Assembly: GCA_024704765.1 (NCBI GenBank)
Contig: JAKMXF010000111.1
Span: forward strand, 186,001 to 250,000
Origin: Oopsacas minuta
Lineage: Eukaryota; Animalia; Porifera
Direction of reading: 5' to 3'
Length of the DNA stretch: 64,000 bases
A program made the translations under genes and the position numbers. Below are positions 1-64,000 of this stretch, piece by piece (within the stretch, counting starts at the first letter, position 1; each line of letters opens with the position of its first letter). The notes below the pieces were generated by a model, which was not told the origin of the DNA, made no database searches, and saw only the letters and a program-made list of their open reading frames with translations.

Positions 1-70
1 TAAGTGATCCACATTTCCAAATGTTAGTGAATCTCTTCACTATACACCTAACTCTATTCAATTGTTTAGC

Positions 71-1393
71 ATGTATACACTTATCCGTCCAGGTGTATTC
101 AGGCAAATACCCAGCATTCAAATTCACAAGCAATTCATCCGTAGACGTAGAAAATACATGGGATTCGACCTACCCACAGAATCTGTAGATCCAACTAATA
201 TGATCCATGAGCCGTTTGGCCGTAACCAAAAGCAAATACTTCGTCCTACAAAATACTCAGAAATCCAACTTTGGATGTTGAATTCCTACCATGAGCCCTT
301 GTTGGTCGCTCCTTTGTCTCAAAGACAATTAATTGGCATTTCTGGTGATGGAGCAAATGCGTTACTAAATGGATTGATAACAAATGACCTGAATAGTTTA
401 GAAAAAGAGCGAATTATTTTCACCTACGCTTTGAACGCGAAAGGTCGCATTCTTTTCGAAATGTTAATATACCGTTTCGAAGAAATCGCGAAAGTTCTCG
501 ACACGAACACTCGTCAAAGATTTGCGGGCACAGATGAGAACTATGTAATTGAATGCGATCACCGAACAGCACCCGATCTTATAAAACACATACGTACATT
601 TATGCTACGTAGAAAGATCAATTTTATTCCATTAACAGACGTGAATTTATTCCATATATACCCAACACCATTTGAAGAAGAAGACAAGAGAGTTTACCAG
701 GCATTCACCGACCCTAGAAATTCATTTTTGGGTTCTCGATTAGTTATCCCAAAAACCTTTGACGTCAAACACTATACACAAGATTTGATATACGTTTCGA
801 ACTTATGTTATCGTGATTATCTAAACCATCACGCTATACCTGAAGGTCCATTAGATATTACACCTGGCAAATATTACCCATTGGAGTTCTCCGGTGATCT
901 AATGAACGGTATAAGCTTCACAAAAGGTTGTTACCTCGGCCAAGAGTTGACCACACGTACATACTACACTGGACGTATTCGTAAAAGATTGCTCGCGTTG
1001 CGATGGTCTATCTTTAGTGAACCACTTGTAGTAGAACCAGGTTATGAAATCGTAGACTGTATGGACCTGAATTATAAAAAAGTTGGCAAAGTAATAAATT
1101 TTCATAACCTCTTATCTTCCGGAATTGGCCTTGTTGATTATTATACAATGCGGGTATATCCACGTATACCTGCCATACGAATTCCTCCGAAAAAGTTCGA
1201 GCAAGTTGTAATGCATCCGCCGTTCTGGTGGACAGTAGAACAACAAGAGATTTTTAATGACGACGAGGATAAGGTGTATAAGCGAACAGACTCGTGTTAT
1301 AACAAAAAGATGGATAAAGCTGATCAAGATAGAATTTATAAAGATATGCAAGAAGAGTATGTTGATCGTGGGATTGATCAAGCTATGATATAA
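71..1393 (+). CDS. IBA57: Mitochondrial Fe-S cluster assembly factor, YgfZ/CAF17/IBA57 family
   Basis: Intronless ORF, first ATG at 71. Contains the signature KGCYLGQELT, a GcvT-like N-domain (LLNGLITND, FTYALNAKGRILFE) and an Arg-rich N-terminus compatible with a mitochondrial presequence. Confidence 0.9.
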   Translation: MYTLIRPGVFRQIPSIQIHKQFIRRRRKYMGFDLPTESVDPTNMIHEPFGRNQKQILRPTKYSEIQLWMLNSYHEPLLVAPLSQRQLIGISGDGANALLNGLITNDLNSLEKERIIFTYALNAKGRILFEMLIYRFEEIAKVLDTNTRQRFAGTDENYVIECDHRTAPDLIKHIRTFMLRRKINFIPLTDVNLFHIYPTPFEEEDKRVYQAFTDPRNSFLGSRLVIPKTFDVKHYTQDLIYVSNLCYRDYLNHHAIPEGPLDITPGKYYPLEFSGDLMNGISFTKGCYLGQELTTRTYYTGRIRKRLLALRWSIFSEPLVVEPGYEIVDCMDLNYKKVGKVINFHNLLSSGIGLVDYYTMRVYPRIPAIRIPPKKFEQVVMHPPFWWTVEQQEIFNDDEDKVYKRTDSCYNKKMDKADQDRIYKDMQEEYVDRGIDQAMI

Positions 1394-1942
1394 ATTGTGT
1401 AATTGCGTATTTTGCATTCATTAGGCTACCAATTTTCGAATTTAGCCTTTCAGTGTTGATTTCGTGGATTAGTGAAGAAGGTCCAAATTATACCTTCAGA
1501 ATGCTATTTTTTCTGATCTGTACTTTAACGAATTTTTAGCAATACCTTCTACCCATGTTTACACTTTTTTTGAAATTCAAAAGTCCCAAATTTCCCCGGC
1601 CAGGATGGGTAAACTCTCACAAATTCTCACTCAATTAAAGCCTAATTACACTATAGTGTAGTTTGCACAGTAAATATCATAATCATTTATTACGCCACTC
1701 CCTCGCTGGGTGTAACTTATTACCACTTAGAATAATTGGCGTATAATTTTCTTCTACTCTCTATAAGCACGTTAGCTGAGTTGGTGAGTGGAAGGTTACT
1801 AAAATAGTAATTACTATCAGATTTCCATAAGACGTCTATTATGTATATAATATTATTACAAAAATCAGCATAAGTAATAGAAGCACCAATATTACTTAAT
1901 ATACTACGTCCTCATCGAAAGAAGTATTAAACAACTTAGATT

Positions 1943-2058
1943 AGCTGTTTCCAACCTGGATTCATGAACCCCTTGGTGTTCTACGGACGATAGCAGGGGG
2001 GCCACAGAATGTGTTAAAATTGGTATAGGGGTCCACGGTGAAAAGGTTAGGAGACGCT
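1943..2058. mobile_element. hAT/Charlie-like MITE remnant (family C)
   Basis: Ends resemble GTTTCCAACC...GGTTAGGAGAC and the core is CACGGACGATAGCAGGGG. Related copies at about 19100-19166 (reverse), 20218-20290, 49580-49690 (reverse) and 51864-51925 (reverse). Confidence 0.55.
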
Positions 2059-2597
2059 TACTTAGATTTTCCGAAATTCTTCCTATAAGTCAACTCCCGA
2101 GATAACAAAGTTGGTTATTACGAAAATACAGTTATAACGAAGTGATTCTTCATCCCCTATAGTTTGAAATAATTGATTTTACTCCGCTTACAATGAAATG
2201 AAACAGGTCCCAGCACTTCGTTATACTTAGAGCTTACTGCATTTATATTGACCAGACATATATTGATATCTCAATGTTTGTTTTCAAACTACCAGATGTC
2301 CATGTAACCTCCACATTTATCATCATTAGCCAGCTACTATTACTACCCAAAATCCTTCCCTATCATTATCTAATAAGTAATATGAACTACCCAGTGCTAC
2401 ATTCCAGGGCATGTCTCAGATAGTGATCGATTTGATTTAAATACTGCTGCTAATTCTTTATGACTACAATTTCAGTTCATTGTTTGGTATTACCAGAGTT
2501 TAACTCTAATTTTCTCAGAAACTGGTGAGTATAATTATTTTGAAATTTCCTTGACTTTGATACACAATTATTGTATAAAGATTTTTCATTCGTATTA

Positions 2598-2760
2598 CAA
2601 TCAACTCCGGTTATATCGAAGCTCAAAGGTCGAGCCAGCGATAATTACTTCGATATGCAATTTATTTTACTTTGGCTTGGGACCATATTTGAACAATTTC
2701 GGACTTCGATAAGAGCGGGTATTTCGAAATATCCGTGTTCGATATAACGGAAGTTGACTG
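2598..2760. mobile_element. TA-flanked pogo/Tigger-like MITE (family A)
   Basis: TIR CAATCAACTCCGGTTATATCGAA / TTCGATATAACGGAAGTTGACTG with TA on both sides. At least 8 related copies occur in the window. Confidence 0.75.
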
Positions 2761-2924
2761 TAATATTATGTCATTCTATACCCATTTTGTGTATTTAAGT
2801 ATGCATAAATATTCCATATAATCGACACAGCATTTTTATTTTTGTGTGTTTTCTTGAAATTAGTGATTAGAATATTTTAACATTTTCTAGTAAATATATA
2901 TTTTGAGTTATTTAATTGCATAAA

Positions 2925-4655
2925 ATGGCTAGTAAAGAAACAATTTCCGATCCGATCCCCAACAATGATAATATTGAAATAATTCCAACAATTGATGATG
3001 ACACACTCAACAAAACAATATGTCAAAACAACGATGGAATTGAGCTTGGACAAGTTGAGTTACTTCCGGGCTTAGAACCTGCAACTGCATACATTTATGG
3101 CATAGCCCTCGTATTTACATTGGGTGACAAAAAACGCACAACTCGTTCGAATAGTTATCATGTTAAACGCGAAAAGGCCAAAGTTGCATCAGTCAATAGT
3201 AAGGAAATCGGATTCGAAGAGAAGGCTAATCAACCACAATGTGTTATCATAAAATGGGAAGATTTTGTGAATTGTAGGTTACGTGAAAAAGGTCAGAAAA
3301 ATGAAAATTACGAATTGGAAATCATTAGTTTTGAAGTTTATGCTTTGACCAAGAAAATGCGGTATAAACGCCGTAGACGATGCGTGTTAACATTCGCAGT
3401 TGTCCCACAGTCGAATGAATCTCAAATACAAGCAAATTGGATTGACAAAATCACACTAACTGGCCGGAAATTTGTACAAAAAAAATTCGCGAATACTCGA
3501 GAACTGAACGACGAAGAATTGCTTGCGAAAAAACGCGTATTAATTCTATTGAACCCAGTCAGTGGAAAGCGTACAGGTTTGAAAATATTCCATGCACATG
3601 TTGAACAATTTTTGAATGATGCTGGAGTTGAATTTGAACTTTTCGTGACGCAACGTGCCAACCATGCTCGCGAAAGACTACATGACGAAGACTTAGATAA
3701 ATGGGATGGACTACTTTTCATGAGCGGAGACGGCCTTTTGAACGAAGGAGTGAACGGGTTACTTTCTCGCGAAGACGCGACCGTCGCAATACAGAAACCA
3801 TATGGGATAATACCTTGTGGAAGTGGAAATGCGATTGTTGGCGCTATTTTACATTATTCCCATGAAGATTATTCGCCGTTAAATGCCGCGTTTGTGTTCA
3901 CGAAAGGTTTATATAGTTTTTGCCTACACCCTATGGATGTAGGCTTATGCATACAGGGTGAACGAAAAACTTATTTTTGTTTGGTTGTCAATTGGGGATT
4001 TTCTGGTGATGTTGATATCGAATCGGAAGTTTTCAGGAAAATTGGGGAGTTTAGGTTCATTCTAGGCGCCATTTGGCGCGTTGTTGACAGACGTATTTAT
4101 CGTGCTGATATTTCATATTTGCCATATGACGAAATTCCAGATGTGGCTAAAGGCATAGGTTCAGGAAACGAGAATTCGATTCCTGGAAACGTAGAACCTG
4201 AAGTTACAATTTCTCTGCCAAATAATAGTGGAGTCGAAAACAACTTAAATTCTGAGAGTCCATCGCCCAAACCAATCGAGCCTTCATCCTGGATTGATTT
4301 ACCGGGACCCTTCACAAACGTATTACTCACACTTTCTCCAATGTTAAGTCATGAACTCTTTTGCGCGCCAAGCCATAAATTCGGTTGTGGCTACTTCACA
4401 CTAGTCAATATTCCCTATACGAATGTCAGTCGCATGCAGGTACTACAAATGGTCGATAGCTTTAAAGAAGACAATTTAGCCAATTTCGTTCGGCTTACTT
4501 TTACCAAAGTGAAGGCTTTTCGTTTTACGCCTATTTACCCGCCAAAAGGCTACATAGTAGTGGATGGGGAGGTGGTCCCTTATGAGACTTGTTCCGCTGA
4601 AATAACTGGTCATAAAATGTTTATTACGTCATTGTTTGAAAAAGAATCGCAGTGA
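2925..4655 (+). CDS. SPHK: Sphingosine kinase (DAGK catalytic family) with N-terminal extension
   Basis: Intronless ORF, ATG at 2925. Motifs LLNPVSGK, SGDGLLNEGVNG, IIPCGSGNA, DVDIESE and VVDGE match SphK conserved regions C1-C5. Confidence 0.9.
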   Translation: MASKETISDPIPNNDNIEIIPTIDDDTLNKTICQNNDGIELGQVELLPGLEPATAYIYGIALVFTLGDKKRTTRSNSYHVKREKAKVASVNSKEIGFEEKANQPQCVIIKWEDFVNCRLREKGQKNENYELEIISFEVYALTKKMRYKRRRRCVLTFAVVPQSNESQIQANWIDKITLTGRKFVQKKFANTRELNDEELLAKKRVLILLNPVSGKRTGLKIFHAHVEQFLNDAGVEFELFVTQRANHARERLHDEDLDKWDGLLFMSGDGLLNEGVNGLLSREDATVAIQKPYGIIPCGSGNAIVGAILHYSHEDYSPLNAAFVFTKGLYSFCLHPMDVGLCIQGERKTYFCLVVNWGFSGDVDIESEVFRKIGEFRFILGAIWRVVDRRIYRADISYLPYDEIPDVAKGIGSGNENSIPGNVEPEVTISLPNNSGVENNLNSESPSPKPIEPSSWIDLPGPFTNVLLTLSPMLSHELFCAPSHKFGCGYFTLVNIPYTNVSRMQVLQMVDSFKEDNLANFVRLTFTKVKAFRFTPIYPPKGYIVVDGEVVPYETCSAEITGHKMFITSLFEKESQ

Positions 4656-5581
4656 TATCCTCCATGCACAATTCTTTTTAGTTGTCGATTATATATTTAC
4701 TATCAATGTACATATACATGTATATTATTACAATATAATAGATGCAGTAAATATTTATACGCAATACCGTATTTCTCTGAATATACTTTCGTGGGCATTC
4801 TTCGTCCATATATTTTGTCATTTTTCGAAAATACCGAAGATTTTGGGAAACTAATTATCTATTTTGTGGTCAAATGTGGCATAATTTTCAACAAAAATAT
4901 TCTTATCGAGAGGTTGGTGATAAAATTTTATTCATAAGTTTTGGAGCTATTTTCTAGCCCCGGCGCTTATTTAGGGGAATAGAGTACTTCAGTTTTTTGT
5001 TAGGGATCACCAAGTTTGATTGGAGTTTTATTCTTAGTGAAGCCCTCCTGTATGTTTGAGTAATAGTTATACATAGGTTCACCAATTTAATGATTGCGAG
5101 CGTGATCTTGCAATCAACAGTATTGCCTTGGGTGCGGAATTTCAATTCCCATTCCCACAGGATTTCTGTTGGAATTCCCATACCCAAGGCAACCCTGGCA
5201 ATCAATGATCGCACGATCTCATGCCCTAATTTTAGAATATTCAGTGTAGTAAAATTATTCAAGAGGACATTACAGACTAAAATTGTCCTTAAAAGTTGTA
5301 ACTCACAATTAGGTAAAAATATTTCTACAAAATTATATGGAGAAGGTAAGTCTAGTGCAGAGATGAAACCGGTCGAGGTTTTGACAGACCGCTAGTTTGA
5401 ATTTTACTAAAGCAGTTAGTGATACATAACTCCCAAATATCGCGACTGTAACACGAAATCTCAACCTGGCGTATAATCCATATATGATATTAGATAATAA
5501 CCTGGTGGCTACCCCGGCTATAGAGAAAGAAGAACTTTTAATTCCTGCGATAAGGAATCTGGTCAATACACTGAGACATTT

Positions 5582-6982
5582 GAACTTGGAGAGGTTGAGA
5601 TTTATCCTGGAAAGAGGCGTGCAATCGCAAATTTATCTCAAAAATGTTTGATATTCAAATGGGTTGAACCGAAATCTTCTCATATGAAACCCAATTATTG
5701 TTCTATGGGAAGATTTCCTGAATATTTCCGCTGTAAAATTTGTGAAAAAGAAAGACGAGATTCTCCATGTGCAAATAATTAGCTACCCTGAATTTGCAGT
5801 TACAAAAAGGAATAGTAAAAACGGAAAAGGTTCGCTTTAGAATTTGCTCCAATTGCCTCTTTGATTGAAGTGGAATTCAAGGGAAACTGGATTGACAAAA
5901 TCAAAATTTCTGCTCGGCGTTTTTGTCGAGAATACGTATAAAAGCACTAGGTTTGTAAGCGACATGGAATTTCTTGAGAAAAAGCGCGTCTTAGTGCTCG
6001 TAAATCCATTCTCTGGCACTCGTTCTGCGCTTAAAAATTTCAAACGAGAAGTTGCGCCATTATTACACGAAGCTGGTGTAGATTTTGAACTTTTCGTGAT
6101 AGAAAGGGCCGGACATGCACACGAAAGACTTTAACACGAGGATTTACCATAATGGGATGCCTTGCTATTCATGAGTGGCGATGGCCTTGTGAGCGAAGCC
6201 TTGAACGGCTTGGTTTCTCGAGAAGATGCTAAGAATGCCTTACAAATACCTATTGGCATAATCCCATGCGGAAGTGGTAATACATTGATCGGTACCATAC
6301 TATGCTATTCACACGAGGATTATTCTATATTGAACGCAGCATTTGTGTTTGTTAAGGGCCTCTATGGCCCATCTCAATGCATAGATGCTGGGCTTTGTAC
6401 ACTGAGTGACGTCAACTTTTATTTTTTTACTAGTTTCAATTTTGGGTATGTAAATGATGTGACTTTTGAATCGGAGTTAGTTAGGAGGATTGGAGATATT
6501 CGTTTCACGTTCTTTGCTATTGGGAAGTTATTATTAAGCCGGCATGCCTATAAAGCTGATATATCATATTTACCCCATGATGCAGATGATGATACCATAG
6601 AAGATATGAGTGACTCCTCATGAGTCAAACTTGAAGAGCCATTCACATCTATTACTATTACCCTACTACCATTTCTTTTCATAAGTTATTCATCCAACCA
6701 ACGCTTCCAATCGGTAGCGGATATTTTACACTAGCCATCCTCCCCTATGAGAATATAAGCCGCATGGATATACTCAAACTTGTTGATAAAGCTAAGAATG
6801 ACGATATTAGCGTATTTTCTCCATTTTCCTACCACAAAATGAAAGCATTTCGTATCACACCCAAATACCCAAGGAATGGTAGTCAATCAACTGATGGGGA
6901 ATTGTTGACATATGAAACTTGCTACGGTGATATTTCGCCTTATAAGATGTCGATAATCTCAATGATTGAGAAAGAGCACTGA
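5582..6982 (+). pseudogene. Decayed tandem duplicate of sphingosine kinase
   Basis: Colinear with the upstream SphK from ELGEVEIYPG through WEDFLN, NWIDK, VNPFSG, SGDGL and GSGN to TDGE. In-frame stops TAA 6132, TAA 6150 and TGA 6621 (Trp in the intact copy). Frameshifts near 5835, 5921 and 6678. Confidence 0.85.
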
Positions 6983-7050
6983 ATTATTTACTATAGGAAA
7001 ATACTATTATTTTTTCAAATATATTTTTATTGCAACTCATATAGTATATA

Positions 7051-7430
7051 GGGGGATGCCCTAATGGCATGGACGATGTTCGACTTCAGCGTGGCCGTGC
7101 GAAATCTAGCAGTCTGAATATCATGAAAATTGGTACACATATACATTTTGGGTCGGAGATTTGTACCTCGGATATGAATTTTCTAAAGTGAATATTTCAC
7201 AATTTTCTATTTAAAATTTAATAGCAAACTAGAGATTAGGTTTCAACATGTTGTCAGGGGTATTTGGGTGCGTAAGGCTCCGATTTTGAGATTTTGAGAG
7301 TCTGAAAGTTACAAATTCAAAGATTTATATAATTGTCTTATGATTAATCATATTTTCACACCTTTTGCTAATATTTCAAAATGATGCTAGAGACTTCGTT
7401 TGAAAAGTTAGACAGGGGTAATTTTGGGTA
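7051..7430 (+). repeat. Interspersed repeat family B, unclassified
   Basis: Shares GATGCCC-AATGGCATGGAC...GGCCGTGCG-AATCTAG...TTTTGGGTCGGAGATTTG-ACCTCGG-TATG with 44420-44815 and 54692-54880. Confidence 0.7.
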
Positions 7431-7944
7431 ATTATTCGGAATCTTATTCGTAGGATTTGAGGATAAGCATTAAGGGACGAATAATATTGATTATCCTGGA
7501 ATATTTCTCAGATCCAAGAGCCCAAAATCAGTCGGAGCCGCGTGCATTCAGGTATCTACACGGGGTTCAAGCCCCCCCTCTGAAAAGATCAAAAACAAAT
7601 AACCCTGAGCTGCACTACCAGTCTGTCTGCTGGACATTTTTTTTATTATTTATCACTTCTTAACAACTATATTGTATTATAGGAATTCAGTTTTGGTTAA
7701 AAGGTATTAGGATATGGCTAATCATATGATAAATACTATTTCCGATCCTCAAATCGGACATGGAGAAGTGCGAATTTCGCCTGTAACATACATATGTAAT
7801 ATGCTGTCTGCACAGATTATACTTTTAGATTTTTTGTTCTTGTCCTCTCTCTATTTGATTAGTTTAACCATAGGTCACTTTTCAACATATGTATTATATA
7901 TTTTCACCTGTTTATTTATTTAGGACTGCAAATGGGAATTCAAC

Positions 7945-10900
7945 ATGTCCTTTATCTTTAGCAACAATTTTCTCCTCACAATAATCCTAGTAACTTTCAC
8001 AAATACAAACGGAAAACTATTATGGAATCGTTTTGAAGATTCTCAAGCACTTTGTAACGACTTTACGCGAAGCGGATATTTTATCTCTTCAAGCATAAAC
8101 CAATCTTTGCCTGATAATCAAACTCGATGGGTAATTTTCCTTGAAAGCGGTGGTGTATGTTCAACACCAGACGATTGCAATCGTAGATACACGACTTTCC
8201 ATGCAACCATGTCAACAAAAAACCAGCGAATATCAAGTGTAATGTCTAGTTTAGAATCTTTTTTCGAGCCTGAATTATTGTCGCAGGGCATTGAAGGGTT
8301 TGACATTCTCTCAGAAGATCCGACAGTAAATCCTACCTACCATGATTGCATACATGTCCTAGTCCCTTATTGTACCAGCGATCTTTGGTTTGGAATTGGC
8401 AATGATTTGAATACGACAAATTTCAATTTTTCCGATGCGAAAACCGAGAATTTTCAGTTCACATTTCGCGGTAGTATCCTGCTACAAAGTTTGTTTACAG
8501 AGTTGGCAGATAAATATAGATTGAATGATGCGGAAAAGGTTTTGTTTTCCGGTTCATCAGCTGGCGGAGTTGCTCTATACAACCACGCGAAAACCTTGCA
8601 AACTTTCCTTTCGCCATCAACCGAATTATCCATTCTCGGCGATTCATCTTGGTTCATAAATTTCCAGGAATCATTCGAACTCATAAAGGGGAGTGTACTG
8701 TACTATAATTTGCCTGCATTTCAATCATGTCGTCTTTTCCGGCATGGCGTCCCTTGTTGCCTATCAACACCCTGTATGTTAACGAATCCAAGTTTCTATC
8801 CGCCCGATTTGAAAACATTGATCGTTTTCAGTTTGTATGATATATATTTATTGAATCAAACTCTTGGCGAGTTTGACAAGGACAATTTGCTGATATTTCG
8901 GATACTACGCATTATCACTGAATTCGGTGGTGCTATGAATTATAGTCTCCAGTTAGTTGAATATTTAAATCCAAATTTCAGTTTTATCGCATCTTCATGT
9001 TTACAACACGTTTTCCTAGCGACCTCGTCTTTATGGGTGCAAGGTCCATTGGGTATATTTGCGGGAAATATCGTAGAATCTTTCGTTGATTCAAACTTTA
9101 ACCTTGCAATCAAGCCTGGAATATGGACAGAGTATGTGCTAAGAATCGATGAAATTATCTACAACATATCCTCCATCACAATCCGTGACGCAATAACTCA
9201 ATGGGCAAACGGTGCTACAATATCATACCGTGAGAGTTGTAAAAGCCCTCATTGCAATAGCAAATGCCCCGAAACAATTACACTAGGCCTCGGCACACCT
9301 TATTGGCCAGCTCCCGTCCAATATACGCTCATTTCCGTTGTCCTTGTTATTGTAATTTTATGTGTAATCCTAAAATTTAGTTTATCACTGAGATATTTAT
9401 GGATTAAACGCCAGCAAAGACGGTATGTTGAACGTCACCACAAAATGCGTGCGAATTTCGAGAAACGAGGTGGTGTTTCGAACTACCACATCATGAAATG
9501 TGATCCAGACGATACAGTGACACTCGCCTGTCTTGACATAGAATATAAAGTGAATATTTCCGCACTTGCTGCCAAAAGATTGCGCTATGAGGAGGAGGAT
9601 ATCGAGCCTTTAGTGCTGAAATCTCTTGACACTGTAACGGAGGACATGTTGAAAACACTCGATCGGAAACAAACACGGAGACGACATACTTTTTCAGGGA
9701 AATTGCCTGGTGAAACGTCCGTGAATGATTTCCAAAATATATCACCGATGCACCACCCGAAAGAAAGTAGTCTTGGGAGTATGAGTGATTTCCCGAATGA
9801 TGACGACACGATTTTACTCAAAAGTTCACCCCGAAAAATTAGAAAATCGCAAACTATGAATTTAAATGATAGCCCTTATAAGAAGAAAAGATTGGAAAAA
9901 GAAGATTCAGTTTTGTTTGAGACTTTACAAAGAGTTGCGTCATTCCCTCCTGAAGATAAGAAGAAAAAATCATCCATCATGAATCCGTTGAAACAAAATT
10001 CGCGAACAATTCTCAAAGGTATTTCCGCACTTTTCAATCCTGGCGAGTTAGTAGCAATCATGGGTCCATCTGGTTCTGGAAAAACAACCCTATTGGATTT
10101 ATTAACCGGTAGAAGACAAGTTGGGAGTATCGAAGGGCGTGTATTCGTAAACGGTTTTAATGTACAGTCGGTTCGCTCATGGTTTATAGCAAATACAGGG
10201 TATGTCTTACAACAGGCACAGCCATTTTACGAAGAATTGACTGTACGTGAGAACTTAACGCTATCAGCATTTATGCGTTTACCATCTTCAATGACATTAC
10301 ATCACAGACTGGAGAGAGTTGAGGAAGTGCTCCGTGAAACATTCCTTGTCGACCTAGCTGATACTAAGGTAGGTAGGCCTGGTGGTCCAGGGTTAAGTGG
10401 TGGTCAGAAACGGAGATTAAGTGTCGCGGTACAACTTCTGAAACGTCCTACCCTACTGCTCCTTGATGAGCCGACCTCTGGACTTGATGCCTCATCTTCC
10501 TACGAACTTTTGACATATTTAAACCATGTGGCTGCAAGCGATCGCACTGTCATTGTAACCATCCATCAACCTCGCCTCGAAATATTCCATCTTTTCAATA
10601 AAATTATTCTCCTATGCAGGGGGCAAATCGCCTACCATGGGGTTCCCGAGAAAGCTTACGAGGTGTTTGTGAACGCACATCGAGCATTTGAATACACACG
10701 TGGTTTTAAACTCCCTGATATTGAGAAACATAATCCAGCTGACGTCATCATGGATATATTAGGTAGTAAAGAGTCCCGCTCGGCTATTTTAAGTTATTAC
10801 AGACTGACTGAGGAGAGTGAAGAGATTTATGATGCAATTTGTCATGCACAGCATCGACGAAAAAAATATTTCGGCCCCGTGAATGAGACATATAAAGGAT

Positions 10901-12663
10901 TGAAATCATCATCATTTACGAGTCGTGTGACTTCATGGGAGGCGCGTGCATCTCTTCGTGCAACGTGGAGTCAGCTGATATACTTACCATTGATATTCAC
11001 GGTATACGGTTTGTTACTAGGTTCTGCATATAAACAAGCTTCTGAGGCTCTGTTAATAATCTCTGGATTCTGTGTGTACAGTGTTGCAAGTGCCCTGTTC
11101 ATGTTCCCAATAATGTATACGTATTTCCAACCCACCCTGAAAATATACGCACAAGAACGTGCTGACGGAGCAGGCATGGCTTCAGACCTCGTTTTCCAAG
11201 GTTTTGTTCGTTTCGTCAGCATGGCTTTTATACCTGTGATTCTATGCTGTGCTGTTCTCTACTTGTTCGTAGTGCAAATTGCTGCATATGATCCTTGGGT
11301 ATTTTTCCAGGTCGCTGTGATCAACTTAGCCCTGAATCAAACTTGGATTGCATTGTTAATGTTCATAATATTCTGTTTCCCGACAATTGCCCATCGTATT
11401 TCCCCCATCGTCGCGTCAATCGCCGGTTTTGCTGGTGGATTTTTCGTACCAATCCATCTCATGCCTGTCTACTACAATTGGCTATTTTTCATTAACCCCA
11501 ATTTCTATGGGTTTTCAGCTAGCGCACGGATAATACTAGATAACATGCAAGTAACTTGCGAATATGAATCTGAACTAGAATGCTATACATCATCTGCAAA
11601 CTATACTCTACAACAATTTGATTTCATTAACATTCAACCCTATCAACATATCCTCGTTTTGCTAGCTATGACCGTTATTTTCCTTTTCCTAGCGCATACA
11701 GCCTTATGGATTCGTTATTTCAATTGGCGTTTGGTTTTGAAATCCACTCGGTCTAAAGTTCGCTCTGATATTGTTGAGGAACTTGAAATTGAGACTTACA
11801 TGGGTGGTTCCACTGAATACAATCAATACACAACATCAACACATGAAAAACGTCATTCTTCAGTCATGCAGAATGTGAACAGTGAATTTAACTGGGAAAT
11901 TCCGCAGGAACAAGCCAGTCAAGATTGGCAACCACTTTCGAAACAATTGTCACCCATAAATAGTATTTGCCGTAATAGTATTGCATCAGGTGAACAAAGT
12001 TATGCAAATTTCTTTGAGAATCAAGCCATTAATTCGCCAATTGCTCCTGTAAAAAAATGTTATAATAAATCAACGCCGGATTTAGATTTGGAGGTTCTTG
12101 ATCGACCTAGTGGTAGTAGGCTAGTGAAAAATCGATCTTTCAAAGTGAAGCGGAAAGATCAGCGAATTGATGATCAATTATTCCGATCTAGTTCTTTCTC
12201 GAATTTAGACACAGTTGTCTCGGTAAAAACTCCTGTATTTCCGCAGAAAAATGCTGATCAACAAATCCGGGATCGTCAACAAAATATGTATAATCGCATT
12301 CATGAATACAATCTTGTTTCAAAAGTAGTTGAAGACGAAGTGTCGAAAGATTGGCAATTGACTTTCAGGAAAAAAGCTGCGAAAATATACACGAAAACGA
12401 CGAAAAAAATTGATAAAAAGTTACTGGAAGAGATGAATTTCGGTGAAATCGAGTCCACTAAATTGGACATGATGGGTCCTATAACGAGTAGAGTTTCAAA
12501 TTGTGAATCAATTCATGAAGAAGGTTACTCAACTTTACCGAAAAGTTTTCCGCGAGATGATGAATATATATTAGAGCCAAATTCCCCTTTGAAAAGTTTC
12601 GCGGGAATCGATCAAGATGACACAACCCCTGTGTTATTGGTGAACAGGCGAAGGAGTTTTTAA
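7945..12663 (+). CDS. Fusion protein: signal peptide + Notum/pectinacetylesterase-like carboxylesterase + TM helix + ABCG half-transporter (NBD then ABC2 membrane domain) + long cytosolic tail
   Basis: One uninterrupted 1572-aa ORF. Esterase motifs: FLESGGVC, VPYCTSDLW, GSSAGG, SLYD, SCLQH. ABC motifs: Walker A GPSGSGKTT, Q-loop YVLQQ, signature LSGGQKRR, Walker B and D-loop LLLLDEPTSGLD, H-loop TIHQP. About 6 hydrophobic segments follow, with the ABCG motif WLFFINPNFYGF. Confidence 0.9.
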   Translation: MSFIFSNNFLLTIILVTFTNTNGKLLWNRFEDSQALCNDFTRSGYFISSSINQSLPDNQTRWVIFLESGGVCSTPDDCNRRYTTFHATMSTKNQRISSVMSSLESFFEPELLSQGIEGFDILSEDPTVNPTYHDCIHVLVPYCTSDLWFGIGNDLNTTNFNFSDAKTENFQFTFRGSILLQSLFTELADKYRLNDAEKVLFSGSSAGGVALYNHAKTLQTFLSPSTELSILGDSSWFINFQESFELIKGSVLYYNLPAFQSCRLFRHGVPCCLSTPCMLTNPSFYPPDLKTLIVFSLYDIYLLNQTLGEFDKDNLLIFRILRIITEFGGAMNYSLQLVEYLNPNFSFIASSCLQHVFLATSSLWVQGPLGIFAGNIVESFVDSNFNLAIKPGIWTEYVLRIDEIIYNISSITIRDAITQWANGATISYRESCKSPHCNSKCPETITLGLGTPYWPAPVQYTLISVVLVIVILCVILKFSLSLRYLWIKRQQRRYVERHHKMRANFEKRGGVSNYHIMKCDPDDTVTLACLDIEYKVNISALAAKRLRYEEEDIEPLVLKSLDTVTEDMLKTLDRKQTRRRHTFSGKLPGETSVNDFQNISPMHHPKESSLGSMSDFPNDDDTILLKSSPRKIRKSQTMNLNDSPYKKKRLEKEDSVLFETLQRVASFPPEDKKKKSSIMNPLKQNSRTILKGISALFNPGELVAIMGPSGSGKTTLLDLLTGRRQVGSIEGRVFVNGFNVQSVRSWFIANTGYVLQQAQPFYEELTVRENLTLSAFMRLPSSMTLHHRLERVEEVLRETFLVDLADTKVGRPGGPGLSGGQKRRLSVAVQLLKRPTLLLLDEPTSGLDASSSYELLTYLNHVAASDRTVIVTIHQPRLEIFHLFNKIILLCRGQIAYHGVPEKAYEVFVNAHRAFEYTRGFKLPDIEKHNPADVIMDILGSKESRSAILSYYRLTEESEEIYDAICHAQHRRKKYFGPVNETYKGLKSSSFTSRVTSWEARASLRATWSQLIYLPLIFTVYGLLLGSAYKQASEALLIISGFCVYSVASALFMFPIMYTYFQPTLKIYAQERADGAGMASDLVFQGFVRFVSMAFIPVILCCAVLYLFVVQIAAYDPWVFFQVAVINLALNQTWIALLMFIIFCFPTIAHRISPIVASIAGFAGGFFVPIHLMPVYYNWLFFINPNFYGFSASARIILDNMQVTCEYESELECYTSSANYTLQQFDFINIQPYQHILVLLAMTVIFLFLAHTALWIRYFNWRLVLKSTRSKVRSDIVEELEIETYMGGSTEYNQYTTSTHEKRHSSVMQNVNSEFNWEIPQEQASQDWQPLSKQLSPINSICRNSIASGEQSYANFFENQAINSPIAPVKKCYNKSTPDLDLEVLDRPSGSRLVKNRSFKVKRKDQRIDDQLFRSSSFSNLDTVVSVKTPVFPQKNADQQIRDRQQNMYNRIHEYNLVSKVVEDEVSKDWQLTFRKKAAKIYTKTTKKIDKKLLEEMNFGEIESTKLDMMGPITSRVSNCESIHEEGYSTLPKSFPRDDEYILEPNSPLKSFAGIDQDDTTPVLLVNRRRSF

Positions 12664-12912
12664 ATATATGAATTTTTGAATCCTTTTATGTAAATAATGT
12701 TTTGAATATGTAAATATGAAATTCGTGTGTTTTCTATAATTTTTTGAATGTCTAATTTCCGGAATTTATTTTTGGGAATATATTTACATGGAGTATGCGA
12801 AGCATAGCATTAGCTTGATTTTCTCAACATTTACCGACTTTTTGTACTATATGTGGAAGCTTCTTAGTCACTCCATGGTAAAAACGGGCTCAACCACCTA
12901 ATAATTCATGTA

Positions 12913-13068
12913 CAATCAACTTCCGTTATATCAAAGCTCAAGGGGCCGTGAAAATCAATCCGATATAAGCGGAGTTCGATATTACCGATCGAATATATGT
13001 TACCTTGACGTTCAGTTTAGGACCATAATTGACAATTTCAGACCTCGTTATAAGTGGCTATTTGATTG
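12913..13068. mobile_element. Family A pogo-like MITE
   Basis: TA-CAATCAACTTCCGTTATATC...TTTGATTG-TA, homologous to 2598-2760. Confidence 0.65.
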
Positions 13069-13241
13069 TAACGAGGGTTTCCTCGAATTGTAATGTCACG
13101 AATAGTATGTATTCCATTATTTTATGTTTTTGGCATGAAACATCCATATAATATAAATACTAATTTGGCACCAACAACCTATAACGAACTTGTCCTTATT
13201 AAGCGAAATAAATTTTCAATATTTCTAGCTAATTATCTAAG

Positions 13242-16200
13242 ATGTCTGAGGCAAAACCAGCTCCACAGCCAGTAGAAGAAATTATTCTCGATTTTGACGA
13301 AAAGGACCTCAATTTTTCCTTCAAACAATTGCGAAAAATCGCACTTGGAGATGATATATCACAATACAATTTCACCAGAGGTGATAAACTATCCCTCATA
13401 TGTTCATCAAACCTCTACGGGATCATATTCATCGCGAAACCTAACGGTTTTATCGTATTCCCCTCGAGCACCCTCGTGAATTGTCACGAGTCAAATTACA
13501 AACTACCTCTGAGCCAAACTGTTACTGCCAATCAGTCGGGTATAAAAGCCAGACACTACGAAATTGGTTCTCCATTCTTCCTGTCTCTCAATTCCGATAA
13601 CTCAGTTCTAATTTGCCTAACCCGTAATACACAGAATGTTATTACAGCTGCTTTTTATGATATTTCAAGCTTCAGTCCTGAATCTTCAAATTCCAATCCA
13701 AATGCTATTTTCCCATTGGCAGACAATCCAAATTTGCTACTCACAGATTTCCAATGGAATCCGACCAAACCCGAATCTTTCGCAGTGTGTTTTTCTAACG
13801 GCCAATCACATTTACTACAATTCAAACTGCCGCAAAGTATGCGGCATTTGTCACTTCTAAACTCGAAAACATCTTCATTCTGTTGGAGTCCGAAAGGTAA
13901 ACATATTGCCATCGGCACAATAGATGGCACAATCGAACAATTGAGTTGCGAAGAGGAAAATGCAAAATTCTTCAAACGCCACCCAAAAGTAGCTAATCTC
14001 GAATCTTTACAAGCTAAAGTGGTTCATTTAAAATGGATTTCAACTTATCAATTTGGCTTAGTTTACAGTATACAAACAGACAGTGGCGAAACAGAGCAAA
14101 TTTTCCTGTTGAAACATACCAAAACAAGCGAACAACCTGTCATAGTAAATTTCGCTGATTTATACGTGCAATCTGAAAATGCGCCAACTTTCTATTACAC
14201 TGAACTATTTCAAACTCAGAAAATTCTACTCACAACAACAGGCCTTGCTTCTGAAGTATTCGTGCTCGCGAATCAAGGTATTCCTACGAATGTAGGTGAT
14301 TGGTTTTACGCGAATTTAGAAGAGAGCAGTCGTGCGGAGCTACCTCTTGATGGGACGGAGGAATCTTTTACAATGGGTCTAGCGATTGATACAACTTCTC
14401 AAACAGCCATACCCACAGACAAAGAACAACTCCCTCCACATCCAATTTTACTTTTACTCACAACCAAGGGAGTGCTCTGCCCTTTTCATATGATATACGA
14501 AGGTATGTCGAGTTTAATTGAACCTCCGAGAGTGTTAAAATCCGCGAAACATTCTTTCAATCCACAGGAAGTCGCGAAAAATCTATCTACTACAACAGTA
14601 ACCGTTACAGGTGGTAATACGCCTACAACCGCGAAAAGTACTACCTATGCCATCATCCCAGACGCACAACCTTCAACTGAACCTATACCATCACAAACCA
14701 TGGGTGAACATCCAAAAATAGTACCACTAACAATATCCCAAGCTACTCTACCAACTGGGTTAATACCGGCACCTTCTACGTCATCACAACACTATACAAT
14801 ACCAAAGATACCTGCAGGAAATACACAGAAAGTTCCGCCTACCAATTTGCCAATTCATCCACCAACTCATGCTATTGTCGATACTGTAAAATCTGCTCCT
14901 GCTATTGTGGGTAATACAAGTATTGCACAACCTGCTTTATTCAATATAACGCCGAATGATAGTACTAGTAAACAACAAGTACTAAGACAGGAAATACAGC
15001 AATCACAGGGACAACAACCTAAACAGCATACACAACCTCAAGGACAACAACCAAACCAACAACAACTTCATGCACAACAACAGCAAACGCCAGTTATACA
15101 GCAAGTACTACAACCTAAACAGCAACAGCATCCTCCAGTTACCCAGCAAGCCCAACAACAACAACAACAACAACAAACTCCAGTTATAAAGCAAGTACTA
15201 CAACCTAAACTGGAACAGCAACCTCCAGTTACTCAGCAAGCCCAAGCACAACAACAACAAACGCCAGTTATACAGCAAGTACTACAACCTAAACAACAAC
15301 AACAACAACCTCCAGTTACCCAGCAAGCGCATGCACAACCACAACATCATCATCATCAACAACCTTCAGTAATGCAGCAATTACAAGCACCACAACCCAA
15401 ACAGCAACTACAACCAATTACCCCACAGAATCCCAACACTCTTTCACATGCTAACCTCAATTTCTCACCTCCACAGGGTGACTTCAGAGCATTAATACAA
15501 CCTCAAACATCACCTACGAAGATACTACAACCCACCAGTACTCATATCCCTAAACAAACAGTATTGCCATCTACTCAACAAACTACACAAAACTTTGTGC
15601 AACCACAATCAATACAACAATCTCCTCTAACACAAAATACTGTATCACTGACGATGCCAGCACCATCTCCATTAGAAATAGAAGTTAGATATGAAACACA
15701 CATTCGTAACGAAATTGATGAATTTTCGGAGGATTTGGAAACGCTTAAGAATAAACTACGTGCGAAATTCGGTGATTTTGATGATGCACAGTGCAAATTG
15801 AAGGACCTTGTTGGTTCAGATGAAGAGAAAAATAAAATGTATCGCGACACGGCCAAATTACATCAAGAATTGGACTTTACTATAAGATCAGCTGATGAAA
15901 TGAACCAAATACTGTCGACCATCCGAAATGAAGGTTTTCATATTCAAGAGAAAATAGAGGATGCGAATAAAGCTAAAAAATGGATCTCATCTGCGAAATT
16001 CAATTCGTTCATCGCTGCTACACCATTAGACCCTATATCTGAGGAAAAACGCAAAATTCTCATACAAACATATACAACTTTGGATCAGAGATTACAGGAA
16101 GTAGAACTTTGTATGGAAGACTTGCTGATTCGTTCAAATGATACAAACGATTATCACTCAGCTGTAAAAACGATCAAATCTCAAGAAGATGTACTCGTTA

Positions 16201-18497
16201 AACTTCACTCGAAATTAGACCAGTTAAGCGAACAGGTAGAAACGGTTAAAGTCAATCGCCAGCTTTCCCGAATGAACCTTTCTGCGTCCTGCATTCACCC
16301 TTTCGAGCTATTAAACAAATCCCTTGAAAAACGTCATTTTAACTACAAAATACAGAATGACCGTATAGTTGAATTGAAAGATTATCTATACAACAGACCT
16401 ACGCCGCGTGTAATTAAACCACGTAATCCGGCCAATACACTCAATATTCCACGCACAGTCAAAGTCCCGTCCAAGCCTAAATCAGATATTCGAACTTCTA
16501 AACCCAATACGCCGTCACCTATAAGTTTACCCCAACCGAACCATGGATATAAATTGCTTGTTTCGCCGCAGGGTGAGTTTTTCATTTCTCCTACCCCCCA
16601 GTCACTACCTGATGGATGTGTCTCTGTCGACGCGTCGCATTTACAGAAACTTTCCCCAACAAAATCACAGATATCTCCGCAAAAGGGTCAATCAATGACC
16701 GTACCTGTGCAAGATGGTTATGATCGTACATCAATTCCGAAATTTATGGTCGAACACAAACCAGAACAAATATCACCATCAAAACACATTCCACAGCCTA
16801 TATTACCCAGTCAACAACAACAAAATCAAGTAATATATCAACATTCGCCAATCGGTCAACAACCTTTACGAAATCAACCACCACAAATACCTCAAGAAAT
16901 ACGTCAACAACATTCGCAAACACAGGCACAACTCCTTCAACAACCTCCAATACCAAATAGTCAACCACAACAAACTGTTAGTAAGTCGCCACCTCAAAAA
17001 CTACCTCCTACACAACTACAACAACAAACAATCCCTCCTCAACCAAATCCCCCTCATAAAGATCCACCACGTGTAAACCGTATCCTAGATTTTTCATCTC
17101 CACCCAAGAATTCACCGCCTGAAGCAAGCTCCCCTCCCTTTACATCCGTAAAAACAGCTGATCAAGCTCAAGAAAAACCTGCTCCCAATGTGAACCCATT
17201 CGCTGACCCTTCCTGTCCTTTTCTCAGCCCTGGACCTTTACAAGGGAACAAACAATCAGTGACGTCATCTAATGAACCAACTCAGAACAAACAAAACCGT
17301 GATGCGAAAATAAAAACTGATTCACCACCTAAATCACCATCTGACATACAATTATGCTCACTATTAACTGCTCCAGAACCTAAATCAAACAAAGATCCAG
17401 GCAAAAATGTGAATTTAATTCAAACTACAAAACCTCCATCGAAATTGCTACAAAGTACAAATGCTGAATCGAAAACTTCACCGACGAAATCAATTCCTTT
17501 AGACGAATCCCAAACCGTGAATATTCCGAAAAACACAGACAAAACTCCACATACAAAAGATCTGAATTTAACTCAAACAATTAATATCTCAGAAATAGGA
17601 AATAATACTAAAGTTCCTGCGGAAATTACACCGGCTATTATTTCGCAAAATCCACCACAGCCAAATATAAATCCTCAAATAGTTCAGCAACCATTACAAC
17701 CCACCACCCCTGTGCGTACAAATGAGGCAATTCAAACCCCACGGGTTCAGGTCACATCAATTGAGGGTGATTCTGAGATGCAAGATGATCAGGATTACGG
17801 AACTTCATTACAGGCGATATCTTTGGGTGGCGGGCTAGACGGTGTCGCAAAACCAGCCCCCCCTCCCATGGGTGCGAATATTCGCAATCCCTTTGGTGGA
17901 AACACGTCTGGAGAAGGTGCAAGCGCTAATATTCCGTCAATTTGGGGTAGTCCAAATCCTAATCAGTTCTCTCGAACGAATCAGCCTCAAGTACAAGCTC
18001 AACCTCCCAATATTGGTTTTGGAGGGGGACAACCGAATTTTGGCGGTACACCCACTTTATTTCAAGGTCCTTCCCTTCTACAGGGGATCGGAGGTACCCA
18101 ACAGAAGTTATTTGGCCATAATACAGATGCTTTAAGTTTCGGCTCAATTGCCGGGAACTCTCCTCCAAAACAAGCCCCATTCGGCCAGCAAACAAATCCT
18201 ATGAAGCAACCGGGACCTTTTGGGCAACAAACGGCCGCTTTCGGACAACAACCAGGACCTTTCGGCACTCAACCTGCCCCTTTCGGGCAACAACCGGCAT
18301 CTTTCGGACAACAGCCAGGACCTTTCGGCACTCAACCTGCCCCTTTCGGGCAACAACCGGGATTATTTGGACAAACACAAGATATGGGATTCGGCAGTGT
18401 CGCACAAGGTCAAGGATTTGGCGGCCAATCAAGTGGTAGTATGAGTTCCCAGGTAAATGAAATGAAAGGAAAAGCTTTCACTTCTTACAGGTCTTGA
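13242..18497 (+). CDS. NUP214: Nuclear pore complex protein Nup214/CAN
   Basis: Intronless 1751-aa ORF. N-terminal beta-propeller (DFQWNP, CWSPKGKHIAIG, ESFTMGLAID, PPHPILLLLTTKGVLCPF), central coiled coil with PLDP motif, C-terminal FG repeats ending FTSYRS. Confidence 0.88.
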   Translation: MSEAKPAPQPVEEIILDFDEKDLNFSFKQLRKIALGDDISQYNFTRGDKLSLICSSNLYGIIFIAKPNGFIVFPSSTLVNCHESNYKLPLSQTVTANQSGIKARHYEIGSPFFLSLNSDNSVLICLTRNTQNVITAAFYDISSFSPESSNSNPNAIFPLADNPNLLLTDFQWNPTKPESFAVCFSNGQSHLLQFKLPQSMRHLSLLNSKTSSFCWSPKGKHIAIGTIDGTIEQLSCEEENAKFFKRHPKVANLESLQAKVVHLKWISTYQFGLVYSIQTDSGETEQIFLLKHTKTSEQPVIVNFADLYVQSENAPTFYYTELFQTQKILLTTTGLASEVFVLANQGIPTNVGDWFYANLEESSRAELPLDGTEESFTMGLAIDTTSQTAIPTDKEQLPPHPILLLLTTKGVLCPFHMIYEGMSSLIEPPRVLKSAKHSFNPQEVAKNLSTTTVTVTGGNTPTTAKSTTYAIIPDAQPSTEPIPSQTMGEHPKIVPLTISQATLPTGLIPAPSTSSQHYTIPKIPAGNTQKVPPTNLPIHPPTHAIVDTVKSAPAIVGNTSIAQPALFNITPNDSTSKQQVLRQEIQQSQGQQPKQHTQPQGQQPNQQQLHAQQQQTPVIQQVLQPKQQQHPPVTQQAQQQQQQQQTPVIKQVLQPKLEQQPPVTQQAQAQQQQTPVIQQVLQPKQQQQQPPVTQQAHAQPQHHHHQQPSVMQQLQAPQPKQQLQPITPQNPNTLSHANLNFSPPQGDFRALIQPQTSPTKILQPTSTHIPKQTVLPSTQQTTQNFVQPQSIQQSPLTQNTVSLTMPAPSPLEIEVRYETHIRNEIDEFSEDLETLKNKLRAKFGDFDDAQCKLKDLVGSDEEKNKMYRDTAKLHQELDFTIRSADEMNQILSTIRNEGFHIQEKIEDANKAKKWISSAKFNSFIAATPLDPISEEKRKILIQTYTTLDQRLQEVELCMEDLLIRSNDTNDYHSAVKTIKSQEDVLVKLHSKLDQLSEQVETVKVNRQLSRMNLSASCIHPFELLNKSLEKRHFNYKIQNDRIVELKDYLYNRPTPRVIKPRNPANTLNIPRTVKVPSKPKSDIRTSKPNTPSPISLPQPNHGYKLLVSPQGEFFISPTPQSLPDGCVSVDASHLQKLSPTKSQISPQKGQSMTVPVQDGYDRTSIPKFMVEHKPEQISPSKHIPQPILPSQQQQNQVIYQHSPIGQQPLRNQPPQIPQEIRQQHSQTQAQLLQQPPIPNSQPQQTVSKSPPQKLPPTQLQQQTIPPQPNPPHKDPPRVNRILDFSSPPKNSPPEASSPPFTSVKTADQAQEKPAPNVNPFADPSCPFLSPGPLQGNKQSVTSSNEPTQNKQNRDAKIKTDSPPKSPSDIQLCSLLTAPEPKSNKDPGKNVNLIQTTKPPSKLLQSTNAESKTSPTKSIPLDESQTVNIPKNTDKTPHTKDLNLTQTINISEIGNNTKVPAEITPAIISQNPPQPNINPQIVQQPLQPTTPVRTNEAIQTPRVQVTSIEGDSEMQDDQDYGTSLQAISLGGGLDGVAKPAPPPMGANIRNPFGGNTSGEGASANIPSIWGSPNPNQFSRTNQPQVQAQPPNIGFGGGQPNFGGTPTLFQGPSLLQGIGGTQQKLFGHNTDALSFGSIAGNSPPKQAPFGQQTNPMKQPGPFGQQTAAFGQQPGPFGTQPAPFGQQPASFGQQPGPFGTQPAPFGQQPGLFGQTQDMGFGSVAQGQGFGGQSSGSMSSQVNEMKGKAFTSYRS
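15075..15330 (+). repeat. Coding tandem repeat in Nup214 (3 x QQQQTPVIQQVLQPK...PPVTQQA)
   Basis: Three units of about 85-90 bp sharing CCAGTTATA-AGCAAGTACTACAACCTAAAC, separated by variable CAA tracts. Confidence 0.85.
18238..18363 (+). repeat. Coding 63-bp tandem duplication in the Nup214 FG region
   Basis: Two near-identical copies encoding FGQQPGPFGTQPAPFGQQP. Confidence 0.85.
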
Positions 18498-19304
18498 GTT
18501 ATTTCATAATTCTTAGCTCTCTTAATTAATTCATAAACTTTGTTAATTCATTTGATTCTACTATGAAGTTAACTGAGATAATTATTTTAATTTAATAATT
18601 GCTTTCCATTGAGTTATTTGCCTATATACACGTTGGTCACACAAAGTTCTTAAAATATCCACACTACCTTCCTTCTCCCCCCTCGAATAATCGCCCCGGC
18701 TACTATTCAAGGAAATTCGGTGATTAGAATTGTCCCTATAACTATTTCACACTTTCTGTGGACCGCTCACATAGACTACAATACAAATTTCAGATCCTGT
18801 GGACACCAGGTTAGGAACCCTACACAAATAAAGGCCAGCGGTTTCCATCCTTTTTCACTTGTGACAGAGCCCGCTTTAGTTCTTTCGGCGCCCCGTGTTT
18901 TTCATCAAATAGTAATTGAGCACGTCATTTTTATACTTTAGTTACTATAGTGAGTACTTCGCAGTTCTAGCCAGAATTTCCCTTAAAATGACCCAATTTT
19001 CGCCCCCTAATCAAGACGCCCCACGCAGTTGCTTGCGTTGCTTGTGCCAAAAGTCTGCAGTGACCCGCGTCCCTCCTCCCATAGACTGCAATAGATATTG
19101 TGGACCCCCTGATGTCTTCCGTGGATCAACAAGGGGTTCATGGATCCCAGGTTGGGAACCACTACTAGTCTACTATAGGCTATGGAGTAATATTGTCCCA
19201 AACTCCTATTTGGGACCGTTCAAACGTGTGGTTTTGTACAATTCAATTTTCCAAGTCGTCTAATTATCAAAACCATAATGTATTATTTGAGTAGTGAAAA
19301 TTGA

Positions 19305-19449
19305 CAATCTTCGTAAAGAAAAAAGCGAGACGGAAGACACTAATTTATCGGGACATCGCGGGACAATTAAGGTTTTTGGCAAGTTTTGGCGGGACATTAA
19401 CCTTATTGGCCCTCAACGTCCCGCCAAAACGGGACAGTTGGCAAGTATG
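19305..19449. mobile_element. hAT-like MITE remnant (family D)
   Basis: Near-identical to 47161-47303 (AAAAAAGCGAGACGGAAGACACTAATTT...GGCCCTCAAC). It ends in GTTGGCAAGTATG, whose reverse complement CATACTTGCCAAC starts the 47141 copy. Confidence 0.65.
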
Positions 19450-19724
19450 GAGTAGTGAAAATTTCCGTTTTTCTATGGGAATTTTATAATCCTAGTACAA
19501 AAGTTCAGCACCTGCTGGGATTTTTGGGAATATGTTTACCCTCCATTAGTGACTATATCTGCTTGGATTGTTACGTGACGAGTCTTCCGGTGACCAGTTT
19601 ACTCCCGACCAACTTCCAGGCCTTTTTTAAGTTTACGTGTAGTTATATTTTCAATGAATATATTCAATGCATACCAAATTTGCTTCGTATTCCATTCTTA
19701 CATAAACCTAGAATTATTCCTTTT

Positions 19725-20108
19725 ATGGCTAGTATAGACTGTGAAAATATATCCAATGAACAAGAAAATTACCAACGACGTGTAAGTGAATTTTCCTATC
19801 TTGTTAACCAAGGAAATCCTCAAATTGTTAATGCATTACCAGAGCGGGTAAAATCTCGTGTAATTGAGCATTTATCTACAACAGATGCTACGCAATTAGA
19901 CGAACCAATCTCGATCATAAAACTCCCATCAAAGGAGAAACACCCCTATTTATACTACAGCTTCCTCCCATTGTATGTTACGTATAGAGTAGCGCATTAT
20001 ATGGGCGGTAAACTAGCTTGGTTCTTTGGTATTACGTCACCAGCTTATCAGGATACTATAGATATGATGGAAGAACAGCTGGAAAGAGAAGAGAGTATTG
20101 AAAATTGA
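19725..20108 (+). CDS. FAM177-like small protein
   Basis: ATG at 19725 inside ORF 19455-20108. The C-terminal YMGGKLAWFFGITSPAYQDTID plus acidic tail matches the FAM177 family motif as I recall it (GEKxAxxxGIxxPKYQYAIDE). Confidence 0.6.
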   Translation: MASIDCENISNEQENYQRRVSEFSYLVNQGNPQIVNALPERVKSRVIEHLSTTDATQLDEPISIIKLPSKEKHPYLYYSFLPLYVTYRVAHYMGGKLAWFFGITSPAYQDTIDMMEEQLEREESIEN

Positions 20109-20709
20109 GAGTTTGTATATCTGCTATTAATAGCTGTATATCAATGGCTATTTTGTTGTGTATGTAATCACATTATTGTTGTTTGCTTATTTTCTTTGAA
20201 ATGTTGTTCTAAACACAACGTTTCCCAACCTGGGATCCTTGGACCCATGGACCCATTTGTGTTCCACGGACGATAGCAGGGGGTTCACAAAATTTGTATT
20301 GTATCTCTGCATCGAATTATACAGTTATGGAGGCGAAAACCGGTGAGATATTACACTTATATCCGCGAAAAGAGTTGGAATCTCAGCAGCAGTGTGTAGC
20401 CGAGCGAAAATTCTGCAACGATTCCCATATCGTAGTTCTAAATAGATACGTAATGTCATTTTAGGTGTATTGCTATATGCGTGCTGTATATTTCCTCTTT
20501 GTTTTCAAAATGGTGGATTCCAGAATCTGGAATATGTACCTGCAGCAAATTCTTATGTTATTATCGGCAGAAGTGGTCCGAGGATCTGGCAGACCCCGAG
20601 GCCAGGATTTCAAAACTTTGGCCAATGATCCGTTTGTCCCCTCCCCATAGGATCGCCACTGATTTTCATAATCTACTAATCACACTATTTTTTAACATAT
20701 TTAGATTCA

Positions 20710-21810
20710 ATGGCAACCAATCTATCTGATCAAACAGATAGAGACAAATACATACAACAAATTGAAATGTATAAAAAAGAACTAACTGAGAAATTCATTA
20801 AAATCAGAAAAGAAACAACAAACATTGAAAACCAAGCAATCGAACAATTAGATAAAATTCTCTCCGACTTAAAAGACCCCCAAAAACCTGACTACCATTT
20901 ACAAGAACAGGAAATTATGTTATCATGGCATGAACAAGAGTTCAAACAATTTCTGACCTCAATTTGCACTATTGAACCCTGTCCTATACCTGTGACACCA
21001 AACCCCGTGTGGACAAGCGCGAAACGTGGATCTGAAAATGATAACATATTTCGTCCACATGGATTATCAATCGATCCCGAAACGAACGAAATTTACATCG
21101 CTGACTGCTACAATTCGCGTGTACAAGTTTTTACAAACGAAGGCATCCATAGACGAATTATTAAACATCCAGAAATATTGAATGTACACAGAATTCTATG
21201 TACACATCAACATTTATACGTCACAGACCCAATAAACAAACATGTATACAAACTAAACAAACACACAGATGAAGTATTATACTCGGAAGAGCTAGAATTT
21301 ACACCCGGCGGCCTGGACGTTTTCAATAACACCACTTACATATCTGATTTTAAAACTATTAGTTTATATCTATACGATGATGAGTTGTATAAAAATAGCA
21401 CAATTGAGTTAAAATTAATGACAAATGAGAATGAAGAAGAAATTCGGCTATTAGACATTAAAATTCTAGAAGATTCTATTTTTACGCTCCTAGAAAATTC
21501 TTTCTACAATATACACACATTTGATTATGATGGCAATGTATTAGCTTGCCTGATACCAACAGCTATGGTCAGTAAAACTTTTTATTTTTGCATTGACAAT
21601 TGGGAAAATATTCTATTGAGCAGTTGGGATGATAATCAAGTTCTAGTTTTTACGAACAAAGGGAAGCCGATCTCTCGAATTGGGAATGGTGTAAAGGGTG
21701 AGAAGAATTCGCTTGTGCACCCTAGGGGTATTGGTTTGTTGAATACCGGTGCGTTAGTTGTTTGTGATAATAAAGATTCAACTTGTCTACATAGTTATGT
21801 GTATATTTAG
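20710..21810 (+). CDS. Coiled-coil + NHL-repeat beta-propeller protein (no RING or B-box)
   Basis: N-terminal coiled coil, then NHL motifs RPHGLSID, IYIADCYNSRVQVF and HPRGIGLLNTGALVVCD. Confidence 0.85.
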   Translation: MATNLSDQTDRDKYIQQIEMYKKELTEKFIKIRKETTNIENQAIEQLDKILSDLKDPQKPDYHLQEQEIMLSWHEQEFKQFLTSICTIEPCPIPVTPNPVWTSAKRGSENDNIFRPHGLSIDPETNEIYIADCYNSRVQVFTNEGIHRRIIKHPEILNVHRILCTHQHLYVTDPINKHVYKLNKHTDEVLYSEELEFTPGGLDVFNNTTYISDFKTISLYLYDDELYKNSTIELKLMTNENEEEIRLLDIKILEDSIFTLLENSFYNIHTFDYDGNVLACLIPTAMVSKTFYFCIDNWENILLSSWDDNQVLVFTNKGKPISRIGNGVKGEKNSLVHPRGIGLLNTGALVVCDNKDSTCLHSYVYI

Positions 21811-21987
21811 TTGCTATGCTGTTAACATACGTGGCAATGTGTACGTTTTGTTTTGTTTTGAGAATTTTATCTTTGAGGGTTTTTCATTGTATTTCTTCTC
21901 AGTATATTTTCATTTTCACATTGAGAATATTTTGATGTACTAAATTTTTGCAATTTTATTTACCTTATAATACTTCAGTTTTGAATA

Positions 21988-22157
21988 CATTCATCTATCG
22001 TTATATCGAAGCTCAAGGGACAGCGATAATCACTTCGATATTTTACCCGATGTAATCTATGTACTTTGACGGTTTGGGACCATATTTGTACAATTTCAGA
22101 CTTCGATAAAAGCGGGTATTTCCATATATTCGTGTTCGATCTAACGGGAGTTGACTG
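21988..22157. mobile_element. Family A pogo-like MITE
   Basis: TA-flanked; ends GTTATATCGAAGCTCAAGGG...AACGGGAGTTGACTG. Confidence 0.7.
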
Positions 22158-22488
22158 TATATTATAAAAAGCCATCGCAATTAGAAAAATTGATATTTTC
22201 CAGGGCTCTCAATCAGGTATTTAAAAATCATGAGATTCGTGAAAATTTTCATTTCATTGTAAGATTTATGATTTAGAATTAGTTTTCTGTGAAAAGACCA
22301 GGGATTTTGTCATATTTATAGACGCAAATCGTGTGACACACGGCGAGATCGTGAGAGTTGAGAGCCCTGATTTCCCCTCTGCCCAAAACACGATTTTACC
22401 ACCCACACGAAACAGGACTAACCTTAATAAATAGTCTTCTCCATGGTCCATTCTACAATTTACATATTACTCTATTACAAAAACTAGA

Positions 22489-23211
22489 ATGGAATCTCTA
22501 TACATTCTCATTCTCCTTCTAACCATCGCAAACACCTATTCCCAAATGCAACCCAAACCTGAATCACAAATTTCAGATCCACCACCAGTACTAATACAAC
22601 ATTGCCCGGTTTTTAATTCCGATAATATTTCACTTGCTTTTGAGGGCGAATGGTTGATAGAATTTTTCGCCCCTTGGTGCCCAGCTTGTCAGGGCTTCAC
22701 GCCTATATGGGAACAAGTAGCTTCATATTTTGATCAACCACACAAAGTGACAAAGATCGCGAAAGTTGACGTTACCATGGAACCATTAATCTCATCACAT
22801 TTCATGGTAACTGCACTACCAACAATTTTTCATATCAAAAATGGTGAAGTGAGATTGTGTTCTACAATGAAACGATCTTACACAGCTATCATACAATTTA
22901 TTCGCGAAGACGAATGGACAGACACACCACCAGTCCCATACTACTTCAAGCCTTACTCCCCAATCATGTCAATTTTCGCCTATATGATATATTTCGCGAT
23001 GGTAACCCAAGAACATGCTATGCGGTATGCACAAGGTGATCCAATGAATCTCGCATATCTTGTTGGTGGAATGATGACTCTTTGTGTTTGTTTGGGTTGC
23101 GGGATTGGTTTGTTTATATATTTTTGTTGTGGTGTGTCGAAATATCAACAATATGTTCCTAAAAAGATAAGAGATTCGACTGGGCAGCCACAGAAAACGA
23201 AAGTTGACTAA
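22489..23211 (+). CDS. TMX1: Thioredoxin-related transmembrane protein (TMX1-like)
   Basis: Signal peptide, EFFAPWCPAC active site, a hydrophobic C-terminal segment and a terminal KTKVD (KxKxx ER-retrieval motif). Confidence 0.88.
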   Translation: MESLYILILLLTIANTYSQMQPKPESQISDPPPVLIQHCPVFNSDNISLAFEGEWLIEFFAPWCPACQGFTPIWEQVASYFDQPHKVTKIAKVDVTMEPLISSHFMVTALPTIFHIKNGEVRLCSTMKRSYTAIIQFIREDEWTDTPPVPYYFKPYSPIMSIFAYMIYFAMVTQEHAMRYAQGDPMNLAYLVGGMMTLCVCLGCGIGLFIYFCCGVSKYQQYVPKKIRDSTGQPQKTKVD

Positions 23212-24019
23212 ATTTTAGAGAACTTTAGTGTAATACTGTGCTACTTAATGTAATTTAGGATTTTCTATTGGATTTGCTGATTATAGCTTTAATAAGAAGT
23301 ATGTTAATGCTTTTATTTTGTAGTAGATGCAATTACAATATAGCATACCATAATCTTTCCTTGACAACGGACGAACAGCCTGACTGATTTCTCATCAACA
23401 ATCTGAGAACTATTGTTTTCATACAAATAATTATTGCAGAAATCAGTCAACTAGAAGTCGTCCTCCTTCACTTTTGTAACTAAGCATTTTCTAAGTGACG
23501 AATCCTAGCATGAAAGTTTGTATATAAACTTGAACACAACATCCTCCCGATTTAGAATTTCATATTTTGACCGAAATAATTGCTTACAATTTTGGATAAT
23601 ACCAAATTTGCTCTAATAAGGAGTTAATGAATTACTATAGATTTTAATATGAAACGTAATCTCATTACTTTTTAGTTTCATTATAACCAACATCCAAATA
23701 TGGACATTATAACTGAAATTATGTACTTTTGTGCACAAAGTTAGTGCGACGATTGTGTGTATAAATATATGGTACACAAACGTACACTAGCAGAGATGCC
23801 AACTTTCACGGATTTACCGTGAGTCTCACGCCTCTCAAGGCTAGGCCAAAACCTCACGCTTTTTTAGCTATCTCATGGATTTTTGGCTCCATATAAATGT
23901 ACTTCTGAAAGTTTTCCAAATCAATACTGTCTCACGATTTCTGTACGACATAGTATATTTCGGATTTATTTGGGTTTACAATGGCCTTGGTATGACAATA
24001 TGGCTTATTAATTGTTTAA

Positions 24020-24138
24020 CAATGGATCGTGGATTTAGTTAATCGGGCTTGGATGTTGTTCTATGTCATTTTGGACACTCCTCGCTTGATTGGTGGTGGG
24101 ATTTGTATATATCATAAAACTCAATTCACCATCCATGG
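24020..24138. mobile_element. TTAA-flanked MITE (family E, piggyBac-like ends)
   Basis: TTAA-C(A)ATGGAT...CCATCCATGG-TTAA. It is a reverse-complement homolog of 38913-39030. Confidence 0.65.
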
Positions 24139-24145
24139 TTAATTA

Positions 24146-24265
24146 CAGTCAACTACCGTTATATCGAGCTCAAGGGACCGCGATAACTCTACTTCAATAT
24201 GAGCAGAGTTTATACCGAAGATATTATCGCTGTCCCTTGAGCTTCGATATAACGGTAGTTGACTG
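24146..24265. mobile_element. Family A pogo-like MITE, near-palindromic
   Basis: TA-CAGTCAACTACCGTTATATCGA...TCGATATAACGGTAGTTGACTG-TA, with about 45-bp inverted arms. Confidence 0.8.
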
Positions 24266-25374
24266 TAATTAAAATTTGATGCGAAACATCTCAATTATAA
24301 GAAACCCGTATGACATTCAAATGATCCAATAGTTATGAATGGATGACTGCATAATGTATTACAAACTGATTCATATGGTTGCTCTAATAGACGAATATTC
24401 TGAGAATCTTTTCTATGCGTGAATATCTCTAATATTCGGCTTAACATTATAAGAATTCTACGGTAGATTTTTGTTTTTATGAAAACGGTTAATTTCAATG
24501 CTTTTTCAATGACCCTCATTTTGTGTTTTTTGTGAAATACTGTAGTACGAATCTTTCCGCCCCGGGTATGAATATTCGCGAAAATTTCTTCTTACTCGTG
24601 TTGGTACACTTTCGTTCGAAGGCCCCCACTTTTAAGCGAGTACTTGATTGAAAACTATTGTCTAAATGTTTGAATTATACTACAGCAGAACTCGGATGAG
24701 ACATAAAAATAGTAAGTTCTAACCGAAGTACGGCTTCTTATCCGAATATTCTTCCTTTACAATTTGTACACGAATTGATAATCAGTTTGGAGAAAATACG
24801 TCTTAAACCGAGTTCTACTGTTTACTGTATATACACTCAAACATGGATGAAGCGAATCACGAGTATAACGAAGTGTCCACTCAATCCCCATTACATTAGA
24901 TTACTAATACAATTCCAGGTTAAAACAAAGTCATTATTGCGAATAAAATGTGAATAATTCCATGTTCCACTATATTACGCCAGGCAACGAATAATTATTG
25001 AAATTTCTCATACAAAATAAAGTTACTAAGAAAGGGCTTCAGCTCCTCACCCCTGGTTCCGTCTCTGTAGACAAGGGAGATCTGTAAGTATGCCATAGTA
25101 AACACCCAAAAACAGTCAACTCCGCATAGTTGGGACCAATCTCCAGGAAACGGAATCATCTCAATTCAAGTCAATACTAAATATTTTCGGTTAATCGGGA
25201 CAAAAGAGCTGGAACCAATGTGTCCCGATTAAGTGGTGTTGACTGTACTACCGAAGTGTATCCACCGAGTTACACAAACCACGAAAATCCATTGTGTCAC
25301 AAATATCCTAATAATATAGTCATATAGACTAAATTACAGAAATTTACATATAATTAGCTGTGTTACAATTACAA

Positions 25375-26898
25375 ATGGCTAGCAATAGTGACAACTACGC
25401 AATAACCGATACAAACAACTCAGGAGGAGGATCTATAGGCAAGAAGAACACAATGTCACGATTCACAAATCTTTTCCCTTCTGGTAAGAAGAAAGCCGAG
25501 TACAAACCTGATATTTCTTACCCTTCCGATTTCAAACATGATATACATGTCGGTTTCGACCCAACAACAGGGGAGTTCAGTGGAATGCCTGCCGAATGGA
25601 AAGTGATGCTACAAAACGCGGGGATTGATAAACAGGAGCAAGGCAAAAATCCAGAGACAGTCATCTCTGTTTTGAAGTTCTATAATTCCCAGAATATCAA
25701 TACTAAAACTTACACTGAAAAGTATATGAGCACACAGACACCAGAACACCATTATCAAGCTCCACCAATTATTGACAGTACCCTCAAGGCAACTGCAATT
25801 CCAGAAGTCCCCCCACGCCCAAGTTCAACCAAACAGAAGCCCGCACCGGTAATTGCGATGAAGCCAACCCCCCCTCCTAAGCTCCCCGAAGTCCCCGAAA
25901 AAAAATCACAAGCAAAAACCGCAGCTACGAGCGATCACCACCCTCCAGCCGCTAACGACAGTAACCCAGATGTTTTAAGATCAAAATCTTCTTCGAAAGG
26001 GAAAATGTCCGATCAGGAAGTCCTCGTCAAACTCCGAGGTATCGTCTCGGTAGGTGACCCAACCAAAAAATACATCCCGAACCAAGAAATAGGCAAAGGA
26101 GCGTCAGGCACAGTTATAACAGCTATGGAACTTTCAAGTGGAAACGAAGTAGCGATCAAACAAATGAATTTAGCCTCACAACCGAAGAAGGAGCTTATCA
26201 TTAACGAAATAATAGTTATGAAGGAAAATAAACAGACAAATATTGTGAATTATCTTGATAGTTATTTGGTAACAGAAGAGCTATGGGTCGTTATGGAATA
26301 TTTACAAGGAGGGTCTTTGACGGATGTCGTAACTGAGACGATCCTAGAGGAACCGCAGATAGCTGCTATATGCCGTGAGTGTCTACAAGCTCTACACTTC
26401 CTACATTCGCGAAATGTAATACATCGTGATATAAAGAGTGATAATGTATTATTAGGCATGGATGGTCAGGTAAAAATCACTGATTTCGGATTCTGCGCTC
26501 AAATAACCCCCGAACAGACAAAACGACGTACAATGGTTGGGACACCCTACTGGATGGCTCCAGAAGTTGTAACACGCAAACAGTACGGGACTAAAGTCGA
26601 TATTTGGAGTCTCGGAATAATGACCATTGAGATGATCGAAGGCGAACCGCCATACTTGAACGAGAATCCTTTACGGGCTTTATACCTTATCGCTACATAC
26701 GGGACTCCCAAGATTAACAACCCAGAGAAACTATCACCAGATCTCCGGGATTTCCTCGCAAAATCTCTCGAGATGGATTCAAATATACGCCCGTCTGCGG
26801 AAGAATTATTACGTCACCCTTTTGTCAGAAAAGCTGGGCCATTAAGTTCCTTAACAAGAAACATAGTAGCAGCTAAAAAATCTCTAAAAAAGTCATAA
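25375..26898 (+). CDS. PAK1: p21-activated kinase, group I
   Basis: Intronless, ATG at 25375. CRIB motif [16 protein letters not shown]; kinase motifs [23 protein letters not shown] and [12 protein letters not shown]. Confidence 0.93.
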
Positions 26899-26952
26899 TT
26901 CCTAACAATGGAATAGCATAAATATAGGTTTATATGTTTGTATTATTATTAT

Positions 26953-26993
<41 letters not shown>
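26953..26993. repeat. (TTG)n microsatellite in the probable PAK 3' UTR
   Basis: About 13 perfect TTG units following a short (TAT)n run. Confidence 0.95.
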
Positions 26994-28273
26994 ATTGACA
27001 CTTTCACACATAAACATACACACTACATGTCTCCAGGTGTCTTGTTTATTAGTACTTTGAAAAGATGATAAGTAAAATTAATTTTGTATTTTTTTTAACT
27101 TGAATTTATTAATAGTGCTATATTACTGATATTTATAGTTAATGTTTGATTATACATCTTTGTATGTGTTTATTGATATTTGTGTTATTCATTCTTGTGT
27201 TTATTTAATGTAGAATTTATTCACATTTAATGTAGTTTTGTTTTAAGGGAAATTGAGATTTCTAGAATATTGTATAACATCCATAAACTGGACGTCAGCG
27301 AGGCCGAAAATGCTACCCGGTTTGTGGAGGTTCATTAATATGCGACTAAGCTAGGAATTCGTAGATTGTTTTTTTTCAGAAGTTTCCCGTTTCCACAGGC
27401 CAGTTTGTGGGGGTTATGATGTAATTGCAATTGCGTAAATTTCTTCTAAAATATATTTTGCTTACGTAAGATTGAATATTCATGGTTCTTTTGTGATTAT
27501 TCTTAATTTTGCATAGGTCTCAAGCTAAACCATCCAGTGGAAGGGGATAGTTTTGCATCTGATCTTTTACTGCTTTGGAGCGATGTTAAACGGCTACTAG
27601 GCTAATCAAATCCAAATTGAAATCTCTTCATATGATAATCATATTTTCACATATCTAAAATTTCTAAACCATGACTGTTTATAATAATAATCTGGGTCTT
27701 AGGGAGTATAGATCTTTTTTTACGGCAGTGGTGCAACGGTCTGGCAAATCTTGGACCGGTGCAGACCGATATCATAATCTTGGTTTCGTGTTCAGCCACC
27801 TTGAGGTTTATGCAGGTTTGGGCGGGATATTAGCTACAACAGTCAACACATGTCCGAAAATCAGGGACAGTTGGCAATCATGCGACTATACATTTGTCAG
27901 TATTAAATTCGGCCCAGACCGTACCCACCTGAAACCGATCGGTCCGGTCTGGTCTAGACCGCTGGATCTCTGAAATTTAATGTCTATATTAATGTTTATA
28001 TTTTCATTATTTGTAAACATTATATTTTTGAGTATTTGCATTAGATTTCTTTGCTTTATCAACAAAACAACTTTCTCATTTACCCTCAAGTCATATCCTA
28101 TGCTCATTGCTCAAGTAAGTTTGTCCTTATTTTTGTTTTCCTTACTCTAATGACGAACGACGAGAAAACAGATTTTTTCCAATATGAAACTTACCAGCTA
28201 TTTATTCTACCATTCTTAATTCGTCAATTTCAGTTTATTTCAATTTCCAAATCTTCCTTTAGCTCTCCATCAA

Positions 28274-31200
28274 ATGGCTGCATACCCAAGTTATTACCCA
28301 AGCTATTACCCAAACAATTACTCATCAATTCCTCCTTATGGAGTACAACAACCTATGAATCAATACTCCTACCCAATGTACCCAAATAACCCAGGTTACT
28401 ACTCACAACATCCTCAACAACCAATGGCTTATACGCCTTATCAACAGCCAAATGTAATACTATTCTATGATGATGATAAACCTTATTATGAGTTGACAAA
28501 TTTCGCGAGGATTGGATTCAGTTTAGATGGAGATTATTGGCCAACTTCAGAGCATTATTTTCAAGCGCAGAAGTTTGAAGGCTATCCTTACATGAAGGCG
28601 GAAGTGCGGAAGTTGGCAAGTCCCAGAGATGCTTTTGATTATGTACGGAAACCGGAGAATAAATCTGTAAGTTTTTATCTAAGTTGTATAATACGTCTTT
28701 CAAATGAAGACGTATTACGTATAATACGTATTTGATAGTACGAATTATACGTTCAATCAACTATTTTTGGTGACGTAATTTCTATTAGGATAATTTCTGC
28801 AATTAGGAATATCTACATTACAAAGTTAGACCATGGATTTTAAGGAAATTTTACTTCACTTCATATTCAATTGAAAACTAATTCTTGACGAGCAACAAAC
28901 TAACTGACTAACTAACAAACAAATAGGCAAATACACAAGTAAACAAACGACCAAATATACTCATTCCAATCCAATATTATTCTTGTATGTATTTTAGTTA
29001 ATACGTAAAGATTGGCCATCAGTGAAAGAAGAAATAATGTACAAAGCATTGAAAGCTAAATTCACACAGAACACAGATATACTAACTAAACTATTGAATA
29101 CGAATGATTGTATGTTAGTTGAAGATTCTCCTCATGATATGTATTGGGGAAATGGAGCTGATAAGAAAGGTTTGGATTTGCTTATATTTACAAATTTCCA
29201 TATAAGGAATTTCAGTTATTCGGAGCTGAGCTCATTGTTAGAATTATATCACATGCTCCATAGAAAATTTTGGGTCTTTCGTTCTCATTGCACTGTTCCC
29301 TAGTTACCTTACCTGTACAATGGAATTTACTCGGTCCAATCATTACAGCAGGATTAGTATATAATGTCATTGGCTAATCCTGTTGTATTTATAAGAAAAA
29401 TATTCGTTTTCGCAATAATGACAAAAATTGTAATATTCATGCGGTAGCCAGATCAGATGCAGGCGGTTGAGCTGAAGCATGTTTCCAACTAACAGTGGCC
29501 TAAACAGAATCCTATTATACCTGAGAAGGTTGTTGAACTTCCTAACAACTTGAATATTCACGGGGGGAATTCAAGTTGATAGGAAGTTCATTTCATTGAC
29601 TGTGACTAATTGTACTTGTTTTTCAGGTAAAAATCGTCTCGGAGAGCTGTTAATGAAACTCCGTACAGAGTTACGTCACAATCCACTTCTATCTCCATCT
29701 GCTCCATTATACCACCTTACTACAGATAATATACAAAACCCCTCTCCGCGGCATGAACCATTGAAACGAAGCAAATCATTAAACCATTTAAATACCCATT
29801 TATCTTCTAATATAATGGATGATGATGAGGTGATTTATGACGTCAGTGATTCCAATCATTTCCTGTCTAATTCATTTAAAGCTTCTTTCAAATTGCAAGG
29901 AAAGAAATGGCCAACTGTATTGCATTATTTTGTAGCTAGGAAGTTTAATATGAAGAAAAAGCATGTAGGGAAGATATTAGATATGACAGATGCTAAAGAT
30001 ATACATTTTCATTCGAGGAATTCTAAATATAAAACTGTGAGTTTTGTGAAAGTATTTTGTACAATTTTTCATCAATTCTATGGCATTCAGACCCGCTTAA
30101 TAGGGTCACTTAACCTCAATGCAAATACAGTTAACTCCCGTTATAACGAAGCTCAAGAGACCGCGAATATTACTTCGATATAACCGATAACATATATGTT
30201 ACTTTGACTTTTTTGGGACCATATTTGTACAATTAAGACCTCGATATAAGTTGGAGTTGACTGTATTTTCAAATCTAATTATTTTATCATCTACTGTAGG
30301 ATATTGATATATACTGGAATATAGACAAGAAAGGAATAATGAAGGAGGCTTTGAAAGCTAAATTTGAACAGAATATAATTCTTAAACAGAAACTACTTGA
30401 TACAGAGGGTAAAGATATAATAGAGAGAGCTGTAGATGATTCTTATTGGAGTCAATTAGCAAGTGGAACAGGTTAATATTGTATGAAGCACTAAGATAAG
30501 CTCGGGGCAGCATCCGAAGATCCTGATAATTCCGTAGACCTCTGGACCGCCCGTGCTCGGATATTTTCTTGCTCCCAGGTGGATTGCGACACCTATCCAT
30601 CTCATTATAAATATGTGATTCTATTTTCTTAATATACTACTATCTATTGTAGGTCACAATATAATGGGACAACTTCTATGTCAAGTACGTACAGAATTAA
30701 ACACCCACCCTTCTGCCTCTCCTAAACTTTATTCACAATCCCCATCACGTCGTGGCACTGATATTATTCCTGGATTAAATACTCCTAAGACACTGAGCCC
30801 CTACTCCTCATCTAACAAAATCAACCCAGCCAATAGTCTTCCTATTGGTGGGAATATATTATCACACTCTCACTCCCCGTGTATTTCAAGTAACTCTCTA
30901 CGCAATGAACATAATCAACATACGATGGATAGATTATCAAACGATATATCTAATACTCTTCAAATCCCTCATACTATTAATTTCACAGATACAAATAATT
31001 TGAAACAATTTTACCAGTTTTCAACTTTCTCAAATATTGGTTTTAATCTTGATGGACATTATTGGCGATCAGTTCAGCATTATTTTCAAGCACAGAAATT
31101 CATGTATCATCGAACATTAATGGATAAGATTAGATTGGAAGTGACTTCAACACGTGCATTTGAAATTGGAACCGACAAAGCTAATAAATCTGTAAGTTCT

Positions 31201-33458
31201 ATTGTTATCCTTTGGTTAGGAATTCGGTTGATTCGTTATTGTAATTCTCAAACGGGGATTAGTATGTAATTTGCGAAATATTAATCAATTTTACTACAGT
31301 AAACCCCGGTTATATCGAAGATCAAAGAACCGCGATAATTACCTCGATATAAACGATGAGATATAAGTCGCTTTGAAGGTTTGGGACTATATTTGTACAA
31401 TTTCATACTTCGATATATTCGTTTTCGATATAAAGGGATTCGACTGTGTGTAATATTTGCATTTACTTTGAAATAAGAATTATTATATGTGAAAACATGT
31501 TCGTACACTCATAGATGGAATAATTTATAAACAATGCTGGATGAACTTGAAAATCGAAAAGCAAGAATTAACGAACTTAAATATCAGTATTGTATACTTT
31601 ATCTACTGTAGTATATTGTGAAGAATTGGGAATCTATTAAAGAAGAAGTAATGTTCAAGGCTTTAATAGCGAAATTCAAAGCTTCGGCTCTGAAAAAATT
31701 ATTACTTGATACAGGTGATAAGGTAATTATTAATGAGTCTACAGTTGATTTTTGGGGATCTGGTAAAGATGGAAAAGGTTAGTTGCACACTTAGTTTTTA
31801 TTTTGTTATTTACATTATTTCCTTGGGAATGAGAATCGTTTTCTTTCTATGAGAATTAGAGCCGTAGAGGTTGCTGACAGTAGCACCTGGGTTGCCAACA
31901 ATCCCTTAGCGCGCATATGTTTGTAATTCCCACCGAAATCCTGTATGAATGTGACGGGAATCGGAATTGAATTCTGATCACACAGAAAGCCTTGTTATTT
32001 ATGTATTTATTGCATGTTTGTTTGTATATTCTATTTCTAGGGAAGAATAAGCTTGGACATTTGTTAATGAAAGTCCGTACAGAACTTCAATCCAACCCTG
32101 CCTACGAACGGAATCACTCAAACAGTTCTTATTCACCACAAAATGACAAATTATTTGGTTTATCATCTAACCGTGACGTCATAGAGTTCTATGATGAACA
32201 CAAACCTTATTTTGGGTTTACTCCATATTCTATGGATAATGTTCGACTCGATGGTGTTCTGTGGCGAACTCTAAATCACTACTTCCAAGCTCAAAAATTC
32301 CCTCATGATGTTCATAGGGAAAAAATTAATGACTATATTACACCGCAGAAAGCTACATACGCAGCTAAAGTAGAGCTTAAGAAGGTTTGGCTATATACAT
32401 TAGAATAGAGCTAAGCGATCACAATACAACACGAACACGAACCGTATGTTTCGTATTCCATTTCGGTATTTCATGTTTCATGTTCGTGTTTCCCCTTGCA
32501 CACTTGGCAACACGTACGCGGGTCAGGGAAACGGAGCAAGTATTCAATACAGTATTCCTTAGGGAATCATGCTTCCCCAAACATCACACTGGTTATTACC
32601 ATTCCAGTTGTATCTTTGAGAAAATTTCACACCATTTTCTTTCAAGCTACAAAATTTGTTCAAAGATTTTCTATTTATAGTGTTTGAAATAATTTATATA
32701 ACTTTTTCTCTAGCATGCTATATCTCTGACTTCTTCAGAAAAAGAAATAATCATGGTGAGAGGCTTAGGAGCAAAGTTTACACAACATCCAGATCTTAGA
32801 AAAGCACTAATCAATACTGGCACAAGAGAACTCTTATTTATACATCCAATGGATTTTATTTGGGGTACAGGAGGATCTAGTGGTTTGTGATTTTAATTTC
32901 CTTAAGGTTATGGTACAATATAGTATAAGCAGACGTCATTATCTTAATTTTTGTTTTGATGTAATATTAGAAAATCAATACCAAAATGATGGTGAATTAC
33001 CTCAAAACATAATTTCGAGTATTTATAATCTGCAGTCGCGGTCCCAGGCCGAGAGTTTGACAATTGGGGCATTTGGCCTGATTTGAAAATCCTGGCCCTG
33101 GGTTTGCCAGATCCTGGGACTGCCCCTGAATCTAAGTGTATATTCCTGATTTCTACCTTGTATCAAAAAACTGTCTATAATATTATTCGTTACTCTACTT
33201 TACGAATATATATTCAATTGTTTAGGCGAGAACAAACTTGGAGTGCTATTAATGAAGCTACGTAGCAAACTTGCAAATACCACACCTACATCACCCATAC
33301 GCAATTCAACATATTCTCCACGATTATATTCCCAACCATTCTCATCAGATGACGAACAAAAAACTTACCACGACAGGGAAGTTAATATTTATAATTCGAA
33401 ATCTGAGAGAGATAAAATACGAATGCCACCATCTCCAGGTAAAAAAACATTTAAATAG
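28274..33458 (+). CDS. Multi-NADAR (YbiA/DUF1768) protein A: Y/P/Q-rich N-terminus + 4 tandem NADAR domains, 9 coding exons
   Basis: Exons 28274-28666, 28998-29169, 29627-30036, 30300-30471, 30653-31191, 31612-31777, 32041-32384, 32714-32882, 33226-33458. All introns GT-AG, all phases consistent. Repeat 1 reads WPTSEHYFQAQKF...DWPSVKEEIMYKALKAKF...EDSPHDMYWGNG...GKNRLGELLMKLR. Confidence 0.85.
30128..30263. mobile_element. Family A MITE in an intron of NADAR gene A
   Basis: TA-CAGTTAACTCCCGTTATAACGAAGCTC...GGAGTTGACTG-TA. Confidence 0.7.
31297..31446. mobile_element. Family A MITE in an intron of NADAR gene A
   Basis: TA-CAGTAAACCCCGGTTATATCGAAG...GGATTCGACTG. Confidence 0.65.
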
Positions 33459-34295
33459 CTTTCACACTTGGAAACCATATGACGAACCTTTTATCACTAA
33501 GCTATTTTCTATAGTTACTCCCCGAAAGAAACCTTGGCTTCTATTCGTAATGCTATTCTTATTTCTATTGGCGTTTTTGTTTGAATTTCAACCTATTGAT
33601 TTGTAGTGATAAGTTTTTACCAAATTCATTCTGTTGATGATACAATCAGTTATATTCTGTCTTATCAGGGCAGAGGGTGATATTGTCAATTATTTAGATC
33701 AATATCGATAAATATCGTATTCAATTACGTACAGAAATCCTCTGTCGTTCGCTAGGGTTACGTTCCTGAATTTTTGACATACTTGTATATTTATCTACGA
33801 TTTCATGATACTATTTGAGGTTCAAATGCTGTCATGACCACTCCCAGGTCATTCTGGATGTTTAATCAAAGCGGCCATATAACTTTAACCCCCTGTTTTT
33901 CCAGATCAGTGTAATAACCATAGCCGTCGGGGAAGCGTAAGGAATGAATATTGATAAATTAGAAGGCAACATATTCACAGTTCCTCCACATAACTCTGTT
34001 TATCATCTATGCTACCAGGATGCTCTGAATGTGATTGCTTCCTCAAAAGTGAGATTCTGATCCTGGTTTGTTGAAAGGGTGGGGGTGAGCTTGAGCATTG
34101 GGAGAAATTTTAGAGTTGTCTGAAATCTGGGGTAATTGCCATGTGTATAATAATTCCACAGAATTCCCTTACTCACCGGACACTCAACCATCTGGCTCCT
34201 CTGCTTGATACTCCCAAATACCCAATACAATTGAATGGAGTTTTTTTACTTTTCTAATCACTCAATTCTAACCCAATATTTCAATTAGCTTTTCA

Positions 34296-36684
34296 ATGGC
34301 TTCCTTATTCCATCCAGAACTTATCAACACGATATACTACGAGTGTAGCGATGAGAGTAATTTCCTATCTAATTTCTTTCCATCTACTTTCTCTCTCTCT
34401 GGACATTCATGGCCTACAGTACTGCATTACTTTATAGCTAGGAAGTTTGGCTTGAAAGAGAAACATTTGAATGATATATTACTCATGACTGTTACTCTAG
34501 ATGTACATTTATATTCTAGAGACCCGAAGAACCAAACTGTAAGTTTGTGTCGTATACATTTCCCCGAATTAGTGAACTTAATTTGGGAATAATATAATGT
34601 GATAATGTGGGATTATTTTCATTTATCAGAGAAGTAACATTGCGATTCCATCACGGTTGCCATGGGAATGGAATTTCAATTCCAATTCTCATCCCGTTCT
34701 CACGGCAACCCTGAATTCTACTGAACTTTTTTTGGGATTCTTTATTCCTGTATTACAGGTGTGATATTTTCCCAAAGAATTCACAGTCTTGTTTCTTCTA
34801 TAAATATGCTAATTATTGATAATAGAGAACAGTATCAATTATTACAGTGGAGTTCGCCTATTAGCGAATAATATTTTGCATGAATTTCCCTGTTAATGTG
34901 CGAACACTACTGTGTGCTCTTCAATAATTTCTTATCTTAGGATGTTATTCCGAGTTGGAATTTAGAGAAGAAAGGAATAATGAAGGAGGCTTTGAAAGCT
35001 AAATTTGAACAGAATATAATTCTTAAACAGAAACTACTTGATACAGAGGGTAAAGATATAATAGAGAGAGCTGTAGATGATTCTTATTGGAGTCAATTAG
35101 CTAGTGGAACAGGTATATACGGGATATTATCATAATTTTCTAAGGCCACTGTTTATGAGAAATTGTTTCATCTCGACATGAGATCCATCTGAGTATGCAT
35201 TCATGTGGGAAGGCGGCTCATTATAATTATCTAATTATTTTGTGACATATCAGCGAGAAAATTCATTCATTCATAGAATAATTAATAAATGACTAAAGTC
35301 AAATTTGATTCAGAATATGCTAGACGAACTCTGTAGCTGAATAACATAGAGTAAATAGTGAAATAATGGCCATATTCGTGCGGTAGCCAAATCAGATGTG
35401 TGCGTTCGAGCTGAAACAACATGTTTCCAACTAACAGTGGCCTAAACGAATTTGTATTCGTATATGGGGTCCACGGGTGAAGAGGGTGAGAACCTCTGGA
35501 TTAACCAATGTCACTGCTAAAACAAAATTCATTGTATCGAATATCTAGTGATTTTATTGTAGTCTAATTTCTCCGAACTTCAATATCTCCAGGGCATAAT
35601 CATATGGGGAAGCTCTTAACTAAAGTACGCTCACAACTGAAGACACCTCCCAGACGACTCATTACCTCACAGCTGATCAAACCCAATACCGTTACTAAGC
35701 CTACCCCACGAACACCAACACATCAACCGATAACCTTAAATACTCCTCAAACAGTAATACATGAATCCAAGTATATGCCAGTAATGCAATCATCACAAAC
35801 ACCAATCAGAAATTTAACTTATAAACTAGCAAGTCAAAAATTGACATCTTCCCCAACCACAAACTCTATCATAATCCCTTGTGGAAAGTATAAAGAATTC
35901 TCACTTTTATCGATTCAACCATTTGCCCTAGAAGGACATCATTGGTGGTCTGTCCAGCATTATTATCAAACGCAGAAGTACCCGAATTGTCCTCTTGTAG
36001 TTGATCAGATATTGAAGACTGCTTCTCCGGAAGCTGCTTTCAAAATTGGTACTGATAGGAAGAATTCACATGTAAGTTTTATTGATAAATTTAAAGGTCA
36101 TTTCCCCCTCCAACAACTCGATGGCTGACTCTAAATGACGTATAACTACATACCGCACATTTAACAGGTCTTGGGGACTGCTACCTGCACTTTAATACGA
36201 ACTAACCAAATTTACACTTTACCTGTTTACATACTAATAATATTCTGGCTAACTTTTACCGGATTTTCGATATGCCATTTCCGTTATTTTTATTTAACTT
36301 TTATAAAAATCTACGTCTATATATGTAGCTGATGGTGGAAAACTGGGATTCTATCAGGGAAGGAGTAATGCTGAAAGCTTTGAGAGCTAAATTCTGTGAT
36401 GATCCTTTGAGGACTTTATTACTCAGCACTGAAAACAAAAATATTATTAACAACAATGGGAATGAGTTTTGGGGTACTGGTAAAGATGGAAATGGTAAAA
36501 TATTTGTTTTAGTTTGATTGTTTTGTGTGTTTATTTGTTTGTGTGATTGTTTTGTTGTTGTTTGTTCCTTTATTGGCTGGTTTATCATATATACATTTCT
36601 CACTTTTCTACTTTTCTAGGACAAAACAAACTTGGCAATTTGTTAATGAAAGTCCGTGATGAGATGAAAAGAACTGGATTTTGA
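34296..36684 (+). CDS. Multi-NADAR protein B: 2 tandem NADAR domains, 5 exons
   Basis: Exons 34296-34538, 34941-35112, 35593-36071, 36329-36494, 36620-36684 (TGA 36682). Motifs WPTVLHYFIARKF, MKEALKAKF, WWSVQHYYQTQKY and GQNKLGNLLMKVR. Confidence 0.8.
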
Positions 36685-36953
36685 GAATTATGAATTTTAC
36701 TTTGATATTTAGCAGACACATTTCTTAATAATTTTTCCGATATTTTCTAACTTATTTACTTTATATTTCCCATACATTATATAATATATTATTTGATAGT
36801 CCTTTAAAATGTGACTTAAAATTTTGTTTTCATATCTGATACTCTATCAAATAATTCACTTCCTCAATATTATATTTACAGATTCCTTATATATATATAG
36901 CTCAACTATAGCATAGTACAGTTTTTTGTAATACAAAACCCCATACCCTCATT

Positions 36954-37300
36954 CATAGGCGTAAAGTCTGGGGGCCGGGGGGGCTGTCCCCCCCAGTTTT
37001 TTGACAAGATTTTGTGGATTCTACTTCAATTTTGTTATCTCTTTTGTAGATTAGTCTTTGCTAATTATCTTAGGTACTGAATACTTCTAAGTATAATACT
37101 ATTCCTCTTTGTTATGGCAGAACAATGCAGCGCCGTAACTTGTTCGGACCTAAGCCATCCATTTACTTAGAGATTGCAATAGACTAATAGTAGAAAATTA
37201 TATGTTTGAGTTAGTTACGGTTAATCATGTGCTAACGTATGTTGTATTCACGCCCCGCCCCCCCAGATTTGTGACTTTTGGACAAAACTTTACGCCTATG
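36954..37300. mobile_element. Non-autonomous hAT element
   Basis: Perfect 14-bp TIR CATAGGCGTAAAGT and perfect 8-bp target-site duplication CCCTCATT (36946-36953 and 37301-37308). Confidence 0.88.
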
Positions 37301-37462
37301 CCCTCATTCCAAAAGGTGACTTTCATTAGGCTTCAAATGACCTTTCCTCGAATATAGAAAAGCTAATACACAAAAACTGTCCTATCGTATAGTTGAGCTA
37401 TGTATAAGTTATTTGATATTTTTAATGAGTTATGATTTCCTTAACTTCTAGTTATAATTAGC

Positions 37463-40400
37463 ATGGCTGAGATACATCCAGAACATAACCCTCTACTACA
37501 CGCTACTTCTGCTCCCAATTGGATGGAATCAGAATTGGATTATAATAATGCTATTTCTTTCGGTAGAACTATGCATGAATATTTTGGGTTTACTCCTTTC
37601 TCACAGGTTAGTGAAAATTATCCTACATTCCTTAAATACAGTTAAACTTGTCTATAACGGCCACAAAAGGGACTAACCAAAAGTGGCCGCTTTTAAGAGG
37701 TTGACCATTATACATTAGTAACTTTATATTAATGGTGGTGATAGAGAAGTTGGCTTTTAAGACAAGTGGCCGATATTTATGATAATATAGTGGAAGTAGT
37801 TACTGGTAGCCATACAAGGGACTTGTCAAATGTAGACCTTATGGGAGGCGACCACTATATAAAGTGGCCGTTATAGACAGGCTTAGCGTCAGTAAGGGAA
37901 AAAAAATGGTGGCCGCTGGCCGCGTTGAGCAGCTGGCACTATACAGATATCATTATAATGGGAAATCGGAGGGGACTGTTTTAGGTGGCTGCTATGTATA
38001 GGTGACTGTTATACAGAGGTGGTCCTTAAGCAGGTTTGACTGTATCGTAAAAGGTATTACCAACTCGTGTATTCTCGCATGCCACAAGCTTGAAAAGTTA
38101 ATATTAAAAGTCTAAAGTTCTTGACAAAGTTCATGGTTCATGCAATGTCAAAACTGTGAACTTTGTTCACGATCTGTCAACAATTGTTGATACTTAGGAT
38201 AAGAAGTACCGTAGTTTCACCGAAGTACAAATTTTGAATGTCGTATTAACCAGAGTAATATCAATTGAATCGTAGGGACCTTATTTTGTGGAATTTTTTG
38301 TTTGTCTTATCCGGAAATTCATATTTATCGTGTTTGTATTAATACGAACACGCTTAAGAGGTAACTCCGGATAAGGAGTACAAACCTTGGCAGCCCCCTG
38401 GTGTACGTATTAACGAGATTTCCCTGCAAGTATTTTCAAATAAAATTTGAAATTCAGGGAAAAATTAAAATCTCGGAGTTTCCAGAAAAATATCCCAGAA
38501 AAAAGTTAGAAAGTGAGTGTTAATCCATAGCAAATAGGCAAAAAGCGAATGGCCACTATATTATCGTTCTAATCTCTAGCATGCTTTTAATCTTGAAGAT
38601 GCCTACTGGCTTACAATGGAACACTACATGCAAGCGAAGAAATTTATTGGACATCCTACTAAAATAGATGACATAAAGAACATAAAAAAACCTGAAGAAA
38701 TTGCTCATTATACGAATGATCCAGAAAATTCAAGGGTGAGTTTATTAAGCTATAAAGCAAGGTTGCAACCGAATATTATCAGTATTCGGTTAGGCTACTA
38801 TTCATGAATACTGATATTCAGTTTGAGCGGTTTCAACCTTACTATAAAGATCCTTAGACATTTGTATTACAGACCGTGACGTGATGTTATATTGGAATTC
38901 CTTTGTATTTAACCATGGATGGCGAGTTTCGTATAATTTATGTTTTATACAAATCCCACCTTCAATCAAACTAGGGGTGCGTCAAAATTAGCTAGAACAA
39001 CATCCAAGCAGATAAATCTACCATCCATGGTTAAATATCTGGTATGTATAAGGGGACCATTTTCGTCATAACAACATTACCTTTTATGGAAGTAACTCTA
39101 GGTCCACATGATGTTCATCTAAACATGCTCGGCATTTCATTGTCATTTTCTCATTATTTTATGACTTATCATAATGCACAGTGGCCAATTCATGGAAATT
39201 TCAATTCCTCTACTTCAAAATTTCTAAGCGTGTTAAGTGAGGTCTGTTAAGATAGTTTCACCCGTTGGATAGTAATTATATTGTGTAGTTGAATTTCACT
39301 GAAAACTAGGTGAAGTACTGACAAATTCATACAGCAAGTAAACTGAATCTTTCCTTACATTTCCTATATCATATAGTTTATCAATGACGAATGGAACAAG
39401 CATAAGCATAAATACATGTACAGAGCGCTATATGCTAAGTTTATACAGAATGATAGTATATACGATCAGCTGATGTATACAGGAAATAAGTTCTTAATAT
39501 ATGATACTGATGAGGATAGAACATGGGGTATAGGATATGATAAATCAGGTATTGTTTGTCTGTTTGTATCAGTGTTGCCAGATTATGTACCTACAAAGTT
39601 CGTTTCATAATTTTGATAATTTTTGACAATATTCATGCTATTTTCATTATTTTTAATAAATCAATAGTTCACACCAAAGTCCATGGTTCATGTCTAGCTA
39701 TTACCAAAGCCTAAATCTATCTACTTTCCTTCGTTGTTCGTTTAATTGTCTGTCTGCTTCTATATTTACGTATTTGTTAATCTTTTTACTGTGCCGACTA
39801 CAGTAGAGTCTCCGGATAACGCACACGCTGGGGTTATCACTTCTGTCCGTTTTGGGAGACTTCACTGAAATACTAATACCTTTTGGTGAACAATTCAAAA
39901 TTCTCCTAGATTTAGCTTCCGCTTGTTAGATAGGGGCAAAGAGGACGTAGAATTTGATTTTAACATTTTTAATGTCTTTCTTTGCTAAAACGGATATTTA
40001 ATAGAAAAATATAGTTTCAATAATCCACCCAAATTAATTTGGTGAAATTTAAGTCGGCACAGACTGTGATTTGAGATTTTTCCTCCTATTTATACTTTTC
40101 TTACCATCTAGGCAAGAACTACCTAGGCCTACTACTATGCAATATCCGTACATACTTCCGTGCACACCCCAAACCATTAAGCCATTCTCCTCCACCAGAC
40201 TTTATTTACGACTTTATGAACCTTCCAGAAAACAGAATTATCATACCCAAACCCAAACCTTTGATCTCATACGAGGAAATATCAATTTCGCCTTTCCCAG
40301 AAGCAATAATCCATTTTGGCGATCATAGGAAAGATTATTATTATTTATGTAATGATTCTAATCACGGATTTGAGTTAGATGGGACAATTTGGTTAACTGT

Positions 40401-43400
40401 TACACACTATTATCTGACCAAGAAATTTGCAGGATTTCCTAATTTACAGAATACTATAGCTATGCTTGAAGATCCGATTCAAGCTAGAGAATTCGCAGCA
40501 ACTAAGAGAGAGGTTTGTTTGTATATAGTAGAGATCTGCTTATCGAACGATTTTCATTTGTCCTCTATTGAAATCTACTGTTTTGACAAATTTTTATTAG
40601 ATTTTAACCATGGATTGTAGATTTAGTATATTTTTGTGTTACGTGTATATATACAAATCTCACCCCTCAACCAAGTGAGGAGTGCCTCGAATTTTGGATT
40701 ATTATACTGGAGTGTATATCTCAGGAACAATGCACTTTTGGCAGAATGCTGAATTAGTGATTACAAAATATATAATTTGGTATATTTTGATAAAATGTTT
40801 GCTTCAATGTAATGTTGACATGTATTTATACAAATATGTAATACTTTCATTCGGCCAAAAGTGCATTGTTTCTGAGATATACACTCCAACACAATAATCC
40901 AAAACTCGTTTAACCAATCCATGGTCCAATAAAAAATACATGGTGTCCTTGCCTTAGTGTATTAGAATGCTATGCACTAGCTTATCAATAATTCTCCCTC
41001 TTCAGTTTACATTAACAGATTTTGACTGTAAGAAGGATAGTATAATGCAAAGAGCTCTATCAGCTAAATTTAGACAACAACAGTATCTATCTGATATGCT
41101 ACTTGCTACACAGCCTAGAAGACTAGTATTTGATTGTGATAAAGATGCTTATTGGGGAATAGGTCCTGATGCTAAAGGTTAGTTAAATAATTATGAAGTT
41201 CAGCAAGAACTACTTTGATTCCCGAGAATTACGTATTGAGCATTAAAAGAGGTGCATTCATGAATTAGGTAGCTGGATGTTCCATTTGATAAGAATGCAA
41301 ACACACATAGTTCACTCCCTTTACGAGAAAGTGGAGCGAGCGCTCCGTTTATGACATGTAGCGCACATCAGGAGCGCGTCTAAAATATGAAGATTTGAGC
41401 TCAATACAGTCAACTCACTTTTTTGTGAACACGAATATTTCAAAATGCCCACTTTGTATCGTAATATACAAATATGGTCCCAAAACCTTCAAAGTAACAT
41501 GTCTGCTCGGTTATTTCTATGTAATTATCGCGATCCCTTGAGCTTCGATATTATTATACTATTCACCAAATATCCCATTTCTCTACAGGAGTAAACCGTC
41601 TAGGTGTAATGCTATCTGACCTCCGTATGCGTATACAACCAGGAGGAATCTTACACAAACCTTTAGCATACAGTGATGATATCTACTTCTTCAATGCTGA
41701 TACAGACTATTTTGAATTTACCCCATACTCTATGCACAGAATACAATTAGATTATAAATACTGGCCAACTGTTAGCCATTATTTTCAAGCTCAGAAGTTC
41801 ACAGGGAAACCTGAGATAGTAACACAGATAGCAGCTTGTAATAGTGCTCAGTCTGCATGGGATATAGCACATGATGAGAAAAATATTATTGTGAGTTGTA
41901 TGTATCAAGTGGAACCGGTTTGTCGTCTACCCGTTGAAATTTCGCCGGCAGTTTGGAATTTACTAACATTTCGAGATACCTATATATAGTGGAACCTCGT
42001 TAATACGAACACAGTTGACACGAATTGCGGTAAAGACGAACGATTATTTACAGTTCCCTACAAAGTTCATTCGATTGATATTATTCCGGTTAATAATACG
42101 AATACAGCGACGAACTCAGCTTATATGGAAGTAATTATCGCGGTCCCTTGAGCTTTAGCATAACGGGAGTTGATTGTAGGTTAAAATATTTTTGCGAAAA
42201 TTATACATATTACAGTGGAACTTTGGAATTTCGGTTGCCCTTGGGACCGAAATTTATGGCCGTAATTCTGGAATATATCAATGTTAATATCTTTAGAAAC
42301 GGGACTCTGGCCGGAATATCGAGGTGGCGGTTAAGCGGGGTTCCACTATACATCACAGCAGAGGCGTAGCTAGCTTTTCCTCTTTGGGGTTGCCAGCAAC
42401 CGCCTAGCTATCCCTATGCATCACAGTCTGTCTGTCATTACTATTCTAAAATAATCAATTTCCAATTTATAGCTAATCCTCCTTCTAGCACATTCCAATG
42501 GGATTTCAGAATGCTCGTAATGAGATTATGCTTAAAGCAATGTCTGCTAAGATAGATCAGCATGAAGATGTAAGGAAGAAGCTAGAGAATACAGGCAATA
42601 GGAAATTATTATTTGCTGCACAGGATATTCATTGGGGAATAGGAAAAGATGCAAATGGTAAATATCACTTGTATAAGTAGATACTCGTTAGTATAATTAT
42701 CACCACAAGGGCTCTGTTATACGATAATGTTCGTCCTACACGATTATTAGTTGTCCAACCATGGATGGTGAATTTAGTCTTGTTGGAAGTTGTTCTAGGT
42801 CATTTCTGCGCTCATTTTGGAATTGAGTGGGTGGGCCTCTGTCGTTTATAGACGTACTAAACCCTATGGCATATGCATAGAGTATTCATTTTTTAACACA
42901 GCTAGGTATTCTAAGCGCGTCATTCAGCGGGGAATTGACGCGCTTTGAGGGAAACACAGCGCACGTAACGTAACATGGAATATAGAAATCCACTATCCAT
43001 GGTTTAATAGCTAATAATGAATAGGGGCCATTTTTATCAAAACCGACCGTCGAATTATATACTCGTCCCACAGGAGCTTCTAGCACTAGCCCAATTGTCA
43101 CTTTTGGGCCTCTTGACATTTCCTTCTAGGACATTCTACTAACTCCACTATTATATACTTATTAACCCCTTGCACAAATTTACCAGAATTTCTTGCTTTT
43201 TCACTCTATTACACCCGAAAATATATTTCCAAAATTTCCCCTGGGATATGAATTAAAATCCTGGGAGGTTTGGCGAGTACGTATGCAATTGGAACGAAAA
43301 TGTCGGTATCCAACAAAAATCCTGTCTGTGGTGTACATTCCAAGAAATTATCTATCAGCGCTGGACGCTCCTCTAGGCGTATGATTTTTGACGATATCAT

Positions 43401-46068
43401 GTTTAGGAGCTCAAATTGAGGATCTTTTTTGTATACTGTAACACTTATTTACTGACTTGGACGTATGAAAATTCAGAGGAGGAGCGTACACCGAATAACC
43501 TGTATAACTCCGTGGTTACTCTCCAATTTCAAATATATATTAGTATTATCACCCTAGCAACTATTCAAGATCTTAGGTATGCCTCTTCTAGGTAAAAATA
43601 CGATTGGTAAAATATTAATGGAAATCCGTAAGGGACTTGCAGCAGCAAAATCTAAGGAACTACCAGCTCCAATGATTCACAAGCCTTCACCAATGGCCCT
43701 TCCCACACAGACAATAGATACACCCACGGACAGTAGGAATACAATATACTTTTTCAGCGAAGCAGATCATCTATTTCCGCTCTCAAGTTTCTCAATAATT
43801 TCATTCCTGCTGAATGAATTGAAATATAAAACTTTGAGTCATTTCTTTCAATCTCAGAAATTCAAGTCTAACTCTGCAATACAAAGGAGTATTATTAATT
43901 CTATGACTCCGTTAGCTGCAGTGTCTATCGCGAAGGATAAATACGAGGTAGTGTGTAGTGATTAGGCTACTGTTAGTTGGAAACATGATCCAGCTGCACC
44001 GCCCGAATCTGATTTGTCTACCACACTAATATTGTGATTATTTCACCATTTCCTCAATGTATTCAGCTAAAAGGTGTATAAACTGGCTAGAGTACAATAG
44101 AAGTATCTTATTCATAGTCTAGCCTATTCTCATATCAAATTTGACTTCAGTAATTATAATATTTTTTATGAATGAAGTCAATGAACCAAACTTCCAGCTG
44201 ATACCGCACTAAATAATGAGATGATAATAATAAAGAACATCCCGCCCGCCCGCATGAATGTTCAGGTGTATTCAATGTAGAGCTGAAACAAGTTTCTCAT
44301 TAACAGTTGCCTAACATACAAAGAGAGAAAATAATACGGTATATATACGGCAGGGTTCCTCAAATTCTCATGGATTATCTATTACCTCACTTTTTCGTAC
44401 AGTTCCTATATGGAGACGTCTTAACGGCATGGCATAGACGATTTGCGACATCCATCCGTGCGGCTGTGCGAAATCTAGTTGTCGGATTAACATGAAAATT
44501 GGTATACATATACATTCTGGGTCGGAGATTTGCACCTCGGGTATGTATTTTTCTAAAGTGAATATTTCACACCTTTTGGTGATTAATCATATTTTCACGC
44601 CTTCCTGTGTAAATTCAAAATAATGTTAGAGATTAGGTTCCAATATGTTGTCAGTGGTGATTGGGTGCATAGGGTGAGATTTTGAGATTTTCAGAGCCTA
44701 AAAATACGAGTTCATTTATCATATGATTAATCATATTTTAACACCTTTTTGCATTTATTTCTAGTGATGCTAGAAAGTTCGTTTGAATTGTTAGTCAGGG
44801 AAAATCTATTAGGTTGATTTCAATTTTGATATTTTCACACCTTTTTTGCCGTTTTGACATATTGTAAAACTATAAATTTGTCAATTATATCCTCACTTCT
44901 CCTCAGGGGCCGGCGCCGACTATTAAAGCTTGTGTGTGTCCATCATAATGGATTGTGGGTGTCTGGACACCCAGGACGCCCACGGTGGCGTCGGCCCTGC
45001 TTCTGTATTTATTTATTACGTCATAATCCTATAGCATATTATGCCAGACTTCAACAAAAAGCGGAAAGAAATAATGGAATTAGGCTTACAGGTACGATTT
45101 AATCAAAACCCATCTCTTAAAGATTTGCTAATGAGTACAGAAGATAAGAACTTAGTATTAAATAACAAGAAGGATGAATATTGGGGAATTGGTGATGGAA
45201 CAGGTAAATAGATAAAAATTAAAATCAGGGTTAGAGTATAACCTGGGTTAAATAGGTTTAGCCTGGGCCAGTGGGTAAAACCCGATTTAAATCCGGTTTT
45301 ACTAGTTTAGCACGGGTTAATCAAACTATAGTATTACTTTTCCACCTTTTTGGAAACTCAATTTATTATTATTTAAAACATATATTTATTTGTAATGAGT
45401 GCTAAAATTCTGACAAAATAACGTCCGGTTTTAAGTCAATTGTACAATTACAGATCTTTATTTATGAAGACTTTGAATATTGTTTTACAGGTAAAAATTG
45501 TTTCGGCAAACTTTTAATGAAAATACGCGATCAATACGCTGCAATTCCTCTGCCAATATTCGACCCTAAAGCACCACTCCCCCTTACAACACTCCCAATA
45601 CTAGAAAGACATTTATATTCAGCCACAGCTACAACTCTCAGTCCTGAAACACGAGGGATTTCAAATCCTTTTTATCCTGGTATAGAAACCGCGGATTTCG
45701 CTAAAAGGCCTATGCCAATGCCTAGACATCCCAAAAGCACATTACTCGTACACCCAGAAACTGTGATAGCTGCTTCATATTGTGTAGATACAGAAAACAG
45801 TATAATAGTCGCGAAAAATTCCAAAGGCGATACGGTTTCCACGATTTGTAACACCTCAATAAAATTCCCTTGTAGTGTATGTGATGACGAAGAAAGCATC
45901 TACGTGTTATGCGCACCAAAGCTTGTGAAAATAAATAAATTCACAAATGAAAGCGTAAAAGAAGTTCCTTTGCAAATTCCACATAGTAAAATACGCGTTA
46001 CAACTGATGGTTTATCTGTAATTAATGGCGGATTAGAATCTGTTTATTCATTTGATCTTAAGAATTAG
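37463..46068 (+). CDS. Multi-NADAR protein C: 4 tandem NADAR domains + unrelated C-terminal tail, 10 exons
   Basis: Exons 37463-37606, 38580-38735, 39377-39548, 40112-40512, 41006-41177, 41589-41890, 42489-42657, 43592-43947, 45035-45203, 45491-46068, all phase-consistent. Motifs MEHYMQAKKF, VTHYYLTKKF, VSHYFQAQKF and LSHFFQSQKF, each followed by a xxWGIG and a GxNxxGxxL segment. Confidence 0.82.
37639..38042. mobile_element. TA-flanked pogo-like MITE with internal GTGGCCG repeats
   Basis: TA-CAGTTAAACTTG...CAGGTTTGACTG-TA, inside intron 1 of NADAR gene C. Confidence 0.7.
38913..39030. mobile_element. TTAA-flanked MITE (family E)
   Basis: TTAA-CCATGGATGG...CCATCCATGG-TTAA with perfect 10-bp TIR. 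A related longer copy lies at about 42757-43007. Confidence 0.75.
41407..41551. mobile_element. Family A MITE, reverse orientation, degenerate
   Basis: TA-CAGTCAACTC start; internal ATATGGTCCCAAA and TTATCGCGATCCCTTGAGCTTCGATA. Confidence 0.6.
42359..42418. mobile_element. 60-bp minimal hAT-type element
   Basis: Imperfect TIR CAGAGGCGTAGCTAG / CTAGCTATCCCTATG flanked by a perfect 8-bp duplication CATCACAG (42351-42358 and 42419-42426). Confidence 0.75.
44420..44815 (+). repeat. Interspersed repeat family B
   Basis: Homologous to 7051-7430 over about 350 bp. Confidence 0.7.
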
Positions 46069-46487
46069 GAATATTTTAATAATTTTCTGTTGTATTTGAC
46101 ATTATTAATGGATTTTCTACTTTTGTATCTGTGAGTGAGTTATTATTGTATTTTTATTCTGTTGACTTTCAAGGGTCTCGGATCAATGCCGGTTCCATGG
46201 GGCCCGGTGTATGCCAAATTCTGGTGTCTCGAATAATATTGGGACTTGTTGTATGCCAGAATCACACAAACCATGAATACAAAGTATCAATGCTAGTTTC
46301 ACACACTAGTATTAGACAGAACAAGTATATATTCCAACAGTATGCCAGCTTCCATCCTGTTACGTCATGATAGAATCACGCAAACCATGGATATTTCTTA
46401 TCTATGGCTTCTATGCTAGATATTTATTATTAATTGGGTACTATTAATAAATTTCTAATACAGTAATCTCGTAACAAAACAAATCCA

Positions 46488-49400
46488 TTATTTATGATGT
46501 CCAATAGTGCTTGTAGCTGCCTTCCCCTTGTTCTGAATCATAAGCAATTTCCTTGTTATCTTCTTCGATATGTTAGTTGTATCATCTGATTGAGTCTGTT
46601 GCTTTATCAATTCTTCATCACTTTTGTCTATCGTAGACATCTCAGCATGTTGTGTAAGACTCTCTATTATCTCGTTATGTAGGGATATTTGACGTTGTAT
46701 TTCATCATAAGACTTCTCATCAGCGATCTAGGAAGAAAGGTTTGGTAGCGATAGATATATCGGATATGAAAAATATCGAAAATATCGTCCTGGCTACTCA
46801 TTGAGTGGGACATAGACTTACGCTCTGAGAATTTACTTTTTTCCGGCAAAATTCCAAATATCCCTGTCTTTCCCGAACACTAACACCGTACAATCATACA
46901 TACATACTCACGTCTTGCAATCTCTTGTGTTCTTTCTCAATATCTAAATCCAGTTTAGATCTGAGATAATCTGGTACCAGTTCATGCTGCATACAAATAA
47001 TCCTTCCTTCTGTTATATTCTCAAGCTCTCTATCGTGCTCTATTGAGAACGTTTTGGGGATTATTACAGCGTTCTGGACATCTCTTCCTAAGGAATACAA
47101 TTTAGTGATCATTACTATGCATGAGTTTGGCTTTCATATACATACTTGCCAACCTGAGTGAAGAAAAAAGCGAGACGGAAGACACTAATTTAGCGGGACA
47201 TCGCGGGCCGTAGCATATTTGTATTAGACTGGACTACAAAAAAGTCGGACAATTAAGGTTTTTGGCAAGTTTTGGCGGGATATTAGCCTCATTGGCCCTC
47301 AACATATGAATTGATTGACGAAACTGGAATACCCCCAGGGCTAATTTTTGGCATACAGGAGGGTATTTTAGGCCTGGCTTGGACAAGTTCGAGTCTTGGA
47401 CGAAAATTCACACCTATGACGCTATGGTCACCTTTTTTTGATTTTCGAAAAATCACATTATTATCCCCTGCTGACTGCTCAGCCAATATACATTATAGAA
47501 GTTTGAAATTTGAATTACAGGTACCCCTCAATGTGACGAATAATAATAGAAAATCATTGGTTGGAGGGAGTGGCTATACAAATTGACTAAAAATCTCTTA
47601 TTACAAAATATGGGAACGGGGAATGGGGTTATCAGGAGATTCGCCGTTCCGACCTCCCCCACTTATAGAGGTCCAACTGTATTTATGTATCCACATCTCA
47701 TCAATAAAATAGCTTCCTATACGAGTATGAATACAGAGATGTTCTCTGCTACAGAAGATGTAGCACCAGAAGAATACAATGAAGATATAGCTCGGTATTA
47801 TGAGGTAACTTTTTACAATATTCCGCCAATTTGGAAAGCAATTATTTTTTCATGTCCCAGCGAGTGTCGTTTTATTCAGGTTCCACTGTATTTCCCCTAT
47901 TACACCCGAAAATCACCAGAAATATAGCAATAAAGTAAGATTTTCCTGAGATTTTCAACATTCCCCTGAATATGTAGTAGAATCAAGTACGATAATGCGC
48001 TAATCGAAAATCCAAATTTTAGATCATCTCAGAACTCCAAAAAGTGAAACACGAAGTATCTGACAAAAGCAAACGTAACCACTATCTCAATAAATGGGTC
48101 CAAGAGCTTGATAATAAAATAGGTTTATTAGTCAACCACAGAATATCCCTCGAAGAATTAACAAATATTTGTACGAAACAGAAGGAAATGCCTGAATCTG
48201 TTAGAGCAGATCAACGACATCAACTCTATAGTAACTTATTCTATTTGTTACAGACTTCTCCAAGGTTGTTTAGAAATTAGAATTATAATATTTAATAGTG
48301 TCACTACGGGCATTTTAGCCCAATTAACCGGGTCTTATTATGAACCAAGCCATGGACAATCATCCTTTATAAAGCGAAGTCCCTACCAATTGGCTGTGTA
48401 TGAGTGATTCCTTTCAAAAATATACGGACAGAGTACACATATCTCCTTATACGAATTACAAATTTTATCTGACATCTCGAAACGAGGCGAATTTCCAGAA
48501 TGTTTTTATAAGTCAATGTAAACCTCTGAAATACGACAACCTCCGAGATGCGACACAATACCATTCTCCTGGTTGACATTCATTTCAGAGGTTTACCATG
48601 TAATATAACAAGATATATGAAATGGTCGATGGTATGTCTATAAACTCAAATCCGCTGCATTCACATTCCTATCTCCCCTTTTAGTTACGTAGCAACCTTA
48701 ACTAGAGCAGCTTCCCTAGAAGAGATAGATGCTTTATTAGAAACAGTAATGTTCTCTCTATATGGTAATCAGTATGAAGAGAGAGAAGAACATCTATTAT
48801 TAGCTATGTTCCATCTAGCTCTTACAAGGGAGATACAGAATGCGCAAGATTTAGGTAAGTCACACAAATATTAGCTACCAAGGAGATAACTAGGGAAAAC
48901 TGAGGCATGGATGGTAAGCCCTTTCGCCACAGAAACATGATTGGGAAATTGGCATATACTTCGAGAAACACCACGATAATTCGAGTTAGTTTGTCCAAAT
49001 ATAGTAGAGTTTGGTTTCCATTTTATAAAGTTTCGTATATTTTTAATGAAAATTTACGTCGTAAAGAACTCGGTCATGACCCACCCAATCTGGAAACAAC
49101 AATTTGTACTTACTACCCAAGTGTACGTCTTATTCGAGTTCTACTGTATTATCTCTATGGCTTACTTGTTGGGAATGAATAATAGCTAGAATGAGTCCAG
49201 AGGAATCGACTGTTTTAGATTCTAACTACAAGTCAGAGACTCAGGGTTTTCAGGAGGAAATCGAGTATTTCTTCCGAGTACTGCCTACAATTTATAAGCA
49301 AATAATCACTATAAATGCGGTTTCTATAGTGATTTATGTCCAATTCAAAATCTCATTAATATATATGTACGTTTATATTAAACTTGAAAATATTAGGCAC

Positions 49401-52400
49401 ACTGATGCGTAACAATTCCGCTATGACTAGAATGATGACGACATACACTAGAAGGCCTCCTGGTAAGAATTATGTAAAAACATTCTTTGCAGAACAATTG
49501 GAAGAGCTAGCTACACTAGAAGATTCATTAGAGATCAATTCTATCAAAGTTTGTTTGTATTTCGGTTTATATTAAGCCTGGACCCCCTATAACAATTTTA
49601 CACATTCTGTGGAGTATGGACCCCGTGCTGTATTCCGTGATCTCTTGGACCACCAAGGAGTTCATTGGCCTCGGGTTGGACCGCTGATTATGTAACAACC
49701 ATTCATGTTATTGACATAGTTAAAAGTTTAGGCTCTAATTAATATTGAGTTCAGCATGAACCTTGAACTTATTAATGAACTTGAGCTTGACATGGACTTT
49801 CTTGAAAGTCATAATCAATGGGTTTGGACCTGCAAATTTTAGCTTAGCGAAAAATATTAACCAATAAATTATGCTATTTCTACGGTCTGGCCTATATTTG
49901 TACAATTTCAAATTTCTCTATAATTGCTTATTTCGATATCCCTTGTTAGATTTGTAGGAGTTGGCTGTAATTTGAATGGCGAATATTTATGTGCATTAGA
50001 ATTATTTTTAATCCTAGGTGTTAGAAGAATTACGTCACAAACGCGGTGAAAAACAAGTACGCCGTGGGACGCAAGCAGAAGCAGACGCAGACACTGAAGT
50101 ACAGAAAATAGTTCAACAGAGAATGAAAACACTAGAAAATCATATTACACGATTTCTATCAACAATGTATTCATCTATAAACAGAGTTCCTTATGGTATA
50201 CGATTTCTATGTAAAGCAATAAAGAACCTAGTCGGTGAGCGCTTTCCAAGCATTACTTCCGATACGACCACGATAATGGTGGGTGGATTCTTCTATCTGC
50301 GTTTTATTAATCCAATAATTACTGCACCGCACGCACCGAGTATTAACATACTCAGTAAAACTCCGACAATTAATGGGAGACGTGCATTAACATTGTTAGC
50401 CAAAACTCTACAAACAATTTCGAATCTCGCGACAACTCGTGAAGCCTATATGAAATCGTTGGAGCCTTTTTTATTTGCAAAGCACGATGCGATAAAGGAA
50501 TTCATACGCAATCTTTGTCAAGTACCAGATTTCCATCAACAATTGGAGATGGAAGCGTTTTTAGCTCTTTCGAAGAGGCAGATTAACCTTGAATTGCGAT
50601 GGAAAGAAATTTCCAATATTCACCAGTTATTATTGACTTATCATGAGAAATTAGTTGGAGAAGATCCGGATAAATTATCGATAATACTCGATGAATTAAA
50701 AGCCAGAATTAATCCACAAGATTTCATCGTTAACTCAGAGACTTTAATACAATTACCACTTGAGAGTTATTGGCCGGATTCACCAGAAAATTCTATATTC
50801 TCCCTTGACAACGCGGAAAATGCATACAAATTCAGTATACTACTTTTGTCGAAAATTTTTAAAGCAGTTCCACATTGTCTACAGGAAAAGGATTTAGAAA
50901 GTGCGCTTATGAAAGCGAGAAGAAGTGAAAACGATGAAGTTGCTGCACTGACCGAAATAGCCATCAAGAAAATACGACCACTTTTCGAAAACGAGGAAAA
51001 TAGTGAGGAGTTTCGCAGAAAAATGTTCACGGATGTCAAAGCAGATATACCAACGATTGAACAGTTAATCGAGCAGAATTCAGAAGAGTTAATAGATTTG
51101 AAATATATCTATGACGATTTAATTAGTGTTGAACATTCTTTAACTGAAAAATTTGATGCTTACGAACAGTATTTAGTACAGGTGCGTAAAGCTGCAACAC
51201 CCAATACTTCACTGGAAAATTCCCAATCACACATGAGCTCGACAAAGGTACACAAATTCCCATTTTCACAACTTTACAGAGATGGTGTAATTTTAGATGT
51301 CAGCGAAGTACCTGAAAAACGCCGGAATAATTTATACTTTCTTCTTTCAGTAGAAGACGCTGGCGTATTCAAAATAGCAGTGCATTACGAAGGCCGTGAC
51401 AATGAAATTGCAAGTCATAGTTTCGGTTTAGAGGAATTATTAGAACATCAATATCTCCAAAATCCAATTCTTTCAGATTTGGAATTTGTAAATTTGAATG
51501 CTAAAAATCTTCTACTCCTTATATATCGTACGTTCTCCATGAAATAGTTCAGACAATTCCCTTTCCTTGCAGCTTTTATTTTTCAACAAATAATGTATAT
51601 TTGGGAACACAATTCATCTGTGTGTAGCTATTCAGTTCATTTGTTATTGAGTCTATAATTGTATTTGTTTATAATTAACGTTTGTTGCATTTGCTCATTC
51701 ATTTGTTTGTTTGTTTCCCTGAGGAATTGTGAGTACAGCATTAAATAACTTTGATTATAGAACTTTGTATAAGTGTGATTTTAATATTACTGCAGCTTAT
51801 AGTCATTTTTGTTTCCGAATGTTTTTCACTCGTGATCCCTCCTATACCAATTTTAACAAATTATGGACCCCTGCTGTCGTCCATGGACCACAAAGACTCC
51901 ATACACTCCTGGTTGGGAACCCTATACTAGAGGATAGCTTTCAACGAGAGAACTGCATTTGTCCGAATTTTGCTCACTATTTGTACTATAGTGAAGAGCT
52001 TTTGTGGCTAAATAGTGTGAACATTCGTTCGATGTTTTCCGTATATCAGACTGATTGTTGGCCAAATTCGGACGGATCACTGGTCTACAAATTAAGATAA
52101 ATGCAGGCCTCGCTTTTCAATGTTTTTCAGGAATATTTGATTGTGAGAGAAATGTCGACAGAATTAATTTCCTTCTTAGAATAGTAGATACGTATCTCCC
52201 TTCGAATATATACCTAGCGTACAATATCACTTACCTTTCTCGTTTGCAACAGTTTTTGATAGAGTATTCAGCTGTCCAGTAAGTACGCTAAATCCGTCTA
52301 ATAATTCAGAATATGTTGGTCCCTTGCTTTCTACCTGACCTAGAATATCTGATACAGTTCTCTTCACTTCTTTAGTATGAGTCATTATACTAGTGTAAGG

Positions 52401-52445
52401 GACTGTGTTAGCTAGTTTCTTCTCACCTGATTCGTTTGTAACCAT
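46488..52445 (-). CDS. MED8: Mediator of RNA polymerase II transcription subunit 8, 3 exons
   Basis: Minus-strand exons 52445-52235, 47087-46912 and 46727-46488 join in frame (208 aa). Motifs PTYSELLDGFSVLTGQLNTL, NAVIIP, TEGRI and HELVPDYLRSKLD match MED8. Donor G|GTAAG and acceptor TTAG are both phase 1. Confidence 0.85.
47141..47303. mobile_element. hAT-like MITE remnant (family D)
   Basis: Starts CATACTTGCCAAC; near-identical segment shared with 19317-19425. Confidence 0.65.
47727..51547 (+). CDS. RasGAP + RasGAP_C protein of the Gap1/Sar1 (fungal/amoebozoan) type, nested in MED8 intron 1
   Basis: Exons 47727-47804, 48023-48264, 48685-48854, 49397-49548, 50018-51547. Motifs IGLLVNHRI, LFYLLQT, VMFSLYGNQYEEREEHLLL, LMRNNSAMTRMMTTYTRR, GGFFYLRFINP and HKFPFSQLYRDGVI. 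The start exon is the least certain. Confidence 0.85.
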
Positions 52446-53592
52446 TTCTAGGTATTTTCTGGAAAACTAAATATTGTTTACATACGTTGAGATATATTTA
52501 ATCCGAATGGCGGAAAATTCGAGCTTTCGTCCCTCGTATTTTGATTAATTTAAATGACTGGCCTATGCGCCACTACAAAATAGTGAAAAAATACAATTTG
52601 AAGCAATATAAATATCCAACTAATCAACGAGATATAGCTTCCAAACACCCTAACCAACAATCATGAGCAAGTAAGACATACGGGCAACATCCAGGAGCAA
52701 TCTTGATAGTCTTCCAAGCGTAGAAATCCTCGCTAGAGTAAGAATAGTGAGGAAGCTTCAGCTAAACATATCTTGGGGATGCCATTTTTTAGGAACGAAA
52801 ATTTCGGGGACGAAACTTCCGTTAACCATTTAATCAGGTGGGGAGTATTCAGACTAGTTTAAGGCGAAATGGGTACTAAACTGTCCCAATTCACTAAGAA
52901 TATACTTGTTTTATTAACTAGATTTATCGGCTCATGCCATAACCCTAAAATTCATTCATAAATCAGAAAGTAATAATAATCTAATAATATGTGCTTCTTC
53001 TGTCTCTGCCATAATGGAAGAGTTCATTAAAATTATTAAATCTGCAGTTTGTACACACATTGGCAACACTGGTAGCAAAATGAAGATTAAATTTAACTTT
53101 TACACGGTGAAGCGGAATGCCGGATGATGTGGCCACAAGTTTCATGCCGCACGTTTGAAAGTTCATAGTTCATGCTAAGCTCTTGTCATAAGTCGAAAGT
53201 TTTTCTAAAGTGAATGTATTTGGAATTACGTCTAATTCTGATACAAATGCGTAGCAACTAATACGCTAAATTTTTCTTTACTGATGGGTAAATAAGAATT
53301 GTAAGTTTTTTGAAGGATTATTTTAACCTGACTTTATTATTTATTTGGCCTTATATAAGTGGGACAATTTCTCTTTTTGGCACTCACAGTGGTACATTAG
53401 TTTCATAAGGACAAAATTGGGATGTACCACCAAAAGCTGTACAATTAGAAAGTATGTAACTACAGTCAACTCGGATACATTGAACTCCCGGCTTATAATT
53501 TATAAGGATGGTTTTCCATTGCAACATATATTGTATACCATATTTCGGTATACGTACAATATCAATTAAGTAAATTTGATTTCAGGTTATCA

Positions 53593-55312
53593 ATGTGTGC
53601 AAACGCTAATCCAGACACCCATAACCAAGATTACAACCCCAGTCACAGCTCAAGTTTCCATTCACAAAAAGATTCACCATATTCAGCCCTTCAACAATAC
53701 ACTGATAATTATGAATACCCTTACTGCCAAGATATTAATAAATACGATAAACAACTGAAAATAGGGCAAGGGACATTCGGCGAGGTTTTCTATGCGAAAT
53801 GCAGGCGTACTCATAGGGCAGTTGCGTTGAAAAAAGTGAAAATGGAATATGAAAAGGAAGGATTTCCAATCACTGCCTTGAGAGAAATCCGTATCTTACA
53901 ATTATTACGTCATGAAAATGTTGTACGTTTATACGAAATATGCCGATCAAAATCAACACTATACAACCGTGAACGAGGCAGTATTTACATGGTATTTGAG
54001 TTCTGTGAGCATGATCTAGCAGGGCTACTCAGTAACCCTGAAGTTAAGTTCCCCCTTGAGGAAATTAAAGATATCATACGGCAGTTGTTTCGTGCGATAT
54101 CCTATCTACATAGTAATAATGTATTACATCGTGATATGAAAGCTTCGAATATTTTCATTACACGTGAGGGGAAATTGAAACTTGGCGATTTCGGTTTAGC
54201 TAGGGCAATTGCTACGAGCAAAATGCAGCCAGCGAAATATACAAATCGTGTTGTGACCTTATGGTATCGCGCGCCGGAATTACTGCTTGGTGATAGGAAC
54301 TATAGTTTTCCAATAGACCTATGGGGCGTGGGGTGTATTATGGCTGAAATGTGGATACGTTCGCCTATACTACAAGGGACTATTGAAACACATCAGCTGA
54401 CATTGATCAGCTGTCTCTGTGGAAGTATAAATACACGTGTATGGCCTGATGTAGAGAAATTAGAACTTTTCTCGAAAATTGTTTTAAAAGATGAGACTAG
54501 GAAAGTTGTGGAAAGATTGACACCAAAAGTTGGTAATAGATATGCAGTTGATTTGATTGACAAACTTCTAGTATTAGGTAAGTGTAATGATCATGTGCAG
54601 TAACTTGGGTAGCCCCAATAGCTATTATCAAATTTCTATCCCTTGCTCGTTGCTATAGTGTGTTTGAAATAGTTTCAAGTTCAGGTCCTATTGGGAGATG
54701 CCCGAATGGCATGGACAATGTTGGTACGTCCGTCCGCGCGGCCGTGCGGAATCTAGCAGTCCAATTAATTTGAATTTTGTACACATACATTTTGGGACGA
54801 GATTTGCACCTCGGGTATGAATTTTTCTAAAGTGGAATTTTCACAAATTTTGGGTGACTAATCATATTTTCACACCATTCTGTAAAGAGCTCTATATCGC
54901 GATGTATAGAGGGCTGGCTTTATTTTTCAATTTGCATAGATTTAAAATACAGTCAACACCGTCATATCGAATTCTAAAAATTATGTGTTCTAAACCCGTC
55001 AATATAACATAATTTATCAGCTATATAGAATTATCGCGGGTCTTTTGGGCTTCAATATAACGGGAGCTGACTATATTTATTTTGTATGTAGATCCTTCCA
55101 AACGAATAACAAGTAATGCAGCGTTAGAACACGAATTCTTCACATCAGAACCGTTGCCAATAAGCGCAGAACGTACACTACGTCATCTACCTGATAACTG
55201 CTTTGAGATGACAGCTCCACAACGACCTAGACTAGGTGTAAGTCATGCACCTAAACCTAGGGAAACCTCTCAGATGGGAGTAAGTGCTGGTATGGGAGAC
55301 AGACTGTATTAG
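53593..55312 (+). CDS. CDK9: Cyclin-dependent kinase 9 (P-TEFb kinase), 2 coding exons
   Basis: Exons 53593-54577 and 55092-55312 (phase 1). Motifs GQGTFGEV, PITALRE, HRDMKASN, DFGLAR and YTNRVVTLWYR. Confidence 0.93.
54692..54880 (+). repeat. Interspersed repeat family B (5' part), in the CDK9 intron
   Basis: Homologous to the 7051 and 44420 copies. Confidence 0.7.
54950..55073. mobile_element. Family A MITE in the CDK9 intron
   Basis: TA-CAGTCAACACCGTCATATCGAA...CAATATAACGGGAGCTGACTA-TA. Confidence 0.6.
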
Positions 55313-56208
55313 TACATTAATAGATATACAAGTTTATTGTTATATCTGTGTGGTGTTATTAATAATTAATTTCCAAACTATGTTTCCAAGAAAATGGAAA
55401 GATTGTATTGCAGCCAATTGATTATTATGTCATCGGAAATGAAATTCTTTGAGATAGTGAATGCTCCATATGACTGGTATTTGAGATAACAGATGTCAAC
55501 TGTTGTAGATATAGAATGTCTGTTCTCCCAATAGTATATTTTCCATAGTATATCCAGTCGAATTCGATGTGCTTGTTTCTCCATTTTACATACAAAACTA
55601 ATTGGGTTTGTATTGCCTCATTTCTCTTGCATTTGTGGGGAAAAACGATTTCAACCTGTGCCGAGTGCCGACTTGCAAACGGAATGGACCATGGTTCACA
55701 TTGGTGGCCCATGACACCATAGACACCAATTTGGGGGTCTGGACCGCCAGATTTAGAGACAGAAACCGAAATTTACATAGAGTTATTGCGCAGTAAGTAT
55801 GTACGACAGTTTGCGAACCACTCAGTTGGGCTAGATGTATTTAGTATTACCATTCGAGTTTTTCGTTAATTTCCATTCTCTTGATGAATTTCATTCAAAG
55901 TGTTGCCATATAAATTGCCTCAATTGTGTCGCAACGACACCTTAAAGGCACATAATATATCTATTATGTAATAATATCATTGAGACTTGTTTATTCATAA
56001 CAAAACTATAATAATAGAACAATGAAGGAGAAATTGAATTGTGTATTTATAATATATTGAGTGTATAATTTGAATTACAATCGAATATACTTAGTTAATT
56101 TCTCCTTAGTGTAATATATTTATTACCGTAAACTGGGTCTACTTTGGCCCACTGGGTTTGCTCTAGCCCAAATATTGAAATTTGCTTACGTATCGAATAG
56201 ATATTGTA

Positions 56209-57543
56209 CAGGGGAATTCAATAAATACTAATCATACCATACTAAAACTATAAATACTTCTGTAAAGTTGGTGATTTTTGCTATGAATGTTCAAAGTAGT
56301 CTCCTTTATACGCTACAACTGAATTTAGCCTTTTAATCCAGTTTTCAAAGGTCTTCCTGTACTCATCCTTGGGTATGACTTCAAGGCATCTGTAAATTGC
56401 CCGACCAAGGCTGAGCAGATCCTCAAATTCGCGTCCGGAGACGTTATCTTTGAGTTTTCTTAACAGCCAGAAGTCACATGGGGCTATATCAGGGGAGTAA
56501 GGTGGATGTGGAACTTCGTGCATACCCGTATCTTTAAGTTTTTTCCTAACAGCGAAAGATTTATGCAGTCTAGCATTATCGTGCAAAACTTTGAGACCAC
56601 GAGTTCCAGTCTTTGGACGACGTTTAAGATAATATTTTTCGACCTCAGGCAATACCATATCTGCGTAAAATTGTCCTGTGAGTGTCTGACCTTTGAGAAC
56701 AGGGATTTGGGCTACAGGACCTAAGTCATCGAAAAAATGCAGTACAAGACCTTCGGGGCACAGAAGTCGGATACACAAACAGCTGGGGGTACCTCTCCCT
56801 TCTTTAGCCATACCCTGCCATCTTGCTTTCTGATCGGTGGTTTGAATTGTAGCCATGTTTCATCTCCTGTTACTATCCCTAATAACCGTCCAGGGTCACT
56901 CCCTTCATAAATTTCAAGGTTTTCCTTAGCCATTTGGAGTCTCGCGGCCTTTTGTGGAAAATTAAGCAATGTGGCATCCATCGCATTTGGACCTTCCTCA
57001 GTTCTAAATCCGGGTTCAGAATTGTGTGTGCACTTCCCGTTGAAATGCCAACATAGTTAGCTACCTCCTCAACCGAAGAATGCAGAAAAGACGCGACATA
57101 TTCGTTTACTTCACTCAATTTGTCATTGTTGGTCGCCAGTTTTAGTGCTCCAGGACGAGGGGCGTCTTGGACAGAGGTCCTACCTTCCCTAAATAGGCTC
57201 ACCCACCTTTTGATAGTTGAATACGATAAAGTATCTTCTCTACATATCGTTGCCAACTCGTTATGAATAGACTTTGGAGAGATTTCGAGAATGGTGCGAA
57301 ATTTGATGTACGTTCGTTGTTCAAGTTCCCAAAAATTTGGACAAGAAGCCATGAAAAATGTAAAGGAGAAAATGTAAGTTTCTAAAAATAACTGAAACTT
57401 GGGAAATAATTAAGTGATCAACTCTCTCTAAGTTTTGTTAGAAAGTTGAAATATGGCTCTATATAATTGCACTGAGAAATACAAGCTTAGAACTGCTATT
57501 ACTTTAAAAATATAGGATGATTAATATATATTGAATGCCCCTG
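56209..57543 (-). mobile_element. Mariner (DD34D) DNA transposon, full length, inactive
   Basis: 1335 bp; TIR CAGGGG(A/C)ATTCAATA and TA target duplication at 56207-8 and 57544-5. Confidence 0.92.
56281..57352 (-). pseudogene. Mariner transposase, two frameshifts
   Basis: Split over three ORFs. HTH region and WMPHCL, then TGDETW, HDNA and YSPDIAPCD, with 34 residues between the last two Asp. Confidence 0.9.
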
Positions 57544-58184
57544 TATTTGTATTCGAAATTGTCTATCGATATTTGAAAATTCGTTAAAGTTTTGGCAAGT
57601 CATTTTCAAAGTATAATACTGAATCTAATCTAGTTTCTTTGAAACTTTGATATTTGGGCTAAAGCAAACCCAGTGGGACAAAGTAGCTCCAGTTTACGGT
57701 ACGGTCTCCAGACCTACGAGACGATCTCTTCCAAAGATTATTAATTTTTCTTGTCCCCATAACTACTTATGGGTTTGGACTACTCAGGACCAGGCATGCA
57801 GAGCTCGACCCAAGTATTTGTATGTTGTTTCCATGTTGGAAACTCGCATTCTGCTCGAATAAATACATTGTAATATTGTATTTCCCTGAATACGCGTCCG
57901 CGAGATTTTTCAGGGAAATAGTGTATATGTAGATCAACAAATTAACAAACATTATACCCTAGATGCTTACTAGACGAATATGTTTACATAATTTCGGGAA
58001 TATGTAAACATATTTGTTTAGTAAGCATTTATTTGGTAAAATAAGTCATTGCGTCACACATTGGTAGCAGTTTATATCATTCGAAACCAACGTCGTGTTC
58101 GAATTTCTTATCAACTTTGAAAGTACAATCAACTCCGACATATATTTCATCAGTTGACTGTAATATTTTAAATTTGCTCCCAGA

Positions 58185-59471
58185 ATGAACGTAGCACCAT
58201 TCATGCCCCAAGAAGGAGATCGTCTCCCAAATTTCCGTCACGAAGTTCGTAACAGGCCACACCCTAATAAAGCATTTCTCTACTGGAAACAGCCACGTAA
58301 TGACATGACAGCATTCACAGCAAACAATAAGCCTGTAGTATGTACGAATGATATATCAGAGACATTCTATCAGGATTATAGTAGGAGGGGTATACCATCT
58401 GGTCAGAAGTATGGAGATAGAGATGAAACACAGAGTGTACAGGTTAATCCCTGGAGGAAACCTATAATCAAGTAAGTTGAACAAGATTCCTTTATGTAGA
58501 TTGACGGATATTGATGTATAAGAATATCTTAGTTACATGGGCGAATAAGAATAAAACAAAATATATGCAATTCTGAAACGGTCGGATACTTTTGTCCTGC
58601 AACATATATACTATACAGATAGCCAACCATTTAATGCAAGTCAATATACACATGTCCTGCTTTTTCGGACATGTGTTGAGGCTAATGTTCCGCAAAAACT
58701 GGCTGAACACGGATTGATCGGGTTTATGCTATCGGTTCGACTGCTACAACACTGGTGTCATCATATGTTATATGATATAGCTATTATGACGGTGCAGCAT
58801 TAGACCCATTAAGAACAACATCTCGTATCAGTAACATATCAAGATTAGAGCGTCCTGTATCAAAAGCGCAATACAAACAGCCTCTACTTAAAACTATTGA
58901 TGAGACAAAAGATTTGACTTGGAAATCTACACCCATATGGTCATCTAATATGATAGATACGGATACTGTTAGGAATCAGTCTAGACAGATGAGAAGTAGA
59001 TTGTCTATTCGTCCTGAGTCAGGTTAGTATATAGTTCAGATAAATTACAGTCGTGTTCTCTCGTTGTCCCAACGAGTATCGGCTTATGCAGTTCAACTGT
59101 ACTAGTCACATAGTCAAAATACTTTCCATCTAGTGTAGCCAATCTTTTCTCCATTAGTTCAACCTATATCCCGTGTACCTAGAGAGATCTCAGACTTCAC
59201 AACCTGGCTACAAAGAAGTGAACCAACCCAACGTGTACAATTCCTTAATTATCTTCGTTCACTTACCACTGTGCTAGAAGAGAATGAAATTGAGACTTAC
59301 CTCAATCCACCACCAGTTAACAAAGCCACACATCTACCAAACAAAAGACAGCCAAATATATCTTACCAATCTCAAGTTCGTATAAATAATCAGAAAAATA
59401 CGAGAAAAGGCAGAGATTTTAACGAAACACTTGATGGAGAAGGGATTGAGATACAGAAATTATTTCCTTAA
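58185..59471 (+). CDS. Hypothetical protein, about 280 aa, 3 exons
   Basis: Exons 58185-58471 (phase 2 donor AA|GTAAGT), 58781-59022 (phase 1) and 59158-59471 join into one open frame. No recognisable domain. Confidence 0.5.
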
Positions 59472-61116
59472 TTATTAAAGCAAGATGAACCAAGGATACA
59501 CTCAATTTATCAGAAATTCCACTGTATTTTATTCACATATATTTATATATCGTATATTATTGAACTGCTGGATTGTTGCACTTATTAGCTATATTATATA
59601 GGGATTTATTATAATACACCGGATAGTAGAACGAGCGAGGGGAAATGAAATTCTTTCGAAATAACGAATTTTCGAGCCTATGGGCATTCGAATTAGCAGG
59701 TGGCTGAAAAGAAACCACAATCCCAGATACAGTCCAACGTCGATTATCAGAACTGGTTGGGACTGGTCAAAAGCGTTCCGATAACAGAGGTAGTTCATGC
59801 ATAGTGAAATTGGAACTGGGACCAAGGGGTATGTTCTGATCATAGAAGTAACACTGAATTCCAAAATTTTCTCACTTTTTGGCTTTTACTGTACAGTGTA
59901 GTGTACATCTGGAAATTCGTGTTTTCCATTGTTGCAACTAAAAAATTCAACTGCTGATATTATGTTAGCAACCGCAAGGTTTCTTACAGGCGTTGGATGG
60001 AATGTATGAAACCTTGAACCGAATATTTGTATCTGTATAGTAATACGGTGGATCAAATCCTTGCTATTCATGAAATCTGATATTGATTTCGCCTGGTTCA
60101 ATCTTTGTTTTTTCATGGAGATTTTTACGTATGTAATTTTCGTAATTTTTTCCTACTTTTCAGGAAATTCTGTAATTTTCAATATTCCAAATATTTTCCT
60201 GATAAATTCCAAATATGGATATTTCTCAATATCTTCAATAGTAAATCGAAATATATTTGTATATCGCGTAATTTTCCACAATTTCATATCGTATTAGAGA
60301 TTTTAACAGATACCCTAATTAACCAAACCATGTCTGACACAAAACTTACCATAACAGGATATGTACAAGAGAATACAGTAGTATCACATACTATATGTAT
60401 ATCAGTAATTATATAACTTGATGTTATTCTGATTTTATATATTTCTGTTACTATTATTATATTTTATTCTACTAAAGATATTTCTAAATATTTATTGCCT
60501 TAATTCAAGATAAAGGTGAGTAGTTTCATTATACTAATTGTTGCTGTTCTATTTTCACCCAAAGTGTTCGCAAGGAAGCATAGCTTGTTAATCGCAATAA
60601 CTGTATTTTTCTACTATCAGTTGCCGACTCATGTGATACTCATACGTAATATCCAATCTATAAATCTAATCATGGCCTATTATAATCATCAACAACCCTA
60701 ATTGTGCTATATTACATACTTCGAAGGCCTTTCAATTGACAAGTTCCAAAGCAATGTACTCCTAGAGTCTATAGTATTGTTTTATTCCACTTCGCTAATC
60801 ATAACGATATATTGTGTAATTGGGACTGTGCTGTTCGGATTAGCGAGGCTATAATGCACTGACTTTCCCAAAGAATGACATCTGGTCACCCTGCTAGCAC
60901 CCCATGTAACAAGTTCACTGTGCATTATGACAAAACCAAAATGAGTAATGTTTAACCAGTTACAAGAATCTGTGAAATATACGTACTTTATACTTAACTG
61001 TTATACCATTTTCATCGACTATTATCACTAGTAATTTTGTCGTATATGTCCATGAGCTACATGTATGTCTACTGACTATTTGTATTAATTCATACTCCTA
61101 TAAATATTTAGCAATA

Positions 61117-61986
61117 ATGGCCACATCTAATCCTATTGGACTAGAACCTGTTGAGGATAATTTTGGGAGAGTGAGAACTGGAATTGATTACTCGAGCAAG
61201 ATGCAACCTCTAGTGAGTATTAGTCAGAGAGAAATTGGAAATATTGAACCCAAAAGGCCACAAGGTGTTACAATAGATGACAGAACTGGAGATATTTATA
61301 TATTAGATTGGTTTGATAACTGTGTTAAAGTATTTGACAGTACAGCTAAGTATATGTTCAAATTTGGTCACAGACGAGGTGAAGGAATGATGTCCTATCC
61401 GAAAAGTTTAGCTATTTGTAGGAGTAGGATTATAATTACTCAGAACCACGGTATACTTAATTATAGTCTTGATGGTGAATATATTTCTAGAATTGGTATG
61501 CATGGAAACGGAGAGTTAGAATTCAGTTATCCTTGGGGTATAGCAATCAATGAATCTAATAATGATATTTACATTTGTGATTATTATAACCATCGAGTTC
61601 AAATACTCTCACAAGATTTCCAATTCCCATCACAATTTGGTTCATTCAAATACCCTCGTGATGTTAAACTCTCTAAAGAATACATTTATGTGTTAGATAC
61701 ATCTAATCCTTGTATCCATCTATTCAATCATAACCACATACTCCAGAAGAGTGTAATTTCACGAGGACTAGGAAATCAAGTCATTAATCCTCGATCATTC
61801 TTTATTGACAATTCTAACAACATTCTAATTGTTGATTATTCTTCTGATTCTATTTCTATCTTCAATCCTGAATTCCAATCAATTCATAATATTCCAGTCT
61901 CTAAGCATCCAACAGCAATAACAGTAGACAATCATGATAGAGTTATAGTGGTGTGTTATCATACTGACTGTCTACTGATATTTTGA
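61117..61986 (+). CDS. NHL-repeat beta-propeller protein
   Basis: Motifs PQGVTIDD, YPKSLAI, YPWGIAINE, IYICDYYNHRVQI, YPRDVKL and HPTAITVD. Probable non-coding exon with donor at 60516. Confidence 0.9.
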   Translation: MATSNPIGLEPVEDNFGRVRTGIDYSSKMQPLVSISQREIGNIEPKRPQGVTIDDRTGDIYILDWFDNCVKVFDSTAKYMFKFGHRRGEGMMSYPKSLAICRSRIIITQNHGILNYSLDGEYISRIGMHGNGELEFSYPWGIAINESNNDIYICDYYNHRVQILSQDFQFPSQFGSFKYPRDVKLSKEYIYVLDTSNPCIHLFNHNHILQKSVISRGLGNQVINPRSFFIDNSNNILIVDYSSDSISIFNPEFQSIHNIPVSKHPTAITVDNHDRVIVVCYHTDCLLIF

Positions 61987-63681
61987 TTTACAACTCTTTC
62001 TATTTGGTATATTTTTATCTTTCTTTTTATTGTATTCCCTTTCTTATCATAACGTCTTCACGTATATCTTTACATTATAGTTATTCTTGATTAGTTTACT
62101 ATTTCCTGTTTTGTAGCTTATGTATTGTTTATTCTTTTACTTGTTTACCAAGAATTCTCAAATATTTTCTATATCCTACTTTCGTATATCAAAAGGATAT
62201 TTAACGTATCTAATATCAGGAAATTTCTACAATTTCGTATCGTATTGAAGATTTTAACACAAGTTTTGTATCAGATAAGTCTCGGCAAAACCGATATTTG
62301 CCGAAAATTATCTGACACAAAACTTACCATAACAGAATATGTACAATAGAATACAGTAGTACCACATTACTATATGTATATCAGTAATTATATAACTTGA
62401 TGTTATTCTGATTTTATATATTTCTGTTACTATTATTATATTTTATTCTTCTAAAGATATTTCTGAATATTTATTGTTATAATTTAAGCTTTTAGGTGAG
62501 TAGTTTCGTTAGTTAACTGTTTGATTAAATTTGTAATCACACTAATCCCCTGTAAGTGTTTTCTTTACCATTGGGCGGGTTCGAACCTTTATCTCTTGTG
62601 AACCTCCTATACTAATTTTTCCATATTTTGTGAACCCTATCCCATAGTCTGCAATAAAATTTTACCCTCCTGTAGTCCCCATTATGACACCCTTGGGCCA
62701 TCAACTCGTTCATTAAATGGACACACTAGTTCCTATTCGTGTGAGACATGTTGTACTAACTGGCCTTTTCCATATTCCATAATTACCTCCACTGGTCACT
62801 AGCTTATAGTCAATACTTACAAATTTTACGTTATCAGTCAAAGTGACCAATTGGACATTTATGGTATTCAATAGTATTATACTGGATCTTAAATAAATTC
62901 AGTGAAAACTGCATAAACCGACATCTGTATACTCCAGAAGGCCTCAATAATTCGCAAGTCTTTCTAATTTTAATAGCTTACGAATGCAAATTCGCCTGAA
63001 TAATCTGACAATTGGGTGCTGACCAATTTTCATGGAAAATCTATAATCGCCGATAATAAGCAACTGGTACATTGCCCCCTAACTAAATGTATTATTGGTA
63101 TGTAATAATTCAGAAAAGCCACATTTGTGAATATTTTTAGATCGAAGTGACGTGACGTAATCATGAATATGCCCATATATAGTCATTTCTGAGATTGCGC
63201 AATAATCTTGAGAGATATCATATCAAGATGTATCACAGCATATGGGAAGTTGGGTGTATACTATATAATGGCCATCCTGATATGACCATAAATTCCACGA
63301 TTATAGAGTTATAAGTGGATATTGGTAAAACATGCGACATTCATGGTCTGCACGATAACTCAGAAACATGAATAGATACTTAACGTTCTACACGATTTCA
63401 AATGACGGAGCAGTTATTTATATATATTTGCCATTAACGCTTACAAATGACGTAACTTCGATCTGAAATTTCAAAAATGTGCCGTTTGTCAAATTTTACA
63501 TATCAAAATACATTTATTCGGGTGAAAAGTACTAGTTTCTTGATTTTCACGTCAAATATAGCCACTTCCTCTTACCCCTGGTCCAAATACGTTATCAGGC
63601 CTAATCCTTAGTAGGCCATGACTACAGGTATGTCTACTGACTATTCCTATTGATTCGTATTTCTATAAATATTTAGCAATA

Positions 63682-64000
63682 ATGGCCACCTCTAATCCTA
63701 TTGGACTAGAACCTGTTGAGGATAATTTAGAGAGAGTGAGAACTGGAATTGATTACTCGAGCAAGATACAACCTCTAGTGAGTGCTAGTAAGAGAGAAAA
63801 TGGAAAGGAGGAACTCAAATGGCTACAAGGTGTTACAGTAGATGACAAAACTGGAGATATTTATATAGCAGATTGTTTTAATGACTGTGTTAAAGTATTT
63901 GACAGTACTGCTAAGTATATGTTCAAATTTGGTGACAGAAGAGGTGAAGTAAATATGTCCAATCCAAAAAGCTTCGTTATTTATAAGAGTAGGATTCTAA
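63682..64000 (+). CDS. NHL-repeat protein, tandem paralog of 61117, truncated by the window end
   Basis: Open from ATG 63682 to the edge. MATSNPIGLEPVEDN is identical to the upstream copy and high nucleotide similarity continues. Confidence 0.85.
   Translation, partial: MATSNPIGLEPVEDNLERVRTGIDYSSKIQPLVSASKRENGKEELKWLQGVTVDDKTGDIYIADCFNDCVKVFDSTAKYMFKFGDRRGEVNMSNPKSFVIYKSRIL

What the first reader, a model, noticed from the sequence alone, without database searches (positions are those of the whole stretch)
7945..12663. Single-ORF fusion of a Notum-type carboxylesterase ectodomain to a complete ABCG half-transporter
Seen: one intronless frame, so the fusion is not a gene-model artefact. It encodes a signal peptide, a Notum/pectinacetylesterase domain (about 8014-9290), one TM helix (about 9319-9390), a complete NBD (Walker A at 10063, catalytic Glu, H-loop), an ABC2 membrane domain and a tail of about 300 aa. 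The esterase triad looks intact: Ser of GSSAG at 8557, Asp of SLYD, His of SCLQH. Known: Notum is a secreted deacylase that removes palmitoleate from Wnt; ABCG proteins dimerise and move lipids and sterols; ABCGs with ectodomains exist (fungal ADP1, EGF-like). I know of no described Notum-ABCG fusion. Inference: a surface machine that couples extracellular ester hydrolysis to ATP-driven transport of the lipid substrate or product.
Basis: partly seen in the sequence, partly recalled or inferred. Interest (0 to 1): 0.88.

Follow-up and report, generated by a model that had tools for sequence, protein, structure and literature searches.

The report
Notum-like esterase fused to ABCG transporter
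This glass-sponge gene really does encode one protein that joins an outward-facing Notum-like esterase to a complete ABCG lipid-type pump. It belongs to an apparently undescribed gene family shared by sponges, a comb jelly, a coral and at least one marine protist.

Summary
ORF 7945-12663 (+) encodes 1572 aa:
- a signal peptide;
- a PAE/Notum-family esterase domain (Pfam PF03283, 103 bits);
- one TM helix;
- an ABCG nucleotide-binding domain with all motifs intact;
- a six-helix ABC2 membrane domain;
- a tail of about 310 aa, with no Pfam match.

The esterase triad (S205, D299, H355) aligns with the Ser, Asp and His of Notum. Fold models match Notum (target TM about 0.69) and ABCG2/ABCG25/ABCG1 (target TM 0.73-0.85).

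It is not an assembly artefact. Six other glass-sponge assemblies carry the same uninterrupted ORF. Short-read contigs cross the junction without differences. One run with an RNA-like depth profile covers the whole ORF at 20-40 times the flank depth, with no internal joints.

It is not unique. The same architecture occurs in all four sponge classes, a ctenophore, a coral (a tandem pair), and intronless contigs of marine plankton eukaryotes.

The ectodomain groups apart from true Notum, which the same phyla also have. The topology (TMH1-NBD-TMH6) is that of fungal ADP1, with an enzyme in place of the EGF repeats.

I found no paper describing the family. The coupling of transport to ester hydrolysis remains inference. 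I class it as a new variant of a known kind, of moderately high interest.

The parts
2496..2524 (+). 3' end of a non-coding leader exon of the gene. It is followed by a GTGAGT donor at 2525.
   Evidence: A 28-nt loose end of a contig of the RNA-like run X4, lying just before 7923, matches window 2496-2523 exactly. The donor is read from the sequence.
2525..7923 (+). 5'-UTR intron of about 5.4 kb, ending in the acceptor AG at 7922-7923. It contains the sphingosine-kinase-like ORFs 2916-4655 and 6162-6623 on the same strand.
   Evidence: SphK1 match E 3e-52; DAGK_cat.
7945..12663 (+). Complete coding sequence, 1572 aa plus stop, with no intron in the coding region.
   Evidence: Run X4 covers 7788-12637 at depth 470-2500, against 0-65 in the flanks, with no joints.
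7945..8016 (+). Signal peptide, residues 1-24.
   Evidence: Hydrophobic N-terminus, residues 1-19. This region is poorly conserved, 29-42% among hexactinellids.
8017..9300 (+). PAE/Notum-like alpha/beta-hydrolase ectodomain, residues 25-452, with 8 N-glycosylation sequons.
   Evidence: Pfam PAE 103.4 bits. Notum E 2.9e-17 by sequence. AF2 model pTM 0.82; Foldseek top 50 hits are all Notum, E 5e-17, target TM about 0.69. Sequons.
8557..8559 (+). Catalytic Ser205 (GSSAG).
   Evidence: Aligned with the nucleophile Ser of Notum. Invariant in the metazoan fusion proteins compared.
8839..8841 (+). Catalytic Asp299.
   Evidence: Aligned with the Notum Asp column; invariant.
9007..9009 (+). Catalytic His355.
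   Evidence: Aligned with the Notum His column. Conserved except in Oscarella paralogue a (Asn) and the Tara protist (Ala).
9238..9270 (+). Juxtamembrane Cys motif, C432-x4-C437-N-x2-C441-P442. Human Notum has the same motif at the end of its folded domain.
   Evidence: The three Cys are invariant in every fusion protein compared, protists included. Human Notum's HCNPSCP aligns with it (second stretch).
9310..9387 (+). TM0, the single membrane-spanning helix that tethers the ectodomain (residues 456-481).
   Evidence: Hydropathy peak 3.04. The AF2 model shows one continuous helix over residues 456-507.
9388..9561 (+). Cytosolic continuation of the TM0 helix, plus a conserved strand (residues 527-538, with C529 and Y534 nearly invariant) that I read as the first strand of the NBD.
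   Evidence: strand at model residues 78-89; 81-94% identity among hexactinellids.
9562..9996 (+). Insert of about 145 aa, residues 540-684, modelled with low confidence. It is rich in Lys, Ser and Asp and may be regulatory.
   Evidence: pLDDT below 50 for model residues 91-235. Yet it is 69-82% identical among hexactinellids. Composition.
9997..10734 (+). Nucleotide-binding domain. Walker A at 10063-10086, signature at 10393-10407, Walker B with catalytic Glu842 at 10453-10470, H-loop His874 at 10564-10566.
   Evidence: It is 92-96% identical among hexactinellids.
10915..11724 (+). ABCG-type membrane domain: elbow helix, TM1-TM6, and the extracellular loop EL3 (11470-11637). EL3 carries two conserved Cys (C1205, C1213) and one sequon (N1219).
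   Evidence: Pfam ABC2_membrane. Hydropathy. Model and Foldseek matches to ABCG2, ABCG25, ABCG1 and ABCG5/8, target TM 0.73-0.85.
11725..12660 (+). C-terminal tail of about 310 aa, residues 1261-1572. It should be cytosolic by topology and has no recognised domain.
   Evidence: No Pfam hit. 43-64% identity among hexactinellids and 10-14% to other sponges. A weakly conserved basic stretch around the RDRQQNMYNRI segment.
7932..7961 (+). Out-of-frame 9-codon upstream ORF that overlaps the main ATG.
   Evidence: Read from the sequence. Not tested further.

Best explanation
**What it is (shown).** An expressed glass-sponge gene for a type-I-anchored, Notum-like serine esterase fused through one TM helix to a complete, catalytically competent ABCG half-transporter. 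The topology is TMH1-NBD-TMH6, as in fungal ADP1. It belongs to an old family found in Porifera, Ctenophora, Cnidaria and some marine protists.

**How it most likely works (inferred).** Like other ABCG half-transporters, it should dimerise. That would place two esterase domains on the exoplasmic side, directly above the exit of the translocation pathway and its EL3 loops. ATP hydrolysis would flop or expel a lipidic ester, or a lipid-linked acyl or acetyl compound. The cargo would pass to the pocket of the tethered esterase, which would cut the ester and release the product outside the cell or into a lumen. In short, this is trans-side processing of the cargo of an ABC exporter.

**Other inferred features.** The rigid TM0 helix runs into the first strand of the NBD. 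The conserved 145-aa insert and the 310-aa tail are candidate sites for regulation and sorting.
For: **Architecture, motifs and topology.**

**Esterase.**
- The triad aligns with Notum's Ser232, Asp340 and His389 (Notum residues from PMC8172013).
- The fold matches Notum.

**Transporter.** ABCG by sequence (ABCG1 E 4e-50 over residues 24-592 of the 601-aa query) and by fold.

**Exoplasmic orientation of the esterase.** There is a signal peptide, eight sequons in the ectodomain, one sequon and two conserved Cys in EL3, and an odd count of 1+6 TM helices.

**The link is selected for.**
- The fusion is kept in four sponge classes, a ctenophore and a coral.
- All metazoan ABCG parts form one clade at 100.
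- The triad is kept in nearly all members.

**Expression.** One run with an RNA-like depth profile covers both halves at similar depth with no joints.

**Topology precedent.** ADP1 is described as TMH1-NBD-TMH6 with an N-terminal ectodomain (PMC6647914).
Against: - No substrate, location or activity is known for any member.
- ABCG direction (outward) is assumed from characterised relatives.
- Two members have lost triad residues: Oscarella paralogue a (His to Asn) and the Tara protist (Ser to Glu, His to Ala). Hydrolysis is therefore not essential in every member.
- Notum's pocket-mouth Trp128 and Tyr129 are Gly70 and Val71 here, so the substrate probably differs from palmitoleate.
- The RNA evidence comes from fragmentary contigs of a run whose type is not on record. 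No single molecule was shown to span the junction.
- I could not model the contact between the ectodomain and the EL3 loops, because the protein exceeds the 1200-aa limit.
Confidence: 0.45

Rival explanations
1. Esterase first. The tethered Notum-like domain deacylates an extracellular lipidated protein or lipid, as Notum does with Wnt. The ABCG part then handles the released fatty acid, or remodels the surrounding outer leaflet to present the substrate.
For: Notum is the closest solved relative. The triad is intact. The juxtamembrane Cys motif is shared with Notum.
Against: The same phyla keep separate Notum-group proteins: Sycon notum2-like, an Oscarella pearsei protein, and Oculina notum1a-like. 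The fusion ectodomains group apart from them. The pocket-mouth Trp and Tyr are not conserved. Characterised ABCGs move substrates outward, which does not suit uptake of a product.
Confidence: 0.2
2. Acceptor or sensor domain. The ectodomain mainly binds the transported lipid, playing the part that an external acceptor plays for ABCG1 or ABCG5/8. Hydrolysis would be secondary or dispensable.
For: Paralogues and protist members with a broken triad keep the fold, the Cys motif and the fusion.
Against: Ser, Asp and His are kept across sponges, the ctenophore and all the other metazoan members compared. That argues that catalysis is selected in most of them, including this one.
Confidence: 0.15
3. 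The same machine works in an internal compartment (Golgi, endosome, lysosome or vacuole-like lumen) rather than at the cell surface. This concerns location and does not exclude any of the mechanisms above.
For: Topology cannot tell lumen from outside. There is a long tail, cytosolic by topology, that could carry sorting signals. From my own knowledge, untested here, some ABCGs act in endosomes.
Against: Nothing bears on it directly. It is simply untested.
Confidence: 0.3
4. Artefact. Two neighbouring genes were merged by misassembly or by a chance open frame.
For: None found.
Against: Six independent hexactinellid assemblies carry the same ORF, one of them with conserved neighbours. Logan short-read contigs cross 9300-10000 without differences. 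The linker region is itself 69-94% conserved. RefSeq models in Sycon, Oscarella and Corticium join both halves across introns.
Confidence: 0.01

Closest known systems
Notum (palmitoleoyl-protein carboxylesterase; PDB 4UYU, 4UZ1, 4UZQ and others)
   Same: Same Pfam family (PF03283) and the same alpha/beta-hydrolase fold (Foldseek E 5e-17, target TM about 0.69). The Ser-Asp-His triad sits in the same columns. There is a small Ser/Gly run (SGG) in the place of the GG of Notum's oxyanion-hole stretch, and an HCNxxCP-type Cys motif at the end of the domain. Both are exoplasmic.
   Different: Notum is a secreted protein of about 500 aa. This domain is membrane-tethered and fused to a pump. It groups outside the named Notums, with moderate support (82-93). 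Identity is about 21% by the structure-based alignment. Trp128 and Tyr129 at the pocket mouth are Gly and Val. There are several large low-confidence insertions.
Fungal ADP1 (ABCG half-transporter with an N-terminal EGF-repeat ectodomain)
   Same: The same unusual topology: signal peptide, ectodomain, TMH1, NBD, TMH6 (PMC6647914). Fungal proteins that I take to be ADP1-like, from their lengths of about 950-1190 aa, are among the best non-family hits (P0015, E 6e-81).
   Different: The ectodomain here is an enzyme, not EGF repeats; Pfam finds no EGF domain. The ABCG parts are only about 30% identical. The fungal clade is separated from the fusion clade by branches with support 97-100.
ABCG1, ABCG2, ABCG5/8 and plant ABCG25/ABCG16 (solved half-transporters)
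   Same: NBD-then-TMD order, all ATPase motifs, six TM helices, and an EL3 loop with conserved Cys and a glycosylation sequon. Target TM 0.73-0.85.
   Different: Identity is 22-26%. This protein has an extra N-terminal TM helix with an ectodomain, a 145-aa insert between the first two NBD strands, and a 310-aa C-terminal tail.
Peptidase-containing ABC transporters (PCATs) of bacteria. This is a functional analogy from my own knowledge, not tested here.
   Same: An ABC exporter covalently fused to a hydrolase that is thought to process its own cargo.
   Different: The PCAT protease is cytoplasmic, on the cis side, and the transporter has a different fold type. Here the hydrolase sits on the trans side of an ABCG-type exporter. 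No homology is implied.

Membership tests
ABCG subfamily of ABC transporters | NBD lies N-terminal to the membrane domain on one chain (reverse order) | tested here: met
   ABC_tran at 690-845 precedes ABC2_membrane at 1005-1194. Colinear alignment to ABCG1 residues 94-655, E 4e-50.
ABCG subfamily of ABC transporters | Intact Walker A, Q-loop, signature, Walker B with catalytic Glu, and H-loop | tested here: met
   GPSGSGKT at 707, YVLQ at 753, LSGGQ at 817, LLLLDE at 837-842, IHQP at 873.
ABCG subfamily of ABC transporters | ABC2-type membrane domain with six helices and the ABCG fold | tested here: met
   PF01061, 31.1 bits against a cut-off of 26.9. Hydropathy. Foldseek matches to ABCG2, ABCG25, ABCG1 and ABCG5/8, E 1e-27 to 1e-23, target TM 0.73-0.85.
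ABCG subfamily of ABC transporters | Works as a homo- or heterodimer | not testable with these tools
   Inferred from the family. Only one such gene was seen for this genome.
PAE/Notum family (PF03283) | Profile match above the curated threshold | tested here: met
   103.4 bits against a cut-off of 26.6, profile positions 18-330 of 355.
PAE/Notum family (PF03283) | Ser-Asp-His catalytic triad in the family's columns | tested here: met
   S205, D299 and H355 align with the Ser, Asp and His of rodent, coral and mayfly Notum. Notum triad as given in PMC8172013.
PAE/Notum family (PF03283) | Carboxylesterase activity | not testable with these tools
   Needs an enzyme assay.
Notum proper (orthologue of the Wnt deacylase) | Groups with named Notum sequences in a tree | tested here: not met
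   Named Notums, together with the stand-alone Sycon, Oscarella and Oculina proteins, fall on the other side of the tree from the fusion ectodomains. Support is 95 (FastTree) and 82-93 (mixture model), so moderate only.
Notum proper (orthologue of the Wnt deacylase) | Pocket-mouth Trp128 and Tyr129, and a palmitoleate-sized hydrophobic pocket | tested here: not met
   The pairwise alignment puts Gly70 and Val71 opposite Trp128 and Tyr129. The pocket volume was not examined.
Notum proper (orthologue of the Wnt deacylase) | Secreted, soluble protein | tested here: not met
   The domain is followed by TM0 and the ABCG half on the same chain.
ADP1-type ABCG | TMH1-NBD-TMH6 topology with an N-terminal ectodomain | tested here: met
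   Definition from PMC6647914.
ADP1-type ABCG | EGF-repeat ectodomain | tested here: not met
   Pfam finds no EGF family; the ectodomain is PAE.
ADP1-type ABCG | ABCG part groups with fungal ADP1-like proteins | tested here: not met
   The fungal clade (100) and the fusion clade (100, or 97 with the protists) are separate.

The most novel reading that the evidence does not exclude
The PAE-ABCG fusion arose once, before animals. The ABCG parts of the marine-protist fusions group with the animal ones at 97, although they sit on long branches. It was kept in sponges, ctenophores and cnidarians and lost in Bilateria. It would be the first eukaryotic ABC exporter that processes its own cargo with a covalently tethered enzyme on the trans side. 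Its ectodomain lineage is the sister of Notum, so the soluble Wnt deacylase and this membrane machine would share an ancestral exoplasmic lipid-esterase.
Probability: 0.25. Interest if true: 0.85.

Novelty: new variant of a known kind. Interest (0 to 1): 0.64.

Why it matters
ABC exporters are normally studied as pumps whose cargo is released unchanged. A hydrolase held permanently at the exit would be a new working principle for the eukaryotic ABCG family.

It would also give a handle on lipid or secondary-metabolite export in sponges and corals, which are rich in acetylated and acylated lipids.

For the Notum and Wnt field, it reveals a large, conserved sister lineage of Notum in early-branching animals that is membrane-bound. 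This bears on how the secreted Wnt deacylase arose.

The family is ready for testing. Full-length sequences with intact catalytic residues are available from at least eight named species.

Tried and rejected
- **Literature.** Eight full-text searches found no description of the fusion. They combined pectinacetylesterase/ABCG/fusion, Notum/sponge/ABC transporter, ABCG/Porifera/Ctenophora, Notum/ABCG/half-transporter, PF03283/PF00005, Notum/Porifera/origin, Amphimedon/Nematostella/ABCG, and ADP1. This covers open-access papers and bioRxiv only.
- **ESM Atlas.** The feature search with the whole protein returned only generic ABCG clusters and no fusion cluster.
- **Tara contig.** An Atlas search with its exportin-like neighbour gave only 'Eukaryota'. 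At 70-73% GC with compact intronless genes, the lineage stays unknown.
- **Profile search with the ectodomain alignment.** It was saturated by about 120 unnamed PAE ORFs of roughly 450 aa from ENA assemblies. Some are sister to named fusion proteins in the tree, so I read many of them as first exons of fusion genes, but I could not name their organisms. Whether the family is absent from Bilateria and Placozoa is therefore not settled.
- **Coral 'ABCG without PAE'.** P0265 (Oculina, 837 aa) is not a domain loss. tblastn finds PAE and TM0 exons at L002 6980-8890, just upstream on the same strand, so the annotation splits one gene.
- **Second 5' loose end.** A 23-nt loose end at 7922 in run X4 was found neither in the window nor in the orthologous locus L001. 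It may be another leader exon or a trans-spliced leader; this is unresolved.
Full report
**1. Observation**

The window holds one uninterrupted ORF, 7945-12663 on the + strand, of 1572 codons. Pfam finds three families on this one chain:
- PAE (PF03283), residues 31-366, E 1.8e-29, 103.4 bits against a cut-off of 26.6;
- ABC_tran, residues 690-845, E 1.1e-28;
- ABC2_membrane, residues 1005-1194, 31.1 bits against 26.9.

A hydropathy scan and motif search give:
- a hydrophobic N-terminus;
- a strong single helix at about 456-481;
- the usual set of ABCG membrane helices between about 1008 and 1259;
- eight N-glycosylation sequons in the ectodomain and one in the last extracellular loop;
- GPSGSGKT at 707, YVLQ at 753, LSGGQ at 817, LLLLDE at 837-842 and IHQP at 873.

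**2. Not an artefact, and expressed**

A word-indexed search of 5.8 billion proteins returned the window's own protein and six others of 1572-1580 aa. These are 70-81% identical over 99-100% of the length and come from other assemblies. One of them sits in a locus with the same neighbours: a GCV_T-like gene, a DAGK_cat gene, the fusion, and a large ORF of about 1770 aa.

In my trees the protein is sister to the demosponge Ephydatia (98-100), which fits.

Four public runs of one sample hold the region. Three have flat depth through gene and flanks, as DNA would. Their contigs cross the domain junction (7613-10827, 9410-13200, 8732-10162) with no differences.

The fourth run, X4, has depth 470-2500 from 7788 to 12637 but only 0-65 outside. 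It shows no internal joints. It therefore behaves as RNA, although its type is not on record.

One of its contigs carries, just before 7923, 28 letters that match window 2496-2523 exactly. That site is followed by a GTGAGT donor, and 7922-7923 is an AG acceptor behind a T-rich tract. So the mRNA has a non-coding leader exon and a 5.4-kb intron in its 5' UTR. Only the coding region is intronless.

The X4 contigs are short. A single molecule spanning both halves has not been shown.

**3. The two halves**

*Esterase.* Against all PDB sequences, the only significant matches of residues 1-480 are Notum (E 2.9e-17). An AlphaFold2 model built from 12 family members (pTM 0.82, mean pLDDT 71.7) has Notum as all of its top 50 Foldseek hits (E 5e-17, target TM about 0.69).

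In a profile alignment, S205, D299 and H355 fall in the columns of the Ser, Asp and His of rodent, coral and mayfly Notum. Human Notum's triad is Ser232, Asp340, His389 (PMC8172013).

Two differences and one shared feature stand out:
- The Notum stretch GGWY, part of the oxyanion hole and pocket mouth, is SGGV here. The aromatic Trp128 and Tyr129 are therefore replaced by Gly70 and Val71.
- A Cys motif, C-x4-C-N-x2-C-P, lies just before the membrane. Its three Cys are invariant in all fusion proteins compared, and the motif aligns with HCNPSCP at the end of Notum's folded domain.

*Transporter.* Residues 660-1260 match Pdr5 (E 5.6e-59), ABCG1 (E 4e-50, colinear over nearly the full chain), ABCG2, ABCG25 and ABCG5/8.

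A model of residues 450-1262 (pTM 0.72) shows:
- one continuous helix over 456-507, which is TM0 running on into the cytosol;
- a strand at 527-538, the conserved ACLDxxY segment. I read it as the first strand of the NBD, because in ABCG proteins a strand precedes the P-loop strand;
- a low-confidence stretch over 540-684;
- a standard NBD and ABCG membrane domain.

Foldseek gives ABCG2, ABCG16, ABCG25, ABCG5/8 and ABCG1 at E 1e-27 to 1e-23, with target TM 0.73-0.85.

Identity among hexactinellid orthologues, by region:

| Region | Identity |
|---|---|
| NBD | 92-96% |
| Membrane domain | 86-91% |
| Esterase | 71-79% |
| 'Disordered' insert | 69-82% |
| Tail | 43-64% |

**4. How widespread it is**

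The same three Pfam families on one chain occur in:
- Ephydatia muelleri;
- Corticium candelabrum;
- Oscarella lobularis (two genes);
- Sycon ciliatum (three genes).

The ctenophore Bolinopsis microptera has a 988-aa model carrying PAE and ABC_tran that ends inside the membrane domain.

In the coral Oculina patagonica, a 1417-aa PAE+ABC_tran+ABC2_membrane gene lies directly upstream of an '837-aa ABCG'. tblastn shows that this second gene also has PAE and TM0 exons just upstream (L002 6980-8890). The coral therefore has a tandem pair of fusions.

An exhaustive HMMER search with the ectodomain over 1.84 billion representatives gave 1719 hits. Among the best 150, about 30 representatives of 50%-identity clusters are ORFs of 560-800 aa made of a PAE domain, TM0 and the first 45-55 residues of the NBD. 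They end just after Walker A. The coral gene has an exon boundary at the same place, so these are first exons of fusion genes cut off at a conserved intron.

Three further fusions come from intronless metagenome contigs (P0244, P0168, P0240). P0244 is on three marine-metagenome contigs, two of them labelled TARA. They have 70-73% GC and an exportin-like neighbour, so the source is a planktonic eukaryote.

**5. Trees**

*ABCG part* (82 rows, IQ-TREE quick, LG+G4). All animal fusion proteins form one clade at 100. Two 'no-PAE' members are the Oculina 837-aa model, shown above to be a split gene model, and its close unnamed relative. Two more are short metagenomic ORFs. The Tara and JGI protist fusions join this clade at 97, against 64 other ABCGs. 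They sit on long branches, so a single origin is suggested but not shown.

*Ectodomain.* Named Notums are rodent, mayfly and Oculina notum1a-like. With the stand-alone Sycon 'notum2-like' and an Oscarella pearsei protein, they fall together. They are apart from the fusion ectodomains, with support 95 in FastTree and 82-93 with a mixture model. The ectodomain is therefore Notum-like but a paralogous lineage, and the same animals keep a separate Notum.

*Triad.* It is kept in all animal members checked except Oscarella paralogue a (His to Asn). The Tara protist has Ser to Glu and His to Ala.

**6. Mechanism**

*Shown.*
- The orientation of the parts: esterase exoplasmic, NBD and tail on the cytosolic side.
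- Intact catalytic residues in both halves.
- Long-term conservation of the link.

*Inferred.*
- Dimerisation, as in all ABCG half-transporters.
- Outward transport.
- Hand-off of a lipidic ester from the exit of the pump to the tethered esterase, which cuts it.

I give the identity at least 0.95 and this coupling about 0.4. The rivals are:
- esterase first, as in Notum;
- a mainly binding or acceptor role for the ectodomain, suggested by the members with a broken triad;
- action in an internal lumen rather than at the surface, which is compatible with any of the others.

**7. Comparison and novelty**

The topology is that of fungal ADP1, TMH1-NBD-TMH6 with an N-terminal ectodomain (PMC6647914). 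However, the ectodomain is an enzyme and the ABCG part is not in the fungal clade.

No paper in the searched library describes the family. Database names are 'uncharacterized protein' or generic ABCG names.

I class it as a new variant of a known kind: real, conserved and undescribed, but not unique to this genome, and with an untested function.

Noticed in passing
window 2916-4655 and 6162-6623 (+): A sphingosine-kinase-like gene (SphK1 E 3e-52; DAGK_cat) lies on the same strand inside the 5.4-kb 5'-UTR intron of the fusion gene. It is either nested there or shares the leader exon and promoter. The same gene order is kept in another glass sponge (L001).
   Followed up: partly
window 7922-7923: A second, different 23-nt loose end precedes the same acceptor in the RNA-like run. 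It is found neither in the window nor in L001. It could be an alternative distant leader exon or a trans-spliced leader.
   Followed up: partly
window 7932-7961 (+): A 9-codon out-of-frame upstream ORF overlaps the main start codon. Its ATG has a purine at -3 and G at +4.
   Followed up: no
window 7580-7646: A short high-copy repeat. Contig word depth is about 25 times the neighbouring depth in the DNA-like runs, and many contigs break there with different continuations.
   Followed up: no
window 13242-18497 (+): A neighbouring intronless 1751-aa ORF. It has weak WD40/beta-propeller hits near the N-terminus, Gln/Pro-rich 45-nt-period repeats at 15000-15326, and 21-nt-period Phe-Gly repeats at 18207-18374. 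GC and AT skew are strong. It looks like an FG-nucleoporin of the Nup214/Nup159 type, and it is conserved as a 1772-aa ORF in L001.
   Followed up: partly
window 1958-2015 and 19090-19147: A 58-nt inverted repeat, 79% complementary, whose arms are 17 kb apart. The arms bracket the sphingosine kinase, fusion and FG-repeat genes. It may be two copies of a dispersed element.
   Followed up: no
L002 1-16576 (Oculina patagonica): The coral has two PAE-ABCG genes in tandem. The annotation splits the second into a 314-aa protein with no named domain and an 837-aa ABCG.
   Followed up: yes
L003 936-5396 (Tara marine metagenome contig, 70-73% GC): A protist PAE-ABCG fusion with about 245 extra N-terminal residues. 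Its esterase has lost the nucleophile Ser (Glu) and the His (Ala).
   Followed up: partly

Follow-up and report, generated by a model that had tools for sequence, protein, structure and literature searches.

A tandem array of ten NADAR (PF08719) domains, carried by three spliced genes in a 4+2+4 arrangement (g1, g2, and g3), occupies positions 28274-46068 (+) of the window analyzed here, a 64-kb stretch of genomic DNA from the glass sponge Oopsacas minuta. Because the full catalytic set is kept in one copy only, most copies probably bind an ADP-ribose mark without removing it. The explanation that we favor, and that taken as a whole seems to us nearly as probable as its contrary, is that g1-g3 are three separately transcribed genes of which g1 and g3 would each encode one active or semi-active head domain together with binding-only domains, and g2 a binder only. 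To our knowledge, no enzymes other than NADARs take ADP-ribose off the guanine and cytosine bases of DNA and RNA, and we know of no reader of base-linked ADP-ribose. The role of NADARs in animals is stated as unknown (PMC11125620, PMC11833690). The locus provides ten natural variants of the NADAR fold across three expressed proteins, in which the selective loss of the ribose-holding glutamates, with the ADP-binding residues kept, makes the existence of a base-ADP-ribosylation reader a testable question; the same variants bear on whether early-branching animals use base ADP-ribosylation or defend against it.

Organization of the Three Genes

An earlier note on this DNA had proposed ten NADAR domains in three tandem spliced genes, and this architecture is borne out by Pfam matches, in-frame gene models and splice joints in an RNA-like sequencing run. 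Motifs of the H[YF]xQxQK[FY] type occur ten times on the + strand, from 28553 to 43840, and a motif scan of both strands found none elsewhere in the 64-kb window. At each expected place, enumeration of splice sites singled out one GT-AG junction as clearly the best; the 23 introns are GT-AG without exception, their phases alternate 0,1,0,1 in every domain, and the assembled coding sequences (g1, 865 aa; g2, 374 aa; g3, 872 aa) are in frame with a terminal stop only, so that open frames are intact across 2.1 kaa.

Gene g1 (28274..33606, +) encodes a Y/P/Q-rich N-terminal stretch that precedes domains D1-D4, on exons 28274-28666, 28998-29169, 29627-30036, 30300-30471, 30653-31191, 31612-31777, 32041-32384, 32714-32882, and 33226-33458, the last of which holds the stop of a putatively soluble form. 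Every internal junction is identical in the public model P0168, and the gene model matches a 918-aa GenBank protein named “Riboflavin biosynthesis protein PYRR-like.” Gene g2 (34296..36684, +; D5 and D6), with exons 34296-34538, 34941-35112, 35593-36071, 36329-36494, and 36620-36684, is 100% identical to GenBank KAI6657309.1 (374 aa), or P0003. Gene g3 (37463..46068, +) encodes D7-D10 and a C-terminal tail of ~170 aa on exons 37463-37606, 38580-38735, 39377-39548, 40112-40512, 41006-41177, 41589-41890, 42489-42657, 43592-43947, 45035-45203, and 45491-46068; no public gene model was found for it, and beyond 38.7 kb the model is based on splice sites and homology, reads having been examined over 32700-38699.

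The comparison with PF08719 (gathering score, 35.1 bits) that had been proposed along with the array was made on whole products for g1 (P0168; four stretches, 359.7 bits) and g2 (P0003; two stretches, 155.6 bits), both of which pass, and exon by exon for g3, which matches too, its B-exons alone scoring 56.3, 48.1, 34.2, and 48.6 bits and its A-exons 22.5, 14.1, 21.9, and 28 bits. The g3 tail has no Pfam match and an AlphaFold model with a pLDDT of 36; a weak β-propeller-like Atlas lead was also seen for it. The only other genes noted near the array are a RasGAP and MED8.

Transcription and Alternative Splicing

The public run X4, called RNA-like from its coverage and joints rather than from the run record, shows exon-shaped depth and supports eight predicted junctions, both by GT..AG joints (32882>33226, 34538>34941, 35112>35593, and 37606>38580, the last being intron 1 of g3) and by loose ends that coincide with junctions 4A-4B, 2A-2B, 2B-2C, and 6B-6C. 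Over 32700-38699, the depth is ~2000 in g1, ~8000 in g2, ~1000 in g3, and ~43 between g1 and g2, values that, being derived from contigs, are a poor gauge of expression.

A 76-nt alternative intron of g1 (33439..33514, +) is defined by a GT..AG joint found only in X4 at a depth of 551, alongside an unspliced contig at a depth of 550. When this intron is retained, the protein ends in ...PPSPGKKTFK; when it is removed, the coding sequence ends on 33226-33438 and 33515-33606 (+; stop), and the C-terminus becomes ...PPSPVTPRKKPWLLFVMLFLFLLAFLFEFQPIDL, which is hydrophobic and tail-anchor-like (Kyte-Doolittle values of 2.0-2.4 in 19-residue windows). P0168 uses the spliced form. Alternative splicing of this intron may decide between a soluble g1 protein and one that is tail-anchored in a membrane.

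Selective Loss of the Ribose-Holding Glutamates

Residues were compared with the contacts of the ADP-ribose pocket of the Phytophthora nicotianae NADAR, in which E43 and K50 correspond to the conserved catalytic pair E88 and K95 of the E. coli C7 NADAR (PMC11543638). The equivalent of E43 is kept in two of the ten domains (D1 and D7) and replaced by L in D2 and D5, Q in D3 and D6, N in D4, T in D8, and S in D9 and D10, whereas the equivalent of E125, the last-strand glutamate (LVE) of YbiA, is kept in three (D1, D2, and D5) and replaced by N in D3 and D6, F in D4, D8, and D9, Y in D7, and L in D10. Both ribose-holding glutamates occur together in D1 only (28454..29673, +), the sole domain with the complete set made up of the E of EHY, the K of QKF, and the E of LVE. 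The equivalents of the catalytic lysine (K50) and of R93, D130, and W133 are present in 10/10 domains, and that of W89 is W or F in 9/10. Changes affect 15/20 catalytic cells vs. 21/210 other conserved cells (Fisher p = 4e-10), retention at non-catalytic conserved positions being ~90%. The AlphaFold2 model of D6, the domain chosen for modeling, reaches a pLDDT of 95.3, and its sole significant Foldseek matches are E. coli YbiA (2B3W; TM 0.83) and the NADAR 8BAU with ADP-ribose (TM 0.77).

How far these substitutions abolish catalysis bears on a rather unlikely alternative, according to which most or all of the domains would be working N-glycosidases whose catalytic residues have changed, each specialized for a different adduct (ADP-ribose on G, C, or U bases, or another ribosyl N-glycoside). 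“Degenerate” domains could still be enzymes, because the E88A variant of the E. coli C7 NADAR keeps most of its activity in vitro, close to that of the wild type, and at the third acidic position NADAR subfamilies naturally have E, D, or H (PMC11543638, PMC11125620). Moreover, an Asp adjoins the lost Glu position in D7 and D8, new NADAR substrates such as cytidine-ADPr keep emerging (PMC12945103), and the sequence divergence between domains (25-49% identity, with D2/D5 at 66%) would fit diversified specificity. However, the E88Q change inactivated the same E. coli enzyme (PMC11543638), and it is this E-to-Q change that is seen in D3 and D6; D4, D8, D9, and D10 lack both acids and carry N, T, or S plus F or L instead; and the losses fall specifically on the two ribose-holding positions, with the rest kept, a pattern that usually marks a pseudoenzyme.

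A Proposed Eraser Followed by Readers

Under the favored explanation, the head domains would be YbiA-type and hydrolase-competent or nearly so, with D1 (full E/K/E) heading g1 and D7 (E and K) heading g3. The three further NADAR-fold domains of each of these proteins have lost the glutamates that hold the distal ribose at the site of N-glycosidic cleavage. They retain the lysine, basic residue, aspartate and tryptophans that contact the ADP and pyrophosphate moiety, and such domains could act as non-catalytic binding modules for ADP-ribose or an ADP-ribosyl-base. The modules might confer avidity for, or scanning along, base-ADP-ribosylated RNA or DNA, from which the head domain would strip the adduct, and g2, which lacks a complete set, may only bind. 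For D1, the most plausible activity, as far as sequence can tell, is the known NADAR chemistry, in which guanine or cytosine in DNA and RNA is freed of ADP-ribose. The earlier note had suggested a multivalent “N-glycosidase or ADP-ribose reader,” of which the reader half fits the residue pattern and the multivalent N-glycosidase half does not, the full E/K/E set being confined to D1. A more general proposition, which we regard as possible but doubtful, is that in glass sponges the NADAR hydrolase fold gave rise to a family of non-catalytic readers of ADP-ribose linked to RNA or DNA bases, strung like beads behind one active eraser domain, with a membrane splice switch in g1 and a reader-only protein in g2. 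ADP-ribosylation machinery is present in the genome, with at least 20 PARP-catalytic matches and three ART-like loci.

The array might also belong to a fast-evolving glass-sponge NADAR expansion of immune decoys or sensors, which would detect ADP-ribosyltransferase toxins or viral factors, or sequester them, through protein-protein binding and would not act on ADP-ribose adducts. The 61-Mb genome holds at least 26 NADAR matches at at least seven loci, several of them tandem arrays, the paralogues are strongly diverged and include a putative gene-conversion patch, and direct binding of the toxin is also a property of DarG-type antitoxins (PMC11125620). This view is nevertheless improbable: conservation of the residues that contact ADP and pyrophosphate in 10/10 domains suggests that the ligand is a nucleotide and not a protein surface, the dN/dS ratios, all below 1, give no sign of positive selection at a coarse level, and there is no toxin partner gene nearby.

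Duplication History and Constraint

The array would have originated when a two-exon NADAR block was duplicated in tandem and in frame, a later segmental copy giving rise to the paralogous pairs D2-D3 of g1 and D5-D6 of g2. Apart from D2/D5 (66%), pairwise identity among the ten domains is 25-49%. By self-BLASTN, a patch of exon 2B (30315..30473, +) matches exon 5B (34956-35114) at 98.1% DNA identity, with flanking exons at ~67%; the two exons encode identical amino-acid sequences, and the patch has the appearance of gene conversion between g1 and g2. The dN/dS ratios of 0.35 (D2/D5) and 0.25 (D3/D6) indicate purifying selection and are rough, since dS is saturated for D3/D6 (1.8). That only D1 matters and the remaining domains are neutral relics heading for loss is hard to credit, even though catalytic residues are gone in most domains and searches of other species found no orthologue of the g1-g3 array. 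The frames and 23 canonical, in-phase introns have stayed intact, the non-catalytic positions and dN/dS ratios bespeak constraint, D6 is predicted to fold with confidence, and g1, g2, and g3 all give rise to spliced transcripts.

Relation to Riboflavin Metabolism and DarT Systems

The GenBank name of g1 is a misnomer produced by automatic transfer, and its correction removes a misleading public label. The array does not fit a plant PyrR-type riboflavin protein, in which NADAR is fused to a RibD-type reductase or deaminase domain in a riboflavin-making organism: in P0168, Pfam finds no domain other than NADAR, and neither RibD_C (PF01872) nor GTP cyclohydrolase II (RibA; PF00925) was found in the genome, the positive controls having matched in 14/14 and 10/14 genomes. 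The missing pathway makes ADP-ribose chemistry the likelier field. Hydrolysis of reactive riboflavin-pathway intermediates or similar ribosylamines, as by E. coli YbiA and the C-domain of plant PyrR, with substrates perhaps supplied by the dominant archaeal symbiont, would agree with that name and with the closeness to YbiA of D1 and its C133 paralogues, one of which (C133b) scores 130 bits against 2B3W. It is very improbable given the absence of both riboflavin enzymes from the genome and of a RibD-type domain from P0168, and the lack of the full catalytic set in 9/10 domains.

Nor does the array fit a DarT1-NADAR system, as no linked DarT was noted nearby, the domains are YbiA-type or acid-less, and in none of the ten does the alignment place a BC4488-type Asp two residues ahead of the Glu position. 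A genome-wide search for DarT (PF14487) found nothing and was uninformative, its control having matched nowhere.

Comparison with Known NADAR and Macrodomain Proteins

E. coli YbiA (2B3W) shares fold and family with the array, and D1 retains the E and K of its subfamily along with the last-strand E. D1 clusters with the canonical YbiA-like C133 NADARs at 47-48% identity, and the D6 model superposes on YbiA. However, YbiA is a free-standing single domain of ~160 aa, whereas the sponge proteins join two to four domains by S/P/T-rich linkers, mostly lack the catalytic glutamates, and belong to a host without the riboflavin pathway. Likewise, the P. nicotianae NADAR and the DarT1-associated antitoxins (8BAU; Schuller et al., 2023, PMC11543638) have pyrophosphate-contact pocket residues in common with all ten sponge domains, but the latter are parts of multi-domain proteins, are of the YbiA type rather than the BC4488 type with its Asp, and mostly lack the E43 and E125 equivalents. 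The tandem macrodomains of PARP14 (macro1-3) and coronavirus nsp3 (Mac1-3) offer a possible analogy, in that a single polypeptide contains several copies of a fold that handles ADP-ribose, one of them an active hydrolase and others, divergent, that bind without cleaving (PMC13224862, PMC9503650). The macro fold is unrelated to NADAR and the array has no attached transferase, so that the likeness would be functional only.

The array had further been called lineage-specific, which holds for this particular array and fails for poly-NADAR proteins in general. A search for proteins with three or more NADAR domains, as had been suggested, found them in molluscs, microbes, and a second O. minuta locus, all uncharacterized: Haliotis rufescens XP_048255699 (seven domains), Patella vulgata XP_055956278 (four), O. 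minuta LOD99_3823 (four), and further proteins from a dinoflagellate, a fungus, and a Simkania MAG, the whole set ranging from three to seven domains. The statement that no poly-NADAR protein had been described in animals stands insofar as no paper on such proteins was found in the literature searched, and needs amending in that g1 and g2 were already public gene models. Poly-NADAR architectures thus recur, previously unexamined, in sponges and molluscs. The Haliotis, Patella, and LOD99_3823 proteins resemble the array in having several PF08719 domains with mixed retention of catalytic residues, and the reader principle may also apply to the 4-7-domain mollusc proteins. The latter belong to a different NADAR branch (C222-like, with an EQY-type motif) and are not orthologues of g1-g3; nor is the four-NADAR O. 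minuta gene C288, in which intron positions differ. The second O. minuta poly-NADAR locus has a cDNA-supported orthologue in another public run, and for C288 a comparison of O. minuta with a cDNA contig of another run (54% identity) shows a similar degenerate pattern kept in both.

Gene Structure of the NADAR Array

The window (G000:C111:186001-250000) belongs to an assembly of 61.46 Mb in 365 contigs, and the published genome of Oopsacas minuta comprises 365 scaffolds of about 61 Mb with 36% G+C (PMC10280926). A motif scan of the 64 kb recovered ten H[YF]xQxQK[FY]-type motifs, all on the + strand from 28553 to 43840, and none outside this interval on either strand. Every NADAR domain (D1 to D10) is encoded by three coding pieces: piece A ends at "...ENKS," piece B spans "..DW..VKE.IM..AL.AKF" to "YWG.G..G," and piece C, with the signature "KN.LG.LLM..R," runs on unbroken into a linker and piece A of the next domain. 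Gene models were built from all frame-compatible GT/GC-AG pairs, and this enumeration returned a single best junction, by a clear margin, at every expected place. The resulting + strand genes are g1 (CDS of 2598 nt, 865 aa, D1-D4), g2 (1125 nt, 374 aa, D5-D6), and g3 (2619 nt, 872 aa, D7-D10 plus a tail). All three coding lengths are divisible by three with a stop at the terminus only, and 23 of 23 introns are GT-AG. Intron phases alternate as 0,1,0,1 in every domain, g3 having one additional phase-0 intron within D7. A two-exon block with alternating phases can duplicate in tandem with the frame intact, which explains the in-frame growth of the array.

The g2 model matches GenBank KAI6657309.1 ("hypothetical protein LOD99_57 [Oopsacas minuta]," here P0003) across its full 374 residues with 100% identity. 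The GenBank model of g1 (P0168, 918 aa) has exactly the internal junctions of our model and uses the end from which a 76-nt intron has been removed; the sole difference is a predicted start 29 residues upstream, reached through one extra exon. No public model of g3 occurred among the database protein matches of the profile and homology searches, and the g3 exons past 38.7 kb are predicted from splice logic and homology alone.

Transcription and Gene Boundaries

A run search with a 10-kb genomic query found four public runs from one sample that contain the stretch, none labeled as RNA. Three of the four behave as DNA, their depth being flat across introns. The fourth, X4, shows exon-shaped depth (thousands on exons vs. 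0-40 in introns) and is the only one of the four with GT..AG joints, so that it is treated here as RNA-derived on coverage and joints, its record being silent on RNA. It gives the joints 32882>33226, 34538>34941, 35112>35593, and 37606>38580, and its loose ends carry exon sequence over junctions 4A-4B, 2A-2B, 2B-2C, and 6B-6C (domain number and piece). A minor GT..AG joint in X4, 38512>38580, hints at an alternative upstream exon of g3.

Depth in X4 is about 2000 over g1, 8000 over g2, and 1000 over g3, and it falls to about 43 between g1 and g2. Although contig depths reflect expression poorly, they speak for three transcription units. A single ten-domain gene could be drawn through a plausible g1-g2 join (33438>34318), but X4 uses donor 33438 for the 76-nt intron, and no intergenic joint is found among the joints listed. 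Between g2 and g3, no acceptable splice join is available. The division into separate genes proposed in the earlier note, as opposed to read-through, is supported.

The 76-nt alternative intron lies at 33439-33514 (+ strand, GT..AG, X4), within an alternative C-terminal region at 33439-33606, and its spliced and unspliced forms have similar contig depth in X4. Its removal changes the g1 end from "...PPSPGKKTFK" to "...PPSPVTPRKKPWLLFVMLFLFLLAFLFEFQPIDL," in which the last 19-residue windows reach Kyte-Doolittle means of 2.0-2.4, and the spliced C-terminus is a predicted tail-anchor-like transmembrane segment. At the other end of g1 (28274-28453), about 60 residues form a Y/P/Q/N-rich stretch of low complexity (PSYYPSYYPNNY...), which has zero Pfam matches and resembles prion-like or annexin-A7/A11-type N-termini.

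Domain Identity

Against the Pfam family PF08719 (cut-off 35.1 bits), the whole public g1 product P0168 scored 359.7 bits over four stretches and the whole g2 product 155.6 bits over two. The contiguous exons of g3, scanned singly, gave 56.3, 48.1, 34.2, and 48.6 bits for the B pieces and 22.5, 14.1, 21.9, and 28 bits for the A pieces. The NADAR assignment made at first reading was therefore confirmed, on whole spliced products for g1 and g2 and by exon for g3. The model of D6, which is among the most degenerate domains, reached a mean pLDDT of 95.3 from a 57-row alignment, and its only two significant structural matches were E. coli YbiA (2B3W, TM 0.83) and the Phytophthora nicotianae NADAR with ADP-ribose (8BAU, TM 0.77). 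The C-terminal tail of g3 had zero Pfam matches, a single-sequence AlphaFold model with a pLDDT of 36, a weak beta-propeller-like lead under the recognition threshold in an Atlas feature search, and one marginal match in its own genome (E = 0.003).

Selective Loss of Catalytic Glutamates

In the P. nicotianae NADAR, the pyrophosphate is contacted by K50, R93, W89, D130, and W133, and the distal ribose by E43 and E125 (Schuller et al., PMC11543638). The equivalents of E43, K50, and E125 in the E. coli C7 NADAR (E88, K95, and D171) are required for function; its E88Q variant lacks activity, and its E88A variant performs almost like the wild type in vitro but fails in vivo (PMC11543638). These positions were mapped onto the array by aligning a sponge paralogue with 8BAU and 2B3W in HMMER and combining the result with the domain alignment. 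The catalytic lysine is present in all ten domains, as are K or R at the R93 position, D or E at D130, and W at W133; W89 is represented by W or F in nine of the ten. The first glutamate, equivalent to E43, is kept only in D1 and D7, being replaced by L in D2 and D5, Q in D3 and D6, N in D4, T in D8, and S in D9 and D10, and the second, equivalent to E125, only in D1, D2, and D5. Changes affect 15 of 20 cells at the two glutamate positions vs. 21 of 210 at 21 other family-conserved positions, where they are mostly conservative (Fisher p = 4e-10), so that the ADP-holding part of the pocket is kept while the part positioning the scissile ribose has been selectively lost.

The gene structure and residue pattern of the array are solidly established; function we infer. 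In our tentative reading, which has not quite an even chance, D1 and perhaps D7 would remove an ADP-ribosyl mark, and the remaining domains would serve as binding-only modules for the same mark, allowing multivalent recognition; g2 would be a binder only, and one g1 isoform would be anchored in the membrane. The main rival, in which the variant domains would remain enzymatically active with shifted specificity, appears unlikely to us. The closest functional analogy to the proposed eraser-and-binder arrangement is the macrodomain triplet of PARP14 or coronavirus nsp3, which combines a single cleaving copy with copies that bind.

NADARs are the sole known erasers of guanosine/cytidine base ADP-ribosylation, in DNA and RNA (PMC11833690, PMC12945103). 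In the O. minuta genome, PARP-catalytic matches number at least 20, and ART-like loci are present on three contigs (C255, C277, and C48). Neither GTP cyclohydrolase II nor RibD_C was found in this genome by searches whose controls worked, so that a riboflavin damage-control role of the YbiA/PyrR kind does not fit, and neither does the GenBank name of the g1 product, "Riboflavin biosynthesis protein PYRR, chloroplastic-like."

Multi-NADAR Proteins Elsewhere

Most NADARs are single free-standing domains (Schuller et al., PMC11543638), and Porifera are among the animals with NADARs, whose role in animals is stated as unknown (Cihlova et al.). When 1.84 billion representative proteins were searched exhaustively with a profile, 36,663 NADAR proteins were recovered, with multi-domain ones ranked top. 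They included Haliotis rufescens XP_048255699 (seven domains, 841.6 bits), Patella vulgata XP_055956278 and O. minuta LOD99_3823 (P0167; four domains each), and proteins with several domains from a second Haliotis locus, a Simkania MAG, a Crypthecodinium transcript, a Collybiopsis kinase-like protein, and several metagenomic sources. The architecture is thus scattered rather than unique, and its initial description as lineage-specific holds only for this particular array, given these examples from molluscs, microbes, a fungus, and a dinoflagellate. The accompanying claim that poly-NADAR proteins were undescribed holds for the literature, in that full-text searching turned up no account of tandem NADAR domains, but g1 and g2 had already been deposited as automatic models. 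Protein-homology searches with P0003 and P0168 and a metagenome scan, restricted by a length window and a word index, returned no orthologues of the array from other species.

LOD99_3823 (883 aa; G000:C288:436000-445999, 3874-7264) has its own intron positions. Its 927-aa orthologue P0001, 54% identical, comes from an intron-free coding sequence on a contig of 3068 nt assembled from public run SRR2064712, and this contig therefore represents a transcript. Both share the catalytic pattern ENK/F, SHR/-, A(S)HK/F, EHK/Y, a mixed pattern of similar kind to that of g1-g3 preserved in the orthologue.

Other fusions were also encountered. On contig C133 (G000:C133:641000-650999), genes with a single exon (433 and 955 aa) combine repeated Cys-rich modules with a canonical YbiA-like NADAR, in which E/K/E is intact (130 bits vs. 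2B3W). P0203 and P0210 (about 1580 aa, from ENA and Logan contigs) join RNA-polymerase Rpb2-type domains to a NADAR domain, and the eukprot transcript P0205 joins PARP catalytic, WGR, and zinc-finger domains to one.

History and Repeats of the Locus

D2 and D5 are 66% identical and D3 and D6 49%, and both pairs are supported in the domain tree, which indicates that g2 and D2-D3 of g1 stem from a duplication. D1 clusters in this tree with the canonical YbiA-like NADARs of C133, and the other domains of the array share 25-41% pairwise identity. Exon 2B (30315-30473) is 98.1% identical to 5B (34956-35114) over 159 nt, vs. about 67% for neighboring exons, a patch that is likely a gene-conversion tract between g1 and g2. 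The dN/dS ratios are 0.35 for D2/D5 and 0.25 for D3/D6, both clearly below 1 even though the D3/D6 dS is near saturation and its ratio accordingly rough.

In the DNA runs, depth is 5-50 times higher, with many variant joints, at 36900-37400 (g2-g3 spacer) and 37700-38100 (g3 intron 1), both of which contain high-copy repeats. A short MITE-like repeat, roughly 60-125 nt long and at 78-83% identity, occurs in both orientations in several g1 and g3 introns (30126-30248, 31295-31417, 41467-41551, and 42121-42187), and a 220-nt palindrome lies at 40688-40908. Strand asymmetry is strong at 14001-18000 (GC skew -0.27 to -0.31, AT skew +0.21 to +0.25), where the window differs from its remainder.
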